Shown: positions 1 through 33,222 of the stretch, piece by piece
Position numbering within the stretch: the stretch's first letter is position 1
Layout of the letters: every line of letters starts with the position of its first letter
Origin: Oscillospiraceae bacterium
Lineage (GTDB): Bacteria; Bacillota; Clostridia; Oscillospirales; Oscillospiraceae
Direction of reading: 5' to 3'
DNA length: 33,222 nucleotides
Assembly (NCBI GenBank): GCA_024404215.1
Contig: JAKSQI010000001.1
Coordinates: forward strand, 1-33,222
Made by a program: the position numbers and the translations under genes
The notes under the pieces: generated by a model
What the model was told of the DNA's origin: nothing
Database searches by the model: none
What the model saw: the letters and a program-made list of their open reading frames with translations, nothing else

Positions 1-37
1 GTCTGCCCCGCTGAAGAAGAGAAAGGGGATAGGGTTC

Positions 38-1033
38 ATGGGTGTGATTGAACGGATAAAAGAGAAGGCGGCCCAAACACGGAAACGCATTGTTCTGCCG
101 GAGGGGGATGAGCCGCGAACGCTGCAGGCAGCCTGGCAGGTGCAGCAGCAGGGCATTGCGGAGCCCATTCTGCTGGGTGACCCGACAGCTATTCAAGCCG
201 CTGCTGCCGGTCTGGGCCTGGATGTGACGGGTCTAACTGTGGAAAATCCGTCAGCAAGCGCCAAAACAGAAGTCTATGCAGAGGCCCTTTATGAGCTGAG
301 AAAGGCCAAGGGGCTTAGCAGGGGGGATGCGGAAAAGCTGGCCCGGGACCCTATGTATTACGGTATTCTGATGGTGCAGCAGGGGGAGGCCGATGGCTTG
401 GTTTCCGGCGCTGTGCACTCCACCGGGGATATGCTGCGGCCTGCCCTGCAGGTAATCAAAACCAAGCCCGGAACGAAGCTGGTATCCTCCAGCTTTTTGA
501 TGGATTGCCCCAATAAGTCCCTGGGTGAAGATGGCCTGCTAATCTATGCGGATTGTGTGGTTAACCCATGCCCTACGGCTGAGGAACTGGCGCAGATTGC
601 GGTGGCTTCGGCAGATACGGCCAAAAAATTGTGCGGAATTCAGGAACCCCGTGTCGCCATGCTGTCCTTTTCTACCAAGGGTTCGGCTGAACATGAGCTG
701 GTAACCAAGGTACAGAAGGCCACAGCCCTGGCTCACGAGCTCGCCCCAGAGCTGCTTCTGGATGGAGAACTGCAGTTTGACGCTGCATTGGTGCCGGAGG
801 TGGCCGCCGGCAAAGCCAAGGGAAGCCCGGTTGCCGGACGTGCCAACGTACTGGTGTTTCCGGATATTCAGGCCGGTAACATTGGCTACAAGATAACCCA
901 GCGCATCGGTGGGGCGGAGTGCTTTGCTGTGCTGCAGGGGCTGGCCAAGCCCTGCAACGACCTGTCTCGGGGCTGCTCGGTACAGGATATTGTGAACACC
1001 ATTGCCATTACGGCAGTGCAGGCGCAAGGATAA
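38..1033 (+). CDS. pta: phosphate acetyltransferase
   Basis: 331-aa ORF. It carries the motifs IVLPEGDEPRTLQAA, GLVSGAVHSTGDMLRPALQ and NDLSRGCSVQDIVN, which are typical of the Pta (PTA_PTB) family. A purine-rich RBS lies upstream. Confidence 0.92.
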   Translation: MGVIERIKEKAAQTRKRIVLPEGDEPRTLQAAWQVQQQGIAEPILLGDPTAIQAAAAGLGLDVTGLTVENPSASAKTEVYAEALYELRKAKGLSRGDAEKLARDPMYYGILMVQQGEADGLVSGAVHSTGDMLRPALQVIKTKPGTKLVSSSFLMDCPNKSLGEDGLLIYADCVVNPCPTAEELAQIAVASADTAKKLCGIQEPRVAMLSFSTKGSAEHELVTKVQKATALAHELAPELLLDGELQFDAALVPEVAAGKAKGSPVAGRANVLVFPDIQAGNIGYKITQRIGGAECFAVLQGLAKPCNDLSRGCSVQDIVNTIAITAVQAQG

Positions 1034-1043
1034 GGATTTCCAT

Positions 1044-1070
1044 GACCGACGCTTCGGCGTCGGTCTTTTT
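1044..1070 (+). terminator. intrinsic terminator after pta
   Basis: GACCGACGC-TTCG-GCGTCGGTC hairpin followed by TTTTT. Confidence 0.75.
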
Positions 1071-1148
1071 ACGGAAAGCGCCTTGAAAATACTCTGCGGC
1101 AGGCGTACAATGGGCAGGATTCATTTTCCACATAAAGGAGAGCTTCTC

Positions 1149-1613
1149 ATGGATGCAATAATGGAACTGATAGGCTCAATAGACACCAAGGTGATTGTTA
1201 TCGCCCTGGTCATAGCTGTGATTTTGCTTCTTCTGGCCATTGTTCGCAAAATACGCAAGCTGGTTTTTTGGATTCTTATCATCGGCTTTTTAATCGGTTT
1301 GGGTAAGCCCCTGGTTATGAAAGCGCTTGCTTCTCTTGGGGTTCAGCTGGAGCATGGACTGCTGACCATTGAGGGCACGGAAGGCCAAACCCAAGTAGAC
1401 CTGTCTCTTGTAAAGCATATTCAGATTTTGGAAGGGGAGACGGAAACGGAGATCATCATCCGGAATGAAAAATCCGTCCTTGCGGATTTTCGGGTATCCA
1501 ACGGAACCATGCGCTTCGTGAACATTGCCCTGGGCATTGCCGGGAAAATCGGAGCCTTCGGCTATGAAAAAGGAAGCGGATTGGATATTGAACGGATAAC
1601 ACAGCTGGCATAA
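1149..1613 (+). CDS. hypothetical membrane protein (154 aa)
   Basis: An ATG at 1149 is preceded by AAAGGAGAG. The N-terminus has two hydrophobic helices (VIVIALVIAVILLLLAIV, LVFWILIIGFLIGL). The longer track ORF starting at 1002 would run through the pta terminator. Confidence 0.6.
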   Translation: MDAIMELIGSIDTKVIVIALVIAVILLLLAIVRKIRKLVFWILIIGFLIGLGKPLVMKALASLGVQLEHGLLTIEGTEGQTQVDLSLVKHIQILEGETETEIIIRNEKSVLADFRVSNGTMRFVNIALGIAGKIGAFGYEKGSGLDIERITQLA

Positions 1614-1692
1614 GCGTATAAAGAGCACGCCATTAGGTGCTGCAGGACAGTCGAAAGCCATTTCATACATTGCGATTATCTTTCACATATCA

Positions 1693-1750
1693 AATGCCGC
1701 CGTTTGGTTGCTCTTTTTGAGTACCCAAATGGCGGCATTATTGTTTCTTT
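1693..1750 (+). terminator. probable intrinsic terminator
   Basis: AATGCCGCCGTTTGG (1693-1707) pairs with CCAAATGGCGGCATT (1725-1739) with one G:U wobble. A T-rich tail ATTGTTTCTTT follows. Confidence 0.5.
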
Positions 1751-1811
1751 GCATTAACCTGGCTGCTTCAAATATAAAGAAGAATAGCAAATATGCCCCA
1801 TAATCATCATA

Positions 1812-2069
1812 CTATTTGAAGAAAACATATATATTCATGCAGAAGATGGCTGTAGCAAAAAGTATAAGGAGCGCGAATACGGTTTTAGAAATCCTTGAAT
1901 TCGTATGAGTTATGCAATACGCAAGATAGACTACCCAAGCAAGGAGGGCAACGAAAGAAATCCATCCACGGAGGCAAGCGGATAAGAAAAACAGAGGATT
2001 GACAATTCGCATCCCATTCTTTGAGTAAATCTTAGTCTTGAGTTTAAAAAGGACTGATTTCATTTTCAT
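1812..2069 (-). CDS. small two-TM membrane protein (85 aa), unknown function
   Basis: GGAGGAAA RBS 6 nt before the ATG. It has a basic N-terminus and two hydrophobic segments. It lies in a visibly AT-rich islet. Confidence 0.55.
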   Translation of the reverse strand: MKMKSVLFKLKTKIYSKNGMRIVNPLFFLSACLRGWISFVALLAWVVYLAYCITHTNSRISKTVFALLILFATAIFCMNIYVFFK

Positions 2070-2122
2070 ATAGTTTCCTCCAATCCTCTAATAGTCTCAG
2101 ATTTCTCCTTGTATTAATGATT

Positions 2123-2151
2123 ATTATATCCAATACGCTTGACATTGTTAA
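2123..2151 (-). promoter_or_regulatory. sigma-A type promoter for the 85-aa gene
   Basis: On the minus strand, TTAACA, a 17-nt spacer, then TATAAT. Confidence 0.5.
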
Positions 2152-2190
2152 GAGTGTTGGACAAATTCTGTTTATCTGCACAGTTTCTTA

Positions 2191-2242
2191 AACAAAAGAT
2201 TCGTAGTGGCGGGATACTTTGAAATCCTAAGCTACTACGAGT
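2191..2242 (-). terminator. probable intrinsic terminator downstream of nhaC
   Basis: On the minus strand, TCGTAGTAGC pairs with GCCACTACGA (one wobble) around an inner GGAT/ATCC hairpin. The tail ATCTTTTGTTT follows. Confidence 0.55.
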
Positions 2243-2335
2243 CTTTGTGCTTACGCGATTGAACCGCCGTGCACCGAACGGTATGCACGGTGGTGTGAGA
2301 GGTCGGTCACTCAGCTATTGGGTGACCTCCTGCTC
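2243..2335. other. GC-rich structured intergenic element of unknown identity
   Basis: Two strong hairpins: ACCGCCGTGCA (2263-2273) with TGCACGGTGGT (2284-2294), and GGTCAC (2305-2310) with GTGACC (2322-2327). An alternative GAGGTC/GACCTC pairing is also possible. I recognise no coding potential. Confidence 0.35.
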
Positions 2336-2361
2336 AATTTTAAGACAGCCCCATTCGGTGG

Positions 2362-3863
2362 TTAGGCATCCTTCTCGGAAACCGCTGCACGGATGACAAA
2401 AAGGGCGGCCAAGGTCAATACAATACCAATGGCAAGACTGATGATAACGTTCTGAATGAAGCCGGCGGCAATGTAGGTTATAAAGCTGACGGCTGCAACG
2501 GTGATGGCATAGGGCAGCTGGGTGCTGACATGGTTGAGGTGTTCTACCTGAGCGCCGGCAGATGCCATAATGGTTGTGTCAGAGATGGGGGAGCAGTGGT
2601 CACCGCAGACAGCACCGGCCAGACAGGCAGAAATACCGATGATAAGCAGACTGCTGGATGCCGGGAAAATGGCGGTAACAATGGGAATCAAAATGCCGAA
2701 GGTGCCCCAGGAGGTACCGGAAGCAAAGGCCAGGAAGCAGGCAACCACAAAAATGACGGCAGGCAGCAGCTTGTACAGGCTGCCGGAGGCGCCCAGCATC
2801 AGGTCATGAACAAATTCAGCAGCACCCAGATTACCGGTCATGGTTTTCAGAGAAACGGCCAGGGTCAGAATGATAATCGGGGGAACCATGGCGATAAAGC
2901 CCTTGGGGACGCACTCCATGGCTTCCTTTAAGCTCACAACCCGACGGGCCAAAAGGTAGACGACGGTAATTACCAGAGAAATAATCGCACCCCAGGGCAG
3001 GCCGATAAAGGCGTCTGTGTTGCCGAAGGCACCGATAAAGTCACCGCCGAAGTCCGTGCCGCCCCAGGCATCCACACCAAAGAAGCCGCCTACATAGAGC
3101 ATGCCGATGGTGCAGGAATCAACAAATCAATGACGCGGCCCTTGCTGTTGCCGGTTTCCTGATCGCTGTTATCCAAAGCGCCCAGGTCGCCGTTGAGTCT
3201 GGCATTCATTTCGTGAATGCGCATGGGACCAAAATCAAATTTCATTAGGGCTAAGCCAATGATAAAAACAAAGGTCAGCAGAGAATAGAAGTTGTAAGGA
3301 ATGGCTTTGATAAAGAGCTCTATACCCGAGTATCCGGCATCTAGGTCATTGGCTACCCCGGAAACGGCGGCTGCTCAGCTGGATACCGGGGCACTGATAC
3401 AGAAAGGAGCCGCGGTAGCATCAATGAGATAGGCCAGCTTGGCGCGGGAAATCTTGTGGCTGTCAGTTACCGGACGCATGACGGAGCCTACCGTCAGACA
3501 ATTGAAGTAGTCGTCAATGAAGACCAGAACACCAAGTACAAAGGTAGCCAGCATGGCACCAACCCGGGTCTTGATATGCTTTTCGGCCCAGCGACCAAAG
3601 GCGGCAGAACCGCCGGCAGCATTAACCAGGGCAACAATGATGCCTAACAATACCAGGAAAAGGAAGATACCGGCATTATCCGAAATGGCGGCTACCAAGC
3701 CATCGTTCACCACAGTGTCCAGTGTGGGAACCAGGGCAAAGCCGGCACTGAACAAACCACCGACGATAACACCAATGAAGAGGGAAAGATAGGCTTCCTT
3801 GGTAATCAAAGCCAGAACAATGGCGATGATGGGGGGCACCAAGGCCCAAAAAGTACCGTACAT
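2362..3863 (-). pseudogene. nhaC: Na+/H+ antiporter NhaC-family transporter, disrupted
   Basis: The N-terminal ORF (3375-3863) ends at a TGA, giving ...APVSS(TGA)AAAVSGVAND. The NhaC-like sequence continues in the same frame to about 3105. A frame change, apparently with loss of part of a TM helix (VIDLLIP / CTIGMLYVGGFF), then joins it to the C-terminal ORF (2362-3102). Confidence 0.85.
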
Positions 3864-3875
3864 ACATGTACCTCC

Positions 3876-3910
3876 AAAAAAGAATCGTGAACGCGGAGAC
3901 CGCGTTCACG
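3876..3910 (-). terminator. riboswitch expression-platform terminator
   Basis: On the minus strand, CGTGAACGCGG-TCT-CCGCGTTCACG is followed by ATTCTTTTTT. It sits immediately before the nhaC RBS GGAGG. Confidence 0.8.
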
Positions 3911-3925
3911 ACTGAAAATCTAATA

Positions 3926-4090
3926 CACGACAGCTCTCCGCAATGATGCGACAGTAAACCGAATGTTATCCGGCTTACCAGGCATGTACAGACAGAATTC
4001 TGCACACCCTTCGGCGGTATCCCCTTTGACCCCCTGCGGATTCTGCCGCGCAGGCGGAGGCTACTGATGTCAACCGCACCTCTATCAAAC
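3926..4090 (-). promoter_or_regulatory. lysine riboswitch (L-box) aptamer
   Basis: The minus strand reads GATAGAGGTGCG...AGTAGCC...GGGTCAAAGGGGATACCGCCGAAGGGTG.GCAGA...ACATGCCTGG...ACTGTCGC...GGAGAGCTG. This matches the conserved blocks of the B. subtilis lysC and T. maritima lysine riboswitches as I recall them. Confidence 0.85.
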
Positions 4091-4107
4091 CATATTCACG
4101 TGACCCA

Positions 4108-4135
4108 ATTATATAGCATTTTCTCTAATTGTCAA
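4108..4135 (-). promoter_or_regulatory. sigma-A promoter driving the lysine riboswitch and nhaC
   Basis: On the minus strand, TTGACA (4135-4130), a 16-nt spacer, then TATAAT (4113-4108). Confidence 0.75.
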
Positions 4136-4256
4136 TATGAATAAATGAAAATAACTGGAGTTAATAACAAAAACCCGTTGTACGTATGGAGAACATGGGA
4201 TAAGCGGACAGCCGTTGTGAGAGCTTATGCCGAAGGGAGAAAGGACCTGGCTTGCT

Positions 4257-4736
4257 TCAGCTCAAGTCCAGTGGCTGACCATTTAGGGAAGCGGAGGTTA
4301 ATACATCATGGACATACACCAGCTTGAGGGAAAAGAACTCTGAACGGGAGTCCAGCAAACGAAAGAAAAGCTTGTCCCCTTCCCAAATAGGAAGAGTCAA
4401 TACCTGCTCTTTAGGAATCCATTCCAGGGTACCTTCGTCGCAGTCTTTCAGGGTTCCGGAAAAATCCTCGCAAGTGTATAAAAAACTGTATTCATCTATG
4501 TCATCAATGACGAATGTAAGAAGCCCCCGCAGGCAGAAGTGTCCCATGGTCAATCCGGTTTCCTCCAACACTTCCCGGCGGATACAGTCTTCAGGAGACT
4601 CTCCGTGCTCAAGGTGGCCGCCGACGCCGATGTATTTGTCCTTGTTGATGTCGTTTTTCTTTTTGATGCGATGCAGCATAAGGTAACAACCATTTTGTTC
4701 CAAATAACAGAGAGTAGCAAAGCTTTGGTTTGCCAT
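4257..4736 (-). CDS. NUDIX hydrolase (MutT-like)
   Basis: Nudix box GVGGHLEHGESPEDCIRREVLEETGL. The internal ATG at 4736 is preceded by AAAGGGGA. The upstream 30 codons of the track ORF lack an RBS. Confidence 0.85.
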   Translation of the reverse strand: MANQSFATLCYLEQNGCYLMLHRIKKKNDINKDKYIGVGGHLEHGESPEDCIRREVLEETGLTMGHFCLRGLLTFVIDDIDEYSFLYTCEDFSGTLKDCDEGTLEWIPKEQVLTLPIWEGDKLFFRLLDSRSEFFSLKLVYVHDVLTSASLNGQPLDLS

Positions 4737-4798
4737 AAGGATATCCCCTTTCCTTTTCTGTATTATAGCACAGCGGAGGCCAAAGGCTGATAAAAATA

Positions 4799-4827
4799 TT
4801 GGTAGGCAGACAAACTTGTGATACAAT
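4799..4827 (+). promoter_or_regulatory. candidate sigma-A promoter for the DUF2284 and MBL genes
   Basis: TTGGTA, a 17-nt spacer, then TACAAT, with an upstream TG (extended -10). Confidence 0.5.
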
Positions 4828-4860
4828 GGGGCTATTGGGAAAGAAAGTGGGGATTGCGCT

Positions 4861-5400
4861 ATGTTGAGTGAAGTAAGAATGACCGAACTAGCTCGGGCCC
4901 AGGGCTTTGAAGCGGCGGTTGTGAATACCGATGATATTGTAACAAATCCGGACTACCGTAAGTATTGTGAGGATAATCTCTGCGGGAATTATAATGCCAA
5001 TTATGGCTGCCCGCCTTACTGCGGAACACCGGCGGAAATGGACAGCAAACTCCGTTCCTTCCGTCGGGGGATGGTGCTGAAAACCTCCGCTCAAGTAACA
5101 AGTGCCTTGAATGCTGATGAGGTGGTGCCCATGAAAAAGAACCATAATAAGGGGACCCTCCGGTTGCTCCGTCAGTTGGTGGCTGAAGGCCTCACTGCCC
5201 ACAGCTTAGTCATGGCCGGCCCCTGCGGCCTTTGCGAAGAATGCAAAATGAAATCCGGAGAGCCCTGTCAAATGGAAAATGCCCGCTATTCCTGCCTGTC
5301 GGCCTATTGCATTGATGTAACCAAGCTGGCGGAGACAGCCGGCATGCCCATTGCGTGGACTGTGGACCAGGCAGCCTTTTTCAGCATCGTGCTGTTTTAA
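4861..5400 (+). CDS. DUF2284-like Cys-rich metal-binding protein
   Basis: Cys clusters CEDNLCGNYNANYGCPPYCG and CGLCEECKMKSGEPC. The overall layout is that of the predicted metal-binding DUF2284 family. Confidence 0.75.
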   Translation: MLSEVRMTELARAQGFEAAVVNTDDIVTNPDYRKYCEDNLCGNYNANYGCPPYCGTPAEMDSKLRSFRRGMVLKTSAQVTSALNADEVVPMKKNHNKGTLRLLRQLVAEGLTAHSLVMAGPCGLCEECKMKSGEPCQMENARYSCLSAYCIDVTKLAETAGMPIAWTVDQAAFFSIVLF

Positions 5401-5415
5401 GGGAGGTGCAGACCC

Positions 5416-6234
5416 GTGCGACTTGTTGTCCTGTCTGATAACATTCCCAAAGAACCCTGCCAAGGGGAGTGGGGGCTGTGTATCTATATTGAATATCGGG
5501 GCCATAAGCTGCTGCTGGATACCGGCAGCTCCGGCTTGTTTGCCCAAAATGCCGAGGTGTTAGGATTAGACCTGTCTCAAGTGGAATTCGGCGTGCTTTC
5601 TCACGCCCATTATGACCATGCCGATGGGTTGGCGGATTTCTTTGCCCTGAATGACCGGGCCCCCTTTTATCTAAGGTCCGAGTGTCGGGAAAACTGCTGG
5701 TGTGATAAGGGCGAGGGGCCGGAATATATTGGCATACACCAAGGCTGGCTGACCAGATTCCGTGACCGGTTGATTTACAGCAGTGGAAAGGTGCAGCTGC
5801 TGCCCGGTGTGTATCTGCTGCCCCACAGCAGTCCGGGACTGGCAGAGGTAGGCCGGAAGGCCGGCATGTTTGTCAGCGAATGCTGCGGCCTTGTACCCGA
5901 TGAGTTTGCTCACGAGCAGAGCCTGGTGCTGGAATCTGCGGAAGGGCTGATTATTCTTAACAGCTGCTGCCACGCCGGAGCGGATGTTATTATTCGGGAG
6001 GCTGCTGAGGCCTTTCCGGGCAGAACCCTCAAGGCCATTATCGGCGGGCTGCACCTTTATCGGTCTGCCGAAGAAGAGGTTCGGGAATTGGCCCGGGCCA
6101 TAAAGAGAACCGGCATTTCCTCTGTGGTTACCGGGCACTGCACCGGCGAGGCCGGGCTGGCTATTCTAAAGGATGAGTTGGGGGATGCCCTGCAGGCCCT
6201 TCATGCCGGACTGGAGCTGACCTATTCGGATTGA
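5416..6234 (+). CDS. MBL-fold metallo-hydrolase
   Basis: HAHYDHADG motif with LLLDTGSS upstream of it. GTG start 7 nt after GGGAGGTG. Confidence 0.85.
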   Translation: MRLVVLSDNIPKEPCQGEWGLCIYIEYRGHKLLLDTGSSGLFAQNAEVLGLDLSQVEFGVLSHAHYDHADGLADFFALNDRAPFYLRSECRENCWCDKGEGPEYIGIHQGWLTRFRDRLIYSSGKVQLLPGVYLLPHSSPGLAEVGRKAGMFVSECCGLVPDEFAHEQSLVLESAEGLIILNSCCHAGADVIIREAAEAFPGRTLKAIIGGLHLYRSAEEEVRELARAIKRTGISSVVTGHCTGEAGLAILKDELGDALQALHAGLELTYSD

Positions 6235-6248
6235 CCCTAAACAAAAAT

Positions 6249-6270
6249 CCCGCCGAGAAGGCGGGTTTTT
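6249..6270. terminator. bidirectional intrinsic terminator between convergent genes
   Basis: CCCGCC-GAGAA-GGCGGG, with TTTTT on the plus side and an A-run on the other side. Confidence 0.75.
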
Positions 6271-6275
6271 GCTGT

Positions 6276-7844
6276 TTATTTTTTCTTTTCGTTCCAAAGG
6301 GGCTTGATGATGTTGTAAAGCTCCAGGCCCTTCTTCTGACCAAATTCCTTGACCATGCCTCGGTAAGTCAGCTGTTTGATGGCAGTGTCCCCAAACAGGG
6401 GCATGGCAATGCCCAGTATTTTCATGGTGGTGTCGTTATCTACCTTTTTGTCACTGAGGACTTTCATCAAGGCATTATTCAGCTGGGTTTTCTTATCCGG
6501 TGCACCGGACGGTTTTTTGCCTTTAGGAGCTTTGGGAGCTTCCGCTTCCTTGTCAATAGCGGCTTTGGAAGTGGTGGCCTTTTTTCGGCCGGTTTTAGCG
6601 GGGGCCTGCTCTTTTATGACAGACTCACTCTCTGCGGCAGTTTCCTGCGGGTCCAGCGAAGGGACGACTGTAGGGGTGCTTTCAGAAGTGGCAGGGGCAG
6701 CGGATTCCCGGGAAGCGGGGGACTCCGGCGCAGGAGCCTTTCGGCGGCGGCTGCGGTTTCCGCGAGCTTTTGCCGCCGGTTTGGCCGGGGGTTCGGCAGC
6801 AGCAGCTTCCTCTGCCGCAGCTTCTGTCGGGGTGTCGTTGCCGCTGCCTAAGGTGGGGCTGTACGCTTCCTCAGCGGGCGTAACAGCTGCCGCCTCCGGT
6901 ACGGGAGCTGCTTCTAGGGCTGCGGCTGGAGTGATTTCGGGTTCTGAAGGAGGAGTGCTCTCTGTGGCCACAGTGGCTTCCTCTACCTTGGGTTTGGCTA
7001 CGCCAACTTCACGGGCGGGAACGGGGACAAAAGGGGGCTTAGGGGCCTTGGTTGGTCTGGAACCGGAGGTGGGCTGGGAGGGGCCGCCGAATTCCCTGGC
7101 TGGGGAAGCGATTGTGGCATAGCGCAGGGCTTCTGCGGCAATCGGGTCCAAGGGCTCGGATTTTTCCGTGGGGGTCGCTTTTTCCTTTGAAACCGATGGC
7201 TCCGGAATCGGGACGCTGTGGGCTTCCGCTGCTGTGTCCGGTACAGACGGAGTCAGGCTCGAAGCCTCTGGGAAGGCTGCTGAAAGAGAATCTACCTCAA
7301 CCGGACCGGGGAGGGGGACGCCTGTATCAGCAGGCAGGGTTTCCGGAACAGGGAACGGGATACTCGCCGGGGCTTCGGCTTCCGTTGCTTTAACGGACGG
7401 AGCGGGGTGACTGTCCCTATCGTTGCGGCGGTTTCCGCCTCGTCCGCGTCCGGAACGGCTGCGGGCAGCTGGGGCGGGGGTAATTTCGCTGCCGTCGATG
7501 GTCTGGCGGCGGAGGACCTCAATACCCATTTCATCCTTCCAAAAGAGGGGGGTGTTGGTGAAATCGGTATCCTTGCTGACGATGACAAAGTGGCAATCGG
7601 GGCCCTCAGTGCCGATAAGATAGCCCAGATAGCTGACCAGCTGCATGTCCAGGGACTGGCGGCCGGGCTGTACCTTATGGACGGTGAGAGTTGCCTGCAT
7701 GCCCCGAAGTAAATCCAGGCTCAGGCGGTTGGCGTTAACAGAATAAAAAAGATGAATGCTGTCTCCGGCGGGGCAAAGGTTCATGCCCTGCAGGCCGGCC
7801 TCATGCACATTTTCGTAATCAATTAAATAAACGGTTTTGCTCAT
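6276..7844 (-). CDS. NYN/LabA-like domain protein with a long Pro/Ala/Glu/Ser/Thr-rich linker and a small C-terminal helical domain
   Basis: The N-terminus has VYLIDYENV ... SLDMQL ... VSKDTDF, the acidic residues expected of a NYN/PIN-like nuclease fold. About 330 low-complexity residues follow. The tail is a roughly 70-aa lysine-rich globular domain. Confidence 0.8.
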   Translation of the reverse strand: MSKTVYLIDYENVHEAGLQGMNLCPAGDSIHLFYSVNANRLSLDLLRGMQATLTVHKVQPGRQSLDMQLVSYLGYLIGTEGPDCHFVIVSKDTDFTNTPLFWKDEMGIEVLRRQTIDGSEITPAPAARSRSGRGRGGNRRNDRDSHPAPSVKATEAEAPASIPFPVPETLPADTGVPLPGPVEVDSLSAAFPEASSLTPSVPDTAAEAHSVPIPEPSVSKEKATPTEKSEPLDPIAAEALRYATIASPAREFGGPSQPTSGSRPTKAPKPPFVPVPAREVGVAKPKVEEATVATESTPPSEPEITPAAALEAAPVPEAAAVTPAEEAYSPTLGSGNDTPTEAAAEEAAAAEPPAKPAAKARGNRSRRRKAPAPESPASRESAAPATSESTPTVVPSLDPQETAAESESVIKEQAPAKTGRKKATTSKAAIDKEAEAPKAPKGKKPSGAPDKKTQLNNALMKVLSDKKVDNDTTMKILGIAMPLFGDTAIKQLTYRGMVKEFGQKKGLELYNIIKPLWNEKKK

Positions 7845-7911
7845 AATGGTCTCCTTGAGGAATAGTCAACGCCAGTATATCACGGGAAAGGGAAGCCTGG
7901 CTACTCTTTTC

Positions 7912-7949
7912 TGACAAATAAAAGAATCCCCCTCCACGGGGAGGGGGAT
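7912..7949 (-). terminator. intrinsic terminator after the crotonase gene
   Basis: ATCCCCCTCC-N4-GGAGGGGGAT hairpin. On the minus strand it is followed by TCTTTTATTTG. Confidence 0.75.
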
Positions 7950-7965
7950 CGGGGAAGACGAGGGT

Positions 7966-8760
7966 TTAGTTGCCGTTAAATACGGGCTTTTCCTTGGCGC
8001 GGAAGGCCTTAACGGCACCGCGGAAGTCATTGGAGTCCATCAGGGACATGCTCAGGTCATATTCCTTCAGGTAAGCAGCCTCGTCGCCGAAGTTGCGCTG
8101 GATACGCAGCTGCTCCTTCAAGCCCTGAACGGCCAGGGGGGCCTTCTCACAGAGCTGCCCAACAAGGGCCTTGATTTCGGCATCAAAGTCAGCCAAGGGG
8201 AAAATCTTGTTAACAAAGCCCCACTTCTGGGCTTCTTCGGCCCGCATGCGCTCGCAGAAGAAAATCAGCTCCATGAAGCGGTGATAGGGGATGTGCTTGT
8301 GCAGGGTCATGGCACCGCCGCAGCCGGGAACCAGACCAATGTTGAACTCAGGCAGAACGAACTTGGCGTTATCGGCGCAGTAAACCAAATCGCAGCACAT
8401 GGCAAACTCAAAGCCGGCACCGGCGCAGGCACCCTTAACGGCGGCTACTATAATCTTGTTGCTGGCATAAAGGGCATCGCGGACCTTTTTGCCAATCTGC
8501 CACTGCACAATGCGGTCGTCACTGGTCTTGATATCATCCAGCATTTCCATGCTCAGACCGGCGGAGAAGAACTTGTCGCCGTCACCGCGCAGAACGATAA
8601 CGCGGCAGGTGGGGTCATCCTGAACGCTGAGAACGGCATCCAGAATGGTCTGGCGCATTTCAACGGTAAAGCTGTTGGCAGCGTCAGTGTTGCTGATGGT
8701 GAGGTAGAGAGCACCGGGCTGGTCCTCAGGACGCTCAACAATAACTCTTGCTTCGGACAT
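7966..8760 (-). CDS. enoyl-CoA hydratase/isomerase (crotonase) family protein
   Basis: RVIVLRGDGDKFFSAGLS and AAVKGACAGAGFEFAMCCD, the oxyanion-hole motifs of the crotonase fold. Confidence 0.88.
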   Translation of the reverse strand: MSEARVIVERPEDQPGALYLTISNTDAANSFTVEMRQTILDAVLSVQDDPTCRVIVLRGDGDKFFSAGLSMEMLDDIKTSDDRIVQWQIGKKVRDALYASNKIIVAAVKGACAGAGFEFAMCCDLVYCADNAKFVLPEFNIGLVPGCGGAMTLHKHIPYHRFMELIFFCERMRAEEAQKWGFVNKIFPLADFDAEIKALVGQLCEKAPLAVQGLKEQLRIQRNFGDEAAYLKEYDLSMSLMDSNDFRGAVKAFRAKEKPVFNGN

Positions 8761-8809
8761 GGGAATTACCTCCTGTTATATAAATAGTGAATACTATGGA
8801 TTCGCTTGC

Positions 8810-10219
8810 TTAAGCCTCGGCAGCGGCTTTAGCCTTGGCTGTGATGCCTTTGGTTTTCCAGCGGCCAATCCGATAATATACCAGAGTGGCAGCTGCATTG
8901 ATGACAACCGCTATGCCCAAACCCCAGAAGCTGCTGCGGGGGTCGCCCACCGGATGGGCCGGGCTTCGGGTAAGGTAGGCAATGAGATAGGCGGCGGGGA
9001 TGCGGATGACCGTTTGGGTAACCAGAGAAATCCACATGGGGCCCATGGCATCTCCGGCACCGCGGATAACACCGCCGAAGCTTTGACCGATGGCCATGAC
9101 CAGATACACCGGAATCATGGCAAAAATCAGCTGATAGCCCAGGTCAATCAGCTCCTGTGTTGTAGTGAAAAGTCCAATCATCCATTTACCGAACAGTATC
9201 ATAAGCGCAATCATGGTGAGAGAAACGGTCAAGCTCATGACAAAAACGGTGCGACAGCCTTGTTTAACCCGGTCCATGCGGCCGGCGCCAACATTTTGGC
9301 CGGTAAAGGTGGAGGCACTCATATTGAAGGTGGTGCTGGGAATCATGGCGAAAGCATCCACACGCAGCATAGCCGTGATGGCGGCAGTTACCATATAGCC
9401 CATGGCATTGTTCAGCCGCTGGATAACGATAGTGGAGAGCCACATAATGGCTTGAGCAATACCGTTAGGCAGGCCCAAACGGCAGACCGTGCCAACAACA
9501 TCCTTTTTCAAAAGCAGGCTGCGAAAATTCAGCCGGAAATAGCGGCGGCTCATAACAACCTTAACCAGACAGACAATGGCAGATAAAGTTTGGCCAATGA
9601 TAGTAGCATAGGCGGCGCCGGCAATGCCAAAGCCAAGTCCGGCTACAAACCAAATATCCAGAACGATATTCAGCAGCATGGTGCCCAGGAGAACCAGAAG
9701 AGGAAACACGGATTCCCCCATGCCCCTGAGAATGCCGGACATGATGTTATAAAAGCCATTGCCGGCCAAGCCGGCCAGGCAAATCAGCATATAGGTCCTG
9801 CCCATGTCGTAGCTTTCCACCGGTGCCTTAATGGCGTGGAGCATCCAGTCCAGACCCAGCAGACCAAAGGTGGTCAGTACTATGGACACCAAGGCAATTA
9901 GGGTAATGCTATTGCCAACACTGGTTTCCAGCTTGTCGTATTCCTGGGCACCAAAGTACTGAGAAACCATAACCATAACGCCGGAACCGATGGCAATAAA
10001 AAGCACCAAAAACAGATTTAAAATGGGGGAGGTAACACCAATGGCGCTGAGGGCCGCGTCACCGCAGTAGCGGCCTACCACAATGCTGTCAACAGTGCTG
10101 TAGGCCAGCTGAGCCAGGTTGCCCATCAGCAGGGGAACGGAAAACATGAGCAGACAGGTCAGGGGAGCCCCCTGGGTCATATCCTGTGCGCCGAAAAGAT
10201 GTTTGAATTTTGTCAGCAT
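8810..10219 (-). CDS. MATE family efflux transporter
   Basis: 12-TM profile. The start at 10219 aligns with the paralogue's N-terminus (MLTKFKHLFGAQD vs MNSVLTNFKKLFQGQD). It overlaps the upstream stop as ATGCTGA. The track start at 10270 is an alternative. Confidence 0.85.
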   Translation of the reverse strand: MLTKFKHLFGAQDMTQGAPLTCLLMFSVPLLMGNLAQLAYSTVDSIVVGRYCGDAALSAIGVTSPILNLFLVLFIAIGSGVMVMVSQYFGAQEYDKLETSVGNSITLIALVSIVLTTFGLLGLDWMLHAIKAPVESYDMGRTYMLICLAGLAGNGFYNIMSGILRGMGESVFPLLVLLGTMLLNIVLDIWFVAGLGFGIAGAAYATIIGQTLSAIVCLVKVVMSRRYFRLNFRSLLLKKDVVGTVCRLGLPNGIAQAIMWLSTIVIQRLNNAMGYMVTAAITAMLRVDAFAMIPSTTFNMSASTFTGQNVGAGRMDRVKQGCRTVFVMSLTVSLTMIALMILFGKWMIGLFTTTQELIDLGYQLIFAMIPVYLVMAIGQSFGGVIRGAGDAMGPMWISLVTQTVIRIPAAYLIAYLTRSPAHPVGDPRSSFWGLGIAVVINAAATLVYYRIGRWKTKGITAKAKAAAEA

Positions 10220-11637
10220 GGCAATCGCTCTTCTTCCTGCTTGCGGGAGATAACCGCCTTTGTTTTCCACCTTCCTCGGGAGAATACAATTAAGGTGAGA
10301 ATGGTCTGGATGGCCATGCAGATGTCCATAGCAACGGAGTTAGAGTATGGGTGTCCCGCAGGCCAGAGAACACTTTTTGACACTGTAACGGCCAAAAGGG
10401 TGATAGGAATTCGAACAAAAACATTGCCTACCATGGAAATCCACATGGGGGAAACGGCGTCGCCGGCTCCGCGCATAATACCGCCGAAGACCTCGGAAAT
10501 GGCAATCATAATATAACCGGGAATCATAATCAGAATGAAACGATAGCCCATGTCAATAACCTCTTCCGTGGAGGTGAAGAGGCCCAGCATCCGCTTGCCC
10601 AAAGCAAGAATCACACAAACCATCACAGCAGAGAAGCAGACCCCCAGAAGCAGGCTCTGACGGGAGCCTTTCGTAACACGGTCCGGCTTTCCGGCACCGG
10701 TATTCTGGCCGGTAAAGGTGCTGGCAGAGGCGCCGAAGGTTTGACAGGGGATAACGGCAAAGCTGTCCACCTTCATCATGGCAGTGTAGGAGGCGGCCAC
10801 CAAAACGCCCATGCGGTTCATCATGCCCTGTACTACAATAGCGGCGATAAAAATCATGCCCTGGGTCATGCCGCTGGGAATGCCCAGACGGCAGATGTTT
10901 CGAACAATGGGAGCCCGCAGGCGAAGATGAGCGGGCTTCAAATGAATGTGACCCCGAACCCGCAGAACCTTGATAATCAAAATAATGGCACTGGCGGTTT
11001 TGGCGATGGTGGTAGCCCATGCGGCACCGGCAACACCCATACCTAACCCGGCTACAAACCAAACGTCCAAAATTGTGTTTAATATGGTGCAGAAAAGCAG
11101 AATCAGCAGGGGGAAGACGCTGTCACCCATGCCGCGCAGAACGCCGGACATGATGTTGTAGAAGCCGTCACCAGCCACACCGATGAAGCAGACAACCAGA
11201 TAGACCCTGGCCATTTCGTAGCTTTCCTGGGGTATGTTAATCAAACGCAGGGCCGGACCGGCCAAAGCAATGCCGGCGATGGTCAAAACCACGGAGGCAC
11301 CGGCAATCAGGGTAATGGAATTGCCGATGGATGCCTCCAGCATGCCATACTCACGGGCACCGAAATACTGGGATACCAGAATGCAGACGCCGGCACCAAT
11401 GGCCATGAAGACCACAAGAAAGAGAATCAAAATAGGGGAGGCGGAGCCCAAAGCGGCCAGAGCCGCATCACCCACATATTTTCCGATGACAATGCTGTCT
11501 ACGGTGTTGTAGAGCAGCTGGGCAATGTTACCAATCAACAGGGGAATAGAAAACATAATCAGGCAGCGGAAGGTGTTACCCACGGTCAGATCCTGCCCTT
11601 GAAAAAGCTTTTTAAAATTCGTCAGCACAGAGTTCAC
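10213..11637 (-). CDS. MATE family efflux transporter (tandem paralogue)
   Basis: 474 aa, collinear similarity with the downstream MATE gene. Confidence 0.88.
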   Translation of the reverse strand: MNSVLTNFKKLFQGQDLTVGNTFRCLIMFSIPLLIGNIAQLLYNTVDSIVIGKYVGDAALAALGSASPILILFLVVFMAIGAGVCILVSQYFGAREYGMLEASIGNSITLIAGASVVLTIAGIALAGPALRLINIPQESYEMARVYLVVCFIGVAGDGFYNIMSGVLRGMGDSVFPLLILLFCTILNTILDVWFVAGLGMGVAGAAWATTIAKTASAIILIIKVLRVRGHIHLKPAHLRLRAPIVRNICRLGIPSGMTQGMIFIAAIVVQGMMNRMGVLVAASYTAMMKVDSFAVIPCQTFGASASTFTGQNTGAGKPDRVTKGSRQSLLLGVCFSAVMVCVILALGKRMLGLFTSTEEVIDMGYRFILIMIPGYIMIAISEVFGGIMRGAGDAVSPMWISMVGNVFVRIPITLLAVTVSKSVLWPAGHPYSNSVAMDICMAIQTILTLIVFSRGRWKTKAVISRKQEEERLPC

Positions 11638-11680
11638 TCCGATTTCTTTTCTTTACTCAAATTCGTACATTTAGCAAATC

Positions 11681-11710
11681 ATTATAGCACGGAAGCCGGG
11701 GATAATACAA
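11681..11710 (-). promoter_or_regulatory. sigma-A promoter of the MATE-MATE-crotonase operon
   Basis: On the minus strand, TTGTAT, an 18-nt spacer, then TATAAT preceded by TGc (extended -10). Confidence 0.6.
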
Positions 11711-11714
11711 GGGA

Positions 11715-11752
11715 AAGGCAGAAAGAAATCCCCGCAGCCGGGCTGCGGGGAT
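11715..11752 (-). terminator. intrinsic terminator after the rhomboid gene
   Basis: ATCCCCGCAGC-CGG-GCTGCGGGGAT hairpin. The minus strand continues TTCTTTCTGCCTTTCCC. Confidence 0.7.
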
Positions 11753-11765
11753 GAAAGCCGGAATC

Positions 11766-12359
11766 TCAGGAATGGTAACGCCTACGACTGTTGCTGCCCC
11801 GGCCGCCGGTATAGTAAACGTTGCCGATAATTACACCGCAGACACCGCCCAGAATATGGGTCAGCTGAGAGATGTTATCCTTGGTAAAAATGCCGTCAAT
11901 AACCTGCTGGCCCAGGTACAGCGCCAGTACCACCAGCATGGTCAGAGGAATACTGCCGGAGCTGCGGCCGGTCATGGACAGCATAACAATCAGCATAAAG
12001 ACGATGCCGCTTGCCCCCAGTAGGGCGGATCCGGGAAAGAAAATGAATTGAACCAGTCCGGTAGAAAGGGCGGTGACAGCCATGGCCAGCAGCAGCCTCT
12101 TGCTGCCAAAGCGCTCCTCCAGGGGAGGGCCAACAACCAGCATCAGCAGAATATTGCCCATATAGTGGGACATGCTGCTGTGACCAAGGACGTGCAGGAA
12201 AAATCGGGGATAGGTCAAAGGGTCACGCAGAGAGGAACGATAAACACAGAAAAGCCTGGCGGTGGATGCGCCGGCGGTCAGCTTGTCCAAGCCAAGAATT
12301 GCCAGGCAGAGCAGGGCAAAGGTTAGGATAACGGGGGAATTGTAACGAATCTTTTTCAT
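11766..12359 (-). CDS. rhomboid family intramembrane serine protease
   Basis: LLGASGIVF (GxSG catalytic Ser) and THILGGVCGVIIG (His helix). It is a multi-TM protein. Confidence 0.85.
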   Translation of the reverse strand: MKKIRYNSPVILTFALLCLAILGLDKLTAGASTARLFCVYRSSLRDPLTYPRFFLHVLGHSSMSHYMGNILLMLVVGPPLEERFGSKRLLLAMAVTALSTGLVQFIFFPGSALLGASGIVFMLIVMLSMTGRSSGSIPLTMLVVLALYLGQQVIDGIFTKDNISQLTHILGGVCGVIIGNVYYTGGRGSNSRRRYHS

Positions 12360-12520
12360 TCTTAAGAAGCTCCTTACGGGATTTTCCCGTGATTGCTATG
12401 GCACAGAAGGGGAAACTATGCTACAATGTCAAGTAACATAATCAGCGCTGAATTTTACTGTTAGTATACTCTAAAAGGGTGTTGTTTGTAAACCGCAGCA
12501 TAGGAAACAGGAGTGATTGC

Positions 12521-14920
12521 ATGTATACTTTTCCGACCGTAACAGAGCGAATTGCCCGTCTGCGTAAGCGCTATCGCGATGAGCTTCCCGGCTTTGACAG
12601 TGAGCGTGTGCGTATTGTAACCGAGTATTATCAAGCTCATCCTCACGAGAACCAGATGATGCGCCGGGCCAATGCCATGTATAAGATTCTGGAAGGGGTG
12701 CCCCTGCGTATTGAGCCGGATGAGCTGTTGGTCGGTAATTCCGGGAAGTATTATAAGGGAAGCATGCTTTTTCCCGAGTATAATGACCTTAGCTGGCTTC
12801 CCCGGGAAATTGCCAGCGGCAAGTTTGACAACCGCACCCTTCAGGAAGCCCGCTGCTTTATGTCTCAGGAGGACCGGGACTATATCTGTGGTGTAGTTGA
12901 CTATTGGCAGGACCACAACGCCAATGCTCTGTCCCATTTTGAAATGACCCCGGAGCAGGAAGCGGTCTGTGCCTCCGGTGCCCTTTCCTTTGGCCCCTAC
13001 AGCCGCAATGAGGTTCACGGCCATTACAATGCCAACTACCGCAAGGTAGTGGAAAAGGGCTTTACGGCAATCAAAGCTGAGGCCGAGGCAGAACTTGAAA
13101 AGCTGAACCATAATATCGGCGGACAGGATGCGGAGAAGTGGTTCTTCTACCGGGCGGTCAGCATTTGCTGTGATGCTGCCATCCTTTTTTCCCGACGCTA
13201 TGCGGCCCTGGCTAGAGAAATGGCAGCAACCGCGGAGGAGCCCCGGAAGGCAGAATTGCTGGAAATTGCGGAACGGATGGACTGGATTATGGCGAACCCC
13301 TGCCGTAATTATAAGGATGCCCTCCAGGCAGTCCTGCTCTACCATCTCATTCTTGCCTATGAAGGCAGCCTGCTGGGGCTGACGGTTGGCCGTTTGGATG
13401 GTCATGTGGGTGACTATCTCCACCGGGATTTGGAAAATGGCGACATTACCATGGCGGAAGCCCAGGAATACATGGATTGCTTCTGCCTAAAGGTGGCGGA
13501 AATCATTATCAGCGGTCCGGCAGAGTTCATGACCGTTGCCGGTGCCTACAGCGACAACATGCGTCTGACCTTGGCAGGACGCAAGGCGGATGGCAGCGAT
13601 GCTTCCTGCGAGGCAACCTATTTAGTACTTAATACCATGGCCCGGCTGAAGCTGCATGACCCCAACATCAGCCTGTGTGTTCACGACGATATTCCGGATT
13701 CCCTTTGGGAGGCGGCAGTGGAAACCAACCGAGTCTGCGGCGGTAATCCGACACTGGATAATGCGGACCTGTTGATTGAAATGCTGCTTAAGCGCGGCCT
13801 GTCACTGGAGGATGCCCGCAACTTCTGTATCATCGGATGTGTGGAGCTGTCCGGCAGCGGCTGCGATTTTTCCAATGTATCCGGCCCCTTCAGTAAGGCT
13901 TTCTTTATTATGCCCCAGGTGGTTGTTCAGGCCATTAACAACGGCAGATGCCCTCAGAACGGCATCCAAAGCGGTCCGGCTACCGGCTATCTGTATGAAA
14001 TGGAAACCTTTGAAGACTTTAAGCGGGCCTTTGCCGCCCAATTGGCTTGGTTTATGGACTGGCATCACACCTTAAGCGTATTAACCGAGTACATGGGCAA
14101 CGCCATGGTGCCCAACCCCATGGCTTCCGCTACCATAGACGGATGCATGGAGTCCGGCCGGGATATGATGGTGGGCGGTGCCAAGTACAATTCCTGCGGT
14201 TTTGCCGTCAAGGGATTGGGCACAGCCATTGATAGCCTGGCAGCGGTTCGCTATTTGGTGTATGACAAAAAGCTGTGCACGGCCCGGGAGCTTTACGATG
14301 CCCTGCTGAACAATTGGGAAGGCTGCGAAAGTCTGCGCCAGGCCGCCAAAAACGCGCCGGCCTTCGGAAATGCGGATCCTTATGTGGATGAGCTGGCTTC
14401 CTGGCTTTCGGATATGTTCTCACAGCGGGTAAGCGGCTATACCGGTCCCCGGGGGCCTTTCCAGGCCGGTGCCTATTCAGCCGGCGGCCATGTGGCCAGC
14501 GGTTATCGCGTTCCGGCAACTCCCAACGGCAGAAGGAGCGGTGAGGCACTGTCGGATGGCGCTTCCCCTACCCAGGGCGCTGACCGCTGCGGTCCTACCG
14601 GTGTTGCCGGCAGCATTCTTGCCCTTCACCCGGAGCGCTACTGGAACGGCATTCAGTTTAACATGAAGTTCCATCCCTCCTGCGTTCAGGGGCAGGAAGG
14701 CATTGAAAAGATGCGCAGCTTTGTCCAGTCCTTTTTCCGCATGGGAGGTACTCAGGTGCAGTATAACATTGTCAGCTCCGATACCCTGCGCAAGGCACAG
14801 GCTAACCCGGATGAATATCGGGATTTAGTGGTTCGCGTGGCTGGTTTTTCTGCCTTCTTTGTGGAGCTGGTACCCGATCTGCAGAATGACTTGATTCGAC
14901 GGACAGAAGTAATGATGTAA
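12521..14920 (+). CDS. glycyl radical enzyme (PFL2 / 1,2-eliminase-like family), substrate unknown
   Basis: C-terminal glycyl radical motif VVRVAGFSAFFVEL and a Cys loop IIGCVELSG. The ATG at 12521 lies 6 nt after AGGAG. The track start at 12479 (GTG) lacks an RBS. Confidence 0.9.
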   Translation: MYTFPTVTERIARLRKRYRDELPGFDSERVRIVTEYYQAHPHENQMMRRANAMYKILEGVPLRIEPDELLVGNSGKYYKGSMLFPEYNDLSWLPREIASGKFDNRTLQEARCFMSQEDRDYICGVVDYWQDHNANALSHFEMTPEQEAVCASGALSFGPYSRNEVHGHYNANYRKVVEKGFTAIKAEAEAELEKLNHNIGGQDAEKWFFYRAVSICCDAAILFSRRYAALAREMAATAEEPRKAELLEIAERMDWIMANPCRNYKDALQAVLLYHLILAYEGSLLGLTVGRLDGHVGDYLHRDLENGDITMAEAQEYMDCFCLKVAEIIISGPAEFMTVAGAYSDNMRLTLAGRKADGSDASCEATYLVLNTMARLKLHDPNISLCVHDDIPDSLWEAAVETNRVCGGNPTLDNADLLIEMLLKRGLSLEDARNFCIIGCVELSGSGCDFSNVSGPFSKAFFIMPQVVVQAINNGRCPQNGIQSGPATGYLYEMETFEDFKRAFAAQLAWFMDWHHTLSVLTEYMGNAMVPNPMASATIDGCMESGRDMMVGGAKYNSCGFAVKGLGTAIDSLAAVRYLVYDKKLCTARELYDALLNNWEGCESLRQAAKNAPAFGNADPYVDELASWLSDMFSQRVSGYTGPRGPFQAGAYSAGGHVASGYRVPATPNGRRSGEALSDGASPTQGADRCGPTGVAGSILALHPERYWNGIQFNMKFHPSCVQGQEGIEKMRSFVQSFFRMGGTQVQYNIVSSDTLRKAQANPDEYRDLVVRVAGFSAFFVELVPDLQNDLIRRTEVMM

Positions 14921-15016
14921 ACAACCTGAAGGTTGTAAAAGATAGTGCGCCTGCTTCTTTCCCTTTATCCCGGAAGTGGGGTATAATACGGCTACTGAAC
15001 AAAGGAGAGGAACCCT

Positions 15017-15826
15017 ATGTCAAAAGTATTTGTCATTGATATTGCCCGATGCAGCGGCTGCTATAACTGCCAGCTGGCCTGTAAAGACGAGCATTGCTAT
15101 AACGACTGGATGCCTTATGCCAAGCCCCAGCCGGAAATCGGCCAGTTTTGGTGCAAGGTGCACGAGCACCCGGAGGGAACCATTCCCAAGGTAAAAATCC
15201 ATTATGTGTCCCAGCTTTGCGGTCACTGTGACAAGCCGGCCTGTTTGGAGGCCTGTTCCCATGGTGCCGTTTCCAAGCGGGAGGACGGCTTGGTCCTTAT
15301 TGATCCTGCGAAGTGCCAGGGGTGTGGGGCCTGCATGGAAGCCTGCCCCTATGACGCCATTTATAAGAACGATGCATTGAATATCTGCCAAAAGTGTACC
15401 GGCTGTGCTCATCTGCTGGATAACGGCTCCAAGCTGCCCCGCTGCGTGGAGGCCTGCCCCACCGACGCCATGCGTTTCGGTGAGAAGCAAGACTTTGCCC
15501 AGGAGCTGGAGCGGGCTCTGGTGCTGCACCCGGAGACGGCCCCGAATGTGTATTACCTGAACATGCCCGGGCGCTTCCTGGCCGGCACCCTCTTTGACCC
15601 GGTGGAGCAGGAGGTTCTCATTGGTGCCAAGGTGACCTGCGTGGGTGAAGGCCTGACCCTTGAGACGGAAACCGATGATTTTGGTGATTATTGGTTTAAG
15701 AATCTGCCGGATAACGGCGTCTTTACCGTTACGGCAAAAATGCCCGGCTACAGGGATTTGGTCTTTGAGCAGGTCAGCACAGAAAAAAGCCTGAATTTGG
15801 GGGATACCCCCATGGAACGGCTGTAA
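15017..15826 (+). CDS. DmsB/NrfC-like 4x[4Fe-4S] ferredoxin fused to a carboxypeptidase-regulatory-like beta-sandwich domain
   Basis: Four Cys groups: CSGCYNCQLAC, CGHCDKPACLEAC, CQGCGACMEACP, and CQKCTGC...CVEACP. The C-terminal roughly 90 aa (GAKVTCVGEG...DYWFKNLPDNGVFTVTAKMPGY) resembles CarboxypepD_reg. No CxxxCxxC radical-SAM motif is present. Confidence 0.85.
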   Translation: MSKVFVIDIARCSGCYNCQLACKDEHCYNDWMPYAKPQPEIGQFWCKVHEHPEGTIPKVKIHYVSQLCGHCDKPACLEACSHGAVSKREDGLVLIDPAKCQGCGACMEACPYDAIYKNDALNICQKCTGCAHLLDNGSKLPRCVEACPTDAMRFGEKQDFAQELERALVLHPETAPNVYYLNMPGRFLAGTLFDPVEQEVLIGAKVTCVGEGLTLETETDDFGDYWFKNLPDNGVFTVTAKMPGYRDLVFEQVSTEKSLNLGDTPMERL

Positions 15827-15838
15827 AGAGCAATCCCG

Positions 15839-15874
15839 GAAGGGCTGTGATGGTCACAGCCCTTCTTATTTTTA
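15839..15874 (+). terminator. intrinsic terminator
   Basis: GAAGGGCTGTGA ... TCACAGCCCTTC followed by TTATTTTTA. Confidence 0.8.
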
Positions 15875-15934
15875 ATAAATAGTTGCCAAAGTGTTCATTT
15901 TAATGGTAAAAACAATAAATATGAATGATTGATA

Positions 15935-15963
15935 TTGACGACTGTCAGGCGGCGTGATAGAAT
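15935..15963 (+). promoter_or_regulatory. sigma-A promoter of the cobalamin riboswitch leader
   Basis: TTGACG, a 17-nt spacer, then TAGAAT with TGa (extended -10). Confidence 0.7.
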
Positions 15964-15984
15964 CAGCCAAATTTAATACTTGTT

Positions 15985-16180
15985 TTCAGTGCTTCATTGC
16001 ACCGCTTAGGGCGATGAAGAGAATAGAGAATCATGTGAGAACCATGGACGGGGCCGCCACTGTATGTGCTCCGGGTGTGTGCGTTGACGAAAGTCAGTCA
16101 TTGGCAAATTGCTGAGAAGGCAGCATACATCCGCCGCTTTTGCGAGGAACACGAGTCAGGAGAACTGCTGGGAATTTGAA
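15985..16180 (+). promoter_or_regulatory. cobalamin (B12) riboswitch
   Basis: GAGAATCATGTGAGAACCATGGACGGGGCCGCCACTGTA matches the GGGAA..GGTGAGAATCC..CCCGCCACTGT core. GAGTCAGGAGAACTGC at 16153-16168 matches the B12 box AGTCAGGAGACCTGC. Confidence 0.8.
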
Positions 16181-16234
16181 GGGATTTCTGTGCACGGGAC
16201 GCTGTGCAGGGACTGTTTTTGTTGCAGGAAAACG

Positions 16235-16272
16235 GCTGCGGCACAGGCTTTTGTCTGTGCCGCGGCTTTTTT
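16235..16272 (+). terminator. terminator of the cobalamin riboswitch expression platform
   Basis: GCTGCGGCACAG-N8-CTGTGCCGCGGC followed by TTTTTT. Confidence 0.8.
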
Positions 16273-16362
16273 GTATAAACCGAATTGCTGCCGGAACTGG
16301 TGGCAAGGCTGGTTTTATTACCGATTCTTTGAGAATTCCAGGCCTCTTCCTTGTTGATTTTC

Positions 16363-16407
16363 TATCCCCCCTGGGGGCTTATCAGCGAAAAGAAGAAATG
16401 GTACAAT
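16363..16407 (+). promoter_or_regulatory. C/G-tract palindrome (site 1) abutting a sigma-A promoter
   Basis: TATCCCCCCTGGGGGCTTA (16363-16381) overlaps the -35 TTATCA. A 17-nt spacer leads to TACAAT (16402-16407), which is preceded by TGg. Confidence 0.6.
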
Positions 16408-16471
16408 TCCTCTCAAAGCGATGGGGGTAAAAGCCCGCGCAAAAATTAAATCACATTGTGGCCGACTGAAC

Positions 16472-16533
16472 AACAGCAGGCTTACCTAAAGTATCACCCT
16501 CGGGGGTGGTGTTGGGTAAGCCTGCTGTTTTTT
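16472..16533 (+). terminator. leader terminator (attenuator) upstream of the methyltransferase gene
   Basis: A 15-bp stem, AACAGCAGGCTTACC with GGTAAGCCTGCTGTT, encloses a CACCC/GGGTG inner hairpin. TTTTTT follows. It ends 25 nt before the ATG. Confidence 0.75.
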
Positions 16534-16558
16534 GGTTATCGCGGGATGGAGGAAACAG

Positions 16559-18046
16559 ATGAATCAGCAAGAGCGCGGGGAACGATGGGCTGACGGAAAG
16601 GGCTATGACAGCTACATCCAGGGGGAACTGCATTCCTTCCGTAAGGAAGCATGGAAACAGCAGCTGAGGCAGCATTTGCCTAAAAAGAATCTTCAAATCC
16701 TGGCTGTTGGAACAGGACCGGGCTTTTTCAGCTGCATTCTTTCTGAGCTGGGGTATCGGGCAACCGGCATTGATGCATCGGAAGGCATGTTGGCCTGTGC
16801 CCGTAAGAATGCGGAATGCTTGCAGGTGACACCTGAATTTCTGTTGATGGATGTTAACAGCCTGACCTTTCCGGATGAAAGCTTTGATGTTTTGGTAATG
16901 CGAAATGTAACCTGGACCTTGGAGCATCCGGAAAAGGTATATTCTGAGTTTAAGCGGCTGCTGAAGCCCAGGGGCATGCTGCTGATTTATGATGCCAACT
17001 GGCAGCTGCAGTTTTTTGACCCGGATTTGCGGCAGCGTGTGCTGGCTCGGGAAAAGGCCTATCGGGAAAAGTATGGTCGGGAGGAATTTGTTTCCCGAGG
17101 CGACATGGCTTATTATGCCACCGCCCCTTTGACTCATACCTACCGACCGGACTGGGACCGGGAGGTGCTGACCAATTTGGGCTTTGAGGTTTCCATAGAA
17201 GAGAACATTGGCAGAAGGGTTTATGAGCAGTGGGAAAAGGATTTGTATGCCGAGTCCCCTTTGTTTGAGATATGCGCAGTCAAGAAAGCGGAACCAGAGA
17301 CCCAAACCAACATGCATACCTACTGGCAGAAACGGGCGGAAACCTTTGGTTTTTTCCGCAAGCCGGAGGACGTGGATGCTATGGGGCGGGAGTATGCCCG
17401 TTATTTACCGGAGGGGCCTCTTCAGGTGCTGGATGCCGGTACGGGAACCGGCGTGATAGCTGCGGTTATGGCAAAGCTTGGCCATAAGGTTACTGCTGTT
17501 GACCTGTGTTCCAACATGCTGGAAAAGGCAAAGGAGAATCTGCGCAGTTTGGGACTGCAGGCGGATTTCTACTGCACCTCTGCCGGCGAACTGCCCTTCC
17601 CCGATGAAAGCTTTGATGTCGTTATCTCCCGCAATGTGACCTGGGCCCTGCCGGAGCCGGAGCATGTCATGGAGCAGTGGCGAAGGGTTCTCAAGCCCGG
17701 TGGCCTTTTGATTTATCGGGATGCCAATCACTACAACTACCTCTTTTTTGAAGAGGACCGGCAAAACCGAGAACGTATCATTGAATTGGCAGGCACCCCC
17801 CACGGAGACCATAACGATTCAAAGGAATATGATTATAATCTGTGTGATGAAACCGCCTACAATTTGCCTATGTCTAAGCTGAAACGTCCCGGACAATGGG
17901 ACGATATCATGCTGCCAAAGCTGGGCTTTGATATTTTAGCAGAGGAGCTTCGTTATCCCCAACGTCTGTTGAAATATGGCATAGCTGATGGCTACTATAC
18001 GGATTTTACCATAGTGGCCAGAAAGGCGGAAACAATAGAGGAGTGA
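16559..18046 (+). CDS. fused tandem class I SAM-dependent methyltransferase (two MTase domains)
   Basis: Two SAM-binding motifs, ILAVGTGPGFF and VLDAGTGTGVIA. Each is followed by FPDESFDV(L/V)..RNVTW.L..PE....(F/W).R.LKP.G.L. The ATG at 16559 follows GGAGGAAA. Confidence 0.85.
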   Translation: MNQQERGERWADGKGYDSYIQGELHSFRKEAWKQQLRQHLPKKNLQILAVGTGPGFFSCILSELGYRATGIDASEGMLACARKNAECLQVTPEFLLMDVNSLTFPDESFDVLVMRNVTWTLEHPEKVYSEFKRLLKPRGMLLIYDANWQLQFFDPDLRQRVLAREKAYREKYGREEFVSRGDMAYYATAPLTHTYRPDWDREVLTNLGFEVSIEENIGRRVYEQWEKDLYAESPLFEICAVKKAEPETQTNMHTYWQKRAETFGFFRKPEDVDAMGREYARYLPEGPLQVLDAGTGTGVIAAVMAKLGHKVTAVDLCSNMLEKAKENLRSLGLQADFYCTSAGELPFPDESFDVVISRNVTWALPEPEHVMEQWRRVLKPGGLLIYRDANHYNYLFFEEDRQNRERIIELAGTPHGDHNDSKEYDYNLCDETAYNLPMSKLKRPGQWDDIMLPKLGFDILAEELRYPQRLLKYGIADGYYTDFTIVARKAETIEE

Positions 18047-18050
18047 TGAA

Positions 18051-19031
18051 ATGGGACGCTATATCCTGAAACGGCTGCTGTGGCTGATACCGGTCATGCT
18101 GGTAATCTCCCTGATAGCCTTCCTTTTGATGTATCTGTCACCCGGCGATCCTGCGACGATTTACCTGTCCATGGGTGGTGATTCGCCTTCCGCAGAGGCC
18201 GTGGCAGAGCTGAGGGAAAAGATGGGACTGAATCGGCCTCTGTACGAACAGTTTGGAAGCTGGCTGATAAATCTGCTGCACGGTGATTTGGGAACATCCT
18301 TCTTTACGAAAAACCCGGTTATTGAGGATATTGCAACCCTATTCCCCAACACCCTTAAGCTTACGTTACTGGGCATGCTGGGAACACTGGTGATTTCCAT
18401 ACCCTTGGGCATTCTATCTGCAGTAAAGGCCAATAAGCTGACGGATAACATAATACGTGCCGGGTCCTTTGTTGTCGGTTCCATGCCGGGATTCTTTGCT
18501 GCCCTGCTGCTGATTTATCTTTTGGGTGTCAAGCTCCGTTGGCTTCCCACAATAAGCTCAGGATCCGCCAAGGGCATCATCCTGCCTGCCTTGACCTTAG
18601 CCTTGACAATGGCCCCCAATTATATCCGACAGATTCGAGCTGAGATTGTTAAAGAACTGGGAGAGGATTACATCCGAATGTTCCGGGGCAGAGGTATCAA
18701 AGAACGAATGATTCTTTATAACGGTGCACTGAAAAGTGTTATGCCCTCCATTCTGACCATTGCCGGAATGAACATGGGGCATTTGTTGGGGGGAACTTCC
18801 ATCATTGAAATGGTCTGTACCTACCAGGGGCTGGGGCGCTTGGCGGTAAATTCCATTACCAACCGTGATTATCCCCTGATGCAGGGGTTTGTTCTAATGA
18901 TGGCAGGTATTTATGTCATTATCAATCTGGTGGTGGATATTCTGCACGCCATGGCAGACCCGAGAGTAAAGCTTCGTATTTTGGCGGAGAACGGAGGTGG
19001 CTACCGACATGGAAAAAAGAAGGCGGTTTGA
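18051..19031 (+). CDS. ABC transporter permease (peptide/nickel family, OppB/NikB-like)
   Basis: Typical N-terminus MGRYILKRLLWLIPVMLVIS and LSPGDPA. Contains an EAA-like loop. Confidence 0.9.
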   Translation: MGRYILKRLLWLIPVMLVISLIAFLLMYLSPGDPATIYLSMGGDSPSAEAVAELREKMGLNRPLYEQFGSWLINLLHGDLGTSFFTKNPVIEDIATLFPNTLKLTLLGMLGTLVISIPLGILSAVKANKLTDNIIRAGSFVVGSMPGFFAALLLIYLLGVKLRWLPTISSGSAKGIILPALTLALTMAPNYIRQIRAEIVKELGEDYIRMFRGRGIKERMILYNGALKSVMPSILTIAGMNMGHLLGGTSIIEMVCTYQGLGRLAVNSITNRDYPLMQGFVLMMAGIYVIINLVVDILHAMADPRVKLRILAENGGGYRHGKKKAV

Positions 19032-19842
19032 CCCGGCAGTAGTCCGGCTTTTGGTTTGGTCCGGCATAGTTCTTCTGCTTCTTGTTTTGGCCTGGGTGGG
19101 TCCTCGCTTTATCCACCATGACCCCTATGAGGTTAATCTGCTGCAGATAACGGCGAGGCCTTCGGCAGAGTATCTCATGGGCACAGATTACCTGGGGCGC
19201 TGCACTCTTTGCCGTCTTATTACCGGAGCAGCCCGGTCCATATATGCGTCTTTAGCCGTGGTAGCTATCACTTTTATCATTGGAACAGCCATAGGAACCG
19301 TTTGCGGTTTTATCGGCGGGGCTTTTGATACGGTGGTTATGAGATTTGTAGATGCCGTGCAGGCCTTTCCCAGTCTCGTTTTTACCATTGCCATTGCGGC
19401 CATGCTGGGCAGCGGCATGGGCAACTGTATCATCGCCATGTCCTGTATTAACTGGACCCAATATGCCCGGCTTTCCCGCAGCCAGGTGCTGCAGGTGAAG
19501 GAGCGCACCTTTGTTAAGGCGGCCCGAACCACCGGCATGACCAATCGGCAGATTCTTTTTAAAACCATTTTGCCTAACAGTATGACGCCCCTGATTGTAT
19601 CGGCCAGCATGCATGTTGGAAACACAATCCTGGGTTTTTCCGGCCTAAGCTTTCTGGGGCTTGGTACCATGCCCCCCTTCCCGGAGTGGGGGAATATGCT
19701 CAACGACGGCAAGGCAACCCTGCAGACTGCACCCTGGACCGTTATTTTCCCGGGACTGGCCATTTTGCTTGTTGTCATGATTATGGGTATGTTCGGCGAC
19801 AGCGTGAATGAAGCGCTGAATCCGAAGAAAAATACAAATTAA
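19009..19842 (+). CDS. ABC transporter permease (OppC/NikC-like)
   Basis: Six-TM BPD_transp_1 profile. The ATG at 19009 follows GGAGGTGG. A GTG at 18997 is an alternative start. Confidence 0.88.
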   Translation: MEKRRRFDPAVVRLLVWSGIVLLLLVLAWVGPRFIHHDPYEVNLLQITARPSAEYLMGTDYLGRCTLCRLITGAARSIYASLAVVAITFIIGTAIGTVCGFIGGAFDTVVMRFVDAVQAFPSLVFTIAIAAMLGSGMGNCIIAMSCINWTQYARLSRSQVLQVKERTFVKAARTTGMTNRQILFKTILPNSMTPLIVSASMHVGNTILGFSGLSFLGLGTMPPFPEWGNMLNDGKATLQTAPWTVIFPGLAILLVVMIMGMFGDSVNEALNPKKNTN

Positions 19843-19863
19843 CAAACGAGAAAGGAAATTCAA

Positions 19864-21504
19864 ATGAAAAAAAACATGCTGAAAAAACTGACAGCCCTCA
19901 TGCTGTCCGTGCTGATGCTGCTGGCTCTCTTTGCCTGTGGCAGCAAGCCTGCGGATACTGCAGTGAGCCAAACTCCTGCTTCTTCGGATAATGCGGCGCA
20001 GTCAAGCACCGGAACGGATAATTCTGCAGCCACAGAAGAGAGACACATTGAGTTTACCTTCGGTGCAAACTCTGCCGCTAACAACGCAACGGTATTTACC
20101 TTTGACCCTGCTGTAGATTATAACGCATCAAAAGCAACAGCCATGGGCATGGCAGAGACTCTGTTGGCCTTGGATGCTAACAAGGAGGTTCAGCCAAAGC
20201 TGGCAACTGCTATTGAAAACACGGATGACACGACCTGGGTCTTGACCATTCGTGACGGTGTTACTTTTTCTAATGGGAAAGAACTGACCGCAGAAATGGT
20301 AAAAAAGTCTTTAGAGTATACCCTGTCTGTCAATGAACGCTTGAGCGCATTGGCGGATGTTGCCTCCATGGAGGCTGATGGCCAGACCTTGACCATTCAT
20401 ACCAATGCTGTCGTTGCTATTTTCGACCGCGTTTTGACAGAGCCCAACATGGCTATTTTTGATGTGGAGGGCACCGAGAATCTGGACAAAAATATGATTG
20501 GTACCGGTGCCTATATCCTGACCGATATGGACAGCGAAGGAAACTGCACTTTGACCCGCAACGACAATTACTGGCAGGGTACCCCCATTGCTGAAACCAT
20601 TCACACTAAGGCCAATCTGGATTCAGCAGCCATTACTTTGGCTCTCCAGTCCGGTGAAATTGACTGGTCCACCGGTGTTTCCACCAGTGACCTGGCCTTG
20701 TTTGCCGGCAACCCGGATTATGAGGTTCAAGAATACAATGCTGGTCGAGCCTTCTATCTGTATGTAAACCCCAACTATACCTTTACCATGGATCCTGCCC
20801 TGCGTGAAGCCCTTCAGTATGCCATAGACCGCGATGCCATCATTGCCGGTGTATACAGTGGTTATGGCTTCTCAACCCAGTCCATTTTCCCTGACTATTC
20901 CGAATACTACGACGCATCCTTGCAGCAGGCGGCTTATGATAAGGATAAGGCTGCCCAGATTTTGGCTGATGCCGGTTATGCGGATGCCGATGGCGATGGC
21001 TTCCTGGAAAAGGATGGTCAGAAGGTCACCCTGAATATTCTCTGCTATGCTAAAAACCAGTTTGATACCCTCAGCGAGGTTCTGCAGTCCATTCTCAAGG
21101 GCTATGGCATTGATGCCACCATTCAGGTCAGCGACACCATTAGCGATGATGCCAATGCCGGCGAATTCAATCTGGCTACCTATGGCTACAATACCCTGAC
21201 CCTGGGCGATTGCTACAATTATCTGTATCCTGTGTTCCATTCTCAAGGTACCGCAAACTTTAACGACCTTAACGATGCTGAAATTGACGGCTGGCTGGAT
21301 GAACTGAAGGTTACCAGTGACATGTCCAAACGTGTAGAGCTGGTTAAGAAGATTCAGGAGAAGGTTTATGCATCCAATGAATATATCTATATCATGCATG
21401 TAAAAAACACCATGGTATCCAAGGCCGGCATTGTTAATCTGCCTCCCATGTTTGGCGGTGACCAAATGGATAACTGCGTCCTCTGGACTGTTGACCGCAA
21501 ATGA
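19864..21504 (+). CDS. ABC substrate-binding lipoprotein, family 5 (OppA/NikA-like)
   Basis: Signal peptide with lipobox LALFAC-G. Length of 546 aa and motifs fit SBP_bac_5. Confidence 0.88.
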   Translation: MKKNMLKKLTALMLSVLMLLALFACGSKPADTAVSQTPASSDNAAQSSTGTDNSAATEERHIEFTFGANSAANNATVFTFDPAVDYNASKATAMGMAETLLALDANKEVQPKLATAIENTDDTTWVLTIRDGVTFSNGKELTAEMVKKSLEYTLSVNERLSALADVASMEADGQTLTIHTNAVVAIFDRVLTEPNMAIFDVEGTENLDKNMIGTGAYILTDMDSEGNCTLTRNDNYWQGTPIAETIHTKANLDSAAITLALQSGEIDWSTGVSTSDLALFAGNPDYEVQEYNAGRAFYLYVNPNYTFTMDPALREALQYAIDRDAIIAGVYSGYGFSTQSIFPDYSEYYDASLQQAAYDKDKAAQILADAGYADADGDGFLEKDGQKVTLNILCYAKNQFDTLSEVLQSILKGYGIDATIQVSDTISDDANAGEFNLATYGYNTLTLGDCYNYLYPVFHSQGTANFNDLNDAEIDGWLDELKVTSDMSKRVELVKKIQEKVYASNEYIYIMHVKNTMVSKAGIVNLPPMFGGDQMDNCVLWTVDRK

Positions 21505-22451
21505 GCAGGCTGCTGGATATCAATGGGATTGATGTCAGCTATGGAAACGCCCCCATTCTGAGGGGCGTTTCCATGCACGTCAAGGACGGTGAAATTGTAG
21601 GTGTTGTTGGTGAGTCCGGCAGCGGAAAGAGCACGACTATTTATGCTACCCTGGGTATTTTGGGGAATGGCGGAAAGGTAACAGCCGGCTCCATTCATTA
21701 CGATGGCCGGGATTTGCTCGCCCTTTCACAGGAGGACCTGAGAAAGATGCGGGGCAAGGAAATGTCCCTTGTTGCACAAAACCCTGTGACATCCTTCCAT
21801 CCCATACGAAAAATCAATAAACAGCTGAAGGAACTGGTTGCCTGTCACTCCGGTATGACCTATGCGGAAGCAGAGGAGCATATGTGTGAAATCATGGCAA
21901 AAATGAACTTGAAGGATGGAAAGCGCCTGCTTAACAGCTATGCCTTTGAACTGTCCGGTGGCATGTGCCAGAGGGTATCCATTGCCATGGCTCTGGTGTT
22001 GAGTCCAAAGCTCCTGCTGGCAGATGAGCCCACCAGCGCACTGGATGTTACCGTTCAAAAGCAGGTTGTGGAGGAGATGCGGAAGCTAAGGGATGAGTAT
22101 GGTAACTCCACCCTGATTGTATCCCATAACATGGGGGTTATTTCCTATATCTCTGATCGGGTTTATGTCATGTTTGCCGGCCGGGTTATGGAGTATGGGG
22201 AGAAGGGTGCCGTGATAAAAAGGCCCATGCATCCCTACACCAAAAATTTGATTGCGGCTGTGCCAACCATGGACGCACCCATGCCGACCGGCGTCCGCCC
22301 CACCGGGTTTGACCGGACAGTTCCCGGCTGTGTCTTTTATCAAAGCTGCCCCTGCCGACAGGAAGTCTGCGCCTTGTCAGATCCGGAGCCGGTAGAAACA
22401 GAATCCGGTCATTTTGTCAAATGCCATTGTATTCGGGAGGGAAAGCTATGA
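21501..22451 (+). CDS. ABC transporter ATP-binding protein (OppD/NikD-like)
   Basis: Walker A GESGSGKST, signature LSGGMCQR, Walker B LLLADEPT. ATGA overlap with the binding-protein gene. Confidence 0.92.
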   Translation: MSRLLDINGIDVSYGNAPILRGVSMHVKDGEIVGVVGESGSGKSTTIYATLGILGNGGKVTAGSIHYDGRDLLALSQEDLRKMRGKEMSLVAQNPVTSFHPIRKINKQLKELVACHSGMTYAEAEEHMCEIMAKMNLKDGKRLLNSYAFELSGGMCQRVSIAMALVLSPKLLLADEPTSALDVTVQKQVVEEMRKLRDEYGNSTLIVSHNMGVISYISDRVYVMFAGRVMEYGEKGAVIKRPMHPYTKNLIAAVPTMDAPMPTGVRPTGFDRTVPGCVFYQSCPCRQEVCALSDPEPVETESGHFVKCHCIREGKL

Positions 22452-23203
22452 ATGCCGTTGAAGTGGAAAACCTGAAGGTGAGCTTTTATTCCCATAAAAG
22501 CAACTCCTTTGTCCATGCCGTAGATGACGTTAGCTTTACTCTTGGCGAAAATGAGTTTTTGGGCTTGGTTGGTGAATCCGGCTGCGGAAAAAGCACCATT
22601 GCCCGTATGCTGATGGGGCTGCAGATTCCCGACGGCGGCACCATTCGCATCAAAGGGAAAGAAATCAAGCCCCCCTATCCTCACAACGTGTACAAGCAGA
22701 TTCAGATGATTTATCAAATGCCTCAGGACTCCTTCGACCCCCGCCGGAAGGTGGGGACCTGTATTACTGAAATACAGAGTAATTTCGGCGTAAACAAGAG
22801 GGAGGCCAGAGACTTTACCATGCATCTGCTGACCAGGGTTGGCTTGACGGAGGAGTACTATAATAAGTATCCCCATGAGATGAGCGGTGGAGAATGTCAG
22901 CGGGCGGCCATTGCTCGTTCTCTGTCCTTGAAGCCGGATGTACTGATTTGCGATGAGCCTACCAGTGCCTTGGATGTAAGTGTACAGGCCCAGGTGGTGG
23001 AGCTCCTGGCTCAGCTTCGCAAGGAAATGAAGCTGGGGGTCCTCTTTATTTCCCATGACCTGGCGTTGGTACAAGGTCTCTGCGATTCTGTCATGGTCAT
23101 GTATCAAGGCAAAATTGTGGAACGGGGCAGCGCAAAAGAAATCACCCAAAACCCCCGGGAAGACTATACACGCAAGCTTTTAAGTTCAGTCTTGTTGGTC
23201 TAA
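22448..23203 (+). CDS. ABC transporter ATP-binding protein (OppF/NikE-like)
   Basis: GESGCGKST, MSGGECQR, VLICDEPT. The ATG at 22448 overlaps the upstream stop and follows GGGAGGGAAAG. Confidence 0.92.
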   Translation: MNAVEVENLKVSFYSHKSNSFVHAVDDVSFTLGENEFLGLVGESGCGKSTIARMLMGLQIPDGGTIRIKGKEIKPPYPHNVYKQIQMIYQMPQDSFDPRRKVGTCITEIQSNFGVNKREARDFTMHLLTRVGLTEEYYNKYPHEMSGGECQRAAIARSLSLKPDVLICDEPTSALDVSVQAQVVELLAQLRKEMKLGVLFISHDLALVQGLCDSVMVMYQGKIVERGSAKEITQNPREDYTRKLLSSVLLV

Positions 23204-23244
23204 CCTGTTTAAAAGCCGGGGCAAAATGAATAATTGCTGGAAAG

Positions 23245-23290
23245 TATCCCCCCTGGGGGCTTAACAAAATCCCGCGATTTGTTGTACTAT
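23245..23290 (+). promoter_or_regulatory. C/G-tract palindrome (site 2) abutting a sigma-A promoter
   Basis: TATCCCCCCTGGGGGCTTA (23245-23263), identical to site 1, then TTAACA, an 18-nt spacer, and TACTAT. Confidence 0.6.
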
Positions 23291-23351
23291 TATCCCAGTA
23301 GCCCTTCCCCCTTTGCCGATGGGGTAGGGAAAATCCGATGAGGTGAACCCT

Positions 23352-23501
23352 ATGGCAGAAAACCGTGAATGGAAACTAACTGAGAAGGAAGAAAAGCTGT
23401 TGGCCATGCTGCGTGAAATTCGATTTGGTGAAGTGGTGATTCATGTGGCGGATGGTCAGCCGGTGCGTGCGGAAGAGGTCCGCAAGAGTATTAAATTCTG
23501 A
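23352..23501 (+). CDS. small DUF2292/YezD-like protein (49 aa), absent from the ORF track
   Basis: MAENREWKLTEKEEKLLAMLREIRFGEVVIHVADGQPVRAEEVRKSIKF. The ..L..I.FG.V.I.V.DG.....E...K pattern is that of the YezD family. GAGGTGA RBS 6 nt upstream. Confidence 0.7.
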   Translation: MAENREWKLTEKEEKLLAMLREIRFGEVVIHVADGQPVRAEEVRKSIKF

Positions 23502-23533
23502 CGGTTTGGAAAACAAGAAAAATACTTGTGTTT

Positions 23534-23578
23534 TATCCCCCAGGGGGGCTTTAAAGCAAAGCCGACCGGTGTTATACT
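23534..23578 (+). promoter_or_regulatory. C/G-tract palindrome (site 3) abutting a sigma-A promoter
   Basis: TATCCCCCAGGGGGGCTTTA (23534-23553), then TTTAAA, a 17-nt spacer, and TATACT preceded by TGt. Confidence 0.6.
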
Positions 23579-23616
23579 AAGACCGTTAATTCCTCTCATA
23601 ACCTTTCTGGGAAGAG

Positions 23617-23645
23617 CCGCACTCCGGTGAGGGAGTGCGGTTTTT
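23617..23645 (+). terminator. leader terminator (attenuator) upstream of the His-rich gene
   Basis: CCGCACTCC-N6-GGAGTGCGG followed by TTTTT. It lies 65 nt before the ATG. Confidence 0.7.
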
Positions 23646-23709
23646 CATAGGGCTCCGGCAGACTGCCGGGAGAGGGATGGAGTCGAAATAAGAATAAAGG
23701 AGTACCGTT

Positions 23710-24138
23710 ATGCATTTGGAACACGATATTGTGGGCAGCGAGCATGAGCATACGCACACCCACGAGCATACCCACGAGCACACCCATGAAAATGGCGAGA
23801 CCCATCAGCATGCCCATACCCATGAGCATTGTCACAGCCACGGCCATGACCATGAGCATACCCATGACCATGCTCATGACCACGACCACGCCCATGAGCA
23901 TTGCCACGACCACGAGCACAGCCATGATCACGGCCATGGGGAGGCCGATAACCGCCTCTATGCATTGATGAATTACATGGCCGGCCATAATGCCGACCAC
24001 ACCAAGGAATTGGCTGAACTGGCTGTCCAGCTGAAGGACAGCGGCAAGGAATCTGCCTATAACAAGGTAATGGCCGCTGTAGAAGAATTCGGAAAGGGCA
24101 ATGACCTGCTGGCAGAGGCCCTGAAGGAACTGAACTGA
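23710..24138 (+). CDS. histidine-rich (H-x-H repeat) putative metal-binding protein with a C-terminal helical domain
   Basis: By my count there are about 33 His in the first 76 residues, in a near-perfect alternating HxH array (HEHTHTHEHTHEHTH...HDHEHSHDHGHG), plus 2 Cys. An ordinary roughly 60-aa helical tail follows. AAAGGAG RBS. Confidence 0.8.
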   Translation: MHLEHDIVGSEHEHTHTHEHTHEHTHENGETHQHAHTHEHCHSHGHDHEHTHDHAHDHDHAHEHCHDHEHSHDHGHGEADNRLYALMNYMAGHNADHTKELAELAVQLKDSGKESAYNKVMAAVEEFGKGNDLLAEALKELN

Positions 24139-24171
24139 GTTCCGCTGAGGTAAGCGAAAAACGAGAAAGAA

Positions 24172-24215
24172 CCCCGTGCTTCCGTCATGAGAAGCACGGG
24201 GCTTTTGTCGTTTTT
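24172..24215. terminator. bidirectional intrinsic terminator
   Basis: CCCCGTGCTTC-N8-GAAGCACGGGG with CTTTTGTCGTTTTT on the plus side. An A-rich run upstream serves the convergent minus-strand gene. Confidence 0.8.
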
Positions 24216-24223
24216 GGAAGGAA

Positions 24224-25186
24224 TTAAAGCTCCTCCGGGGGCAAATAACCGGCGGGATTCCGCAGCGGACAGCTGTCCATAAGCTCAGCCAGGGCGGCAC
24301 GGTAGCCGACAGCATCCGAGGCCTTCATCAGCTTTTTCAGCGGGCGGCGGTTATCGGAAAAGGCCTGGCCCAGGTAGGCCCAATGCTCTTTCATTCGCAT
24401 CAGCACCTGCCGCTCCTGCCCCAGCAGGGAGATGTAAGCCTCCCAGAGACTATCCAAAAAGGGGAGAAGCTCTTCCTTTGTCAATGGGGTGCTGCCCTTC
24501 AGCTCGGCAAAGAGCTTTGGGTTGGCGGCTGCTCCGCGGCCCAGCATTACCATGTCGGTATCCGGGTTGGCGGAGGCAAAGGCAGAAACCGACTCGCGGT
24601 CAAAAAGGTTGCCGTTGTAGCAAAGGGGCAGGCGGCTGTTGGCCTTGGCATAAGCCCACAGTTCGGCATCCGGCAGGCCCTTATACTGCTGCCGACGCAC
24701 CCGGGGGTGAAGAATCAGCAGGGAGGCCGGATATTGGTTGTACAGCTCCAGCAGGGCCGGAAACTCCTCCGGGCTTTCCATGCCCAGTCGGGTTTTCAGG
24801 GAGATGGCAATGGGGGAGCCGGCAAATACACCGTCCAGCAGAGCATTGAGCAGGTCCGGTTGGTTCAGCAGGCCGGCGCCCTTTTTTTTGCTGACCATGG
24901 TGCCGGAGGGGCAGCCCAGATTCAGGTTGACCTCGGTATAACCCATGTCCGCCAGGCTGCGGATGGCCCAAAGCATATCCTCCGGGTTGTGCCCAATAAG
25001 CTGGGGAATAACCCCCTTGTCTGCCTGAGCTTCTACCTCACGCAGCTCCCGGGGGGTGAAAACCCGGTCCTGAGTAGGGGAGAGGAAGGGGGTGTACCAG
25101 GCGTCCGGGGCGTCAAAGTGCCGGGTCAGAACCCGGCGCCATACGTGGCCGGTTACCCCCTGCATGGGGGCGCAGATGTATCGCAT
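24224..25186 (-). CDS. tRNA-dihydrouridine synthase (Dus) family flavoprotein
   Basis: APMQGVTG ... EVNLNLGCPS ... TIM-barrel Dus motifs. Confidence 0.8.
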   Translation of the reverse strand: MRYICAPMQGVTGHVWRRVLTRHFDAPDAWYTPFLSPTQDRVFTPRELREVEAQADKGVIPQLIGHNPEDMLWAIRSLADMGYTEVNLNLGCPSGTMVSKKKGAGLLNQPDLLNALLDGVFAGSPIAISLKTRLGMESPEEFPALLELYNQYPASLLILHPRVRRQQYKGLPDAELWAYAKANSRLPLCYNGNLFDRESVSAFASANPDTDMVMLGRGAAANPKLFAELKGSTPLTKEELLPFLDSLWEAYISLLGQERQVLMRMKEHWAYLGQAFSDNRRPLKKLMKASDAVGYRAALAELMDSCPLRNPAGYLPPEEL

Positions 25187-25193
25187 GAGCTGC

Positions 25194-27188
25194 TTACCGC
25201 CGGCCCAGATCCTGGGCTACATAGTGGGCGGTGTGAGTGGCTTCATAGATGTTTTTAGGCATGACGCAGTCACCCACCTGATAGAACTCGGGAACGGCAA
25301 AACGCAGAGCACTTGCCTCCTCACGAAGGGGGCGCTGGCCCACGGCATAGATGATGGTATCGGCGGGGAAGGTAACCTGTCCGCTTTCCCCGTCGGGCAG
25401 GAAGATGCCGGTTCCAAAACGGAAGCCGGGCTCAGCCTTGGCACCGGTGTATTCGCACAGCAGCCCCTCTTCGGTTACGGCCAGAGCTCGGGTGGCAGGG
25501 CTGACCTTGACCTTCTGCTTCTTCAGCTCACCGGTCAGTGCCAGACCATGCAGTACATTGCCGCCGTCATTGAGCCTGGGCTCCATTTCCACCACGGTGA
25601 CCTCATGGCCTCGTGAGGACAGCCAGACGGACAGCTCCAGGCCCACCAGACCGCCGCCCAGAATCACTACCCGCTTTCCGGCCTTTTCCGGGTGGGTATA
25701 GATTTCCTCGGCGCCGAATACATGGGGGCTGTCAATACCCGGCAGCTTGGGCTTCACCGGACGGGCGCCCAAAGCACAGATAACGGCATCCGGGGCAAGG
25801 TCACGAATCAGGTCGGCGGTGACCTCGGTGTTCAGCCGAACCTCAATGTTGGGCTGACGGCTGATGAGCCGGGTCTGCAGGGCAATGTATTGGCTCAGCT
25901 TTTCTTTAAAGGGCACCTGTTCTTCACAAAGCAGGGCACCGCCCAAACGGTCCGTCTTCTCGCAGAGAATGACCTGATGGCCGTTTTCTCCGGCGGTGAG
26001 GGCGGCCTGCATGCCTGCCATGCCTCCGCCGGCAACCAGCACCCGCTTGCTTACCTGGCGAATGGGGGCCTGATGCATCTCGTACTCGTGGCCGATTTCC
26101 GGGTTAATGGCACAGGGGATTATGGCGGATTGCATGTGGGTGGAGAAGCAGAAGAGACAGCGCATGCACTTGCGAACCTCATCCTCCCGTCCGGTCAGCA
26201 GCTTTTTGGGCAGGTCCGGGTCAGCAATCAGCCCCCTGGCCATTTCCACAACATCGGCCTTGCCGGAGGCAATGATTTCTTCCAGCAGCTCCGGCTCACT
26301 GAGAGCGCCTACCGTTGCAACCGGGGACTGCTTCACATGCTTTTTGATTTCGGCAGCATATTTTACATTGGCACCGTCTGCCAGAAACATGCTGGGGTGG
26401 GTAACGGTAAACACCTCGGCTACCTCGTGGCTGCCGGTGGATACATGAATCAGATCCACATGGCCGTCCAGCTGCTTGGCCTGGGCAATGCCCTCCTCAA
26501 TGTGGTAGCCGCCGGGATGAACCTCATCACCCACCATGCGCATCTCAACCGGAAAGCCCTTGCCGCAGAGCTGATGAATGCGGTCGGCGATGGCAACGGC
26601 CAGACGGGCGCGGTTTTCCATGCTGCCGCCCCATTTGTCCTTGCGGTTGTTACTGGGGTCCAAAAACTGGGTTATCAGCCAGCCGTGACCGCCATGGACG
26701 GTAACCATGCCGAAGCCCAACTGCTTGGCATAGAGGGCGGCTCGGGCGTGCTGTTCAATGACCTCTAGAATCTGTTCCTCTGTCATGGCGTGGATTTCCT
26801 GGCCGAAGGGACTGATGCCGTCAACCGGGCCATAAAGGGGGGCACCCAGGGAAGCAGAATGGTAGGCAGCATTACCGGCGTCAATGAGCTCAATGGAGGC
26901 TACAGCGCCGTGGCGGGAAATGGAGTGGGCAATGTCACTGAGCTTCTGGTTTTCTGCATCGTTCCAGAGATTAATCTGCAGCCCTCTGGCCCGGCCGTTC
27001 TCATTGGGGCAGGCGTCGCCGATGCAGACGCTGGCAGCGCCGCCGATGGCCTTGCGCTCATAATAGCCGCAGCTGTAGCGCTCCGGCTCAATGGCTACAC
27101 CGGTTGGGGAGTTGAAAATGCGGTTACGGAAAAACTGATTGCCCAGTACAATGGGCTCAAACAAATGGGGGTATTTGAATGCAGACAT
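25194..27188 (-). CDS. OYE-type NADH:flavin oxidoreductase fused to an FAD/NAD(P)-binding domain (2-enoate / 2,4-dienoyl-CoA reductase-like)
   Basis: N-terminal OYE barrel (VHGGHGWLITQFL), the Fe-S motif CMRCLFC...PC, then two Rossmann motifs VAGGGMAGM and ILGGGLVGLE. Confidence 0.88.
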   Translation of the reverse strand: MSAFKYPHLFEPIVLGNQFFRNRIFNSPTGVAIEPERYSCGYYERKAIGGAASVCIGDACPNENGRARGLQINLWNDAENQKLSDIAHSISRHGAVASIELIDAGNAAYHSASLGAPLYGPVDGISPFGQEIHAMTEEQILEVIEQHARAALYAKQLGFGMVTVHGGHGWLITQFLDPSNNRKDKWGGSMENRARLAVAIADRIHQLCGKGFPVEMRMVGDEVHPGGYHIEEGIAQAKQLDGHVDLIHVSTGSHEVAEVFTVTHPSMFLADGANVKYAAEIKKHVKQSPVATVGALSEPELLEEIIASGKADVVEMARGLIADPDLPKKLLTGREDEVRKCMRCLFCFSTHMQSAIIPCAINPEIGHEYEMHQAPIRQVSKRVLVAGGGMAGMQAALTAGENGHQVILCEKTDRLGGALLCEEQVPFKEKLSQYIALQTRLISRQPNIEVRLNTEVTADLIRDLAPDAVICALGARPVKPKLPGIDSPHVFGAEEIYTHPEKAGKRVVILGGGLVGLELSVWLSSRGHEVTVVEMEPRLNDGGNVLHGLALTGELKKQKVKVSPATRALAVTEEGLLCEYTGAKAEPGFRFGTGIFLPDGESGQVTFPADTIIYAVGQRPLREEASALRFAVPEFYQVGDCVMPKNIYEATHTAHYVAQDLGRR

Positions 27189-27277
27189 GGAATAGCCTCC
27201 TTATTATCGTTTTATGGGAAACAGAAATACGGATGAGAGCATCGGCTGTTAAAGACCGGGTGGCAGGATGCGACACA

Positions 27278-27347
27278 GGTATTGCAGTGTAGGTATTGCA
27301 GTGTAGGCATTGCAGCGCAGGCATTGCAGCGCAGGCATTGCAGTGTA
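27278..27347. repeat. 5 x 14-bp tandem repeat (GGYATTGCAGYGYA)
   Basis: Two copies of GGTATTGCAGTGTA, two of GGCATTGCAGCGCA, and one of GGCATTGCAGTGTA, followed by a degenerate sixth unit. It is intergenic, 90 bp upstream of the reductase start. Confidence 0.9.
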
Positions 27348-27378
27348 GGTGATATACCGTGTGGCTCGTCCTCCCCAC

Positions 27379-27413
27379 CCTCTCCCTGCCGCCCGCAGGG
27401 CGGCAGGGAGAGG
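27379..27413. other. perfect 16-bp GC-rich hairpin without a U-tail
   Basis: CCTCTCCCTGCCGCCC-GCA-GGGCGGCAGGGAGAGG. It lies just downstream of the queH stop. Confidence 0.6.
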
Positions 27414-27426
27414 AACAGTGGCGGGA

Positions 27427-28044
27427 TTACGGCTGCAGATGCCCCTTGGAGAATTCACAGCCGCAGTAGTCCTGGCGATAGAGATCATACTCCTTGGAGA
27501 GAATGGTGCTGCGCTTGAAGCCTTCCTTTTTCTTAAAATCCGAGGGCAGCCAGGCCACCCCGTATTTCTCGGCCAAACTGCGGCCTATGGCATTGATGCG
27601 GGGAGCGTCCTTATGGGGGCTGACGGTAAGGGTGGCGGCAAAATAGTCATACCCTCCCTCTTTAGCGGCCTTGGCAGCCTCCTCCAGACGGAGGATAAAG
27701 CAGGCGGTGCAGCGGGCGCCGCCCTCCGGCTCCTGCTCCAGTCCGGCAGCAGCTTCAGCAAAGGGAACGTGGTCATAGGGGGCCACCACCAGGGAAACCG
27801 GATTGGGGTATTGGGCCCGCTCCAGCAGCTGCTGCTGGGCCTGCATCCGGCGCTGATACTCTTCGGCGGTGTCCATATTAGGGTTGTAGTAGAAGACGGT
27901 AACCCGGAAATAACGGGCTAAGTATTCCAGCACATAGCTGCTGCAAGGGCCGCAGCAGCTGTGAAGCAGCAGGGTGGGCTTCTCGCCGGCCTTCACGTGG
28001 CCGGCGATAATGTCATCCATCAGCCGCTGGTAGTTTTCTTTCAT
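27427..28044 (-). CDS. queH: epoxyqueuosine reductase QueH (DUF208)
   Basis: LLHSCCGPCSSYV, ARCTACF and DYCGCEFS motifs characteristic of QueH. Confidence 0.88.
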   Translation of the reverse strand: MKENYQRLMDDIIAGHVKAGEKPTLLLHSCCGPCSSYVLEYLARYFRVTVFYYNPNMDTAEEYQRRMQAQQQLLERAQYPNPVSLVVAPYDHVPFAEAAAGLEQEPEGGARCTACFILRLEEAAKAAKEGGYDYFAATLTVSPHKDAPRINAIGRSLAEKYGVAWLPSDFKKKEGFKRSTILSKEYDLYRQDYCGCEFSKGHLQP

Positions 28045-28063
28045 TTCATCACCTGTGTCTATG

Positions 28064-28094
28064 AAAAAAGCCTGCCATGCAGGGCACGGCAGGC
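28064..28094 (-). terminator. intrinsic terminator between the P-loop gene and queH
   Basis: On the minus strand, GCCTGCC-N11-GGCAGGC followed by TTTTTT. It ends 20 nt before the queH ATG. Confidence 0.65.
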
Positions 28095-28109
28095 CTAAAT
28101 CAGCTTATC

Positions 28110-28520
28110 TTAGAACAGAGCCTTAACCTTATCGGAAGCCAAAGCAACATCAGCACTCAAGGTCATGGTGAAGTTTACGCCTTCCTTTTCGGAGAAAGCA
28201 ACGCACCACTCAATGAAGGCCTCAGCCTCGGCGTCGTAAGGACGGTCAACAATCTTGAACAGGTTGTCAATGTAGATGTGGGTGATGTCATAGTTGCCGG
28301 CGTGCATGCCGCAAACAAAGCCGCGCAGGGCATCATAATTTACAAGGCTGTAATCGGAAGCGGCAACCAAACGAACAGAGTGGGGCAGGTCATAGGTCAG
28401 CTGGGGCTTGCGCTCAATGCAAACAATGTTGCCGGGCTCAGCCTCTGCAGCAGCAGTAACCAAATCAACCAACTGCTTTGTTTTACCGGAACCCTTCAGG
28501 CCCATGATAACTTTAACCAT
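28110..28520 (-). CDS. minimal P-loop NTPase-like protein (136 aa)
   Basis: Walker A GLKGSGKT at residues 7-14. A candidate Walker B, ITHIYID. I did not recognise a more specific family. Confidence 0.65.
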   Translation of the reverse strand: MVKVIMGLKGSGKTKQLVDLVTAAAEAEPGNIVCIERKPQLTYDLPHSVRLVAASDYSLVNYDALRGFVCGMHAGNYDITHIYIDNLFKIVDRPYDAEAEAFIEWCVAFSEKEGVNFTMTLSADVALASDKVKALF

Positions 28521-28568
28521 ATAAAAACAACTCCCTTAGAAAAGTTTGCGTAGATTTTGCGTTAGCAT

Positions 28569-28597
28569 ATTTTAACATATGCGGTTATGTATGGCAA
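28569..28597 (-). promoter_or_regulatory. candidate sigma-A promoter for the P-loop gene
   Basis: On the minus strand, TTGCCA, a 17-nt spacer, then TAAAAT preceded by TGt. Confidence 0.5.
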
Positions 28598-28623
28598 GAG
28601 TAATTCAAAAAATCCTCTATCTT

Positions 28624-29253
28624 TCAGCCCTTTGCCAGTGCAGGCGTCAGCACAGCCACCATGGGGGCTGTATCCGCCGTAACCGTCAGCCGGCTGCCTT
28701 CAAAGCTTTTTACGCAGTCAGCGGCATAGAGGGCGGTGAAGCTTTCTACCGGAGCAATAACATCGTAGCCGAAGCGGTCAGAACGGAAATGCATGGCGAT
28801 AATGACTTTAGGCTGCAGGGCATCGCACACAGCCTTGGCCATGACGGCATCTATGGTGAAAAAGCCACCTACGGGAATCATCAGCACATCAGGCTTGGCC
28901 ATGGCTTGAAGTGTGACCTCATCGGGCATGTGACCCAAGTCCCCCAGATGAACGGCCCGAAGGCCGGAGGGCAGGTCAAAAACAGAAATGGTGTTAGAAC
29001 CCCGCTGGCTGCCCCGGGTGTCATCGTGCCAGCAGGACAGAGGGGTATGAGTGAAGGGCATGCCCTTGCCGGATAAGGTAACAGCCTGGGCATAGTTATG
29101 GTCTCCGTGGTCGTGGCTGCAGACCACGGCATCTGCCGTAACCTGAATGTCATCCAGTCCAGGGACATAGGACGGCGCGTAAGGGTCGCAGACCACGCTG
29201 CGGCCGTCTTCCTCTATTCGGAAGCAGGAATGGCCAAGCCAGGTAATGTTCAT
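28624..29253 (-). CDS. MBL-fold metal-dependent hydrolase (UPF0173/YtkL-like)
   Basis: MNITWLGHSCFRIE ... CSHDHGDHN motifs. Confidence 0.85.
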   Translation of the reverse strand: MNITWLGHSCFRIEEDGRSVVCDPYAPSYVPGLDDIQVTADAVVCSHDHGDHNYAQAVTLSGKGMPFTHTPLSCWHDDTRGSQRGSNTISVFDLPSGLRAVHLGDLGHMPDEVTLQAMAKPDVLMIPVGGFFTIDAVMAKAVCDALQPKVIIAMHFRSDRFGYDVIAPVESFTALYAADCVKSFEGSRLTVTADTAPMVAVLTPALAKG

Positions 29254-29265
29254 GAAAAATCCTCC

Positions 29266-30267
29266 TTAATATTCGCGTTGGTTGTTCAGCCAGAGAACCA
29301 GAAGGTCGACACAGCGGCCGTAGCTTTTCAGCCCCTCCGGCTGGGTGTTGGCTTTTAAAAAGGTATCGTACACCTTGTTGCTGACCGTGCTGGTGGTGCC
29401 TTCCATTTCCTTCCAATAACGGGAATGCTCGTTCCAGTCTGCCCGCAGCTCATCGGTAAAGCCGGCGGCAATTTCGGCCCAGGCCTCTTTATCGGCCTTG
29501 TAGAGGGCGCTGCTGAGATACATCAAACCGCCGAGATAGCCGGAGTATTGATAAAGTAAGCTGTCAGACTGAATGGAAGCGGCAATGCCCAAAAAGTTGC
29601 ATTCGGCTTCCAGGTGCACGCCCTTCTGATGGGCAATTTCGTGGGCTATGGTTTCGCCGATGCCGAAGTCGGGCTGGTGGACATTGATGTAGGTTTCCCC
29701 GGTAAGGGGGAAGAAGATGCCGGTAAAGTCCAGCCGACTCATGATTTTTGAGAAATGGACGGCCTTTGGTCGGGTTGTGGGCCCCTCCAAAAAGGGGAAT
29801 TCTGTCTCAATGGGGTCATACAGGCTTTCGTAATCCGCCATCAGCTCATCCCAGCTGCAAAGGGTAAGGCCATTCTCGTCCCTGGGTACCCGGGTAGAGC
29901 GGGCATTGGCACAGTTGGCGAAATAAACCGTGGCAGTGGTCAGGTCCTCCACAGAAATGCCTTCCGCCTCCAGCCCGGATTGATGGGCAAAGCTGCTGCT
30001 GTAGTAGCCTGTGCTCCAGAACCAGCAATAGGCATTGGCAATCCAGGCTACGACAGCGGCCAGCACCAGCAGGAAACGGAGCAGGATAGCCAGACGACTT
30101 CTGCGGCCCCGAATCAGCTTGATAATCAGCAGAAGCAGGAAGCCCAGCAGAAAAACAGTGGCCAGCCCAAGGTAAAGCTCCATAAAGGAAAGGGGAAAGG
30201 CGGAGAAGAAGCTCCCCATATGACGAAGCAGGGGTTGCGAAAAGCTGCGGTTCACCGAGGCCAGCAT
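29266..30267 (-). CDS. DUF3810-like membrane zinc-metalloprotease-like protein
   Basis: HExxH (IAHEIAHQKG) and an N-terminal TM segment. The frame stays open a further 38 codons upstream (to 30381) and encodes another TM helix, with only ATT codons after a GGAAAGGAGG RBS. Confidence 0.75.
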   Translation of the reverse strand: MLASVNRSFSQPLLRHMGSFFSAFPLSFMELYLGLATVFLLGFLLLLIIKLIRGRRSRLAILLRFLLVLAAVVAWIANAYCWFWSTGYYSSSFAHQSGLEAEGISVEDLTTATVYFANCANARSTRVPRDENGLTLCSWDELMADYESLYDPIETEFPFLEGPTTRPKAVHFSKIMSRLDFTGIFFPLTGETYINVHQPDFGIGETIAHEIAHQKGVHLEAECNFLGIAASIQSDSLLYQYSGYLGGLMYLSSALYKADKEAWAEIAAGFTDELRADWNEHSRYWKEMEGTTSTVSNKVYDTFLKANTQPEGLKSYGRCVDLLVLWLNNQREY

Positions 30268-30437
30268 GCTTTCCCGGTTCCTGGGCAGGTAAAAAAGGCC
30301 CAGCAGAGCCAGGGGAATCAGTACAGCCGCCAGATAACCGGACCACCGCGCCCGGGGTGCTTTCGTTGTCTTAATAACAATCGGCCTCCTTTCCTAAGGG
30401 TAAGCCCGCCTGCAAACGCAGACGGGCCTTGTTTGAG

Positions 30438-30665
30438 TTATTTCTTGAACATGTCAACGATGCCGCCCAGCTTATCCAAGCTGATTTTGGCCTTGACGCC
30501 TTCAACAATCTTTTTAATGGCTTCATCGGGCAGGTCAACACCCAGGAAGGATTCAACGGCCTTAACAGGGTCGCTCTTCAGCTTGTCCATAAAGCCCTTG
30601 TCGTCCTTTGCCTTGGCTACCAGCTTTTCTACCTCGGCTTTAATGTCCAGATTTTTCAGATCCAT
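30438..30665 (-). CDS. small charged helical protein (75 aa), unknown function
   Basis: Clean ORF with typical coding composition. Lys/Asp/Glu-rich. A weak terminator hairpin follows. Confidence 0.6.
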   Translation of the reverse strand: MDLKNLDIKAEVEKLVAKAKDDKGFMDKLKSDPVKAVESFLGVDLPDEAIKKIVEGVKAKISLDKLGGIVDMFKK

Positions 30666-30837
30666 GTCAATTCTCCTTCAAAAGAATTCAGCAGGCAGAC
30701 CGACGGCCGTACATGCTCTGTATGATTTCATTATAGACCATAGGCTGAGGTATTTCAATAAAATAGAGAGGAAAAGCTCCTGGGAACTGGCCGAGGAAGC
30801 ATTTGAAAAATTATTTTCAAAAAGATGAAAAAACTGC

Positions 30838-30866
30838 TTGACATTTCGGGGGCGTGGTGATAATAT
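30838..30866 (+). promoter_or_regulatory. sigma-A promoter of tRNA-Leu
   Basis: TTGACA, a 17-nt spacer, then TAATAT with TGa (extended -10). It lies 20 nt before the tRNA 5' end. Confidence 0.75.
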
Positions 30867-30885
30867 AATCAAGCATTCCGAAAGC

Positions 30886-30974
30886 GCGCGAGTGGTGGAA
30901 TTGGCAGACTCGCTAGATTCAGGTTCTAGTGTTCATTTACGGACGTGCGGGTTCAAGTCCCGCCTCGCGCACCA
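30886..30974 (+). tRNA. tRNA-Leu (anticodon CAG), CCA encoded
   Basis: Acceptor GCGCGAG/CTCGCGC. Anticodon arm CTAGA-TTCAGGT-TCTAG. Long variable arm. T-arm GCGGG-TTCAAGT-CCCGC. Discriminator A plus CCA. Confidence 0.93.
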
Positions 30975-31012
30975 AACCCTTGAAAACACAATGTTTTCAA
31001 GGGTTTTTCTTT
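30975..31012 (+). terminator. intrinsic terminator after the tRNA
   Basis: AACCCTTGAAAAC-ACAAT-GTTTTCAAGGGTT followed by TTTCTTT. Confidence 0.85.
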
Positions 31013-31092
31013 CCATTTTTTCCCCTTTTTCGCTAGATTTTAACCCCTTCCTTAACGCTAGATTATTTCATAGATTTTCGGAAAGGAATCTA

Positions 31093-31224
31093 ATGAAAAG
31101 AAGGACATGTATTAACAAAACGGAACATCTCAGAACAACTTTTAATCAAGGGCATTCATCTTTTATCAAATCCTGTCAAATTAGGAACTTATCGAAGCAA
31201 ACTATATCATATTACTTTAAATAA
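31093..31224 (+). pseudogene. tyrosine recombinase/integrase N-terminal fragment (43 aa)
   Basis: MKRRTCINKTEHLRTTFNQGHSSFIKSCQIRNLSKQTISYYFK. The F..F...C..RNLS..TI.YY pattern is that of the integrase SAM-like N-terminal domain. It stops long before any catalytic domain. Confidence 0.5.
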
Positions 31225-31440
31225 TAAAATCTAAAAACTGGAGTGGGGTGAAAAAAGAGTAGTGGGTGAATATTGACCGTATGGGCAGAGAATGCACTGT
31301 GAGCGAGGATGAGGGCAAGCGTATGACTATCTCTTATGTGTAAGTATTCTTTGGTCTGGTCGTCATTTTCAGTTGAATTCATTAGTTTCGTAGGTGTTTT
31401 GATATATCAAATAATACGAAAACATAGGGAGGGTTTCAAA

Positions 31441-32769
31441 ATGAAGGGATGTTTTGCCAACTTAAATATGAAGAAAAAAGCGACGTATCTTTTTCCGGTT
31501 TTGTTCTTGGCATTACTCTTGCTTATCGCGACTGGGTGCGGGAATGGCGGCGATGACAAGACCGTGGATGTACCGGGATGCTTTTCACGTGAAGATTACA
31601 TTCTCTCAGATACAATTGCCAACGGAACTGCAGATTATGTAAAAATATATTCCGATGTTTATGACCTTTACCCAGATTCAACCACTATTGTTGTCGGTAC
31701 TGTAGAAGATCTTACATATTCCGATGCCGATGGAATTGCCACTACCTACTACGACTTACTTGTTGAGGATTGCTGGGAAGGCAATGTCAAGAAGGGGGAT
31801 AGAATAACTGTTGCCCATAACGGCGGTTTCGTCCGAAATGGAAATACGCTTATTAAGGAAACCATTTACAACACACCGCTCCCGGAAAAAGGTGACTACT
31901 ACTTGTTATTTCTAACGAACTGGTGTTCCGGTACGTACTGTGCCCTAAATACCTTTATGGCTAGATACTATATAAGTAAAGACCAAACTCTTTATCGGTT
32001 TGTTCCAGACGAGCCATACATCAAATCTGAAATGGACCGAGGTGAAGATCCAACCAAATTGGATGAAATGAAGTTATTGGTTCTGCAATTAAGCGAAAGC
32101 TTTCTGAGCAATCAACCGGCTTCATTGGAAGAAAACCTAAATCTGTTGTTGCGGTGGGAACCCTTTTTGGACTCAAATCAAGATTCGCAGTCTTTAACAG
32201 AAGCATATGAGGAGGCCTGCCTAACCTTATTAGAAAAGACCAGACTGGCCGTAAAAAATACAACAGAGAAACCTACCGTCTTAATTTTAAGCGGTGAAAG
32301 TCCGTTTCTGGCAGCAGGCGGTGATACCTTCCAAAATGTAATCATTGAAGAAGCAGGATGCCGAAATGTTATTGAAAATTACAACTGCAAGGGGAACTTT
32401 GTTACGTTAACAGAGAACGACCTGTTACAGCTAAATCCAGATTATATTATTCTGCCAGATACAGCATCGTACCGATTGAGCGATTACCCGCTATTTGAGC
32501 AAATGACCGCCGGTATGAATAATCAAATCATCCGGATTCCCTTTGCCTGCGAGCATGAGTTCTATTCCTTGAATGTCAGCCTCGGCCGAGGTGACTCAGG
32601 GGCGTTTTTGGCTGTGGCCTTTCTCCTAAGCAACATTCACGAGAGTGTCTACAATAGAAACCAGTTCGTAGCTGACGCATATTGTTTTGCAACTGCCTAT
32701 TATGGATATGAAGAAATGTACATTGAAGAAATTGAAGCATATCAGAGACAGTGGGAGGAAACTGCATGA
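31441..32769 (+). CDS. lipoprotein with an unknown N-terminal domain fused to a single BtuF/FhuD-type (Peripla_BP_2) C-terminal lobe
   Basis: GGGAGGG RBS 8 nt before the ATG at 31441. Lipobox LLIATGC. The C-terminal KPTVLILSGESPFLAAGGDTF..VIEEAGCRNV.....G....TENDLLQLNPDYIIL matches the second lobe of class III binding proteins. Confidence 0.75.
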   Translation: MKGCFANLNMKKKATYLFPVLFLALLLLIATGCGNGGDDKTVDVPGCFSREDYILSDTIANGTADYVKIYSDVYDLYPDSTTIVVGTVEDLTYSDADGIATTYYDLLVEDCWEGNVKKGDRITVAHNGGFVRNGNTLIKETIYNTPLPEKGDYYLLFLTNWCSGTYCALNTFMARYYISKDQTLYRFVPDEPYIKSEMDRGEDPTKLDEMKLLVLQLSESFLSNQPASLEENLNLLLRWEPFLDSNQDSQSLTEAYEEACLTLLEKTRLAVKNTTEKPTVLILSGESPFLAAGGDTFQNVIIEEAGCRNVIENYNCKGNFVTLTENDLLQLNPDYIILPDTASYRLSDYPLFEQMTAGMNNQIIRIPFACEHEFYSLNVSLGRGDSGAFLAVAFLLSNIHESVYNRNQFVADAYCFATAYYGYEEMYIEEIEAYQRQWEETA

Positions 32770-32979
32770 AGCTAGCATACCGCATTATCTATCGTTGTTT
32801 ATTGATAACTCCAGCAATCAGCCTTATTATGTCATTTCACGCAAATGCTGCATACAACTATTGATCGTCATCCATCACAGGCATTGATTACAATTGTCAT
32901 ATTATGACCCTTAATAGAATAGACAGAGAAGTACATAATGGATTAATGGCGCTTTTGGAAAAAAGAATTTAAGATTGTC

Positions 32980-33021
32980 AAAAACAGGCCGGGGAGTATC
33001 GCAAATTTCGATACTCCCCGG
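32980..33021 (-). terminator. intrinsic terminator of the partial minus-strand gene
   Basis: A 13-bp stem, CCGGGGAGTATCG with CGATACTCCCCGG. On the minus strand it is followed by CCTGTTTTTG. Confidence 0.7.
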
Positions 33022-33051
33022 TCTTAGTGCTGCCCTTGGTATGCAGGCTTA

Positions 33052-33222
33052 CTATTCCGCAGCGGGTGTCTGGTATCCGCACTTGGGGCAGCTGCCGTTT
33101 TCGTTTAAGGCAATCCCGCAAAGGGGACAGCGCACCCGGCTGCCGGAAACTTCAAATTCCTGGCTAGTGTTAGAGCCCAGCGAAAACAACCATTTTGGGC
33201 TCACAAAAAACAGCCAATTTGA
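33052..33222 (-). CDS. C-terminal part of a zinc-ribbon protein (5' end outside the window)
   Basis: The frame is open from the window edge to a TAG at 33054-33052. It ends ...RVRCPLCGIALNENGSCPKCGYQTPAAE (CxxC-N10-CxxC). Confidence 0.4.
   Translation of the reverse strand, partial: SNWLFFVSPKWLFSLGSNTSQEFEVSGSRVRCPLCGIALNENGSCPKCGYQTPAAE

Follow-up and report, generated by a model that had tools for sequence, protein, structure and literature searches.

Two serial terminators and an invariant 19-mer in the control region of a methyltransferase and nickel/cobalt-type ABC importer operon from an Oscillospiraceae bacterium

The stretch of Oscillospiraceae bacterium DNA analysed here, referred to below as the window (33,222 nt in its whole length), carries two promoters and two intrinsic terminators in series ahead of a single operon. 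This arrangement raises the question of what a second promoter and a second terminator-bearing leader contribute to a region that already contains a cobalamin riboswitch, and whether transcripts started at the second promoter escape control by B12. The operon, on the plus strand, opens with a gene (16559-18046) whose 495-aa product contains, according to Pfam, two class I SAM-methyltransferase domains and has numerous homologues (53-67% identity) in Clostridia metagenomes. A Shine-Dalgarno sequence, GGAGGAA, stands at 16549-16555 before its ATG. The gene is followed on the same strand by a Nik/Opp-type ABC importer (18051-23203) made up, according to Pfam, of two permeases (18051-19031 and 18997-19842), a binding protein (19864-21504) and two ATPases (21501-22451 and 22421-23203). 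The best NCBIfam matches of the permeases were nickel and nickel/cobalt families, namely Opp2B (350 bits, cutoff 350), Opp1B and NikB/NikC, and that of the binding protein was Opp5A_nikA, below cutoff. The layout of the window, with a B12 riboswitch in front, suggests a link between the methyltransferase and Nik-type ABC cluster and the economy of cobalt or corrinoids. We give about an even chance to the reading that the whole region exerts three-layer control over this methyltransferase and nickel/cobalt-type importer operon.

Promoter P1 and the cobalamin riboswitch

Promoter P1 (TTGACG-17-TAGAAT, with a TG-extended -10) is located on the plus strand at 15935-15963, 3' of a terminator (15838-15866) belonging to the upstream Fe-S protein gene. 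It matched the consensus at 10 of 12 positions, in a scan that is not significant by itself (3 sites against 1.7 expected by chance). The aptamer of a cobalamin (AdoCbl) riboswitch begins 7 nt past the end of P1 and was identified by Rfam family RF00174 on the plus strand at 15970-16186, with 69.4 bits (gathering score 31.5; E = 2.4e-15) and an alignment that spans model positions 1-189 of 189. The B12 box, GAGUCAGGAGAACUGCUG, at approximately 16154-16171 in the 3' part of the aptamer, aligned with the RF00174 consensus AGCCAGGAGACCuGCC. The expression platform (16185-16272, plus strand) comprises a hairpin at 16185-16212, an antiterminator pairing and terminator T1, the last being a 15-bp stem at 16234-16267 with a T6 run ending at 16272 (-32.5 kcal/mol, z = -6.9). 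Hairpins of T1 and of the second terminator, T2, each folded far better than all 200 shuffles. As a candidate antiterminator, the upstream segment 16202-16219 is predicted to be able to pair with the T1 5' arm region at 16229-16246.

The locus thus has, at the level of its sequence, a full aptamer above the gathering threshold, a B12 box and a platform capable of switching, and unit 1 (P1, riboswitch and T1) is an ordinary one. P1 would transcribe a standard AdoCbl OFF riboswitch, in which bound B12 would allow T1 to form, and in the absence of B12 the antiterminator would permit the polymerase to proceed. The original prediction that P1 drives a cobalamin riboswitch with its own terminator was borne out by the Rfam score, the promoter match and the T1 fold, and the sequence features that it listed were all found in place, with the small correction that the methyltransferase start codon is at 16559 and not 16560.

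The operator palindrome, promoter P2 and their regulon

Beyond T1, an operator palindrome, TATCCCCCCTGGGGGCTTAT, with a C6-T-G5 tract, occupies 16363-16382 (strand unspecified) and overlaps the -35 element of promoter P2 (TTATCA-17-TACAAT, TG-extended -10; 16379-16407, plus strand), located by the consensus scan and with a putative start site near 16414. Support for P2 comes from its conservation in about 30 related promoters. The operator-promoter is present in three copies within the window (operators at 16363-16382, 23245-23264 and 23534-23553), and some 30 further copies with a correctly spaced -10 were found in related Clostridia loci, ahead of homologues of the methyltransferase, transporter, DUF2292 and His-rich genes. 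At nearly all of these related sites the -10 element follows the operator CTT by about 18-22 nt. The second operator-promoter with its palindrome, as originally proposed, is thus genuine.

The second copy in the window (23245-23290, plus strand) drives a gene for a 49-aa DUF2292 protein (23352-23501, plus strand; Pfam PF10055 at 28.5 bits, cutoff 22). The third (23534-23579, plus strand) is followed by a leader with a terminator-like hairpin (23611-23646) and then by an ORF for a His-rich 142-aa protein (23710-24138, plus strand), which belongs to no Pfam or NCBIfam family and whose operator leader belongs to no Rfam family. As judged from these shared sites, the palindrome marks a whole regulon, whose members in the window are the methyltransferase/ABC operon and the genes for DUF2292 and the His-rich protein.

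G/C tracts between T/A-rich repeats are a known type of site for CsoR/RcnR repressors (PMC5016687), and the sequence that overlaps the P2 -35, TAT-C6-T-G5-CTTAT, is a G/C tract with T/A-rich flanks of the kind expected of a DUF156 operator. Genes of PF02583 (CsoR/RcnR family) were found near such sites in two related loci, L082 and L073. In L082 the gene is divergent, with two operator sites in the intergenic region, and its product, read from the sequence, has an InrS-like His/Cys pattern. In these respects the site resembles the CsoR/RcnR operator-promoters already described (PMC5016687). It differs from them in that its regulon, in place of efflux or detoxification genes, is made up of importers, a MatE exporter, methyltransferases, DUF2292 and a His-rich protein, and in that the right flank, CTTGT, doubles as the -35 instead of mirroring the left flank. 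In contrast to those systems, the 33-kb window also gave no tblastn match to a PF02583 gene.

The palindrome is probably served by a CsoR/RcnR-family (DUF156, PF02583) repressor encoded outside the window. P2 would be the ancestral promoter of the gene cluster, and a repressor of this family, encoded elsewhere in the genome, most likely binds the palindrome and, once bound, could also stop polymerases coming from P1. We infer the identity of the repressor, its effector and the sign of each input. To our knowledge every characterised DUF156 repressor derepresses upon effector binding, which is an odd fit with an uptake regulon.

The second leader and its invariant 19-mer

The transcript from P2 would begin with a lineage-specific part (16414-16461, plus strand) that contains a small hairpin (16418-16440) and an A/U-rich linker; this segment holds no convincing ORF and is not conserved across lineages. 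It is followed on the plus strand by a 19-mer, CCGACTGAACAACAGCAGG (16462-16480), identical in six lineages, and by terminator T2 (16472-16533), a long hairpin with its stem at 16472-16529 and a T6 run at 16528-16533, with 25 nt left between its end and the methyltransferase ATG at 16559. The predicted folding energy was -41.9 kcal/mol for 16462-16533 and -46 kcal/mol (z = -7.6) for 16462-16536. A G+C-rich stem-loop directly followed by a U-run, as found here, is what characterises an intrinsic terminator, and the z score upholds the earlier claim of a second strong one just before the operon. T2 stands downstream of P1 and P2 alike and so gates read-through from the first together with transcripts started at the second, and P2 is therefore no simple bypass of B12 control. 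The dual gating envisaged in the original prediction thus stands as regards two promoters and two serial terminators, but not as regards the bypass.

The conserved part of the P2 leader is confined, on alignment, to 16462-16533, that is to the 19-mer and its terminator. The leader at 16410-16535, taken as a whole, is therefore not a conserved structured RNA, the flanks being about 30% identical. Six lineages were recovered, all from metagenome contigs and all independent and distantly related, and the identity of the 19-mer across them was 100%. In contrast, the adjacent DUF2292 ORFs share 62% nucleotide identity, with a longest invariant run of 3 nt, and the flanks are 28-30% identical, conservation beginning abruptly at 16462 (20 nt upstream compared). 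All six lineages have a hairpin of -24 to -42 kcal/mol and a T-run. The terminator stems differ in sequence yet stay paired, in 51 of 54 cells at 5'-arm positions 20-28.

In each of the five other lineages a DUF2292 small-protein gene lies directly upstream of the module, with 7-45 nt between the end of its ORF and the 19-mer, and transporter or methyltransferase genes follow closely. The module is thus intercistronic there, in contrast to the notion of an attenuator peculiar to the leader in the window. The distance from the module to the next start codon is 16-58 nt, and the downstream genes are co-oriented and mostly lack a promoter of their own. In most lineages this gap is too short to hold a promoter, so that transcription of the downstream genes requires read-through. 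The window is the sole lineage of the six without DUF2292 before the module, and no other of them has a riboswitch in front. In the window a distance of 7 kb separates the DUF2292 gene, which has its own operator-promoter copy as mentioned above, from the module.

The 19-mer occurs once in the window, where 0.01 copies are expected by chance. Allowing up to 4 mismatches, the other fetched loci held no copies beyond those of the six lineages. A scan of viral contigs with a 17-mer gave 7 matches, about the chance expectation and none with a hairpin or T-run; plasmid and phage collections yielded nothing relevant, and no paper containing the 19-mer was found in the literature. A metagenome scan with the methyltransferase returned two loci, one of them with a usable upstream region. 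The search of 15850-16650 against Rfam 15, up to E = 10, gave nothing besides Cobalamin and noise, and hence no NiCo, SAM, T-box or lysine riboswitch, in agreement with the earlier observation that the second leader matches no known riboswitch class. Five homologous loci (up to E = 1) and the other two operator leaders of the window (permissive thresholds) were likewise without a match. As compared by sequence, the 19-mer with its terminator matches no RNA family described in Rfam 15 or in the literature.

Three further candidates were tried and rejected. A leader peptide would have to be read from a 22-codon ORF (16421-16489) that lacks both a Shine-Dalgarno sequence and a counterpart in other lineages and whose end falls within the T2 5' arm. 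No tRNA or tRNA fragment was found by ARAGORN on the minus strand. The tip of T2 (TATCACCCTCGGGGGTGGTG), considered as a second operator, has a similar C/G-rich counterpart in one locus alone (L089) and is probably due to chance.

Folded by itself, the 19-mer adopts the structure ((..(((.....)))..)) at -3.3 kcal/mol (z = -3.4), and the same hairpin was chosen by RNAalifold. It pairs C1-G19, C2-G18, C5-G15, U6-A14 and G7-C13 around a pentaloop, AACAA, and begins and ends exactly where the invariant block does. This hairpin is weak, at -3.3 kcal/mol, and, as it is invariant, has no covariation support. In all six lineages the 3' half of the 19-mer also forms the 5' base of the terminator stem, and the two predicted folds are mutually exclusive. 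No recurrent complement of at least 9 nt was found in any locus, and duplex energies of the 19-mer with the start regions of the window and the loci were at background level, except with the terminator's own 3' arm. As no complement of the 19-mer is encoded in cis, any partner must act in trans.

A putative factor-dependent attenuator and its alternatives

The best reading of these data, to which we would commit about half of our confidence, is that T2 belongs to a factor-dependent attenuator, in which the 19-mer hairpin competes with the terminator base, within a three-layer control region. Transcripts from either P1 or P2 would all meet T2, with termination as the default. A conserved trans-acting factor would recognise the 19-mer and stabilise it as the small hairpin, or simply sequester it; nucleotides 13-19 would thereby be withdrawn from the base of the terminator stem, allowing read-through into the operon. 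T2 is presumed to be conditional on this basis, as is any identity proposed for the factor. The likeliest candidate would be the DUF2292 protein, since its gene lies immediately before the module in five of the six lineages. AlphaFold models of this protein were poor, with a pLDDT of 62 from 12 sequences and 75 from 104 sequences (60-64 in the other four models). Foldseek gave no match of the model in the PDB with E below 9, and a PDB sequence search likewise gave none. No papers on the function of DUF2292/YezD were found in the literature, and a viral scan revealed no relatives. The close DUF2292 subfamily comprises more than 700 proteins. The stronger proposal remains speculative and, in our estimation, unlikely: that DUF2292, a widespread family, is a new RNA-binding antiterminator that recognises the invariant 19-nt hairpin and mediates an undescribed protein-RNA attenuation of transporters related to nickel, cobalt and corrinoids in the Clostridia of gut and rumen. 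In the window this attenuation would be combined serially with a B12 riboswitch and an operator of CsoR/RcnR type, giving three inputs.

The module could instead be envisaged as the functional 3' end of a trans-acting small RNA, an RNA of about 120 nt from P2 in the window and one derived from the 3'-UTR of the DUF2292 mRNA elsewhere, with read-through into the operon being incidental leakage. The 19-mer would then serve as a seed or as an Hfq-binding (A-R-N)4 tract, with targets at other places in the genome. Hfq-binding small RNAs have as a signature A-R-N repeats that adjoin a terminator and U-tail, and the 3' 12 nt of the 19-mer, AAC-AAC-AGC-AGG, are four A-R-N triplets beside a terminator and U6, which on sequence grounds fits this reading equally well. 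Nucleotides 1-10 were unpaired in five of six predicted folds (a weak 3-bp helix being predicted in L111) and are followed by a variable terminator and U-tail. The module shares with such RNAs an A/C-rich tract, conserved and single-stranded, directly 5' of a Rho-independent terminator and U-tail and, in five lineages, a position at an mRNA 3' end. The window module works without an upstream ORF, and its T2 is predicted to be so strong that most P2 transcripts should end there. In contrast to these RNAs, however, the module is always closely followed by co-oriented genes, 16-58 nt away and mostly promoterless in six of six lineages, as an attenuator would lead one to expect and a small RNA would not need. 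A search around the start codons of the window and the loci gave no complementary target, and 19 invariant positions with edges that match a hairpin exceed what a seed normally needs. We consider this reading rather unlikely, though a serious competitor.

Less probable still, and distinctly unlikely in our view, is that T2 is an unregulated partial terminator, or an RNA-processing or stability element, that fixes the ratio of proximal to transporter expression, with the 19-mer as an RNase site or as an element acting at the DNA level. Intercistronic terminators that fix expression ratios are common, and about 21 of the 30 operator-promoters of the regulon have short leaders without a terminator, so that an attenuator is not generally needed. 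However, a constitutive terminator or nuclease site leaves identity at 19 of 19 positions beside coding DNA of 62% identity unexplained, and a dimeric DNA-binding site would not track a terminator at distances of about 48 to 250 nt from the promoter. The suggestion implicit in the original prediction, that the P2 leader at 16410-16535 is a new small-molecule or metal riboswitch controlling T2, draws on a terminator in a 5' leader without protein-coding potential, on the metal- and B12-related context and on the lack of a match to any known class. It is made very improbable by the conservation pattern: the 19 conserved nucleotides stand alone before the terminator, the preceding 48 nt or so are unrelated between lineages and without detectable relatives, and in five lineages an ORF ending 7-45 nt before the module leaves no room for an aptamer. 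Neither a conserved, structured domain of aptamer size upstream of T2 nor an alternative structure with the upstream leader was predicted. An evolutionary scar, left by the loss of a DUF2292 gene from between P2 and the module and by a rearrangement that placed the riboswitch unit alongside, with at least one layer now a functionless relic, would account for the two features that set the window apart from the other lineages and for its distant DUF2292 gene. However, the parts are all intact: the riboswitch is full-length, its promoter and platform are good, operator and terminator are perfect and the 19-mer is exact. We regard such a scar as highly improbable. Alignments of 16408-16461 to six DUF2292 loci (genes and UTRs), made in search of a remnant of the gene, were no better than those of shuffles, 56% of which reached the best score.

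The putative factor-dependent attenuator can be set beside several known systems. Tandem SAM-I and AdoCbl riboswitches upstream of metE in Bacillus clausii and others (PMC9481103) likewise have two intrinsic terminators in series, one of them governed by AdoCbl, and both gates must open. Here, in contrast, the second terminator has a 19-nt conserved sequence and no aptamer, its input is presumably a protein or RNA factor rather than an RNA-bound metabolite, and a repressor-controlled promoter lies between the gates, so that the first gate acts on P1 transcripts alone. In the hut operon of Bacillus subtilis the first-gene product, HutP, binds the 5' side of an intercistronic terminator RNA and prevents termination (PMC2425495), and the order of promoter, small first gene, intercistronic intrinsic terminator and structural genes is the same. 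However, DUF2292 (49 aa) has no detectable relation to HutP, the small gene of the window is unlinked from the terminator, the HutP family was absent from the Pfam matches of the window ORFs, and the 19-mer is without spaced UAG or NAG triplets. RAT antiterminator hairpins, bound by BglG/SacY/LicT proteins (PMC12591593), are also short and imperfect, with a 3' half that overlaps the 5' base of a terminator, and are too weak unaided and stabilised by protein. The 19-mer is unlike RAT in sequence and in length (19 nt against about 29 nt), the window ORFs scanned include no CAT/PRD-domain protein, and the gene context is one of metals and corrinoids rather than sugar PTS genes. Unlike ANTAR-type elements, with tandem stem-loops, hexaloops with A1 and G4 and a second stem-loop overlapping the terminator, the module has one small predicted pentaloop hairpin. 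As for the riboswitch, NikABCDE-type transporters under B12 riboswitch control, predicted to import cobalt, occur in Clostridium tetani as well as Desulfitobacterium hafniense (PMC2667541) and share with the window a cobalamin riboswitch upstream of a peptide/nickel-family ABC importer in Clostridia. They differ in that the first gene here is a fused double methyltransferase and two more control layers follow the riboswitch. No riboswitch directly before an operator-promoter was found in the other scanned loci with a methyltransferase/ABC cluster or a 19-mer module.

While the riboswitch itself is routine, the second leader led to a non-coding element with sharp boundaries that neither Rfam 15 nor the searchable literature contains. 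In this element 19 invariant bases are joined to a freely varying terminator, and it travels with the DUF2292 family. The C5-N-G5 operator marks a coherent, undescribed regulon in uncultured Clostridia. If T2 is indeed a factor-dependent attenuator, DUF2292 would gain a testable function and one more example of protein- or RNA-mediated antitermination would be added. The window shows a B12 riboswitch added ahead of an existing repressor-controlled promoter and putative attenuator, a natural three-layer design that would integrate cofactor status with a metal-related signal.

The control interval and its cobalamin riboswitch

The control interval (15935-16558) is flanked on its 5' side by the terminator (hairpin 15838-15866) of a gene for an Fe-S protein, and on its 3' side by the ATG (16559) of a methyltransferase gene (495 aa, two class I SAM-methyltransferase domains). 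This gene heads an operon that also encodes a peptide/nickel-family ABC importer (18051-23203), with two permeases and two ATPases alongside a family-5 binding protein. The names attached to homologues (Lachnospiraceae, Oscillospiraceae) suggest that the host is an uncultured member of the Clostridia. The best NCBIfam matches of the importer were nickel and nickel/cobalt systems, with Opp2B reaching 350 bits for a cutoff of 350, and its matches to Opp1B, NikB/NikC and Opp5A_nikA falling below cutoff. A promoter scan located P1, TTGACG-17-TAGAAT, at 15935-15963, exactly as originally predicted. The cobalamin riboswitch proposed behind it was confirmed with Rfam, where RF00174 matched 15970-16186 over its full length (model positions 1-189 of 189) at 69.4 bits (gathering score 31.5), the B12 box being present; by this match the riboswitch is a member of that family. 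The predicted terminator T1 was also recovered (stem 16234-16267 followed by T6, -32.5 kcal/mol, z = -6.9), and its 5' arm can pair with an upstream segment (16202-16219) as a predicted antiterminator. Aptamer, B12 box and terminator/antiterminator platform appear to fit a standard transcriptional OFF switch; the unit itself is ordinary, its placement unusual.

B12 riboswitches before Nik-type ABC transporters have been predicted earlier in Clostridia and interpreted as controlling cobalt uptake (PMC2667541). An Rfam scan of 20 other loci carrying the methyltransferase/ABC cluster or the T2 module described below found a cobalamin riboswitch in only one: at L010 2048-3953, the riboswitch (109.7 bits) stands ahead of a gene for a 398-aa CbiK-type cobalt chelatase. 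The latter lies immediately 5' of an operator-promoter, a double methyltransferase split into two genes and a Nik-type ABC transporter, and thus the cobalt/corrinoid link recurs. On this sampling of loci, only the lineage of the window has a riboswitch unit directly adjoining the operator-promoter. While the two terminators in series resemble those of tandem SAM-I/AdoCbl riboswitches (PMC9481103), the window differs in lacking a second aptamer and in placing a putative repressor-controlled promoter between the terminators.

Elsewhere in the window, on the minus strand, a lysine riboswitch (3923-4092, 80.6 bits) precedes ORFs 3375-3863 and 2362-3102. The match of the second ORF to an NhaC-type Na+/H+ antiporter family is confined to the C-terminal two thirds of that family; 2362-4092 may hold a split or frameshifted riboswitch-controlled transporter gene.

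The P2 operator-promoter and its regulon

The second promoter, P2 (TTATCA-17-TACAAT, 16379-16407), has its -35 element overlapped by the palindrome TATCCCCCCTGGGGGCTTAT (16363-16382). Three copies of the palindrome lie in the window: at 16363 ahead of the methyltransferase/ABC operon, at 23245 ahead of a 49-aa DUF2292 gene (23352-23501; PF10055, 28.5 bits) and at 23534 ahead of a His-rich 142-aa ORF (23710-24138). The promoter scan by itself was not significant, with 3 sites against 1.7 expected. Loci retrieved via methyltransferase and DUF2292 homologues contained about 30 copies of the operator-promoter, with the consensus (T)AT-C4-6-N1-2-G4-6-CTT and a -10 hexamer 18-22 nt further on, and it is this phylogenetic footprint that makes P2 a real promoter, as the original prediction had it. 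Homologous methyltransferases, MatE exporters, Peripla_BP_2/FecCD transporters, DUF2292 and His-rich proteins are encoded behind the related sites, and on this footprint P2 with its palindrome is the ancestral promoter of a regulon.

In locus L082, the space separating the cluster from a divergently oriented PF02583 (CsoR/RcnR, DUF156) gene contains two operator sites, and a PF02583 gene accompanied by two operator sites is present in L073. The known site type of this repressor family consists of G/C tracts with T/A-rich flanks (PMC5016687); the window operator fits that type, while the regulon itself is undescribed. No PF02583 protein is encoded in the 33-kb window, so that a CsoR/RcnR repressor at the palindrome is putative, as are its effector and the sign of regulation. 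To our knowledge, characterised members of the family derepress once effector is bound, which agrees poorly with a regulon made up of importers.

Other features were noted around these operators. The His-rich ORF has no Pfam or NCBIfam family, and its leader contains a terminator-like hairpin (23611-23646, -29 kcal/mol) without an Rfam match; a homologous gene in L026 has the same operator ahead of it and no leader terminator. In L089 (186-345), an extra operator-promoter leads into structured RNA of about 110 nt with a terminator at its end (GAGCCCCCG...CGGGGGCTTTT). The unit stands directly 5' of the operator-promoter serving the DUF2292 gene, and may make a repressor-controlled small RNA or decoy transcript. 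The window also has a 477-aa ORF (31336-32769) with a weak Peripla_BP_2 match, downstream of its sole tRNA gene, tRNA-Leu (anticodon CAG, 30886-30974).

A conserved 19-mer and terminator in the second leader

The predicted second terminator, T2, proved to be a very stable hairpin (stem 16472-16529, T6 run 16528-16533) ending 25 nt 5' of the methyltransferase ATG, with a folding energy of -41.9 kcal/mol for 16462-16533 and of -46 kcal/mol (z = -7.6) for 16462-16536. A leader terminator is absent at about 21 of the 30 operator-promoters, and in L084 and L090, the nearest methyltransferase loci whose upstream region is included (63% identity), the operator-promoter is followed by a short leader without a hairpin. 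In L089, where a DUF2292 gene lies between the operator-promoter and a MatE/methyltransferase/ABC cluster, that gene is followed by CCGACTGAACAACAGCAGG, which equals window 16462-16480 at 19/19 positions and precedes a hairpin and T-run. Among the DUF2292-homologue contigs retrieved, the identical 19-mer was found in at least four further independent lineages (L098-L107, L108/L109, L111 and L112-L116), 7-45 nt past the DUF2292 stop codon and 16-58 nt ahead of a gene for a Peripla_BP_2/FecCD/ABC transporter, MatE exporter or double methyltransferase.

Across the six lineages recovered, which come from metagenome contigs, mean pairwise nucleotide identity was 1.00 in the 19-mer, 0.30 in the 20 nt upstream and 0.28 in the 20 nt downstream; the DUF2292 ORFs had 0.62, with a longest invariant run of 3 nt. 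Every lineage has a predicted terminator (-24 to -42 kcal/mol) whose stem sequence varies with pairing kept (51 of 54 cells over 5'-arm positions 20-28, three to four pair types per position), and the 5' base of the stem is always the 3' part of the 19-mer, starting at nt 11, 15 or 17. In five of these six predicted structures at least nt 1-10 of the 19-mer remain unpaired, and in L111 they form only a weak 3-bp helix. Rfam at permissive thresholds returned no family for the module in the window or the five other lineages, in agreement with the original remark that the second leader could not be matched to a known riboswitch class, and a literature search found no paper with the 19-mer sequence. 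Two promoters and two terminators do stand in series as predicted; an aptamer-type attenuator in the second leader is unlikely, only the 19-mer and terminator being conserved. These comparisons point to a conserved module rather than an aptamer, and the module belongs to no described family.

Unlike in the five other lineages, the window DUF2292 gene (unit 23245-23501), which has its own operator-promoter, is followed by no such module, and the next operator-promoter begins about 30 nt past its stop codon. In L110 (3151-3215), a DUF2292 homologue within a CbiQ/ABC-DUF2292-SLH/DUF4430 cluster of cobalt/corrinoid context is followed at once by CTGACCGGAAAACCGGAGG, which agrees with the 19-mer at 13/19 positions and has its own small CCGG-AAAA-CCGG hairpin. 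A terminator comes next, and the whole may be a divergent version of the module. Radical SAM/SPASM and small zinc-ribbon (faintly HypA-like) genes lie about 300-1400 nt 5' of DUF2292 in L098-L105 and L107, divergent from its operator-promoter, with a phage terminase gene about 2.4 kb off. The T2 hairpin tip (16491-16510, TATCACCCTCGGGGGTGGTG) resembles the C/G-tract operator, as does CCCCCGGGAGGG at the equivalent place in L089 (about 660-685), nothing alike occurring in the other four lineages; in stems rich in G+C such a likeness is probably due to chance. Read on the minus strand (16462-16480), the 19-mer becomes CCUGCUGUUGUUCAGUCGG, which resembles what we take to be a tRNA-Asp-like 5' acceptor/D-arm part (..GUAGUUCAGUCGG..), and ARAGORN found no tRNA there.

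A possible factor-dependent attenuator

Since T2 lies 3' of both promoters, it gates transcripts that escape T1 and those started at P2 alike. In five lineages there is no room for a promoter before the downstream genes, which must therefore depend on read-through, making the module an attenuator by position. On comparative and thermodynamic evidence we favour, at about even chances, an attenuator that depends on a factor, with termination as the predicted default at T2. The 19-mer alone folds as ((..(((.....)))..)), pairing C1-G19, C2-G18, C5-G15, U6-A14 and G7-C13 (-3.3 kcal/mol); among 200 shuffled sequences only 3 were at least as stable, and RNAalifold picks the identical hairpin, whose ends match the limits of the invariant block. 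The terminator base draws on precisely the 3' half of this hairpin, and the two folds are therefore mutually exclusive in all six lineages. The hairpin would be too weak to beat the terminator alone and could prevail only with the help of a factor acting in trans; that paired and unpaired bases alike are invariant is what sequence-specific recognition would be expected to produce. The most evident candidate is the DUF2292 protein, since it is encoded directly 5' of the module in five of the six lineages and within the same regulon in the window, although the case is circumstantial. AlphaFold models of it were poor (pLDDT 62 with 12 sequences; with 104 sequences 75 at best and 60-64 for the other four), neither Foldseek nor a sequence search found a match in the PDB, and a literature search gave nothing on its function. 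The logic proposed here is that of RAT/LicT (PMC12591593) and of HutP at the hut terminator (PMC2425495). The module would work like the RAT, HutP and ANTAR systems without belonging to them: the defining features of HutP and ANTAR were looked for and are absent; for RAT, a hairpin overlapping the terminator base is predicted, with no RAT sequence and no CAT/PRD protein among the window ORFs scanned.

An Hfq-type small RNA, of which the 19-mer and T2 would be the 3' module, is a less probable reading. A conserved unpaired tract followed by a terminator and U-tail would suit it, AAC-AAC-AGC-AGG can be read as four A-R-N triplets, and T2 is so strong that P2 in the window would mostly yield an RNA of about 120 nt; however, the module is constantly placed just 5' of promoterless genes, its conservation boundaries coincide with the hairpin, and no complementary site was found in the available DNA. 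A constitutive terminator or processing site would leave the 19/19 identity unexplained, and we consider it improbable. That the P2 leader senses a ligand as a riboswitch is very improbable, as nothing is conserved 5' of the 19-mer and an ORF ends 7-45 nt before it in five lineages. We give as little credence to an evolutionary scar, given that every part is intact and the interval from P2 to the 19-mer has no significant similarity to DUF2292 genes. Returning to the factor-dependent attenuator, we rate the module, on its comparative record, as a putative conditional intrinsic terminator joined to a recognition sequence.

Follow-up and report, generated by a model that had tools for sequence, protein, structure and literature searches.

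The window, the whole 33,222-nt stretch of Oscillospiraceae DNA analysed here, carries an operon in which a double SAM-dependent methyltransferase gene is followed by the five genes of a Nik/Opp-type ABC importer, and then a DUF2292 small ORF and a His-rich protein gene (Table 1). The first-pass annotation had assigned these three units to three promoters that share a palindrome, and our Pfam and ORF check found the same downstream genes. Orthologues of the methyltransferase, the first gene behind promoter P1, occur in Oscillospiraceae and Lachnospiraceae with 55-67% identity. The best NCBIfam match of the substrate-binding protein is the nickel-binding Opp5A_nikA family (3.8e-85, below the model cutoff). 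The ORF lister places the DUF2292 start at a GTG at 23343. Upstream of the operon is a neighbouring control layer with a cobalamin riboswitch and terminator that ends ∼90 nt before site 1. A leader hairpin that matched no Rfam family lies immediately 5' of the methyltransferase ribosome-binding site.

Table 1. Operator sites, promoters, genes and control elements in the window.
Feature	Position	Strand	Description
Site 1	16363..16381	+	19-bp operator TATCCCCCCTGGGGGCTTA; 12-nt C/G core 16366-16377; weight matrix 27.3 bits
Site 2	23245..23263	+	19-mer identical to site 1; also in weight-matrix scan
Site 3	23534..23553	+	TATCCCCCAGGGGGGCTTTA; weight matrix 26.1 bits
Promoter P1	16379-16407	+	Consensus scan: TTATCA-17-TACAAT, extended −10 TG; first TT(A) is operator flank
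Promoter P2	23261-23290	+	Consensus scan: TTAACA-18-TACTAT
Promoter P3	23550-23578	+	Consensus scan: TTTAAA-17-TATACT, extended −10 TG
Upstream control layer	15935..16277	+	Promoter TTGACG-17-TAGAAT, cobalamin riboswitch, terminator; promoter/terminator scan
Cobalamin riboswitch	15970-16186	+	Rfam RF00174, 69.4 bits
Riboswitch terminator	16234-16277	+	Terminator scan
Leader hairpin	16469..16537	+	21-nt arms, then T6; fold z-score −5.8
Double SAM-dependent methyltransferase	16559..18046	+	Pfam, two Methyltransf_11; ATG, GGAGG ribosome-binding site
Nik/Opp-type ABC importer, five genes	18051..23203	+	Pfam
Importer permeases	18051-19031, 18997-19842	+	Pfam
Importer substrate-binding protein	19864-21504	+	Pfam
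Importer ATPases	21501-22451, 22421-23203	+	Pfam
DUF2292 small ORF	23352..23501	+	Pfam PF10055; ATG at 23352, GAGGTG ribosome-binding site
His-rich protein, 142 aa	23710..24138	+	HxH repeats, then conserved C-terminal YMxxHNxxHxxEL domain

The palindrome TAT-C5/6-N-G5/6-CTT occurs three times in the window (n = 3), each time in an intergenic region and on the strand of the gene downstream. The coordinates and sequences given for these sites in the first-pass annotation are exact, and a repeat finder places all three in a single family. As the annotation had described, the core of site 3 is flipped: its 12 nt are the exact reverse complement of the site 1 and 2 core, whereas the orientation of the TAT and CTT flanks is unchanged. 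Sites 1 and 2 did not arise by segmental duplication, since their identity stops 2-3 nt beyond the 19-mer. The exact sequence CCCCCNNGGGGG is present 3 times in the window as compared to 0.13 expected, and none of 100 dinucleotide-preserving shuffles held at least three copies (0/100), in agreement with the earlier judgement that three copies are unlikely by chance. When one mismatch is allowed in the window scan the signal is diluted to 8 matches versus 3.7 expected. The repeated palindrome is genuine.

An independent consensus scan returned the same three promoters that had been proposed, with a sigma-A −10 box 24-25 nt downstream of each window site. Of the proposed −35 boxes only the TT, part of the operator flank, is conserved; beyond it, the information content of the −35 positions is near zero across a comparative set of 34 non-redundant sites drawn from over 20 contigs. 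The −10 box begins 21 nt past the CTT in 28 of these 34 sites (the register also seen at P1) and 20 or 22 nt past it in four, and no −10 box was found after two. The promoters associated with 18 of the 34 sites have an extended TG. The element defined by this set is a dyad of 17-19 bp, (T)A-N-C5/6-N0-2-G4-6-N-T(TA), and in the related locus L001 the cores are loopless (CCCCCCGGGG). With the start taken as 7 nt past the predicted −10 box the core is centred at about −42.5, a small correction to the earlier estimate of −45, and the 19-bp element spans about −51 to −33 relative to this predicted start. The core lies at about −48 to −37 because of the register of CTT, 21 nt and −10 box. The element stands in for a conserved −35 hexamer; the fixed register could simply reflect the operator TT doubling as a weak −35 start.

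The first-pass annotation had seen no regulator gene in the window, and we likewise obtained no significant tblastn match to a regulator homologue and no transcription-factor domain among the window ORFs scanned with Pfam. In related Clostridia a PF02583 (CsoR/RcnR) gene adjoins the element, which has the same register there. PF02583 is the sole transcription-factor family that recurs beside the sites (20 loci in neighbourhood clustering), and regulators of other families near sites are isolated, single-locus cases. Orthologous loci keep the element: it precedes the methyltransferase/ABC operon in four other species (L001, L004 and L002/L003), in one of which, L002, a cobalamin riboswitch lies between the methyltransferase and ABC genes. 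At L001, which has a methyltransferase of 67% identity, operons with three element copies are transcribed divergently from a 99-aa PF02583 gene, and one copy heads the orthologous MatE-methyltransferase-ABC operon. We collected 28 regulator loci from species-representative genomes, 24 of them clostridial (L004-L027), and found the element at 14 of the 24. It lies at most ∼500 nt from the regulator gene in twelve of the 14, and at the head of a cbiM-cbiQ-cbiO-regulator operon in L023 and L024. About ten regulator loci are without it (L009/L010, L013, L015, L017, L018 and others). Homologues of the His-rich protein sit between operator and regulator gene in L006, L011 and L014, and in L013 the regulator and the C-terminal domain of this protein form one fusion.

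A weight-matrix scan of 396 kb gave 21 matches of at least 18 bits, the next-best scoring 16.8 bits. All 21 occur in the same promoter register beside the regulator or Ni/Co uptake genes, and none is inside confirmed coding sequence, a distribution that is not that of a dispersed repeat. The sites precede genes for importers (CbiM/NikM ECF, and ABC of the Nik and FecCD types), for a CobW/HypB GTPase and for His-rich proteins, as well as the regulator's own gene. In an independent test, the exact 19-mer matched 10 metagenome contigs, four of which represent one and the same locus. The promoter context is the same in all nine contigs with readable downstream DNA (the tenth stops 179 nt past the site), and 4 of 5 distinct loci with a called gene carry these Ni/Co acquisition gene classes. 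Downstream genes in these contigs encode a small membrane protein, a Nik-type permease, CbiM (start MHIPDN) and methyltransferases, of which one precedes a FecCD-type ABC importer; a regulator gene is divergent in one contig. An 11.8-kb contig carries five sites, and the genes they precede include those for a CobW/HypB GTPase, accompanied by DUF364 and DUF4198 genes, and for a CbiA/ParA-family NTPase (possibly CooC-like). The related loci thus support the earlier proposal of a dyad-symmetric protein operator common to the three promoters.

The best PDB match of the clostridial regulator is InrS of Synechocystis PCC 6803 (5FMN, E = 1.4e-16), its closest solved relative, with which it shares the N-terminal HxHVH motif and the Cys/His/Cys ligands. 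Residues H12, H14, H71, H74, C75 and H78 are invariant across 120 regulator homologues, and C46 is present in 119 of the 120. The clostridial clade differs from InrS in the additional invariant H74 and H78 and in an invariant D-P after the His motif. By sequence, it appears to be an uncharacterised clade with InrS as its nearest relative. We found no efflux target of this clade.

Two Ni-responsive H-C-H-C members of the family have mapped operators. NcrB of Leptospirillum ferriphilum binds ATCCCCCTGGGGGGGAT, as determined by footprint and one-hybrid assay (PMC3046157), and NreA of Mesorhizobium binds the 19-bp TATCCtctcgggggGGATA, with the consensus TATCCYCtccrgGRGGATA and the pattern TATCC-N9-GGATA, as defined by mutational analysis (PMC12724321). 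Like the window sites, both operators are dyads of G/C tracts, 17-19 bp long, that end in A/T; sites 1 and 2 match the NcrB operator at 13 of 17 positions and the NreA operator at 14 of 19. The promoter-proximal flank is GCTT in the window sites as compared to GGAT(A) in the NcrB and NreA operators. CsoR/RcnR operators follow a type 1 or type 2 G/C-tract architecture (PMC3902906). The type 2 operator of Streptomyces lividans CsoR (ATATACCCCTNAGGGGTATAT) and the type 1 operator of RcnR (TACT-G6-N-AGTA) have TAC/GTA and TACT/AGTA flanks, respectively, rather than the TAT/CTT of the window. These comparators respond to Cu(I), or to Ni/Co in the control of efflux, and their promoter positions are those of repressors. 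The first-pass annotation had noted a CsoR/RcnR-like architecture and had named neither a family nor a direction of control; from operator likeness and PF02583 co-occurrence, the predicted family can be narrowed to InrS/NcrB/NreA-like Ni/Co sensors. We are confident in predicting that the palindrome is a CsoR/RcnR-family operator, very probably the docking site of a Ni/Co sensor related to InrS, NcrB and NreA. The three sites are likely to be operators of a Ni(II)/Co(II)-sensing PF02583 factor of the clostridial clade closest to InrS.

In characterised metal sensors of the CsoR/RcnR family, metal binding leads to DNA release. We propose that a regulator encoded elsewhere in the source genome would, when Ni/Co is scarce, bind the dyad as a metal-free tetramer and, from about −42.5, aid RNA polymerase in a class II-like manner at promoters without a −35 box. 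The metal-loaded regulator would leave the DNA and the acquisition genes would be silent. Class II activator sites (CRP, FNR) are centred at −41.5, and the promoters here are similar in that the dyad is centred ∼42 bp before the inferred start, the dyad abuts or overlaps the −35 position, there is no conserved −35 hexamer and the spacing is strictly fixed. In contrast to CRP and FNR, the CsoR-family fold is unrelated and the starts are predicted ones, and we know of no activating surface in CsoR-family proteins. The action of the apo-regulator is modelled on apo-InrS; InrS is the sole family member reported to bind upstream of a nickel import operon, nik, and to enhance expression there (PMC7055735, PMC11672702). 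InrS is cyanobacterial, and at nrsD, its well-studied site, it represses an exporter from a position that overlaps the Pribnow box. The repressive operators that have been mapped for NcrB and NreA overlap the start region or spacer (protection from −4 to +25, PMC3046157; −30 to −12, PMC12724321) and control nickel efflux or resistance operons. Unlike these and InrS-nrsD, the window and related sites never overlap the spacer, −10 box or start, and the genes behind them encode importers and metal-handling proteins. Given a CsoR/RcnR operator, we slightly favor activation over repression by the DNA-bound form.

The same operator and family might instead serve a repressor that simply blocks the −35 region, which we regard as possible though on the doubtful side. 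Characterised members repress, with InrS at nik the one exception reported (PMC11672702, PMC3902906, PMC7055735, PMC3046157, PMC12724321). The 19-bp element reaches 3 nt into the −35 position, and the 18 of 34 promoters with an extended −10 TG may fire without a −35 box or activator; if these are self-sufficient, a protein over −51 to −33 would repress them. Simple occlusion agrees with L005 and L020, where back-to-back promoters share a single dyad, a His-rich protein is also plausible as a metal-induced sink or buffer, and negative autoregulation is the family norm, the regulator's own promoter having the same architecture. With canonical allostery, however, the apo-form would shut the importers exactly at metal scarcity. 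The repressor reading has two versions: reversed allostery with metal as co-repressor, as with NikR, for which no precedent is known in the CsoR/RcnR family, or genes that are on at metal excess or with another metal such as Zn or Cu. Against occlusion are also the known repressive sites of the closest relatives, none of which lies upstream of −35, and the strict spacing that 28 of the 34 sites keep across many genera, which is more typical of stereospecific contact with RNA polymerase.

Binding by another family (NikR, Fur, ArsR or MerR-type), with PF02583 proximity reflecting regulon membership only, is improbable. The PF02583 gene could itself be a target, the operator assignment being a predicted one, but the 13-14 of 17-19 positions shared with mapped operators and a G/C-tract and AT-flank design specific to CsoR/RcnR operators (PMC3902906) argue for this family, as does its being the only one to recur beside the sites. 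A promoter element read by RNA polymerase or an alternative sigma factor, replacing the −35 box or UP element with no regulator, would account for the fixed distance to the −10 box and the replaced −35; it is very unlikely given that the dyad tolerates the flip in site 3, divergent promoters use one common dyad, the −10 box is an ordinary sigma-A one and the element is confined to one functional gene class beside one regulator family. A dispersed repeat or RNA/DNA hairpin such as a terminator, suggested by a short G/C-rich palindrome in several copies, can practically be dismissed, as the sites fold no more stably than shuffled sequence (z = +0.27, −0.02, −0.62) and have no U-tract, the L001 cores have no loop and strong matrix matches are all promoter-proximal.

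Operators of an InrS-related Ni/Co sensor would thus, in the window, likely define a regulon of the B12-riboswitch-associated methyltransferase and Nik-type importer operon, the DUF2292 ORF and the His-rich protein. A sensor of this kind very probably controls nickel/cobalt acquisition in many gut and rumen Clostridia. The differences from known family members are that the site is centred at about −42.5 instead of covering the −10 box or start, and that importers rather than exporters are the targets. This unusual position and these targets suggest activation by the metal-free sensor, for which InrS is the only reported precedent.

Three copies of a C-tract/G-tract palindrome lie in the window, with exactly the coordinates and sequences that the first-pass annotation had described, and the repeat finder placed them in one family, D14. 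Relative to sites 1 and 2, site 3 has its 12-nt core exactly reverse-complemented, with its TAT and CTT flanks unflipped. The element can be written TA-N2-C5-N-G5-N2-TA, with the core flip tolerated, and conforms to the published CsoR/RcnR operator architecture as defined in PMC3902906. CCCCCNNGGGGG occurs in three exact copies as compared to 0.13 expected, a number reached in none of 100 shuffles. Sites 1 and 2 are identical only up to the edges of the element and thus do not belong to a duplicated segment, and in a MAFFT alignment of the three regions similarity was limited to the element and the promoter. An independent consensus scan recovered the same three promoters, P1 (TTATCA-17-TACAAT), P2 (TTAACA-18-TACTAT) and P3 (TTTAAA-17-TATACT), which serve the methyltransferase/ABC operon, the DUF2292 ORF and the His-rich gene, respectively. 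The 11-mer AATTCCTCTCA is common to the P1 region and the leader of the His-rich gene; it was not counted in the element, since its register to the −10 box differs between the two leaders.

Features of the window and of related genome and metagenome loci (L001-L040) compared with it
Locus	Feature	Position	Detail
Window	Site 1	16363-16381	TATCCCCCCTGGGGGCTTA
Window	Site 2	23245-23263	19-mer identical to site 1
Window	Site 3	23534-23553	TATCCCCCAGGGGGGCTTTA
Window	Double SAM-methyltransferase	16559-18046	first gene downstream of P1; recurrent methyltransferase
Window	Five-gene Nik/Opp-type ABC importer	18051-23203	after the double SAM-methyltransferase
Window	DUF2292 ORF	23352-23501	
Window	His-rich protein	23710-24138	142 aa; His-rich family
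Window	11-mer, P1 region	16405-16415	
Window	11-mer, His-rich leader	23588-23598	
Window	Chance matrix match	24227-24244	minus strand, 16.3 bits
Window	Cobalamin riboswitch	15970-16186	within 15935-16277, own promoter TTGACG-17-TAGAAT
Window	Terminator of cobalamin riboswitch	16234-16277	
Window	Leader hairpin	16469-16537	P1 transcript
Window	His-rich gene leader	23585-23715	
Window	Tandem repeat	27277-27349	
Window	FMN/pyridine-nucleotide oxidoreductase	25194-27188	minus strand
Window	queH	27427-28044	minus strand
Window	Lysine riboswitch	3923-4092	minus strand, 80.6 bits
Window	162-aa ORF	3375-3863	no Pfam match
Window	Na_H_antiporter-like ORF	2362-3102	
L001	Element copy		TAACCCCCCGGGGAGCTTGCCG, faces the regulator gene
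L001	Element copy		TAACCCCCGGGGGAGTTTG, faces Peripla_BP_2
L001	Element copy		TAACCCCCCGGGGAGCTTACAA-17-TATAGT, before MatE and the double methyltransferase
L001	Recurrent methyltransferase	5949-6791	
L011	Recurrent methyltransferase	2602-3393	
L033	Recurrent methyltransferase	560-1318	
L035	Recurrent methyltransferases	277-852, 2808-3617, 7183-7971	
L006	His-rich family member	3728-4102	
L011	His-rich family member	9671-9979	
L014	His-rich family member	3033-3302	
L027	His-rich family member	8515-8751	
L013	His-rich domain fused to regulator	9722-10273	
L002	Cobalamin riboswitch	11722-11936	
L005	Single shared dyad	9911-9919	
L020	Single shared dyad	9925-9934	
L009	Regulator upstream region	~4060-4100	no C/G dyad
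L010	Regulator upstream region	~9900-9950	no C/G dyad
L040	19-mer neighbor		CbiM/NikM, starts MHIPDN
L038	19-mer neighbor		Nik-type permease
L035, L036, L037, L039	19-mer neighbor		methyltransferase; then Peripla_BP_2, FecCD and ABC genes in L035 and L037
L033	19-mer neighbor		another methyltransferase
L032	19-mer neighbor		small membrane protein, also divergent from the regulator in L020
L034	19-mer neighbor		divergent regulator gene

A weight matrix of 18 nt, built from 18 sites and run over 396 kb, yielded 21 matches of at least 18 bits, and all 21 are in promoter context adjoining regulator or uptake genes; the next-best match scored 16.8 bits. A weaker match in the window falls on the last codons of the Dus gene, lacks a −10 box and was discarded as chance. 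Together, the matrix-scan set and the metagenome loci comprise 34 non-redundant sites, whose consensus is tAtCCCCCCgGGGgGCTT. The distance from CTT to the start of a TAnnnT box is 21 nt in 28 of these sites and 20 or 22 nt in four, and two have no such box; an extended −10 TG is present in 18/34. The positions expected for a −35 hexamer carry practically no information beyond the TT of CTT, and the site lies upstream of the −35 position in 32/32 cases with a recognizable −10 box. With the start taken 7 nt past the predicted −10, the core spans −48 to −37 (center −42.5) and the 19-bp element −51 to −33.

As an independent test, we searched JGI metagenome contigs for the exact 19-mer and found it in 10, four of which carry one same locus. 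Nine contigs extend far enough downstream to be judged, and all nine have the same promoter arrangement; the tenth stops 179 nt past the site. One 11.8 kb contig, L035, has five sites, including one that precedes a CbiA/ParA-family NTPase, possibly CooC-like, and one that precedes a CobW/HypB-family GTPase gene with DUF364/DUF4213 (“putative heavy-metal chelation”) and DUF4198 genes downstream of it. The genes at the metagenome and related sites identify the regulon as nickel/cobalt acquisition and allocation. A dispersed repeat of the REP- or MITE-like kind, scattered without promoter register, was the outcome that would have spoken against a shared operator; it is rejected on the 396-kb scan and the 10 metagenome matches to the exact 19-mer. 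Operons under the operator repeatedly include a class I SAM methyltransferase gene, either in first place or internally; the best NCBIfam models for these methyltransferases are corrinoid-protein-associated and CpaM-like, all below cutoff. In metagenome-assembled genomes of Oscillospiraceae and Lachnospiraceae, the window methyltransferase has orthologues that are 55-67% identical.

The closest methyltransferase orthologue lies on contig L001, where a 99-aa PF02583 (CsoR/RcnR family) gene and then a Cys-rich AF_0155-like gene are divergent from a long array of genes in the order Peripla_BP_2, methyltransferase, FecCD, ABC ATPase, MatE, double methyltransferase and Nik-type ABC genes. Three copies of the element are in the intergenic regions of this contig. 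Upstream of the orthologous operon, the element appears in L004 as the variant C6TGGGAG and in L002/L003 as TAACCCCG-N3-CGGGGTTA, 23 nt before TACCAT. With L001, these loci show that site 1 is conserved in four other species, so the element is not absent from orthologous loci, an outcome that would have counted against it.

Gut and rumen Clostridia have hundreds of homologues of the L001-type PF02583 regulator that are 70-85% identical to it. When species-representative genomes were scanned with the regulator protein, 28 loci were obtained, of which L004-L027 are clostridial; L028-L031, distant relatives at 30-37% identity, were left out. The element lies within ~500 nt of the regulator gene in 12/24 clostridial loci. 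It is immediately upstream of the regulator in L007, L008, L012, L021 and L027; common to, or paired for, the regulator and a divergent transporter operon in L004, L005, L016 and L020; and upstream of a two- or three-gene operon of His-rich protein and regulator, sometimes with an AF_0155-like gene, in L006, L011 and L014. Beyond these 12 loci, L023 and L024 have the element at the head of a cbiM(-PDGLE)-cbiQ-cbiO-regulator operon, the CbiM of L023 starting MHMADALL. With L001 and the metagenome contig L034, the element and a PF02583 gene occur together in 16 loci. The co-occurrence with one regulator family that the first-pass annotation had proposed to look for is therefore with PF02583 in related genomes, and a different regulator family is rejected because PF02583 is the only transcription-factor family recurring beside the sites. 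Back-to-back divergent promoters share a single dyad in L005 and L020, their −10 boxes lying 23-27 nt to either side of it. The regulator is driven by one of the two promoters, and the other drives a FecCD-type importer in L005 and small membrane proteins in L020. No C/G dyad precedes some other regulators of this clade (L009, L010), which carry upstream a different inverted repeat, ATCCCGGCGAAAATCGGGTAT, overlapping TATGAT; this repeat may represent an operator that has diverged and occupies a repressor-type position.

The window itself has no regulator, as first noted: a Pfam scan of the main ORFs detected no transcription-factor domain, and tblastn with the regulator as query gave no significant match. 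We infer that the gene resides elsewhere in the source genome. The best solved relative of the regulator is the Ni(II) sensor InrS (5FMN, E = 1.4e-16). Both have an N-terminal H-x-H-V-H motif, and H12/H14, C46, H71 and C75 of the regulator align with H21, C53, H78 and C82 of InrS. The regulators of related genomes fit the W-X-Y-Z His-Cys-His-Cys fingerprint, in which an N-terminal extension carries the W histidine, and the ligand residues are kept in 119-120 of 120 homologues. H12, H14, H71, H74, C75 and H78 are invariant in these 120 proteins, and H10, D15, P16 and C46 nearly so, giving the clade signature H-x-H-x-H-D-P ... C ... H-x-x-H-C-x-x-H. By its predicted ligands, the regulator is a sensor of the H-C-H-C type; it has two further invariant histidines and is distinct from InrS itself. 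A published similarity network of PF02583 places NreA/NcrB and InrS in H-C-H-C Ni/Co clusters and notes a further cluster whose genomic context makes it “likely” Ni/Co (PMC8643695). A literature search found no publication describing the clostridial clade or its regulon.

The operators of characterized relatives resemble the element. NcrB binds ATCCCCCTGGGGGGGAT and protects −4 to +25 (PMC3046157), and NreA binds the 19-bp element TATCCtctcgggggGGATA in the −30 to −12 spacer (PMC12724321); the window element agrees with these sites at 13-14/17 and 14/19 positions, respectively. The two Ni-responsive H-C-H-C regulators whose sites are mapped bind DNA near-identical to the element. This likeness bears out the CsoR/RcnR-type architecture guessed in the first-pass annotation and narrows it to the Ni/Co branch, and the overall interpretation of a shared operator is supported and sharpened. 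The best NCBIfam model for the substrate-binding protein of the window is the nickel-binding Opp5A_nikA (3.8e-85, below the model cutoff), which together with the cobalamin riboswitches in the window and in L002 points to cobalt as well as nickel. The element is very probably a CsoR/RcnR-family Ni/Co operator, a known kind of system. Typically, operators of this family lie over the spacer, −10 box or start site of an efflux or detoxification operon, whereas the genes served here encode importers, metallochaperone-type proteins and the regulator. The efflux context is a typical, not a defining, feature of the family, and InrS at nik is described as a known exception with positive control of import (PMC7055735). 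Unusual in the element are its promoter position and its import-type regulon.

The His-rich protein of the window is homologous to a protein (cluster C7) that shares an operon with the regulator. Its family has a conserved C-terminal domain, YMxxHNxxHxxEL...FEAAN, and no relatives were found in Pfam, NCBIfam or PDB for either the protein or this domain. The His-rich protein and the regulator are in one operon in three genomes, and in L013 the C-terminal domain is fused to the N-terminus of the regulator, suggesting that the His-rich protein may be a physical partner of the sensor.

An RNA hairpin or intrinsic terminator is rejected as a reading of the element, which folds no better than shuffled sequence (z ~0), has no U-tract and has some loopless cores. 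A known RNA element in the leaders is likewise rejected, as a permissive Rfam search of 15900-16600 and 23200-23730 returned only the cobalamin riboswitch; no NiCo riboswitch was found in these leaders or in 17 related loci. The cobalamin riboswitch unit lies ~90 nt upstream of site 1, so that the methyltransferase/ABC operon seems to be under two tandem layers of control, B12 and metal. The riboswitch of L002 is between the methyltransferase and the ABC genes. About 20 nt ahead of the methyltransferase start codon, the P1 transcript also contains a terminator- or attenuator-like hairpin (z = −5.8), whose 21-nt arms precede a T6 run and which matched no Rfam family. In the His-rich gene, the leader is highly structured (z = −4.6), with a 9-bp G/C hairpin followed by U5 (~23617-23646) and a CU-rich 5′ stretch that pairs with GGGAGAGGGA further downstream. 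Elsewhere in the window, a tandem repeat (14-nt unit AGGCATTGCAGTGT, 5.2 copies, 91% identity) is intergenic between the oxidoreductase start and the queH end, and a lysine riboswitch has downstream of it a 162-aa ORF and a second ORF, the latter with a match to the C-terminal half of the Na_H_antiporter (NhaC-type) family.

The element thus occurs in a fixed promoter register, restricted to one regulon and associated with one regulator clade. The direction of control we infer from geometry and targets. Characterized metal-sensing members of the family are described as losing DNA affinity once metal is bound (PMC3902906, PMC3046157, PMC12724321, PMC7055735, PMC11672702). The targets, such as importers and G3E GTPases, are required under metal shortage, so with family-typical allostery only activation by the apo-form would be sensible: the DNA-bound, metal-free regulator would activate acquisition genes under metal scarcity, for which InrS is the sole precedent. 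Activation also fits the geometry, in which the dyad is centered near −42, the spacing is invariant and the −35 box is not conserved. Class II activator-dependent promoters have a site near −41.5, a weak or absent −35 box and spacing dependence; the geometry and the absent −35 conservation agree with this, with the starts only predicted here and the extended −10 TG frequent. Every mapped repressive site of the relatives differs in geometry from the promoter position of the element; at nrsD, InrS binds a site that overlaps the Pribnow box (PMC3320959). Repression, through reversed allostery or some other logic, takes most of the remaining probability: extended −10 promoters may need no activator, the element overlaps the −35 position, the promoter of the regulator itself is built alike, and the start sites behind the activation geometry are predicted. 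Given the family assignment, we consider activation by the DNA-bound apo-form slightly the better bet. The fuller proposal, held tentatively and at a little under an even chance, is that in an uncharacterized, widespread clostridial clade the apo-form is a class II-type activator, with a dyad at ~−42.5 replacing the −35 element across a whole Ni/Co acquisition regulon. This regulon would comprise ECF and ABC importers, G3E GTPases, His-rich partner proteins and recurrent SAM methyltransferases.

Gut and rumen Clostridia rely on Ni enzymes, and on cobalt for B12; to our knowledge, the control of Ni/Co uptake in these bacteria is largely uncharted. The analysis assigns a putative sensor family, operator and regulon, each concrete, to many uncultured Oscillospiraceae and Lachnospiraceae, and offers a route to annotating importers, His-rich proteins, DUF2292, DUF364, DUF4198 and several methyltransferases as Ni/Co-related. 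The tandem cobalamin riboswitch and operator suggest a cobalt importer controlled by both end product and metal. CsoR/RcnR proteins are textbook derepressors. InrS is the only family member for which positive control of import is known, and that control is poorly understood. The promoter position and import-type regulon described here make a good test case for positive control by the CsoR/RcnR family, and a large natural promoter set with one fixed geometry makes such control directly testable.

Follow-up and report, generated by a model that had tools for sequence, protein, structure and literature searches.

A two-domain methyltransferase encoded with a nickel/cobalt-type ABC importer behind a cobalamin riboswitch and a second promoter with an operator

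Related systems and layout of the locus

Transporters of the PepT family are mostly peptide importers, and some of their binding proteins (HbpA, DppA and E. coli NikA) bind haem. Cobalamin (B12) riboswitches commonly control corrinoid transporters. NikABCDE homologues behind B12 riboswitches in C. tetani and D. hafniense are predicted cobalt transporters (Rodionov 2006, cited in Zhang 2009, PMC2667541); the passages of Zhang 2009 on these systems make no mention of a methyltransferase partner, and haem binding by NikA is noted in the same source. An importer of this kind was analyzed here in the window, i.e. the whole 33,222-nt stretch of DNA, in which the following features were located.

15935..15963, + strand: promoter-like site P1, TTGACG-17-TAGAAT, with TG (consensus scan, 10/12 matches)
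15970..16186, + strand: cobalamin riboswitch aptamer RF00174 (69.4 bits, gathering score 31.5)
16234..16273, + strand: intrinsic terminator of the riboswitch expression platform, 15-bp stem and T-run (terminator scan, 16234-16267; fold)
16363..16407, + strand: operator (TATCCCCCCTGGGGGC) fused to promoter P2, -35 box TTATCA, 17 nt, TG-n-TACAAT (promoter scan)
16470..16536, + strand: long terminator-like hairpin and U-run in the 5' leader, immediately ahead of the ribosome-binding site (sequence)
16559..18046, + strand: methyltransferase ORF, 495 aa, ATG at 16559, GGAGG 6 nt before the ATG
16559..17299, + strand: N-terminal methyltransferase domain (Pfam), SAM motif VGTGPG, RNVTW
17300..18046, + strand: C-terminal methyltransferase domain and stop codon (Pfam), SAM motif AGTGTG, RNVTW
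18051..19031, + strand: NikB/Opp2B-like permease, BPD_transp_1 and its N-terminal domain (Pfam)
18997..19842, + strand: NikC/Opp2C-like permease, BPD_transp_1 (Pfam)
19864..21504, + strand: substrate-binding lipoprotein, SBP_bac_5 (Pfam, E = 1e-72), lipobox LFAC
21501..22451, + strand: OppD/NikD-like ABC ATPase with oligo_HPY tail (Pfam, NCBIfam)
22421..23203, + strand: OppF/NikE-like ABC ATPase (Pfam, NCBIfam)
23245..23290, + strand: second operator-promoter copy, TATCCCCCCTGGGGGC, TTAACA-18-TACTAT
23352..23501, + strand: small ORF, 49 aa, DUF2292/YezD family (PF10055, E = 1e-6, 28.5 bits, cut-off 22)
23534..23578, + strand: third operator-promoter copy, TATCCCCCAGGGGGGC, TTTAAA-17-TATACT
23710..24138, + strand: histidine-rich protein, 142 aa, HEHTH-type repeats and a 65-aa C-terminal domain (translation)

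The preliminary description of this DNA had reported a five-gene importer 4 nt after the methyltransferase gene, and this was confirmed with Pfam: permB begins at 18051, and the five PepT-family genes encode two BPD_transp_1 permeases, one SBP_bac_5 protein and two ABC ATPases, the order being corrected from A-B-C-D-F to B-C-A-D-F. The transporter subunits score best against nickel-type models and not OppA/DppA, which gives no sign of clustering of the binding protein with ordinary oligopeptide binders. All of the NCBIfam nickel models fall below their cut-offs with the exception of Opp2B ("nickel ABC transporter permease"), which the first permease equals (350 bits, cut-off 350); the second permease reaches 287.5 bits with the Opp2C nickel permease (cut-off 300), and the best match of the binding protein, Opp5A_nikA, gives 286 bits against a cut-off of 600. 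The best PDB matches of the binding protein were the nickel-binding protein 3t66 (1e-50) and S. aureus NikA (2.5e-37), with the oligopeptide binder AppA tied with E. coli NikA. At the residue level the binding protein is only 25% identical to E. coli NikA and is without most of its nickel-ligand residues (R137 to E, W100 deleted, W398 to T, Y402 to G). In the Methanosarcina module the binding protein retains 5/6 of these residues and has 36% identity to E. coli NikA.

The methyltransferase and its linkage to the importer

Two class I methyltransferase domains had been described in the one 495-aa chain, and both Pfam (two Methyltransf_11/25/31 stretches, E = 5e-52) and an alignment of the halves (36% identity over 199 aa, E = 9e-36) agree with this; each half carries the motifs given in the preliminary description, and in neither do the glycines of the SAM motif or the R-N-x-x-W residues vary. 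The 17-nt identity between the halves was likewise recovered, GATGAAAGCTTTGATGT occurring in exactly two copies (16874 and 17603; 0 expected). Its interpretation as an internal duplication was replaced. The 17-mer lies inside the peptide DESFDV, common to both halves, where identical codons have P of about 0.02 under the codon usage of the window, so that, judged by codon usage, it is no evidence of recent duplication. At the nucleotide level the halves are 49% identical overall, and the same codon is used at 40/84 identical residues. The N-terminal domain groups with the main methyltransferase clade, including single-gene methyltransferases at 56-58% identity, and the C-terminal domain forms a clade of its own, whose members all occupy the second position in fused proteins (9 non-redundant loci). 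Because the halves are only 36% identical and methyltransferase pairs in other genomes are separate neighboring genes, the protein is more aptly seen as two paralogous methyltransferases of ancient divergence that are fused. The AlphaFold2 model (pLDDT 90.5) has small-molecule methyltransferases as its nearest single-domain neighbors. The best NCBIfam match was a generic one, to "corrinoid protein-associated methyltransferase CpaM" (120 bits, cut-off 180), and weak similarity to arsenite and thiol methyltransferases was found.

A methyltransferase gene lies within 600 nt of a Nik/Opp-type ABC gene, on the same strand, at 55/87 non-redundant loci from Firmicutes, Deltaproteobacteria, Enterobacteria, Pasteurellaceae, Actinobacteria, Methanosarcina and Methanomassiliicoccales, and the synteny thus holds far beyond Clostridia. 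No literature on this coupling was found; the pairing of a methyltransferase with a nickel/cobalt-type importer is seemingly uncharacterized, and is found repeatedly in methanogenic archaea and in many anaerobic bacteria. Acetogens and methanogens, with their wealth of corrinoid enzymes, often carry the module. Where one genome has several such importers, each has a separate methyltransferase (L025, L030, L043, L061, L065, L071), consistent with one dedicated enzyme per imported substrate. Downstream of the module, diderm relatives carry a TonB-dependent receptor, DUF4198 or both, and this points to a chelate-sized substrate. Variant proteins, in which an AstE/AspA-type amidohydrolase stands between two methyltransferases, are encoded before the same kind of importer; such a fusion is more in keeping with the processing of an imported molecule than with biosynthesis. 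After the methyltransferase and importer genes, MatE efflux genes are the most frequent neighbors, directly abutting the module in about 15 loci and in L089, L090 and L092; in the window two MatE genes lie 5 kb away on the other strand. In L089 the module is also adjoined by a BtuF/FecCD-type importer with its own embedded methyltransferase. No conserved further biosynthetic enzyme was found among the neighbors of the module.

Transcriptional inputs and the shared operator-promoter

P1 is located after the terminator (15838-15866) of the upstream Fer4 gene and would start the riboswitch leader. The RF00174 match covers the full model (positions 1-189 of 189) and lies upstream of the interval 16559-23203 to which the preliminary description referred. 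The unit of riboswitch and terminator is homologous to that of L001-L004 (nhmmer E = 2e-17 to 1.2e-15), and the terminator hairpin, GGCTGCGGC...GCCGCGGCTTTT, also stands behind the riboswitch of L001, 29 nt ahead of permB. In the window this terminator is separated from the methyltransferase ATG by about 290 nt. B12-riboswitch control, as earlier proposed, therefore has a full-length riboswitch with a terminator behind it, but it is not exclusive, since the second promoter and operator, P2, stand after the terminator. Folding of 16150-16570 gave z = -7. The hairpin at 16470-16536, for which an Rfam search returned no matching family, would stop both the P1 and P2 transcripts unless regulated.

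In five lineages the module has a cobalamin riboswitch at its head, which stands directly before it in the window, L001-L004, L067, L075 and L086. In L017, L040, L048, L049 and L064 one occurs within 10 kb, that of L017 before a secreted CbiK-like protein. Most orthologous loci, including the closest (67% identity), are without one.

The operator-promoter architecture, C5-6 N0-3 G5-6 abutting the -35 box, was found 42 times in the window and 1.54 Mb of related loci against about 0.35 in shuffled sequence, and all 42 sites point towards a downstream gene. Besides the module, it drives CbiM and PDGLE Ni/Co ECF components (Pfam, 4e-57), MatE, His-rich proteins and a CsoR/RcnR-family gene with an InrS-like H-C-H-C fingerprint; a regulator gene of this family is present in some modules, and there is none in the window. 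The second copy in the window would drive the 49-aa DUF2292/YezD ORF, a homologue of which directly follows a cobalamin riboswitch in L049. The His-rich gene, which ends before a terminator at 24172-24201, has no family match in Pfam or NCBIfam; its product probably binds or buffers metal as part of the same regulon. The C-terminal domain of this protein also occurs in L091, L040 and L029, the last of these with the same operator upstream.

Proposed function and comparison with known systems

The best reading of the locus, held at a little under an even chance, is uptake of a cobalt/nickel chelate whose ligand is methylated in the cytosol after import, with two-input transcription. Briefly, the Nik/Opp2-type importer would bring in cobalt (or nickel) complexed with a small organic ligand, and the cytosolic enzyme of two paralogous SAM-dependent domains would modify that ligand, and methylation of the coordinating groups could release the metal and prevent re-chelation; at loci with a MatE pump the spent ligand might then be exported. 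To our knowledge the release of a metal through methylation of its ligand is without precedent. One input would be read-through of the cobalamin riboswitch from P1, with the terminator forming when B12 is plentiful; the other would be P2, 3' of that terminator, through the C-tract/G-tract operator common to the CbiM-type Ni/Co, DUF2292 and His-rich genes, which is probably bound by a metal sensor of the InrS/RcnR family. The metal theme is strengthened by the CbiM-type Ni/Co transporters, the His-rich proteins and the InrS-like regulator gene that come under the same control, and by the TonB-dependent receptors and DUF4198 beside the module in diderms. Nickel or cobalt (chelate) uptake by the importer is judged probable; action of the methyltransferase on the imported ligand is put forward tentatively. 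What stands of the earlier proposal of metal or chelate uptake with a methylated substrate or partner is the uptake, reasonably supported by synteny, nickel-type scores and co-regulation. The gene content, the riboswitch with its terminator, the conserved synteny, the nickel-type affinities of the transporter and the common operator-promoter are observed; the metal, its entry as a chelate over a free ion, the regulator and, above all, the target of methylation are what we infer.

A biosynthetic role is an unlikely alternative: the methyltransferase pair would make a methylated small-molecule metallophore from a common metabolite, and the metallophore would be secreted (by MatE where present) and retrieved as its Co/Ni complex by the Nik-type importer. 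The abutting MatE genes, the layout of importer, exporter and SAM-using enzyme, which resembles the opine-metallophore (cnt) operons, and the diderm TonB-dependent receptor would all suit it, but most modules, the operon in the window included, are without an adjacent exporter, no other conserved biosynthetic enzyme is nearby, genomes with two or three modules would need as many different metallophores, and the amidohydrolase fusion suggests breakdown over synthesis. Rather more improbable is import of a cobamide, a cobamide precursor or another tetrapyrrole, modified by the methyltransferase, for example as a carboxylate methyl ester or by cobalt methylation. The recurrent B12 riboswitches, the haem-binding precedents in the PepT family, the CpaM match, the BtuF/FecCD-type importer in L089 and the frequency of the module in acetogens and methanogens rich in corrinoid enzymes speak for this; the CpaM match is generic and below cut-off, however, the transporter is nearer to nickel-ion or chelate systems than to haem binders, the operator places CbiM metal transporters and His-rich proteins under common control, which suggests metal ions, and most loci have no riboswitch.

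It is very improbable that the importer serves peptides or another nutrient, with the methyltransferase and riboswitch as unrelated or fortuitous neighbors, even though PepT-family transporters are mostly peptide importers, the binding protein is below every nickel-model cut-off and without most of the E. coli NikA ligand residues, and AppA ties with E. coli NikA: chance does not account for a pairing seen at 55/87 loci in two domains of life and spaced by only 4 nt here, cobalamin riboswitches were recruited independently and repeatedly, and the operator is common to CbiM and His-rich proteins. Least likely of all is detoxification, in which metal or metalloid excess would switch the regulon on and the methyltransferases would act on a toxic metal(loid) or thiol compound, which MatE would remove once it is methylated. 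An operator of CsoR/RcnR type with a family regulator gene in some modules, the weak similarity to arsenite and thiol methyltransferases and the MatE neighbors are compatible with it, but the invariant partner is a binding-protein-dependent importer and no exporter, the same operator drives CbiM uptake components, and a B12 riboswitch switches genes on when B12 is scarce, a state of cobalt need and not excess.

The locus was compared with described systems. Plant and nematode phosphoethanolamine N-methyltransferases (PEAMT/PMT), which carry out successive methylations of a small molecule, likewise have two class I domains in one chain of about 490 aa, and their structures 5wp5 and 5wp4 were the top Foldseek and phmmer PDB matches; identity is only about 15%, and TM-scores of 0.31-0.38 with an rmsd of 16-22 A indicate that the domain arrangement differs, so that they are an architectural analogue and not the same family. 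The staphylopine and pseudopaline systems (cntKLM-cntABCDF-cntE) also encode a PepT-family metal-chelate importer with a SAM-using enzyme and, like some loci of the present module, an exporter. CntC, CntD and CntF models match the importer strongly, whereas CntA gives only 105 bits (cut-off 800), no CntL (nicotianamine-synthase-like) or CntM (opine dehydrogenase) was found in the window or conserved among neighbors, and the SAM enzyme is instead a canonical Methyltransf_11-type pair.

Among the known nickel/cobalt sensors of the CsoR/RcnR family compared (RcnR, InrS, DmeR), RcnR has operators (TACT-G6-N-AGTA) that are likewise G/C tracts flanked by A/T, often two per intergenic region, although C5-6 N0-3 G5-6 differs in sequence; the family member with the H-C-H-C fingerprint in L089 carries the motif, i.e. 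predicted auto-regulation. Sensors of this family classically de-repress efflux at high metal, a response opposite to what an importer calls for, save where the regulator behaves as InrS does at nik. InrS has been documented to bind upstream of nik and to enhance import (PMC7055735). NikABCDE and the staphylococcal Opp2BCDF-Opp5A (PepT family) have the same five components and domain families and gave the permeases and the binding protein their closest matches in NCBIfam and the PDB; the window differs in the order B-C-A-D-F, in having no NikR and in the methyltransferase, an integral and conserved part of the operon at this module that is absent from any described nik operon. The C. tetani and D. 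hafniense systems are likewise from Clostridia, with a Nik-type ABC importer behind a cobalamin riboswitch, and, as far as the passages in Zhang 2009 (PMC2667541) describe them, the logic that they and the window have in common is cobalt supply for B12 synthesis.

The double methyltransferase and the adjoining importer

The genes of the operon were located as follows.

16559-18046, +, double methyltransferase ORF, 495 aa (ATG at 16559, GGAGG 6 nt upstream)
18051-19031, +, NikB-like permease (permB), starting 4 nt after the methyltransferase ORF
18997-19842, +, permease (C), Pfam BPD_transp_1
19864-21504, +, SBP_bac_5 lipoprotein (Pfam), the substrate-binding protein (SBP)
21501-22451, +, ABC ATPase (D) (Pfam)
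22421-23203, +, ABC ATPase (F) (Pfam)

Pfam searches detected two complete class I methyltransferase stretches in ORF 16559-18046 (Methyltransf_11, E=5e-52), and the two halves were aligned with 36% identity over 199 residues (E=9e-36). Each half contains the SAM motif GxGxG and an acidic residue at the strand-2 end (G51/G53/G55 and D72; G294/G296/G298 and D315). These glycines and aspartates, as well as an R-N-x-x-W motif, were invariant in both halves among 12 homologues, and each half has the Rossmann-type fold and motifs of class I SAM-dependent methyltransferases. The preliminary description of two such domains in a single 495-aa chain was thus borne out, and both halves are probably active because each keeps the glycines of the SAM motif, the aspartate of strand 2, and R-N-x-x-W.

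An AlphaFold2 model of the protein (pLDDT 90.5, pTM 0.86) consisted of two alpha/beta domains. Its single-domain structural neighbours were small-molecule methyltransferases, and its closest two-domain relatives in the PDB were phosphoethanolamine N-methyltransferases (PEAMT) of plants and nematodes, with approximately 15% identity and TM-scores of 0.31-0.38. Membership of the PEAMT family was ruled out by these low values; in a phmmer search of the PDB, PEAMT enzymes matched a single domain only.

The importer, described previously as five genes lying 4 nt behind the methyltransferase, was found at 18051-23203. Pfam assignments of all five ORFs gave one SBP_bac_5 protein, two BPD_transp_1 permeases, and two ABC ATPases, which is a full PepT-family set, in the order B-C-A-D-F with genes overlapping or 4-22 nt apart.

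NCBIfam scores of the importer proteins (bits against model cut-off)
Permease B: Opp2B, 350 against 350
Permease C: Opp2C, 287.5 against 300
SBP: Opp5A_nikA, 286 against 600
nickel_nikA model: 150 against 393

The best NCBIfam matches of the SBP and both permeases were nickel models, although Opp2B was only at its threshold and the others were below their cut-offs. For the SBP, the nikA model outranked those for CntA, GsiB, DppA, and OppA. The best PDB matches of the SBP were likewise nickel-binding proteins (3t66, 1e-50; Staphylococcus aureus NikA, 2.5e-37), and Escherichia coli NikA (5e-27) was tied with the oligopeptide binder AppA. The SBP was also aligned with E. coli NikA taken from NC_000913.3, using R97, W100, R137, W398, Y402, and H416 as the pocket residues for Ni-(His)2. 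Only R97 and H416 are kept in the window protein (W100 is deleted, and R137, W398, and Y402 are replaced by E, T, and G), so that the canonical pocket of the E. coli type is not conserved, with two of six residues aligned. In the corresponding Methanosarcina module the SBP shares 36% identity with NikA and has five of the six. This difference suggests that the association of the module (methyltransferase plus Nik/Opp-type importer) is with the nickel family of importers at large and that the ligand or complex bound by the window SBP is probably a different one. An opine-metallophore (Cnt) operon was ruled out, as neither CntL (nicotianamine-synthase-like) nor CntM (opine dehydrogenase) was present in any window ORF or among the conserved neighbours.

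Distribution of the module and origin of the methyltransferase halves

The methyltransferase query matched more than 2,000 proteins in the database at E<=1e-5, the closest being mostly 487-515 aa, and named homologues are designated only 'class I SAM-dependent methyltransferase' or UbiE-like. Homologous loci (L001, L002, and so on) were scanned using one genome per species, which gave 80 loci, or 87 non-redundant loci with individual look-ups. Nik-type ABC genes were present in 68 of these 87, and in 55 the methyltransferase was located within 600 nt of such a gene on the same strand; several of the loci where this adjacency was missing are short contigs. The expected synteny of methyltransferase and transporter was therefore recovered. 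Bacterial hosts included Lachnospiraceae, Oscillospiraceae, Acetobacterium, Sporomusa, Desulfotruncus, Deltaproteobacteria, Eggerthellaceae, Paenibacillus, Citrobacter, and Pasteurellaceae, and archaeal hosts were Methanosarcina and Methanomassiliicoccales. This distribution indicates that METHYLTRANSFERASE is tied to the transporter, well outside the Clostridia too.

The arrangement varies between hosts. A Nik/Opp-type five-gene importer adjoins the homologue in an Oscillospiraceae bacterium; in diderm bacteria the importer again adjoins it and is followed by a TonB-dependent receptor and DUF4198; and in Methanosarcina the order is SBP-B-C-D-F, then a double and then a single methyltransferase. 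Genomes with two or three importers have one methyltransferase beside each. All-versus-all clustering of neighbouring ORFs placed a MatE efflux pump near the module in approximately 15 loci, mostly abutting it (also in L089, L090, and L092), LysR-type regulators in 7 loci, and FecCD permeases in 6; no other recurrent neighbours were detected by this clustering. Three-part proteins of 811-849 aa, in which an AstE/AspA-type amidohydrolase is flanked by two methyltransferases, were found directly upstream of Nik/Opp-type importers (L095 9001-11436 and L096 9001-11523; proteins P0088, P0107, and approximately 20 others). In L089 (647-5082), the locus of the closest relative, an importer composed of a BtuF-like SBP, a FecCD permease, and an ATPase, with an embedded methyltransferase, adjoins MatE, the double methyltransferase, and the Nik-type importer, and is preceded by a divergent csoR/rcnR-like gene and two copies of the operator detailed in the next section.

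The two halves had been attributed to an internal duplication, partly on account of a 17-nt identical stretch. This 17-mer, GATGAAAGCTTTGATGT, occurs exactly twice in the window (16874 and 17603), lies inside the shared peptide DESFDV, where identical codon choice has P ~0.02, and is absent from all related loci (0/97). The aligned halves are only 49% identical at the nucleotide level, and the same codon is used at 40 of 84 identical residues, which is approximately what codon usage predicts. When 152 methyltransferase domains from non-redundant loci were clustered, the N-half grouped with the main clade, which includes single-gene enzymes (e.g. of Lacrimispora, 56-58% identical to it), and the C-half fell into a separate clade whose members are all second domains of fused proteins. 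The nucleotide identity, the codon sharing, the 17-mer probability, and the separate clades all argue against a recent duplication or gene conversion. Homology of the halves stands, and these comparisons indicate that the duplication is old. In another branch the second paralogue is of a different kind (28 members): some copies are fused behind the first type, and others are encoded by a gene of their own next to it, on either side. This indicates that a paralogous methyltransferase pair is a recurrent feature and that fusion took place more than once.

The cobalamin riboswitch and a second operator-promoter

The regulatory elements of the window are as follows.

15935-15963, +, promoter-like site before the riboswitch (P1)
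15970-16186, +, cobalamin riboswitch RF00174, full length, 69.4 bits (gathering score 31.5)
16234-16267, +, riboswitch terminator, strong intrinsic, 15-bp stem
16363-16407, +, operator-promoter copy 1 (P2), before the methyltransferase operon
23245-23290, +, operator-promoter copy 2, before the 49-aa DUF2292 ORF 23352-23501
23534-23578, +, operator-promoter copy 3, before the His-rich ORF 23710-24138

The terminator at 16234-16267, which is conserved in L001, provides an expression platform able to switch off the downstream genes. Homologues of both riboswitch and terminator are present in L001-4 of Oscillospiraceae (nhmmer E=2e-17 to 1.2e-15); there the unit separates the double methyltransferase from permB, whose start is 29 nt further on, and in that lineage the riboswitch is taken to control the importer and not the methyltransferase. 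Rfam scans of 32 non-redundant loci and a profile search of all loci located a riboswitch directly before the module in five lineages: the window, L001-4, L067 ([Eubacterium] infirmum, before a single methyltransferase followed by the importer), and L075 (Hominiventricola) and L086 (both before the SBP). In L017, L040, L048, L049, and L064 a riboswitch lies within 10 kb of the module, and none was found in the closest relatives (L089 to L094) or in approximately 15 other scanned loci. Presence in five lineages with absence elsewhere indicates that B12 control is recurrent and independently acquired, and is not a defining feature of the module. Its recurrence agrees with a prediction of 2006, cited in PMC2667541, that riboswitch-preceded NikABCDE homologues of Clostridium tetani and Desulfitobacterium hafniense are cobalt transporters.

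The B12-riboswitch control proposed in the preliminary description holds in so far as a full-length RF00174 aptamer with a terminator lies upstream. It does not hold as the sole or dominant transcription route into the operon, since the operator-promoter at 16363-16407 lies between that terminator and the ATG and is followed by a further terminator-like hairpin. Most orthologous loci have no riboswitch. A permissive Rfam scan of 15850-16620 returned the cobalamin aptamer only, and thus no second riboswitch in the approximately 290-nt spacer between terminator and ATG. When this spacer was compared with the other loci using blastn, one short element was picked out; apart from the operator-promoter, the leader (16268-16558) was not conserved in them. 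Pattern searches defined the unit as (A/T)ATCCCCC(C) - N0-3 - GGGGG(G) - CTT(G/A)Tn - 17 nt - TGnTAnAAT, in which a palindrome of a C-tract and a G-tract directly adjoins the -35 box and the -10 is of the extended type. A total of 42 copies were counted in 1.54 Mb, distributed over 27 non-redundant loci, against a mean of approximately 0.35 in shuffled sequence, and every copy is oriented towards a downstream gene.

Outside the window, copies were found in L016, L017, L020, L021, L024-L026, L028-L030, L043, L045, L047, L058, L066, L070, L074, L076, L084, L086, L087, L089, L091, L092, L095, and L096. There they precede methyltransferase, MatE, His-rich, AF_0155-like, and URO-D-family genes, CbiM+PDGLE components of Ni/Co ECF transporters (Pfam 4e-57), and, in L089, a CsoR/RcnR-family gene (647-946) encoding a protein with a His-rich N-terminal stretch and an H-C-H-C fingerprint resembling that of InrS. 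CsoR-like genes also lie inside the modules of L053, L064, L066, and L071; neither a csoR/rcnR-like regulator nor NikR was found in the window. RcnR recognises operators with G-tracts, and InrS is documented to enhance import from a site upstream of nik (PMC7055735). Because of the genes driven, the CsoR-like genes in the modules, and these operator precedents, the set is probably a nickel/cobalt regulon under putative binding by an InrS-like sensor. Nik-type ABC and DUF2292 genes are also counted in this putative regulon.

Terminator-like hairpins with a U-run follow P2 (16470-16536) and lie in the leader of the His-rich gene (~23617-23650). Such hairpins, downstream of the operator-promoter and just before start codons, were also observed in L026, L028, L086, and L092 and may be attenuators; AATTCCTCTCA is common to both window leaders, right after the -10 box. 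The 49-aa DUF2292/YezD ORF (23352-23501, +) has its own operator-promoter copy, and a homologue in L049 (Alkalibaculum, 7605-7718) lies directly behind a cobalamin riboswitch (7295-7434), so that this small-protein family seems tied to cobalt/B12 regulation. The His-rich protein (23710-24138, +), preceded by the same operator, has HEHTH-type repeats and a conserved 65-aa C-terminal domain that matched no Pfam or NCBIfam family. A large protein search returned no homologues of this domain, and relatives were recovered only by tblastn within the fetched loci, beside methyltransferase/ABC modules (L091 12112-12573, -; L029 ~9020-9407; L040 10778-11077).

Several further features were recorded. 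In L017 (8048-9695) a riboswitch (109.7 bits) precedes a secreted, signal-peptide-bearing CbiK-like protein of the cobaltochelatase type, immediately upstream of a module ordered methyltransferase-methyltransferase-importer-MatE and a CbiM+PDGLE gene, and paired cobalamin riboswitches on the same strand occur near modules in L040 (18221-18734, tandem, ~130 nt apart) and L048 (4285-6323). The window contains no B12-biosynthesis genes. QueH, a cobalamin-independent alternative to the epoxyqueuosine reductase QueG, is encoded a few kb from the riboswitch operon (27427-28044, -). Immediately upstream of the riboswitch (12479-15826, +), the gene for a pyruvate-formate-lyase-like glycyl radical enzyme (813 aa) is followed by one for a 4Fe-4S dicluster protein whose C-terminal domain is CarboxypepD_reg-like, and the two have their own terminator (15838-15866). 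An unannotated 162-aa ORF (3375-3863) and an ORF of a Na+/H+-antiporter family (2362-3102) are preceded by a lysine riboswitch (3923-4092, -; 80.6 bits). A DUF2284 'predicted metal-binding protein' is encoded at 4861-5400 (+), and NCBIfam models of arsenite methyltransferase-DUF2284 fusions matched the window methyltransferase weakly.

Proposed role and relation to known systems

In the mechanism proposed, the Nik-type importer would take in cobalt (or nickel) complexed by a small organic ligand, the operon would be turned on at P1, via the riboswitch, when B12 is short and at P2 by the metal regulon, and the cytosolic two-domain methyltransferase would act on the imported ligand. Action on an imported molecule is favoured because each importer has its own methyltransferase, because one branch has the enzyme fused to an amidohydrolase, because LysR-type regulators are embedded in several modules, and because no other biosynthetic genes are conserved nearby. 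Ligands are also modified after import in the acetylation of ferrichrome following iron release; methylation for this purpose would be new. We tentatively suggest that, in many anaerobic bacteria and methanogenic archaea, a dedicated paralogous pair of SAM methyltransferases, fused or separate, modifies the metal-carrying ligand of a Nik-type importer, thereby releasing or trapping nickel or cobalt, and that the whole module belongs to a metal regulon marked by the new operator of C-tract and G-tract and, in some lineages, by B12 riboswitches.

Synthesis and secretion of a methylated metallophore would also employ the methyltransferase and is an alternative to be entertained, if an unlikely one. 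That a corrinoid or another tetrapyrrole is taken up and modified is rather improbable. There is little probability that the importer is an ordinary peptide transporter with the methyltransferase as a fortuitous neighbour, given the adjacency in 55 of 87 loci, and metal(loid) detoxification is likewise given very little weight. Modification of the imported ligand, if true, would make the methyltransferase partner of Nik-type importers a new biochemical step in metal acquisition in Bacteria and Archaea, would point to a further ligand or metallophore, and would provide a function for a family of more than 2,000 matching proteins. In anaerobic communities, that of the gut among them, the supply of nickel and cobalt is limiting for methanogenesis, acetogenesis, hydrogen metabolism, and B12 production, and little is understood of how these metals are captured when sulfide keeps them scarce. 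The operator-promoter offers a means to predict the Ni/Co regulon in Clostridia, including small DUF2292 and His-rich proteins.

No description of a methyltransferase coupled to Nik/Opp importers was found in the literature searched, and publications on MCR limitation in Methanosarcina acetivorans and cobalt starvation in Desulfofundulus held nothing relevant to this coupling. The kind of importer is already known, as is, from PMC2667541, the 2006 prediction of B12-riboswitch control of Nik-type importers; the coupling to a methyltransferase pair, its spread over Bacteria and Archaea, and the operator-promoter regulon appear undescribed in the literature searched. Opine-metallophore (Cnt) systems have CntL and CntM beside the importer, whereas the window operon is without both. 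The di-domain PEAMT enzymes, at only ~15% identity and TM-scores of 0.31-0.38, are best regarded as an architectural analogue of the window methyltransferase rather than as its family.

Follow-up and report, generated by a model that had tools for sequence, protein, structure and literature searches.

A histidine-array protein of the DUF8180 family, probably a CooJ-like nickel acceptor, shares a promoter palindrome with a Nik-type importer operon in an Oscillospiraceae bacterium

Introduction

Acetogens depend on CODH/ACS as their central nickel enzyme, yet the route by which nickel reaches it is poorly understood beyond CooC. Histidine-rich proteins have been described in several settings. 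Proteins of the Hpn type are wholly low-complexity, and other histidine tails are appendages of GTPase, PPIase and UreE folds. CooJ, which serves CODH maturation in Rhodospirillum rubrum (PDB 6HK5), has a mass of 12.6 kDa, bears 16 His in a single tail and binds 4 Ni per monomer (PMC6006190). The nickel motif of CooJ, H(W/F)xxHxxxH, lies in its helical domain, and variants from Shewanella fodinae and Clostridium pasteurianum BC1 carry an N-terminal His-rich region (bioRxiv 10.64898/2026.03.10.710785). In Clostridium autoethanogenum, a His-rich protein named hp (CAETHG_1604 / LABRINI_07945) is encoded beside CooT (nbp) and the C1-fixing cluster; hp is highly expressed, its function is undescribed, and its deletion leads to growth defects (PMC10230548). 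Regulators of the CsoR/RcnR family classically leave the DNA upon binding metal and thereby de-repress their target, and the family member InrS acts also upstream of nickel import genes in an organism lacking nikR (PMC7055735).

Here we analyse a 33,222-nt stretch of an Oscillospiraceae contig (hereafter, the window), which encodes a small protein with an extreme histidine array downstream of a Nik-type importer operon. We propose that this protein is a cytosolic CooJ-like nickel acceptor or buffer of the DUF8180 family that is co-regulated with nickel uptake, and we assign this reading a probability of roughly 0.7. The reading draws on sequence features, family membership, gene neighbourhoods, co-occurrence and a common operator, and it is from these that we infer metal binding and nickel specificity for the window protein.

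Results

The gene lies among a Nik-type ABC operon, a DUF2292 gene and a Dus gene, and comprises the following features.

Positions 23697 to 23702, plus strand: ribosome-binding site AAGGAG, 7 nt 5' of the ATG, read from the sequence.
Positions 23710 to 24138, plus strand: coding sequence with ATG start for a His-rich DUF8180-family protein of 142 aa.
Positions 23743 to 23937, plus strand: H-x-H array, residues 12-76, defined by composition, AF2 strands, a turn motif and length polymorphism.
Positions 23938 to 24135, plus strand: DUF8180 domain, residues 77-142, defined by conservation, AF2 helices and PF26551-annotated homologues.
Positions 24172 to 24201, plus strand: intrinsic terminator, bidirectional and common with the convergent Dus gene, from a terminator scan and folding.

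An earlier note on this DNA had described a near-continuous H-x-H array with two Cys in a 142-aa product, and our counts agree with it. Histidine occupies residues 2 and 5, alternate positions from 12 to 26 and alternate positions from 32 to 76, with 31 His in residues 12-76, 33 in residues 1-76 and 35 in the whole protein; the two Cys are residues 41 and 65. Because the array DNA is an imperfect repeat (TRF periods 6-42, 66-90% matches) and the His codons of the ORF are mixed (21 CAT, 14 CAC), we regard the array as a selected composition and not as a fresh microsatellite. Its length differs among near-identical relatives, as the note had predicted for strains. In the AF2 model, residues 14-25 and 31-42 form a beta-hairpin around an ENGET turn (pLDDT 64-86), and the turn motif HxH(x)[DNE]GxxHxH was found in 18 of 41 long arrays compared with 2.5% of shuffles.

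When the 66 C-terminal codons were compared with those of the nearest relative (locus L048), we counted 25 synonymous and 7 non-synonymous differences; judged at the codon level, the 23710-24138 frame is under purifying selection. A 239-aa antisense ORF (23596-24315) was rejected, as its central part mirrors the array in low-complexity sequence and it is the plus frame that carries the synonymous-change signature.

The C-terminal part of the protein had been taken for an ordinary helical domain. Instead, we found a conserved domain with an invariant HNxxH motif. The earlier note had singled out this region as a query in its own right, and phmmer with the C-terminal 67 aa recovered 218 cluster representatives at E<=1e-3, a family tied to nickel-enzyme genes (see below). 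An exhaustive phmmer search was required, since a word-indexed protein search with the C-terminal query returned 1 relative only. Pfam family PF26551 (DUF8180) is precomputed on the nearest relative protein (P0001, 90% identical in the domain) and on 47 of 47 profile matches, and membership of the window protein is by transitivity through these annotated relatives. Pfam and NCBIfam scans with the whole protein and with the C-terminal 65 aa gave composition noise only (ZIP loop, serine-rich). By homology, then, the C-terminal 65 aa correspond to the domain that defines the uncharacterised DUF8180 family. Homologues are named only "hypothetical protein" in the sources, a literature search for the term PF26551 found no paper, and a literature search for measured metal binding found none for any DUF8180 protein.

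In the sampled sequences the domain ends the protein or nearly so, with a median of 4 residues after it, and the N-termini are variable and mostly His-rich: among 137 sampled members whose N-terminal extension is at least 10 aa, His makes up 25% or more of that extension in 93. Across the family H93, N94 and H97 (the HNxxH) are invariant, and E100 and N131 are conserved at 90% or more. The AF2 model has two antiparallel helices (76-110 and 114-141, pLDDT 93-98). The conserved HNxxH...E(L) on helix 1, which reads H-N-A-D-H-T-K-E-L here, and the GN on helix 2 are both present in the window protein. We consider it probable that the domain carries a specific metal site. The family profile matched only designed helical bundles among PDB sequences (E>0.1), with no solved relative, and Foldseek against the PDB returned generic helical hairpins with no match at E<=0.001.

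We surveyed 31 DUF8180 loci of related genomes, the window locus included. A CooC-like ATPase gene lies directly downstream on the same strand in 15 of the 31, and the encoded ATPases are 58-84% identical to CooC of the window's genome. An InrS-like gene adjoins DUF8180 in 4 of the 31 loci; CooT, RACo, MTHFR and corrinoid-protein genes are also found at these loci. Among 121 Oscillospiraceae genomes, DUF8180 is present in 30, full ACS in 29 and both in 26, and 27 of the 30 DUF8180 genomes have an InrS-like gene. We conclude that the DUF8180 family tracks acetyl-CoA synthase in related Oscillospiraceae.

The window's genome encodes CODH, two ACS and two CooC ATPases, and a second DUF8180 locus on contig C136 has the order InrS-like gene, then DUF8180-CooC-acsD-acsC-acsB. 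The C136 protein has a short array and the window copy an expanded one, so by sequence the window gene is a second DUF8180 paralogue with an expanded array. The gene had been described as stand-alone; this is true of the window copy but not of the family, which is usually found in CooC/ACS clusters, as is the paralogue of this genome. The window gene is a further member of a known family, unusual only in its importer-side position and common control site. A metal-handling role, as the earlier note had proposed, is the best reading, with DUF8180 adjoining CooC, ACS and an InrS-like sensor and with the His-rich extensions counted above. A C-terminal family foreign to metals, with homologues lacking the array, would have spoken against such a role, and we found neither.

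The earlier note had compared the protein with Hpn and with the tails of HypB and UreE; we find CooJ to be the closer analogue. Like CooJ, the window protein is small and cytoplasmic and joins a helical domain, putatively for oligomerisation and with a probable His-based metal site, to a disordered His-rich region, which is N-terminal as in the S. fodinae and C. pasteurianum BC1 variants. Gene company of the cooC/cooS type varies: it is found at 15 of the 31 family loci (CooC downstream) and at the paralogue of the same genome, but not at the window copy. Unlike CooJ, the window protein has HNxxHxxE, in which the first two His keep the same spacing, position 2 is N and E stands at +7. Its array is twice as His-rich (33 versus 16 His), and the window copy lies behind an importer, outside a coo/acs cluster and not adjoining CooC, CooT or CODH. 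CooJ 6HK5 was not matched by the family profile at E<=10 in a search of all PDB sequences, and no CooJ chain was among the 50 best Foldseek matches listed. Because the profile has no 6HK5 match and Foldseek gave only generic helical hairpins, homology between DUF8180 and CooJ is unproven.

The window protein resembles hp, a small His-rich protein conserved beside the Wood-Ljungdahl genes of acetogens, but differs in having no CooT partner and in its link to a Nik-type importer. With Hpn and Hpn-like of Helicobacter pylori and with the HypB, SlyD and UreE tails it shares an extreme His content, and binding or buffering of multiple Ni(II) ions would be expected; in contrast to these, its array is joined to a conserved two-helix domain that forms a separate family, with no homology to them.

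The gene is preceded by a promoter-like element and a palindrome that recurs in the window.

Positions 16363 to 16381, unstranded: palindrome copy 3, at the promoter of the methyltransferase/Nik-type importer operon.
Positions 23245 to 23263, unstranded: palindrome copy 2, at the promoter of a DUF2292/YezD-like ORF (23343-23501).
Positions 23534 to 23553, unstranded: C-tract/G-tract palindrome TATCCCCCAGGGGGGCTTTA, candidate CsoR/RcnR-family (InrS-like) operator, centred about 42 nt before the predicted start.
Positions 23550 to 23578, plus strand: sigma-70-type promoter-like TTTAAA-17-TATACT with TG extension; the -10 and the spacing are kept in L048.

The site has the form TAT-CCCCC-A-GGGGGG-CTTTA and abuts the -35 element. 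Exact TATCCCCCNNGGGGG matches number three genome-wide, all of them the window copies (16363, 23245 and 23534). The operator-promoter architecture occurs at 5 promoters of the genome, those of the importer operon, two DUF2292 genes, a methyltransferase paralogue and the window DUF8180 gene, and it is also found upstream of the L048 orthologue. A strict form of the motif was found in 10 of 121 genomes, and a reversed-pattern control gave 0 matches in the 121. The operator precedes a CbiM+PDGLE importer in genome G180, while in G074 it is followed by a NikB-like permease and in G066 by an operon of DUF8180 and a CsoR-family gene; across the 10 genomes, this one and 9 others, the operator-promoter stands before Nik-type ABC, CbiM/NikM importer, methyltransferase, DUF2292 and DUF8180 genes. 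The claim that the importer and the His-protein gene share an operator thus holds and extends to other genera. For the three window copies, a reading of the palindrome as a terminator of the upstream gene was rejected, since they have no T-run; the site at C136:1320 might still be one.

All 10 strict-motif genomes encode an InrS-like protein, compared with 38 of 121 overall. The window's genome has three CsoR-family genes. The best solved relatives of the InrS-like one are 6AHX and InrS itself (Synechocystis PCC 6803, 5FMN). The match of this His-tailed protein to InrS has E=1e-18, and its C-H-C ligand positions are conserved; a G/C-tract palindromic operator and an organism without NikR are further likenesses. 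The difference is that here co-occurrence in the 10 genomes is what ties the protein to the 23534 site. The copA gene of the same genome has classical CsoR boxes (TACCC-N3/4-GGGGGTA), unlike the window operator, and the intergenic region beside the genome's own InrS-like gene has no C/G-tract site. NikR was rejected for now as the regulator, since no NikR_C domain was found in genomes G000, G074 and G180. The most likely reader of the operator is the CsoR/RcnR-family protein encoded beside the CODH gene, which is InrS-like and His-tailed; we infer both the regulator's identity and the sign of regulation at the 23534 site. Under classical de-repression the importer would be switched on when nickel is high, which counts against this reading as a strange form of control unless the protein behaves as apo-InrS does at the Synechocystis nik operon.

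Between promoter and coding sequence lies a leader with a hairpin.

Positions 23585 to 23709, plus strand: predicted 5' leader of about 125 nt, starting AATTCCTCTCA, like the leader at 16405.
Positions 23617 to 23645, plus strand: terminator-like hairpin CCGCACTCC / GGAGTGCGG with loop GGTGAG, then T5, from folding.

The hairpin (23617-23640, followed by T5 at 23641-23645) has a dG of about -22 kcal/mol, equal to that of the gene's 3' terminator, and the leader has a folding z-score of -4.6. A terminator between promoter and ATG had been noted before; we also find it kept in L048, where the stem has undergone base changes. Although predicted by folding, the hairpin at 23617-23645 was absent from the list of a consensus terminator scan, which may be due to a stem that can be extended into the T-run. 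The hairpin may have a role, but the conditional attenuation that had been suggested for it gains no support: neither a competing antiterminator fold nor an Rfam family was found, and homologous leaders numbered one only. The best leader fold without the terminator reaches -7 kcal/mol and leaves the 5' arm of the terminator uninvolved. Rfam at E<=1 over 22900-24400 gave chance miRNA-like matches inside the array only, with no NiCo, T-box or other riboswitch. The exact leader pattern had 0 matches in JGI metagenomes, and leader BLAST against 400 family genomes returned the 21-nt operator and a few short second-hairpin matches of marginal E, with no whole leader. A three-way-junction fold was rejected as conserved, its outer helix and second hairpin being missing in L048, and a His-codon leader peptide was dropped, the sole leader mini-ORF having 4 codons (MESK).

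The upstream operon (16532-23203) encodes tandem methyltransferases and a Nik-type ABC importer. The best solved relatives of its binding protein are nickel-binding (3T66, 1e-50; S. aureus NikA, 2.5e-37). Since the operator is common to this operon and the His-protein gene, the His protein would be produced along with the importer. At the head of the importer operon stands a cobalamin riboswitch (15970-16186, 69 bits), a point against the nickel reading that would fit cobalt.

Discussion

Could the metal be cobalt? The importer might supply Co(II) to corrinoid synthesis or to the corrinoid iron-sulfur protein, with the His protein as cobalt acceptor or buffer. H-x-H arrays bind Co(II) as they do Ni(II), which counts for this alternative, as does the riboswitch at the head of the importer operon. 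Elsewhere the operator also stands before CbiM-family and BtuF-like transport genes, and Co(II) can bind RcnR-/InrS-type sensors (PMC7055735). However, the conserved neighbours of DUF8180 are CooC and ACS/CODH, which are nickel genes, and not cobalamin synthesis genes, and the binding protein is nearest to nickel-binding proteins. In addition, predicted transcripts from the operator-promoters start downstream of the riboswitch and its terminator, and the His-protein gene would therefore not be under B12 control. We consider cobalt unlikely.

A general store for excess metal, of the Hpn kind, induced at high metal and with no dedicated link to CODH/ACS, is in our view quite unlikely. In its favour, the composition of the window protein resembles that of Hpn-type proteins, the CsoR/RcnR family is classically de-repressed by metal (PMC7055735), the window copy is physically apart from the CooC/ACS clusters, and a plastic array length is expected of a capacity trait. 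Yet uptake systems of four genera are also under this operator, a poor fit to a pure response to excess, and the conserved HN..H domain together with ACS co-occurrence (26 of 30) argues for a function with a specific partner.

A third alternative, which we hold to be very unlikely, is a regulatory partner: by contact with the InrS-like repressor, or by drawing nickel away from it, DUF8180 would tune the level at which the nickel regulon responds and would not deliver metal to enzymes. The two genes adjoin in 4 of 31 loci and at the C136 paralogue locus, form one operon behind the operator in G066 (DUF8180 with a CsoR-family gene) and co-occur in 27 of 30 DUF8180 genomes, and each of the two proteins is a small bundle of helices whose N-terminus is rich in His. 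However, CooC is the commoner neighbour (15 loci), and any buffer necessarily shifts a sensor's response without protein contact.

We therefore favour a CooJ-like nickel acceptor or buffer. In such a protein, the C-terminal 65 residues would form a helical hairpin, probably pairing into a four-helix bundle, and the invariant H93 and H97 of HNxxH, probably with E100, would make up the specific metal site. The H-x-H array, in part a beta-hairpin whose His all point to the same side, would hold several extra Ni(II) at lower affinity and would serve as a nickel buffer or reservoir. The window protein would take incoming nickel and hand it on towards CooC and CODH/ACS.

A broader proposal, possible but doubtful, is that these elements make up one arm of an undescribed nickel-acquisition regulon in acetogenic Oscillospiraceae, combining activation by an apo-InrS-like protein, a dedicated nickel acceptor and an RNA checkpoint. 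The InrS-like sensor, bound to the C5-N-G5 palindrome near -42, would promote transcription when nickel is scarce, and the targets would be Nik and NikM importers, tandem methyltransferases, DUF2292 proteins and the long-array DUF8180 protein. The DUF8180 protein would be dedicated to accepting, in the cytosol, the nickel that the importers bring in, and its H-x-H beta-hairpin would form a "histidine ladder". Terminator-like hairpins after several such promoters might provide a second, RNA-level checkpoint of a kind undescribed so far.

DUF8180 proteins appear to be the common His-rich partner in Clostridia. In the genome studied here two paralogues form a natural pair, in which the short-array copy next to CooC ("delivery") is set apart from the long-array copy next to the importer ("uptake/buffer"). 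A compact operator common to importers and the putative chaperone would define a testable nickel regulon in gut Oscillospiraceae that lack NikR.

The window gene encodes a His-rich protein of the DUF8180 family

We conclude, with a probability of roughly 0.7, that the window gene encodes a CooJ-like nickel-handling protein of the DUF8180 family. The reading frame described in the earlier note was confirmed:

23710-24138, + strand: ORF of 142 aa
AAGGAG, 7 nt upstream of the ATG, + strand: ribosome-binding site, rated good
24172-24201: terminator after the gene, rated strong

Histidines occupy residues 2 and 5, alternate residues 12-26 and alternate residues 32-76, giving 33 within residues 1-76, with Cys at 41 and 65. 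Because the array DNA repeats only imperfectly (TRF periods of 6-42 nt, 66-90% matches) and the gene's His codons are mixed (21 CAT, 14 CAC), the array composition is kept at the protein level. We compared codons with the nearest relative, which comes from a 1-kb Logan contig (L048), and found 25 synonymous and 7 non-synonymous differences in the 66 C-terminal codons, and 5 and 0, respectively, in the first 13. Differences are therefore mostly synonymous, indicating that the + frame is a gene under purifying selection. An antisense ORF at 23596-24315 was rejected as a low-complexity mirror of this gene. Plasticity of array length had been predicted and was seen among relatives: within clusters of at least 90% identity, lengths range over 116-137 aa and 104-131 aa, with every indel confined to the His-rich part. 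Between the window protein and its nearest relative, that part differs by 9 residues, and the domains are 90% identical.

The C-terminal 65 aa had no match in local Pfam or NCBIfam. An exhaustive phmmer search with the C-terminal part alone recovered 218 cluster representatives at E<=1e-3. The nearest relative and 47 of 47 profile-recovered proteins carry the precomputed Pfam label PF26551 (DUF8180), and across sources no member has a name other than "hypothetical protein". Sampled sequences share a conserved domain of ~60 residues at or near the C-terminus, preceded by an extension of anything from none to >200 residues. Among the 137 with an extension of at least 10 aa, 93 have at least 25% His in it, and 9 have at least 30 His. 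In window-protein numbering, H93, N94 and H97 are invariant in the family alignment; the full-length alignment adds L86, E100, N131 and L134 as near-invariant, and a domain-only alignment gave several further conserved positions, G130 among them. A Met-His start occurs in 50 of 151 sampled sequences, and one subgroup begins MH(L/I/F)(D/E/H)HDH(I/V)G. This start is reminiscent of HypA and NikM/CbiM, whose metal ligands include an N-terminal Met-His.

From a 47-row alignment, AlphaFold2 predicted two long antiparallel helices (76-110 and 114-141, pLDDT 93-98) and, within the array, a beta-hairpin (strands 14-25 and 31-42 around an ENGET turn, pLDDT 64-86); the remainder of the array was of low confidence. 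Of 41 long arrays, 18 contain the turn motif HxH(x)[D/N/E]GxxHxH, versus 2.5% of shuffled arrays, so composition alone does not explain the turn. No specific solved relative emerged from PDB sequences searched with the profile or from Foldseek.

DUF8180 genes neighbor nickel-enzyme genes and resemble cooJ in architecture and context

The architecture and gene context of DUF8180 are like those of CooJ. Rhodospirillum rubrum CooJ is a 12.6-kDa protein with one tail of 16 His that binds four Ni per monomer, and CO dehydrogenase (CODH) activity at low nickel requires it together with CooC and CooT (PMC6006190). CooJ variants with an N-terminal His-rich region are described in Shewanella fodinae and Clostridium pasteurianum BC1, and recognizing CooJ by sequence is reportedly difficult (bioRxiv 10.64898/2026.03.10.710785). 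However, a profile search of PDB sequences detected no similarity between DUF8180 and the CooJ structure 6HK5, and the motifs differ (HNxxHxxE in DUF8180, H(W/F)xxHxxxH in CooJ); on both tests, therefore, DUF8180 falls outside CooJ proper. In C. autoethanogenum, a His-rich gene, "hp", adjoins CooT and the C1-fixing cluster and is conserved among acetogens; deleting it impairs growth, and no function has been described for it (PMC10230548).

We examined 31 loci, including the window's own, from one genome per genus in the window's family; the closest named relative is a Faecousia MAG. A CooC-type ATPase lies immediately downstream on the same strand in 15, with 58-84% identity to own-genome CooC; InrS-like CsoR-family genes adjoin DUF8180 in 4, and CooT, RACo, MTHFR and corrinoid-protein genes are further neighbors. 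Across 121 genomes, DUF8180 is present in 30, full-length acetyl-CoA synthase (ACS) in 29 and both in 26, and only 4 of 92 ACS-less genomes have DUF8180. As these genomes are kin, this amounts to a strong association rather than a formal test. Phylum-wide, only 17 of 400 genomes carry the domain.

The window's genome, a 1.5-Mb MAG that is 84% complete, encodes CODH, two ACS and two CooC. It also carries a short DUF8180 protein of 83 aa, in the order InrS-like gene (divergent), DUF8180-CooC-acsD-acsC-acsB, which makes the window gene a second paralogue, with an array among the longest. The CODH gene appears split over contig ends (Pfam model 351-512 at the end of C15, 1-318 at the start of C136), so these two Wood-Ljungdahl contigs are probably adjacent in the genome.

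A probable shared operator links the gene to nickel uptake

The earlier note's claim of an operator common to the window gene and the importer operon was borne out, and the site recurs in other genomes. The palindrome, TATCCCCCAGGGGGGCTTTA, abuts the promoter TTTAAA-17-TATACT, centered ~42 nt upstream of the expected start. Besides the window gene's own, the window holds two copies:

16363: palindrome preceding the tandem-methyltransferase and Nik-type ABC operon
23245: palindrome preceding a DUF2292/YezD-like ORF

Two more own-genome copies, spaced identically to the -10 box, precede a second DUF2292 gene (C33) and a methyltransferase paralogue (C187). Each DUF2292/YezD-like paralogue (52 aa, window 23343-23501; 51 aa, C33:3999-4154) has its own operator-promoter, placing this small protein in the same presumed nickel regulon. 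Elsewhere, the operator-promoter precedes the L048 orthologue, a CbiM+PDGLE importer in G180 (21 identical bases), a NikB-like permease in the same-genus genome G074 and a DUF8180-CsoR-family operon in G066. The strict pattern ATCCCCC-N0-3-GGGGG-N0-2-GCTT matched 10 of 121 genomes and its reversed control none of 121; the genes behind it encode Nik-type and NikM-type importers, a BtuF-like binding protein, methyltransferases and DUF8180.

Three further arrangements were observed. In G009 (C2:76822; L085), the operator-promoter drives a small Cys-rich ORF of ~150 aa (…CPEADGGG…APCCSG…) with no family assigned. In G074 (C10; L047 9559-10197), a 136-aa DUF8180 protein diverges from a tandem methyltransferase, 35% identical to the window's, across a spacer with a -10-like box flanked by two C5G4 palindromes; the link between His-rich protein and methyltransferase thus recurs without an importer. 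A palindrome ATCCCCCC-(AT/AC/GC)-GGGGG followed by TTTTG lies between the InrS-like stop and the CODH gene, ~240 nt upstream of the CODH start, in three same-genus genomes (own genome C136:1320-1332, L011/L043; G074:C50:89010; G249:C32:40300); its center varies, and it may serve as terminator, as operator or in both roles.

All 10 strict-pattern genomes encode an InrS-like protein, versus 38 of 121 overall, and three operator carriers examined for NikR had none. The own-genome candidate carries a His-rich tail at its N-terminus and retains the C-H-C ligand positions; among solved structures, 6AHX and InrS (5FMN) match it best, with CsoR behind them, and the genome's copper CsoR has separate classical boxes before copA. 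Those boxes, TACCCTGCGGGGGTA and TACCCGTAGGGGGTA (C139:1169-1214, L009 region), lie ahead of a copA-csoR unit and are distinct from the nickel-regulon palindrome. Co-occurrence, NikR absence, InrS-type relatives and the separate copper boxes lead us to read the palindrome as the InrS-like sensor's operator, and we consider this putative nickel sensor somewhat favored as its regulator. Metal usually de-represses targets of the CsoR/RcnR family, and Synechocystis InrS also binds upstream of nik genes, enhancing expression (PMC7055735); a site at -42 would suit repression and enhancement alike. As for the metal, the importer's binding protein has its nearest matches among nickel-binding proteins, and cobalt is kept as a rival because a cobalamin riboswitch precedes the importer operon.

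Terminator-like hairpins follow several operator-promoters

The leader had been proposed to be conditionally attenuated. Its terminator-like hairpin stood: 23617-23640 plus T5 folds at ~-22 kcal/mol, versus -23 for the gene's 3' terminator, and is conserved in L048 with base changes in the stem. Checks for a switch gave no support. The best alternative fold is much weaker, at -7 kcal/mol, and puts no competing pairing on the terminator arm; L048 lacks the outer helix and second hairpin seen in the minimum-energy fold; Rfam had no match to the leader; and neither 400 family genomes nor a metagenome scan held a homologous leader. Conditional attenuation of the window gene is thus put forward as a hypothesis, and our confidence in any statement on leader function is low.

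Terminator-like hairpins also follow operator-promoters at window 16478-16533, G074:C47 (L063), G105:C5:54977 (L084) and G000:C122:231 in the own genome, so the arrangement is recurrent; no shared sequence motif was established among them. The hairpins are strong and lie 10-90 nt downstream, in two cases close enough to the start that the transcript would be tiny. Both long window leaders start with AATTCCTCTCA (23585-23595 and 16405-16415), a start kept in L048, and GGGATGGAG recurs in both, downstream of the hairpin.

Taken together, this kind of protein is already known, being present in databases and noticed in acetogens. In the window protein the array is expanded, and the shared, presumably InrS-type operator links its expression to nickel uptake. 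What is unusual is a paralogue placed behind an importer, a regulon that crosses genera and promoter-proximal hairpins.
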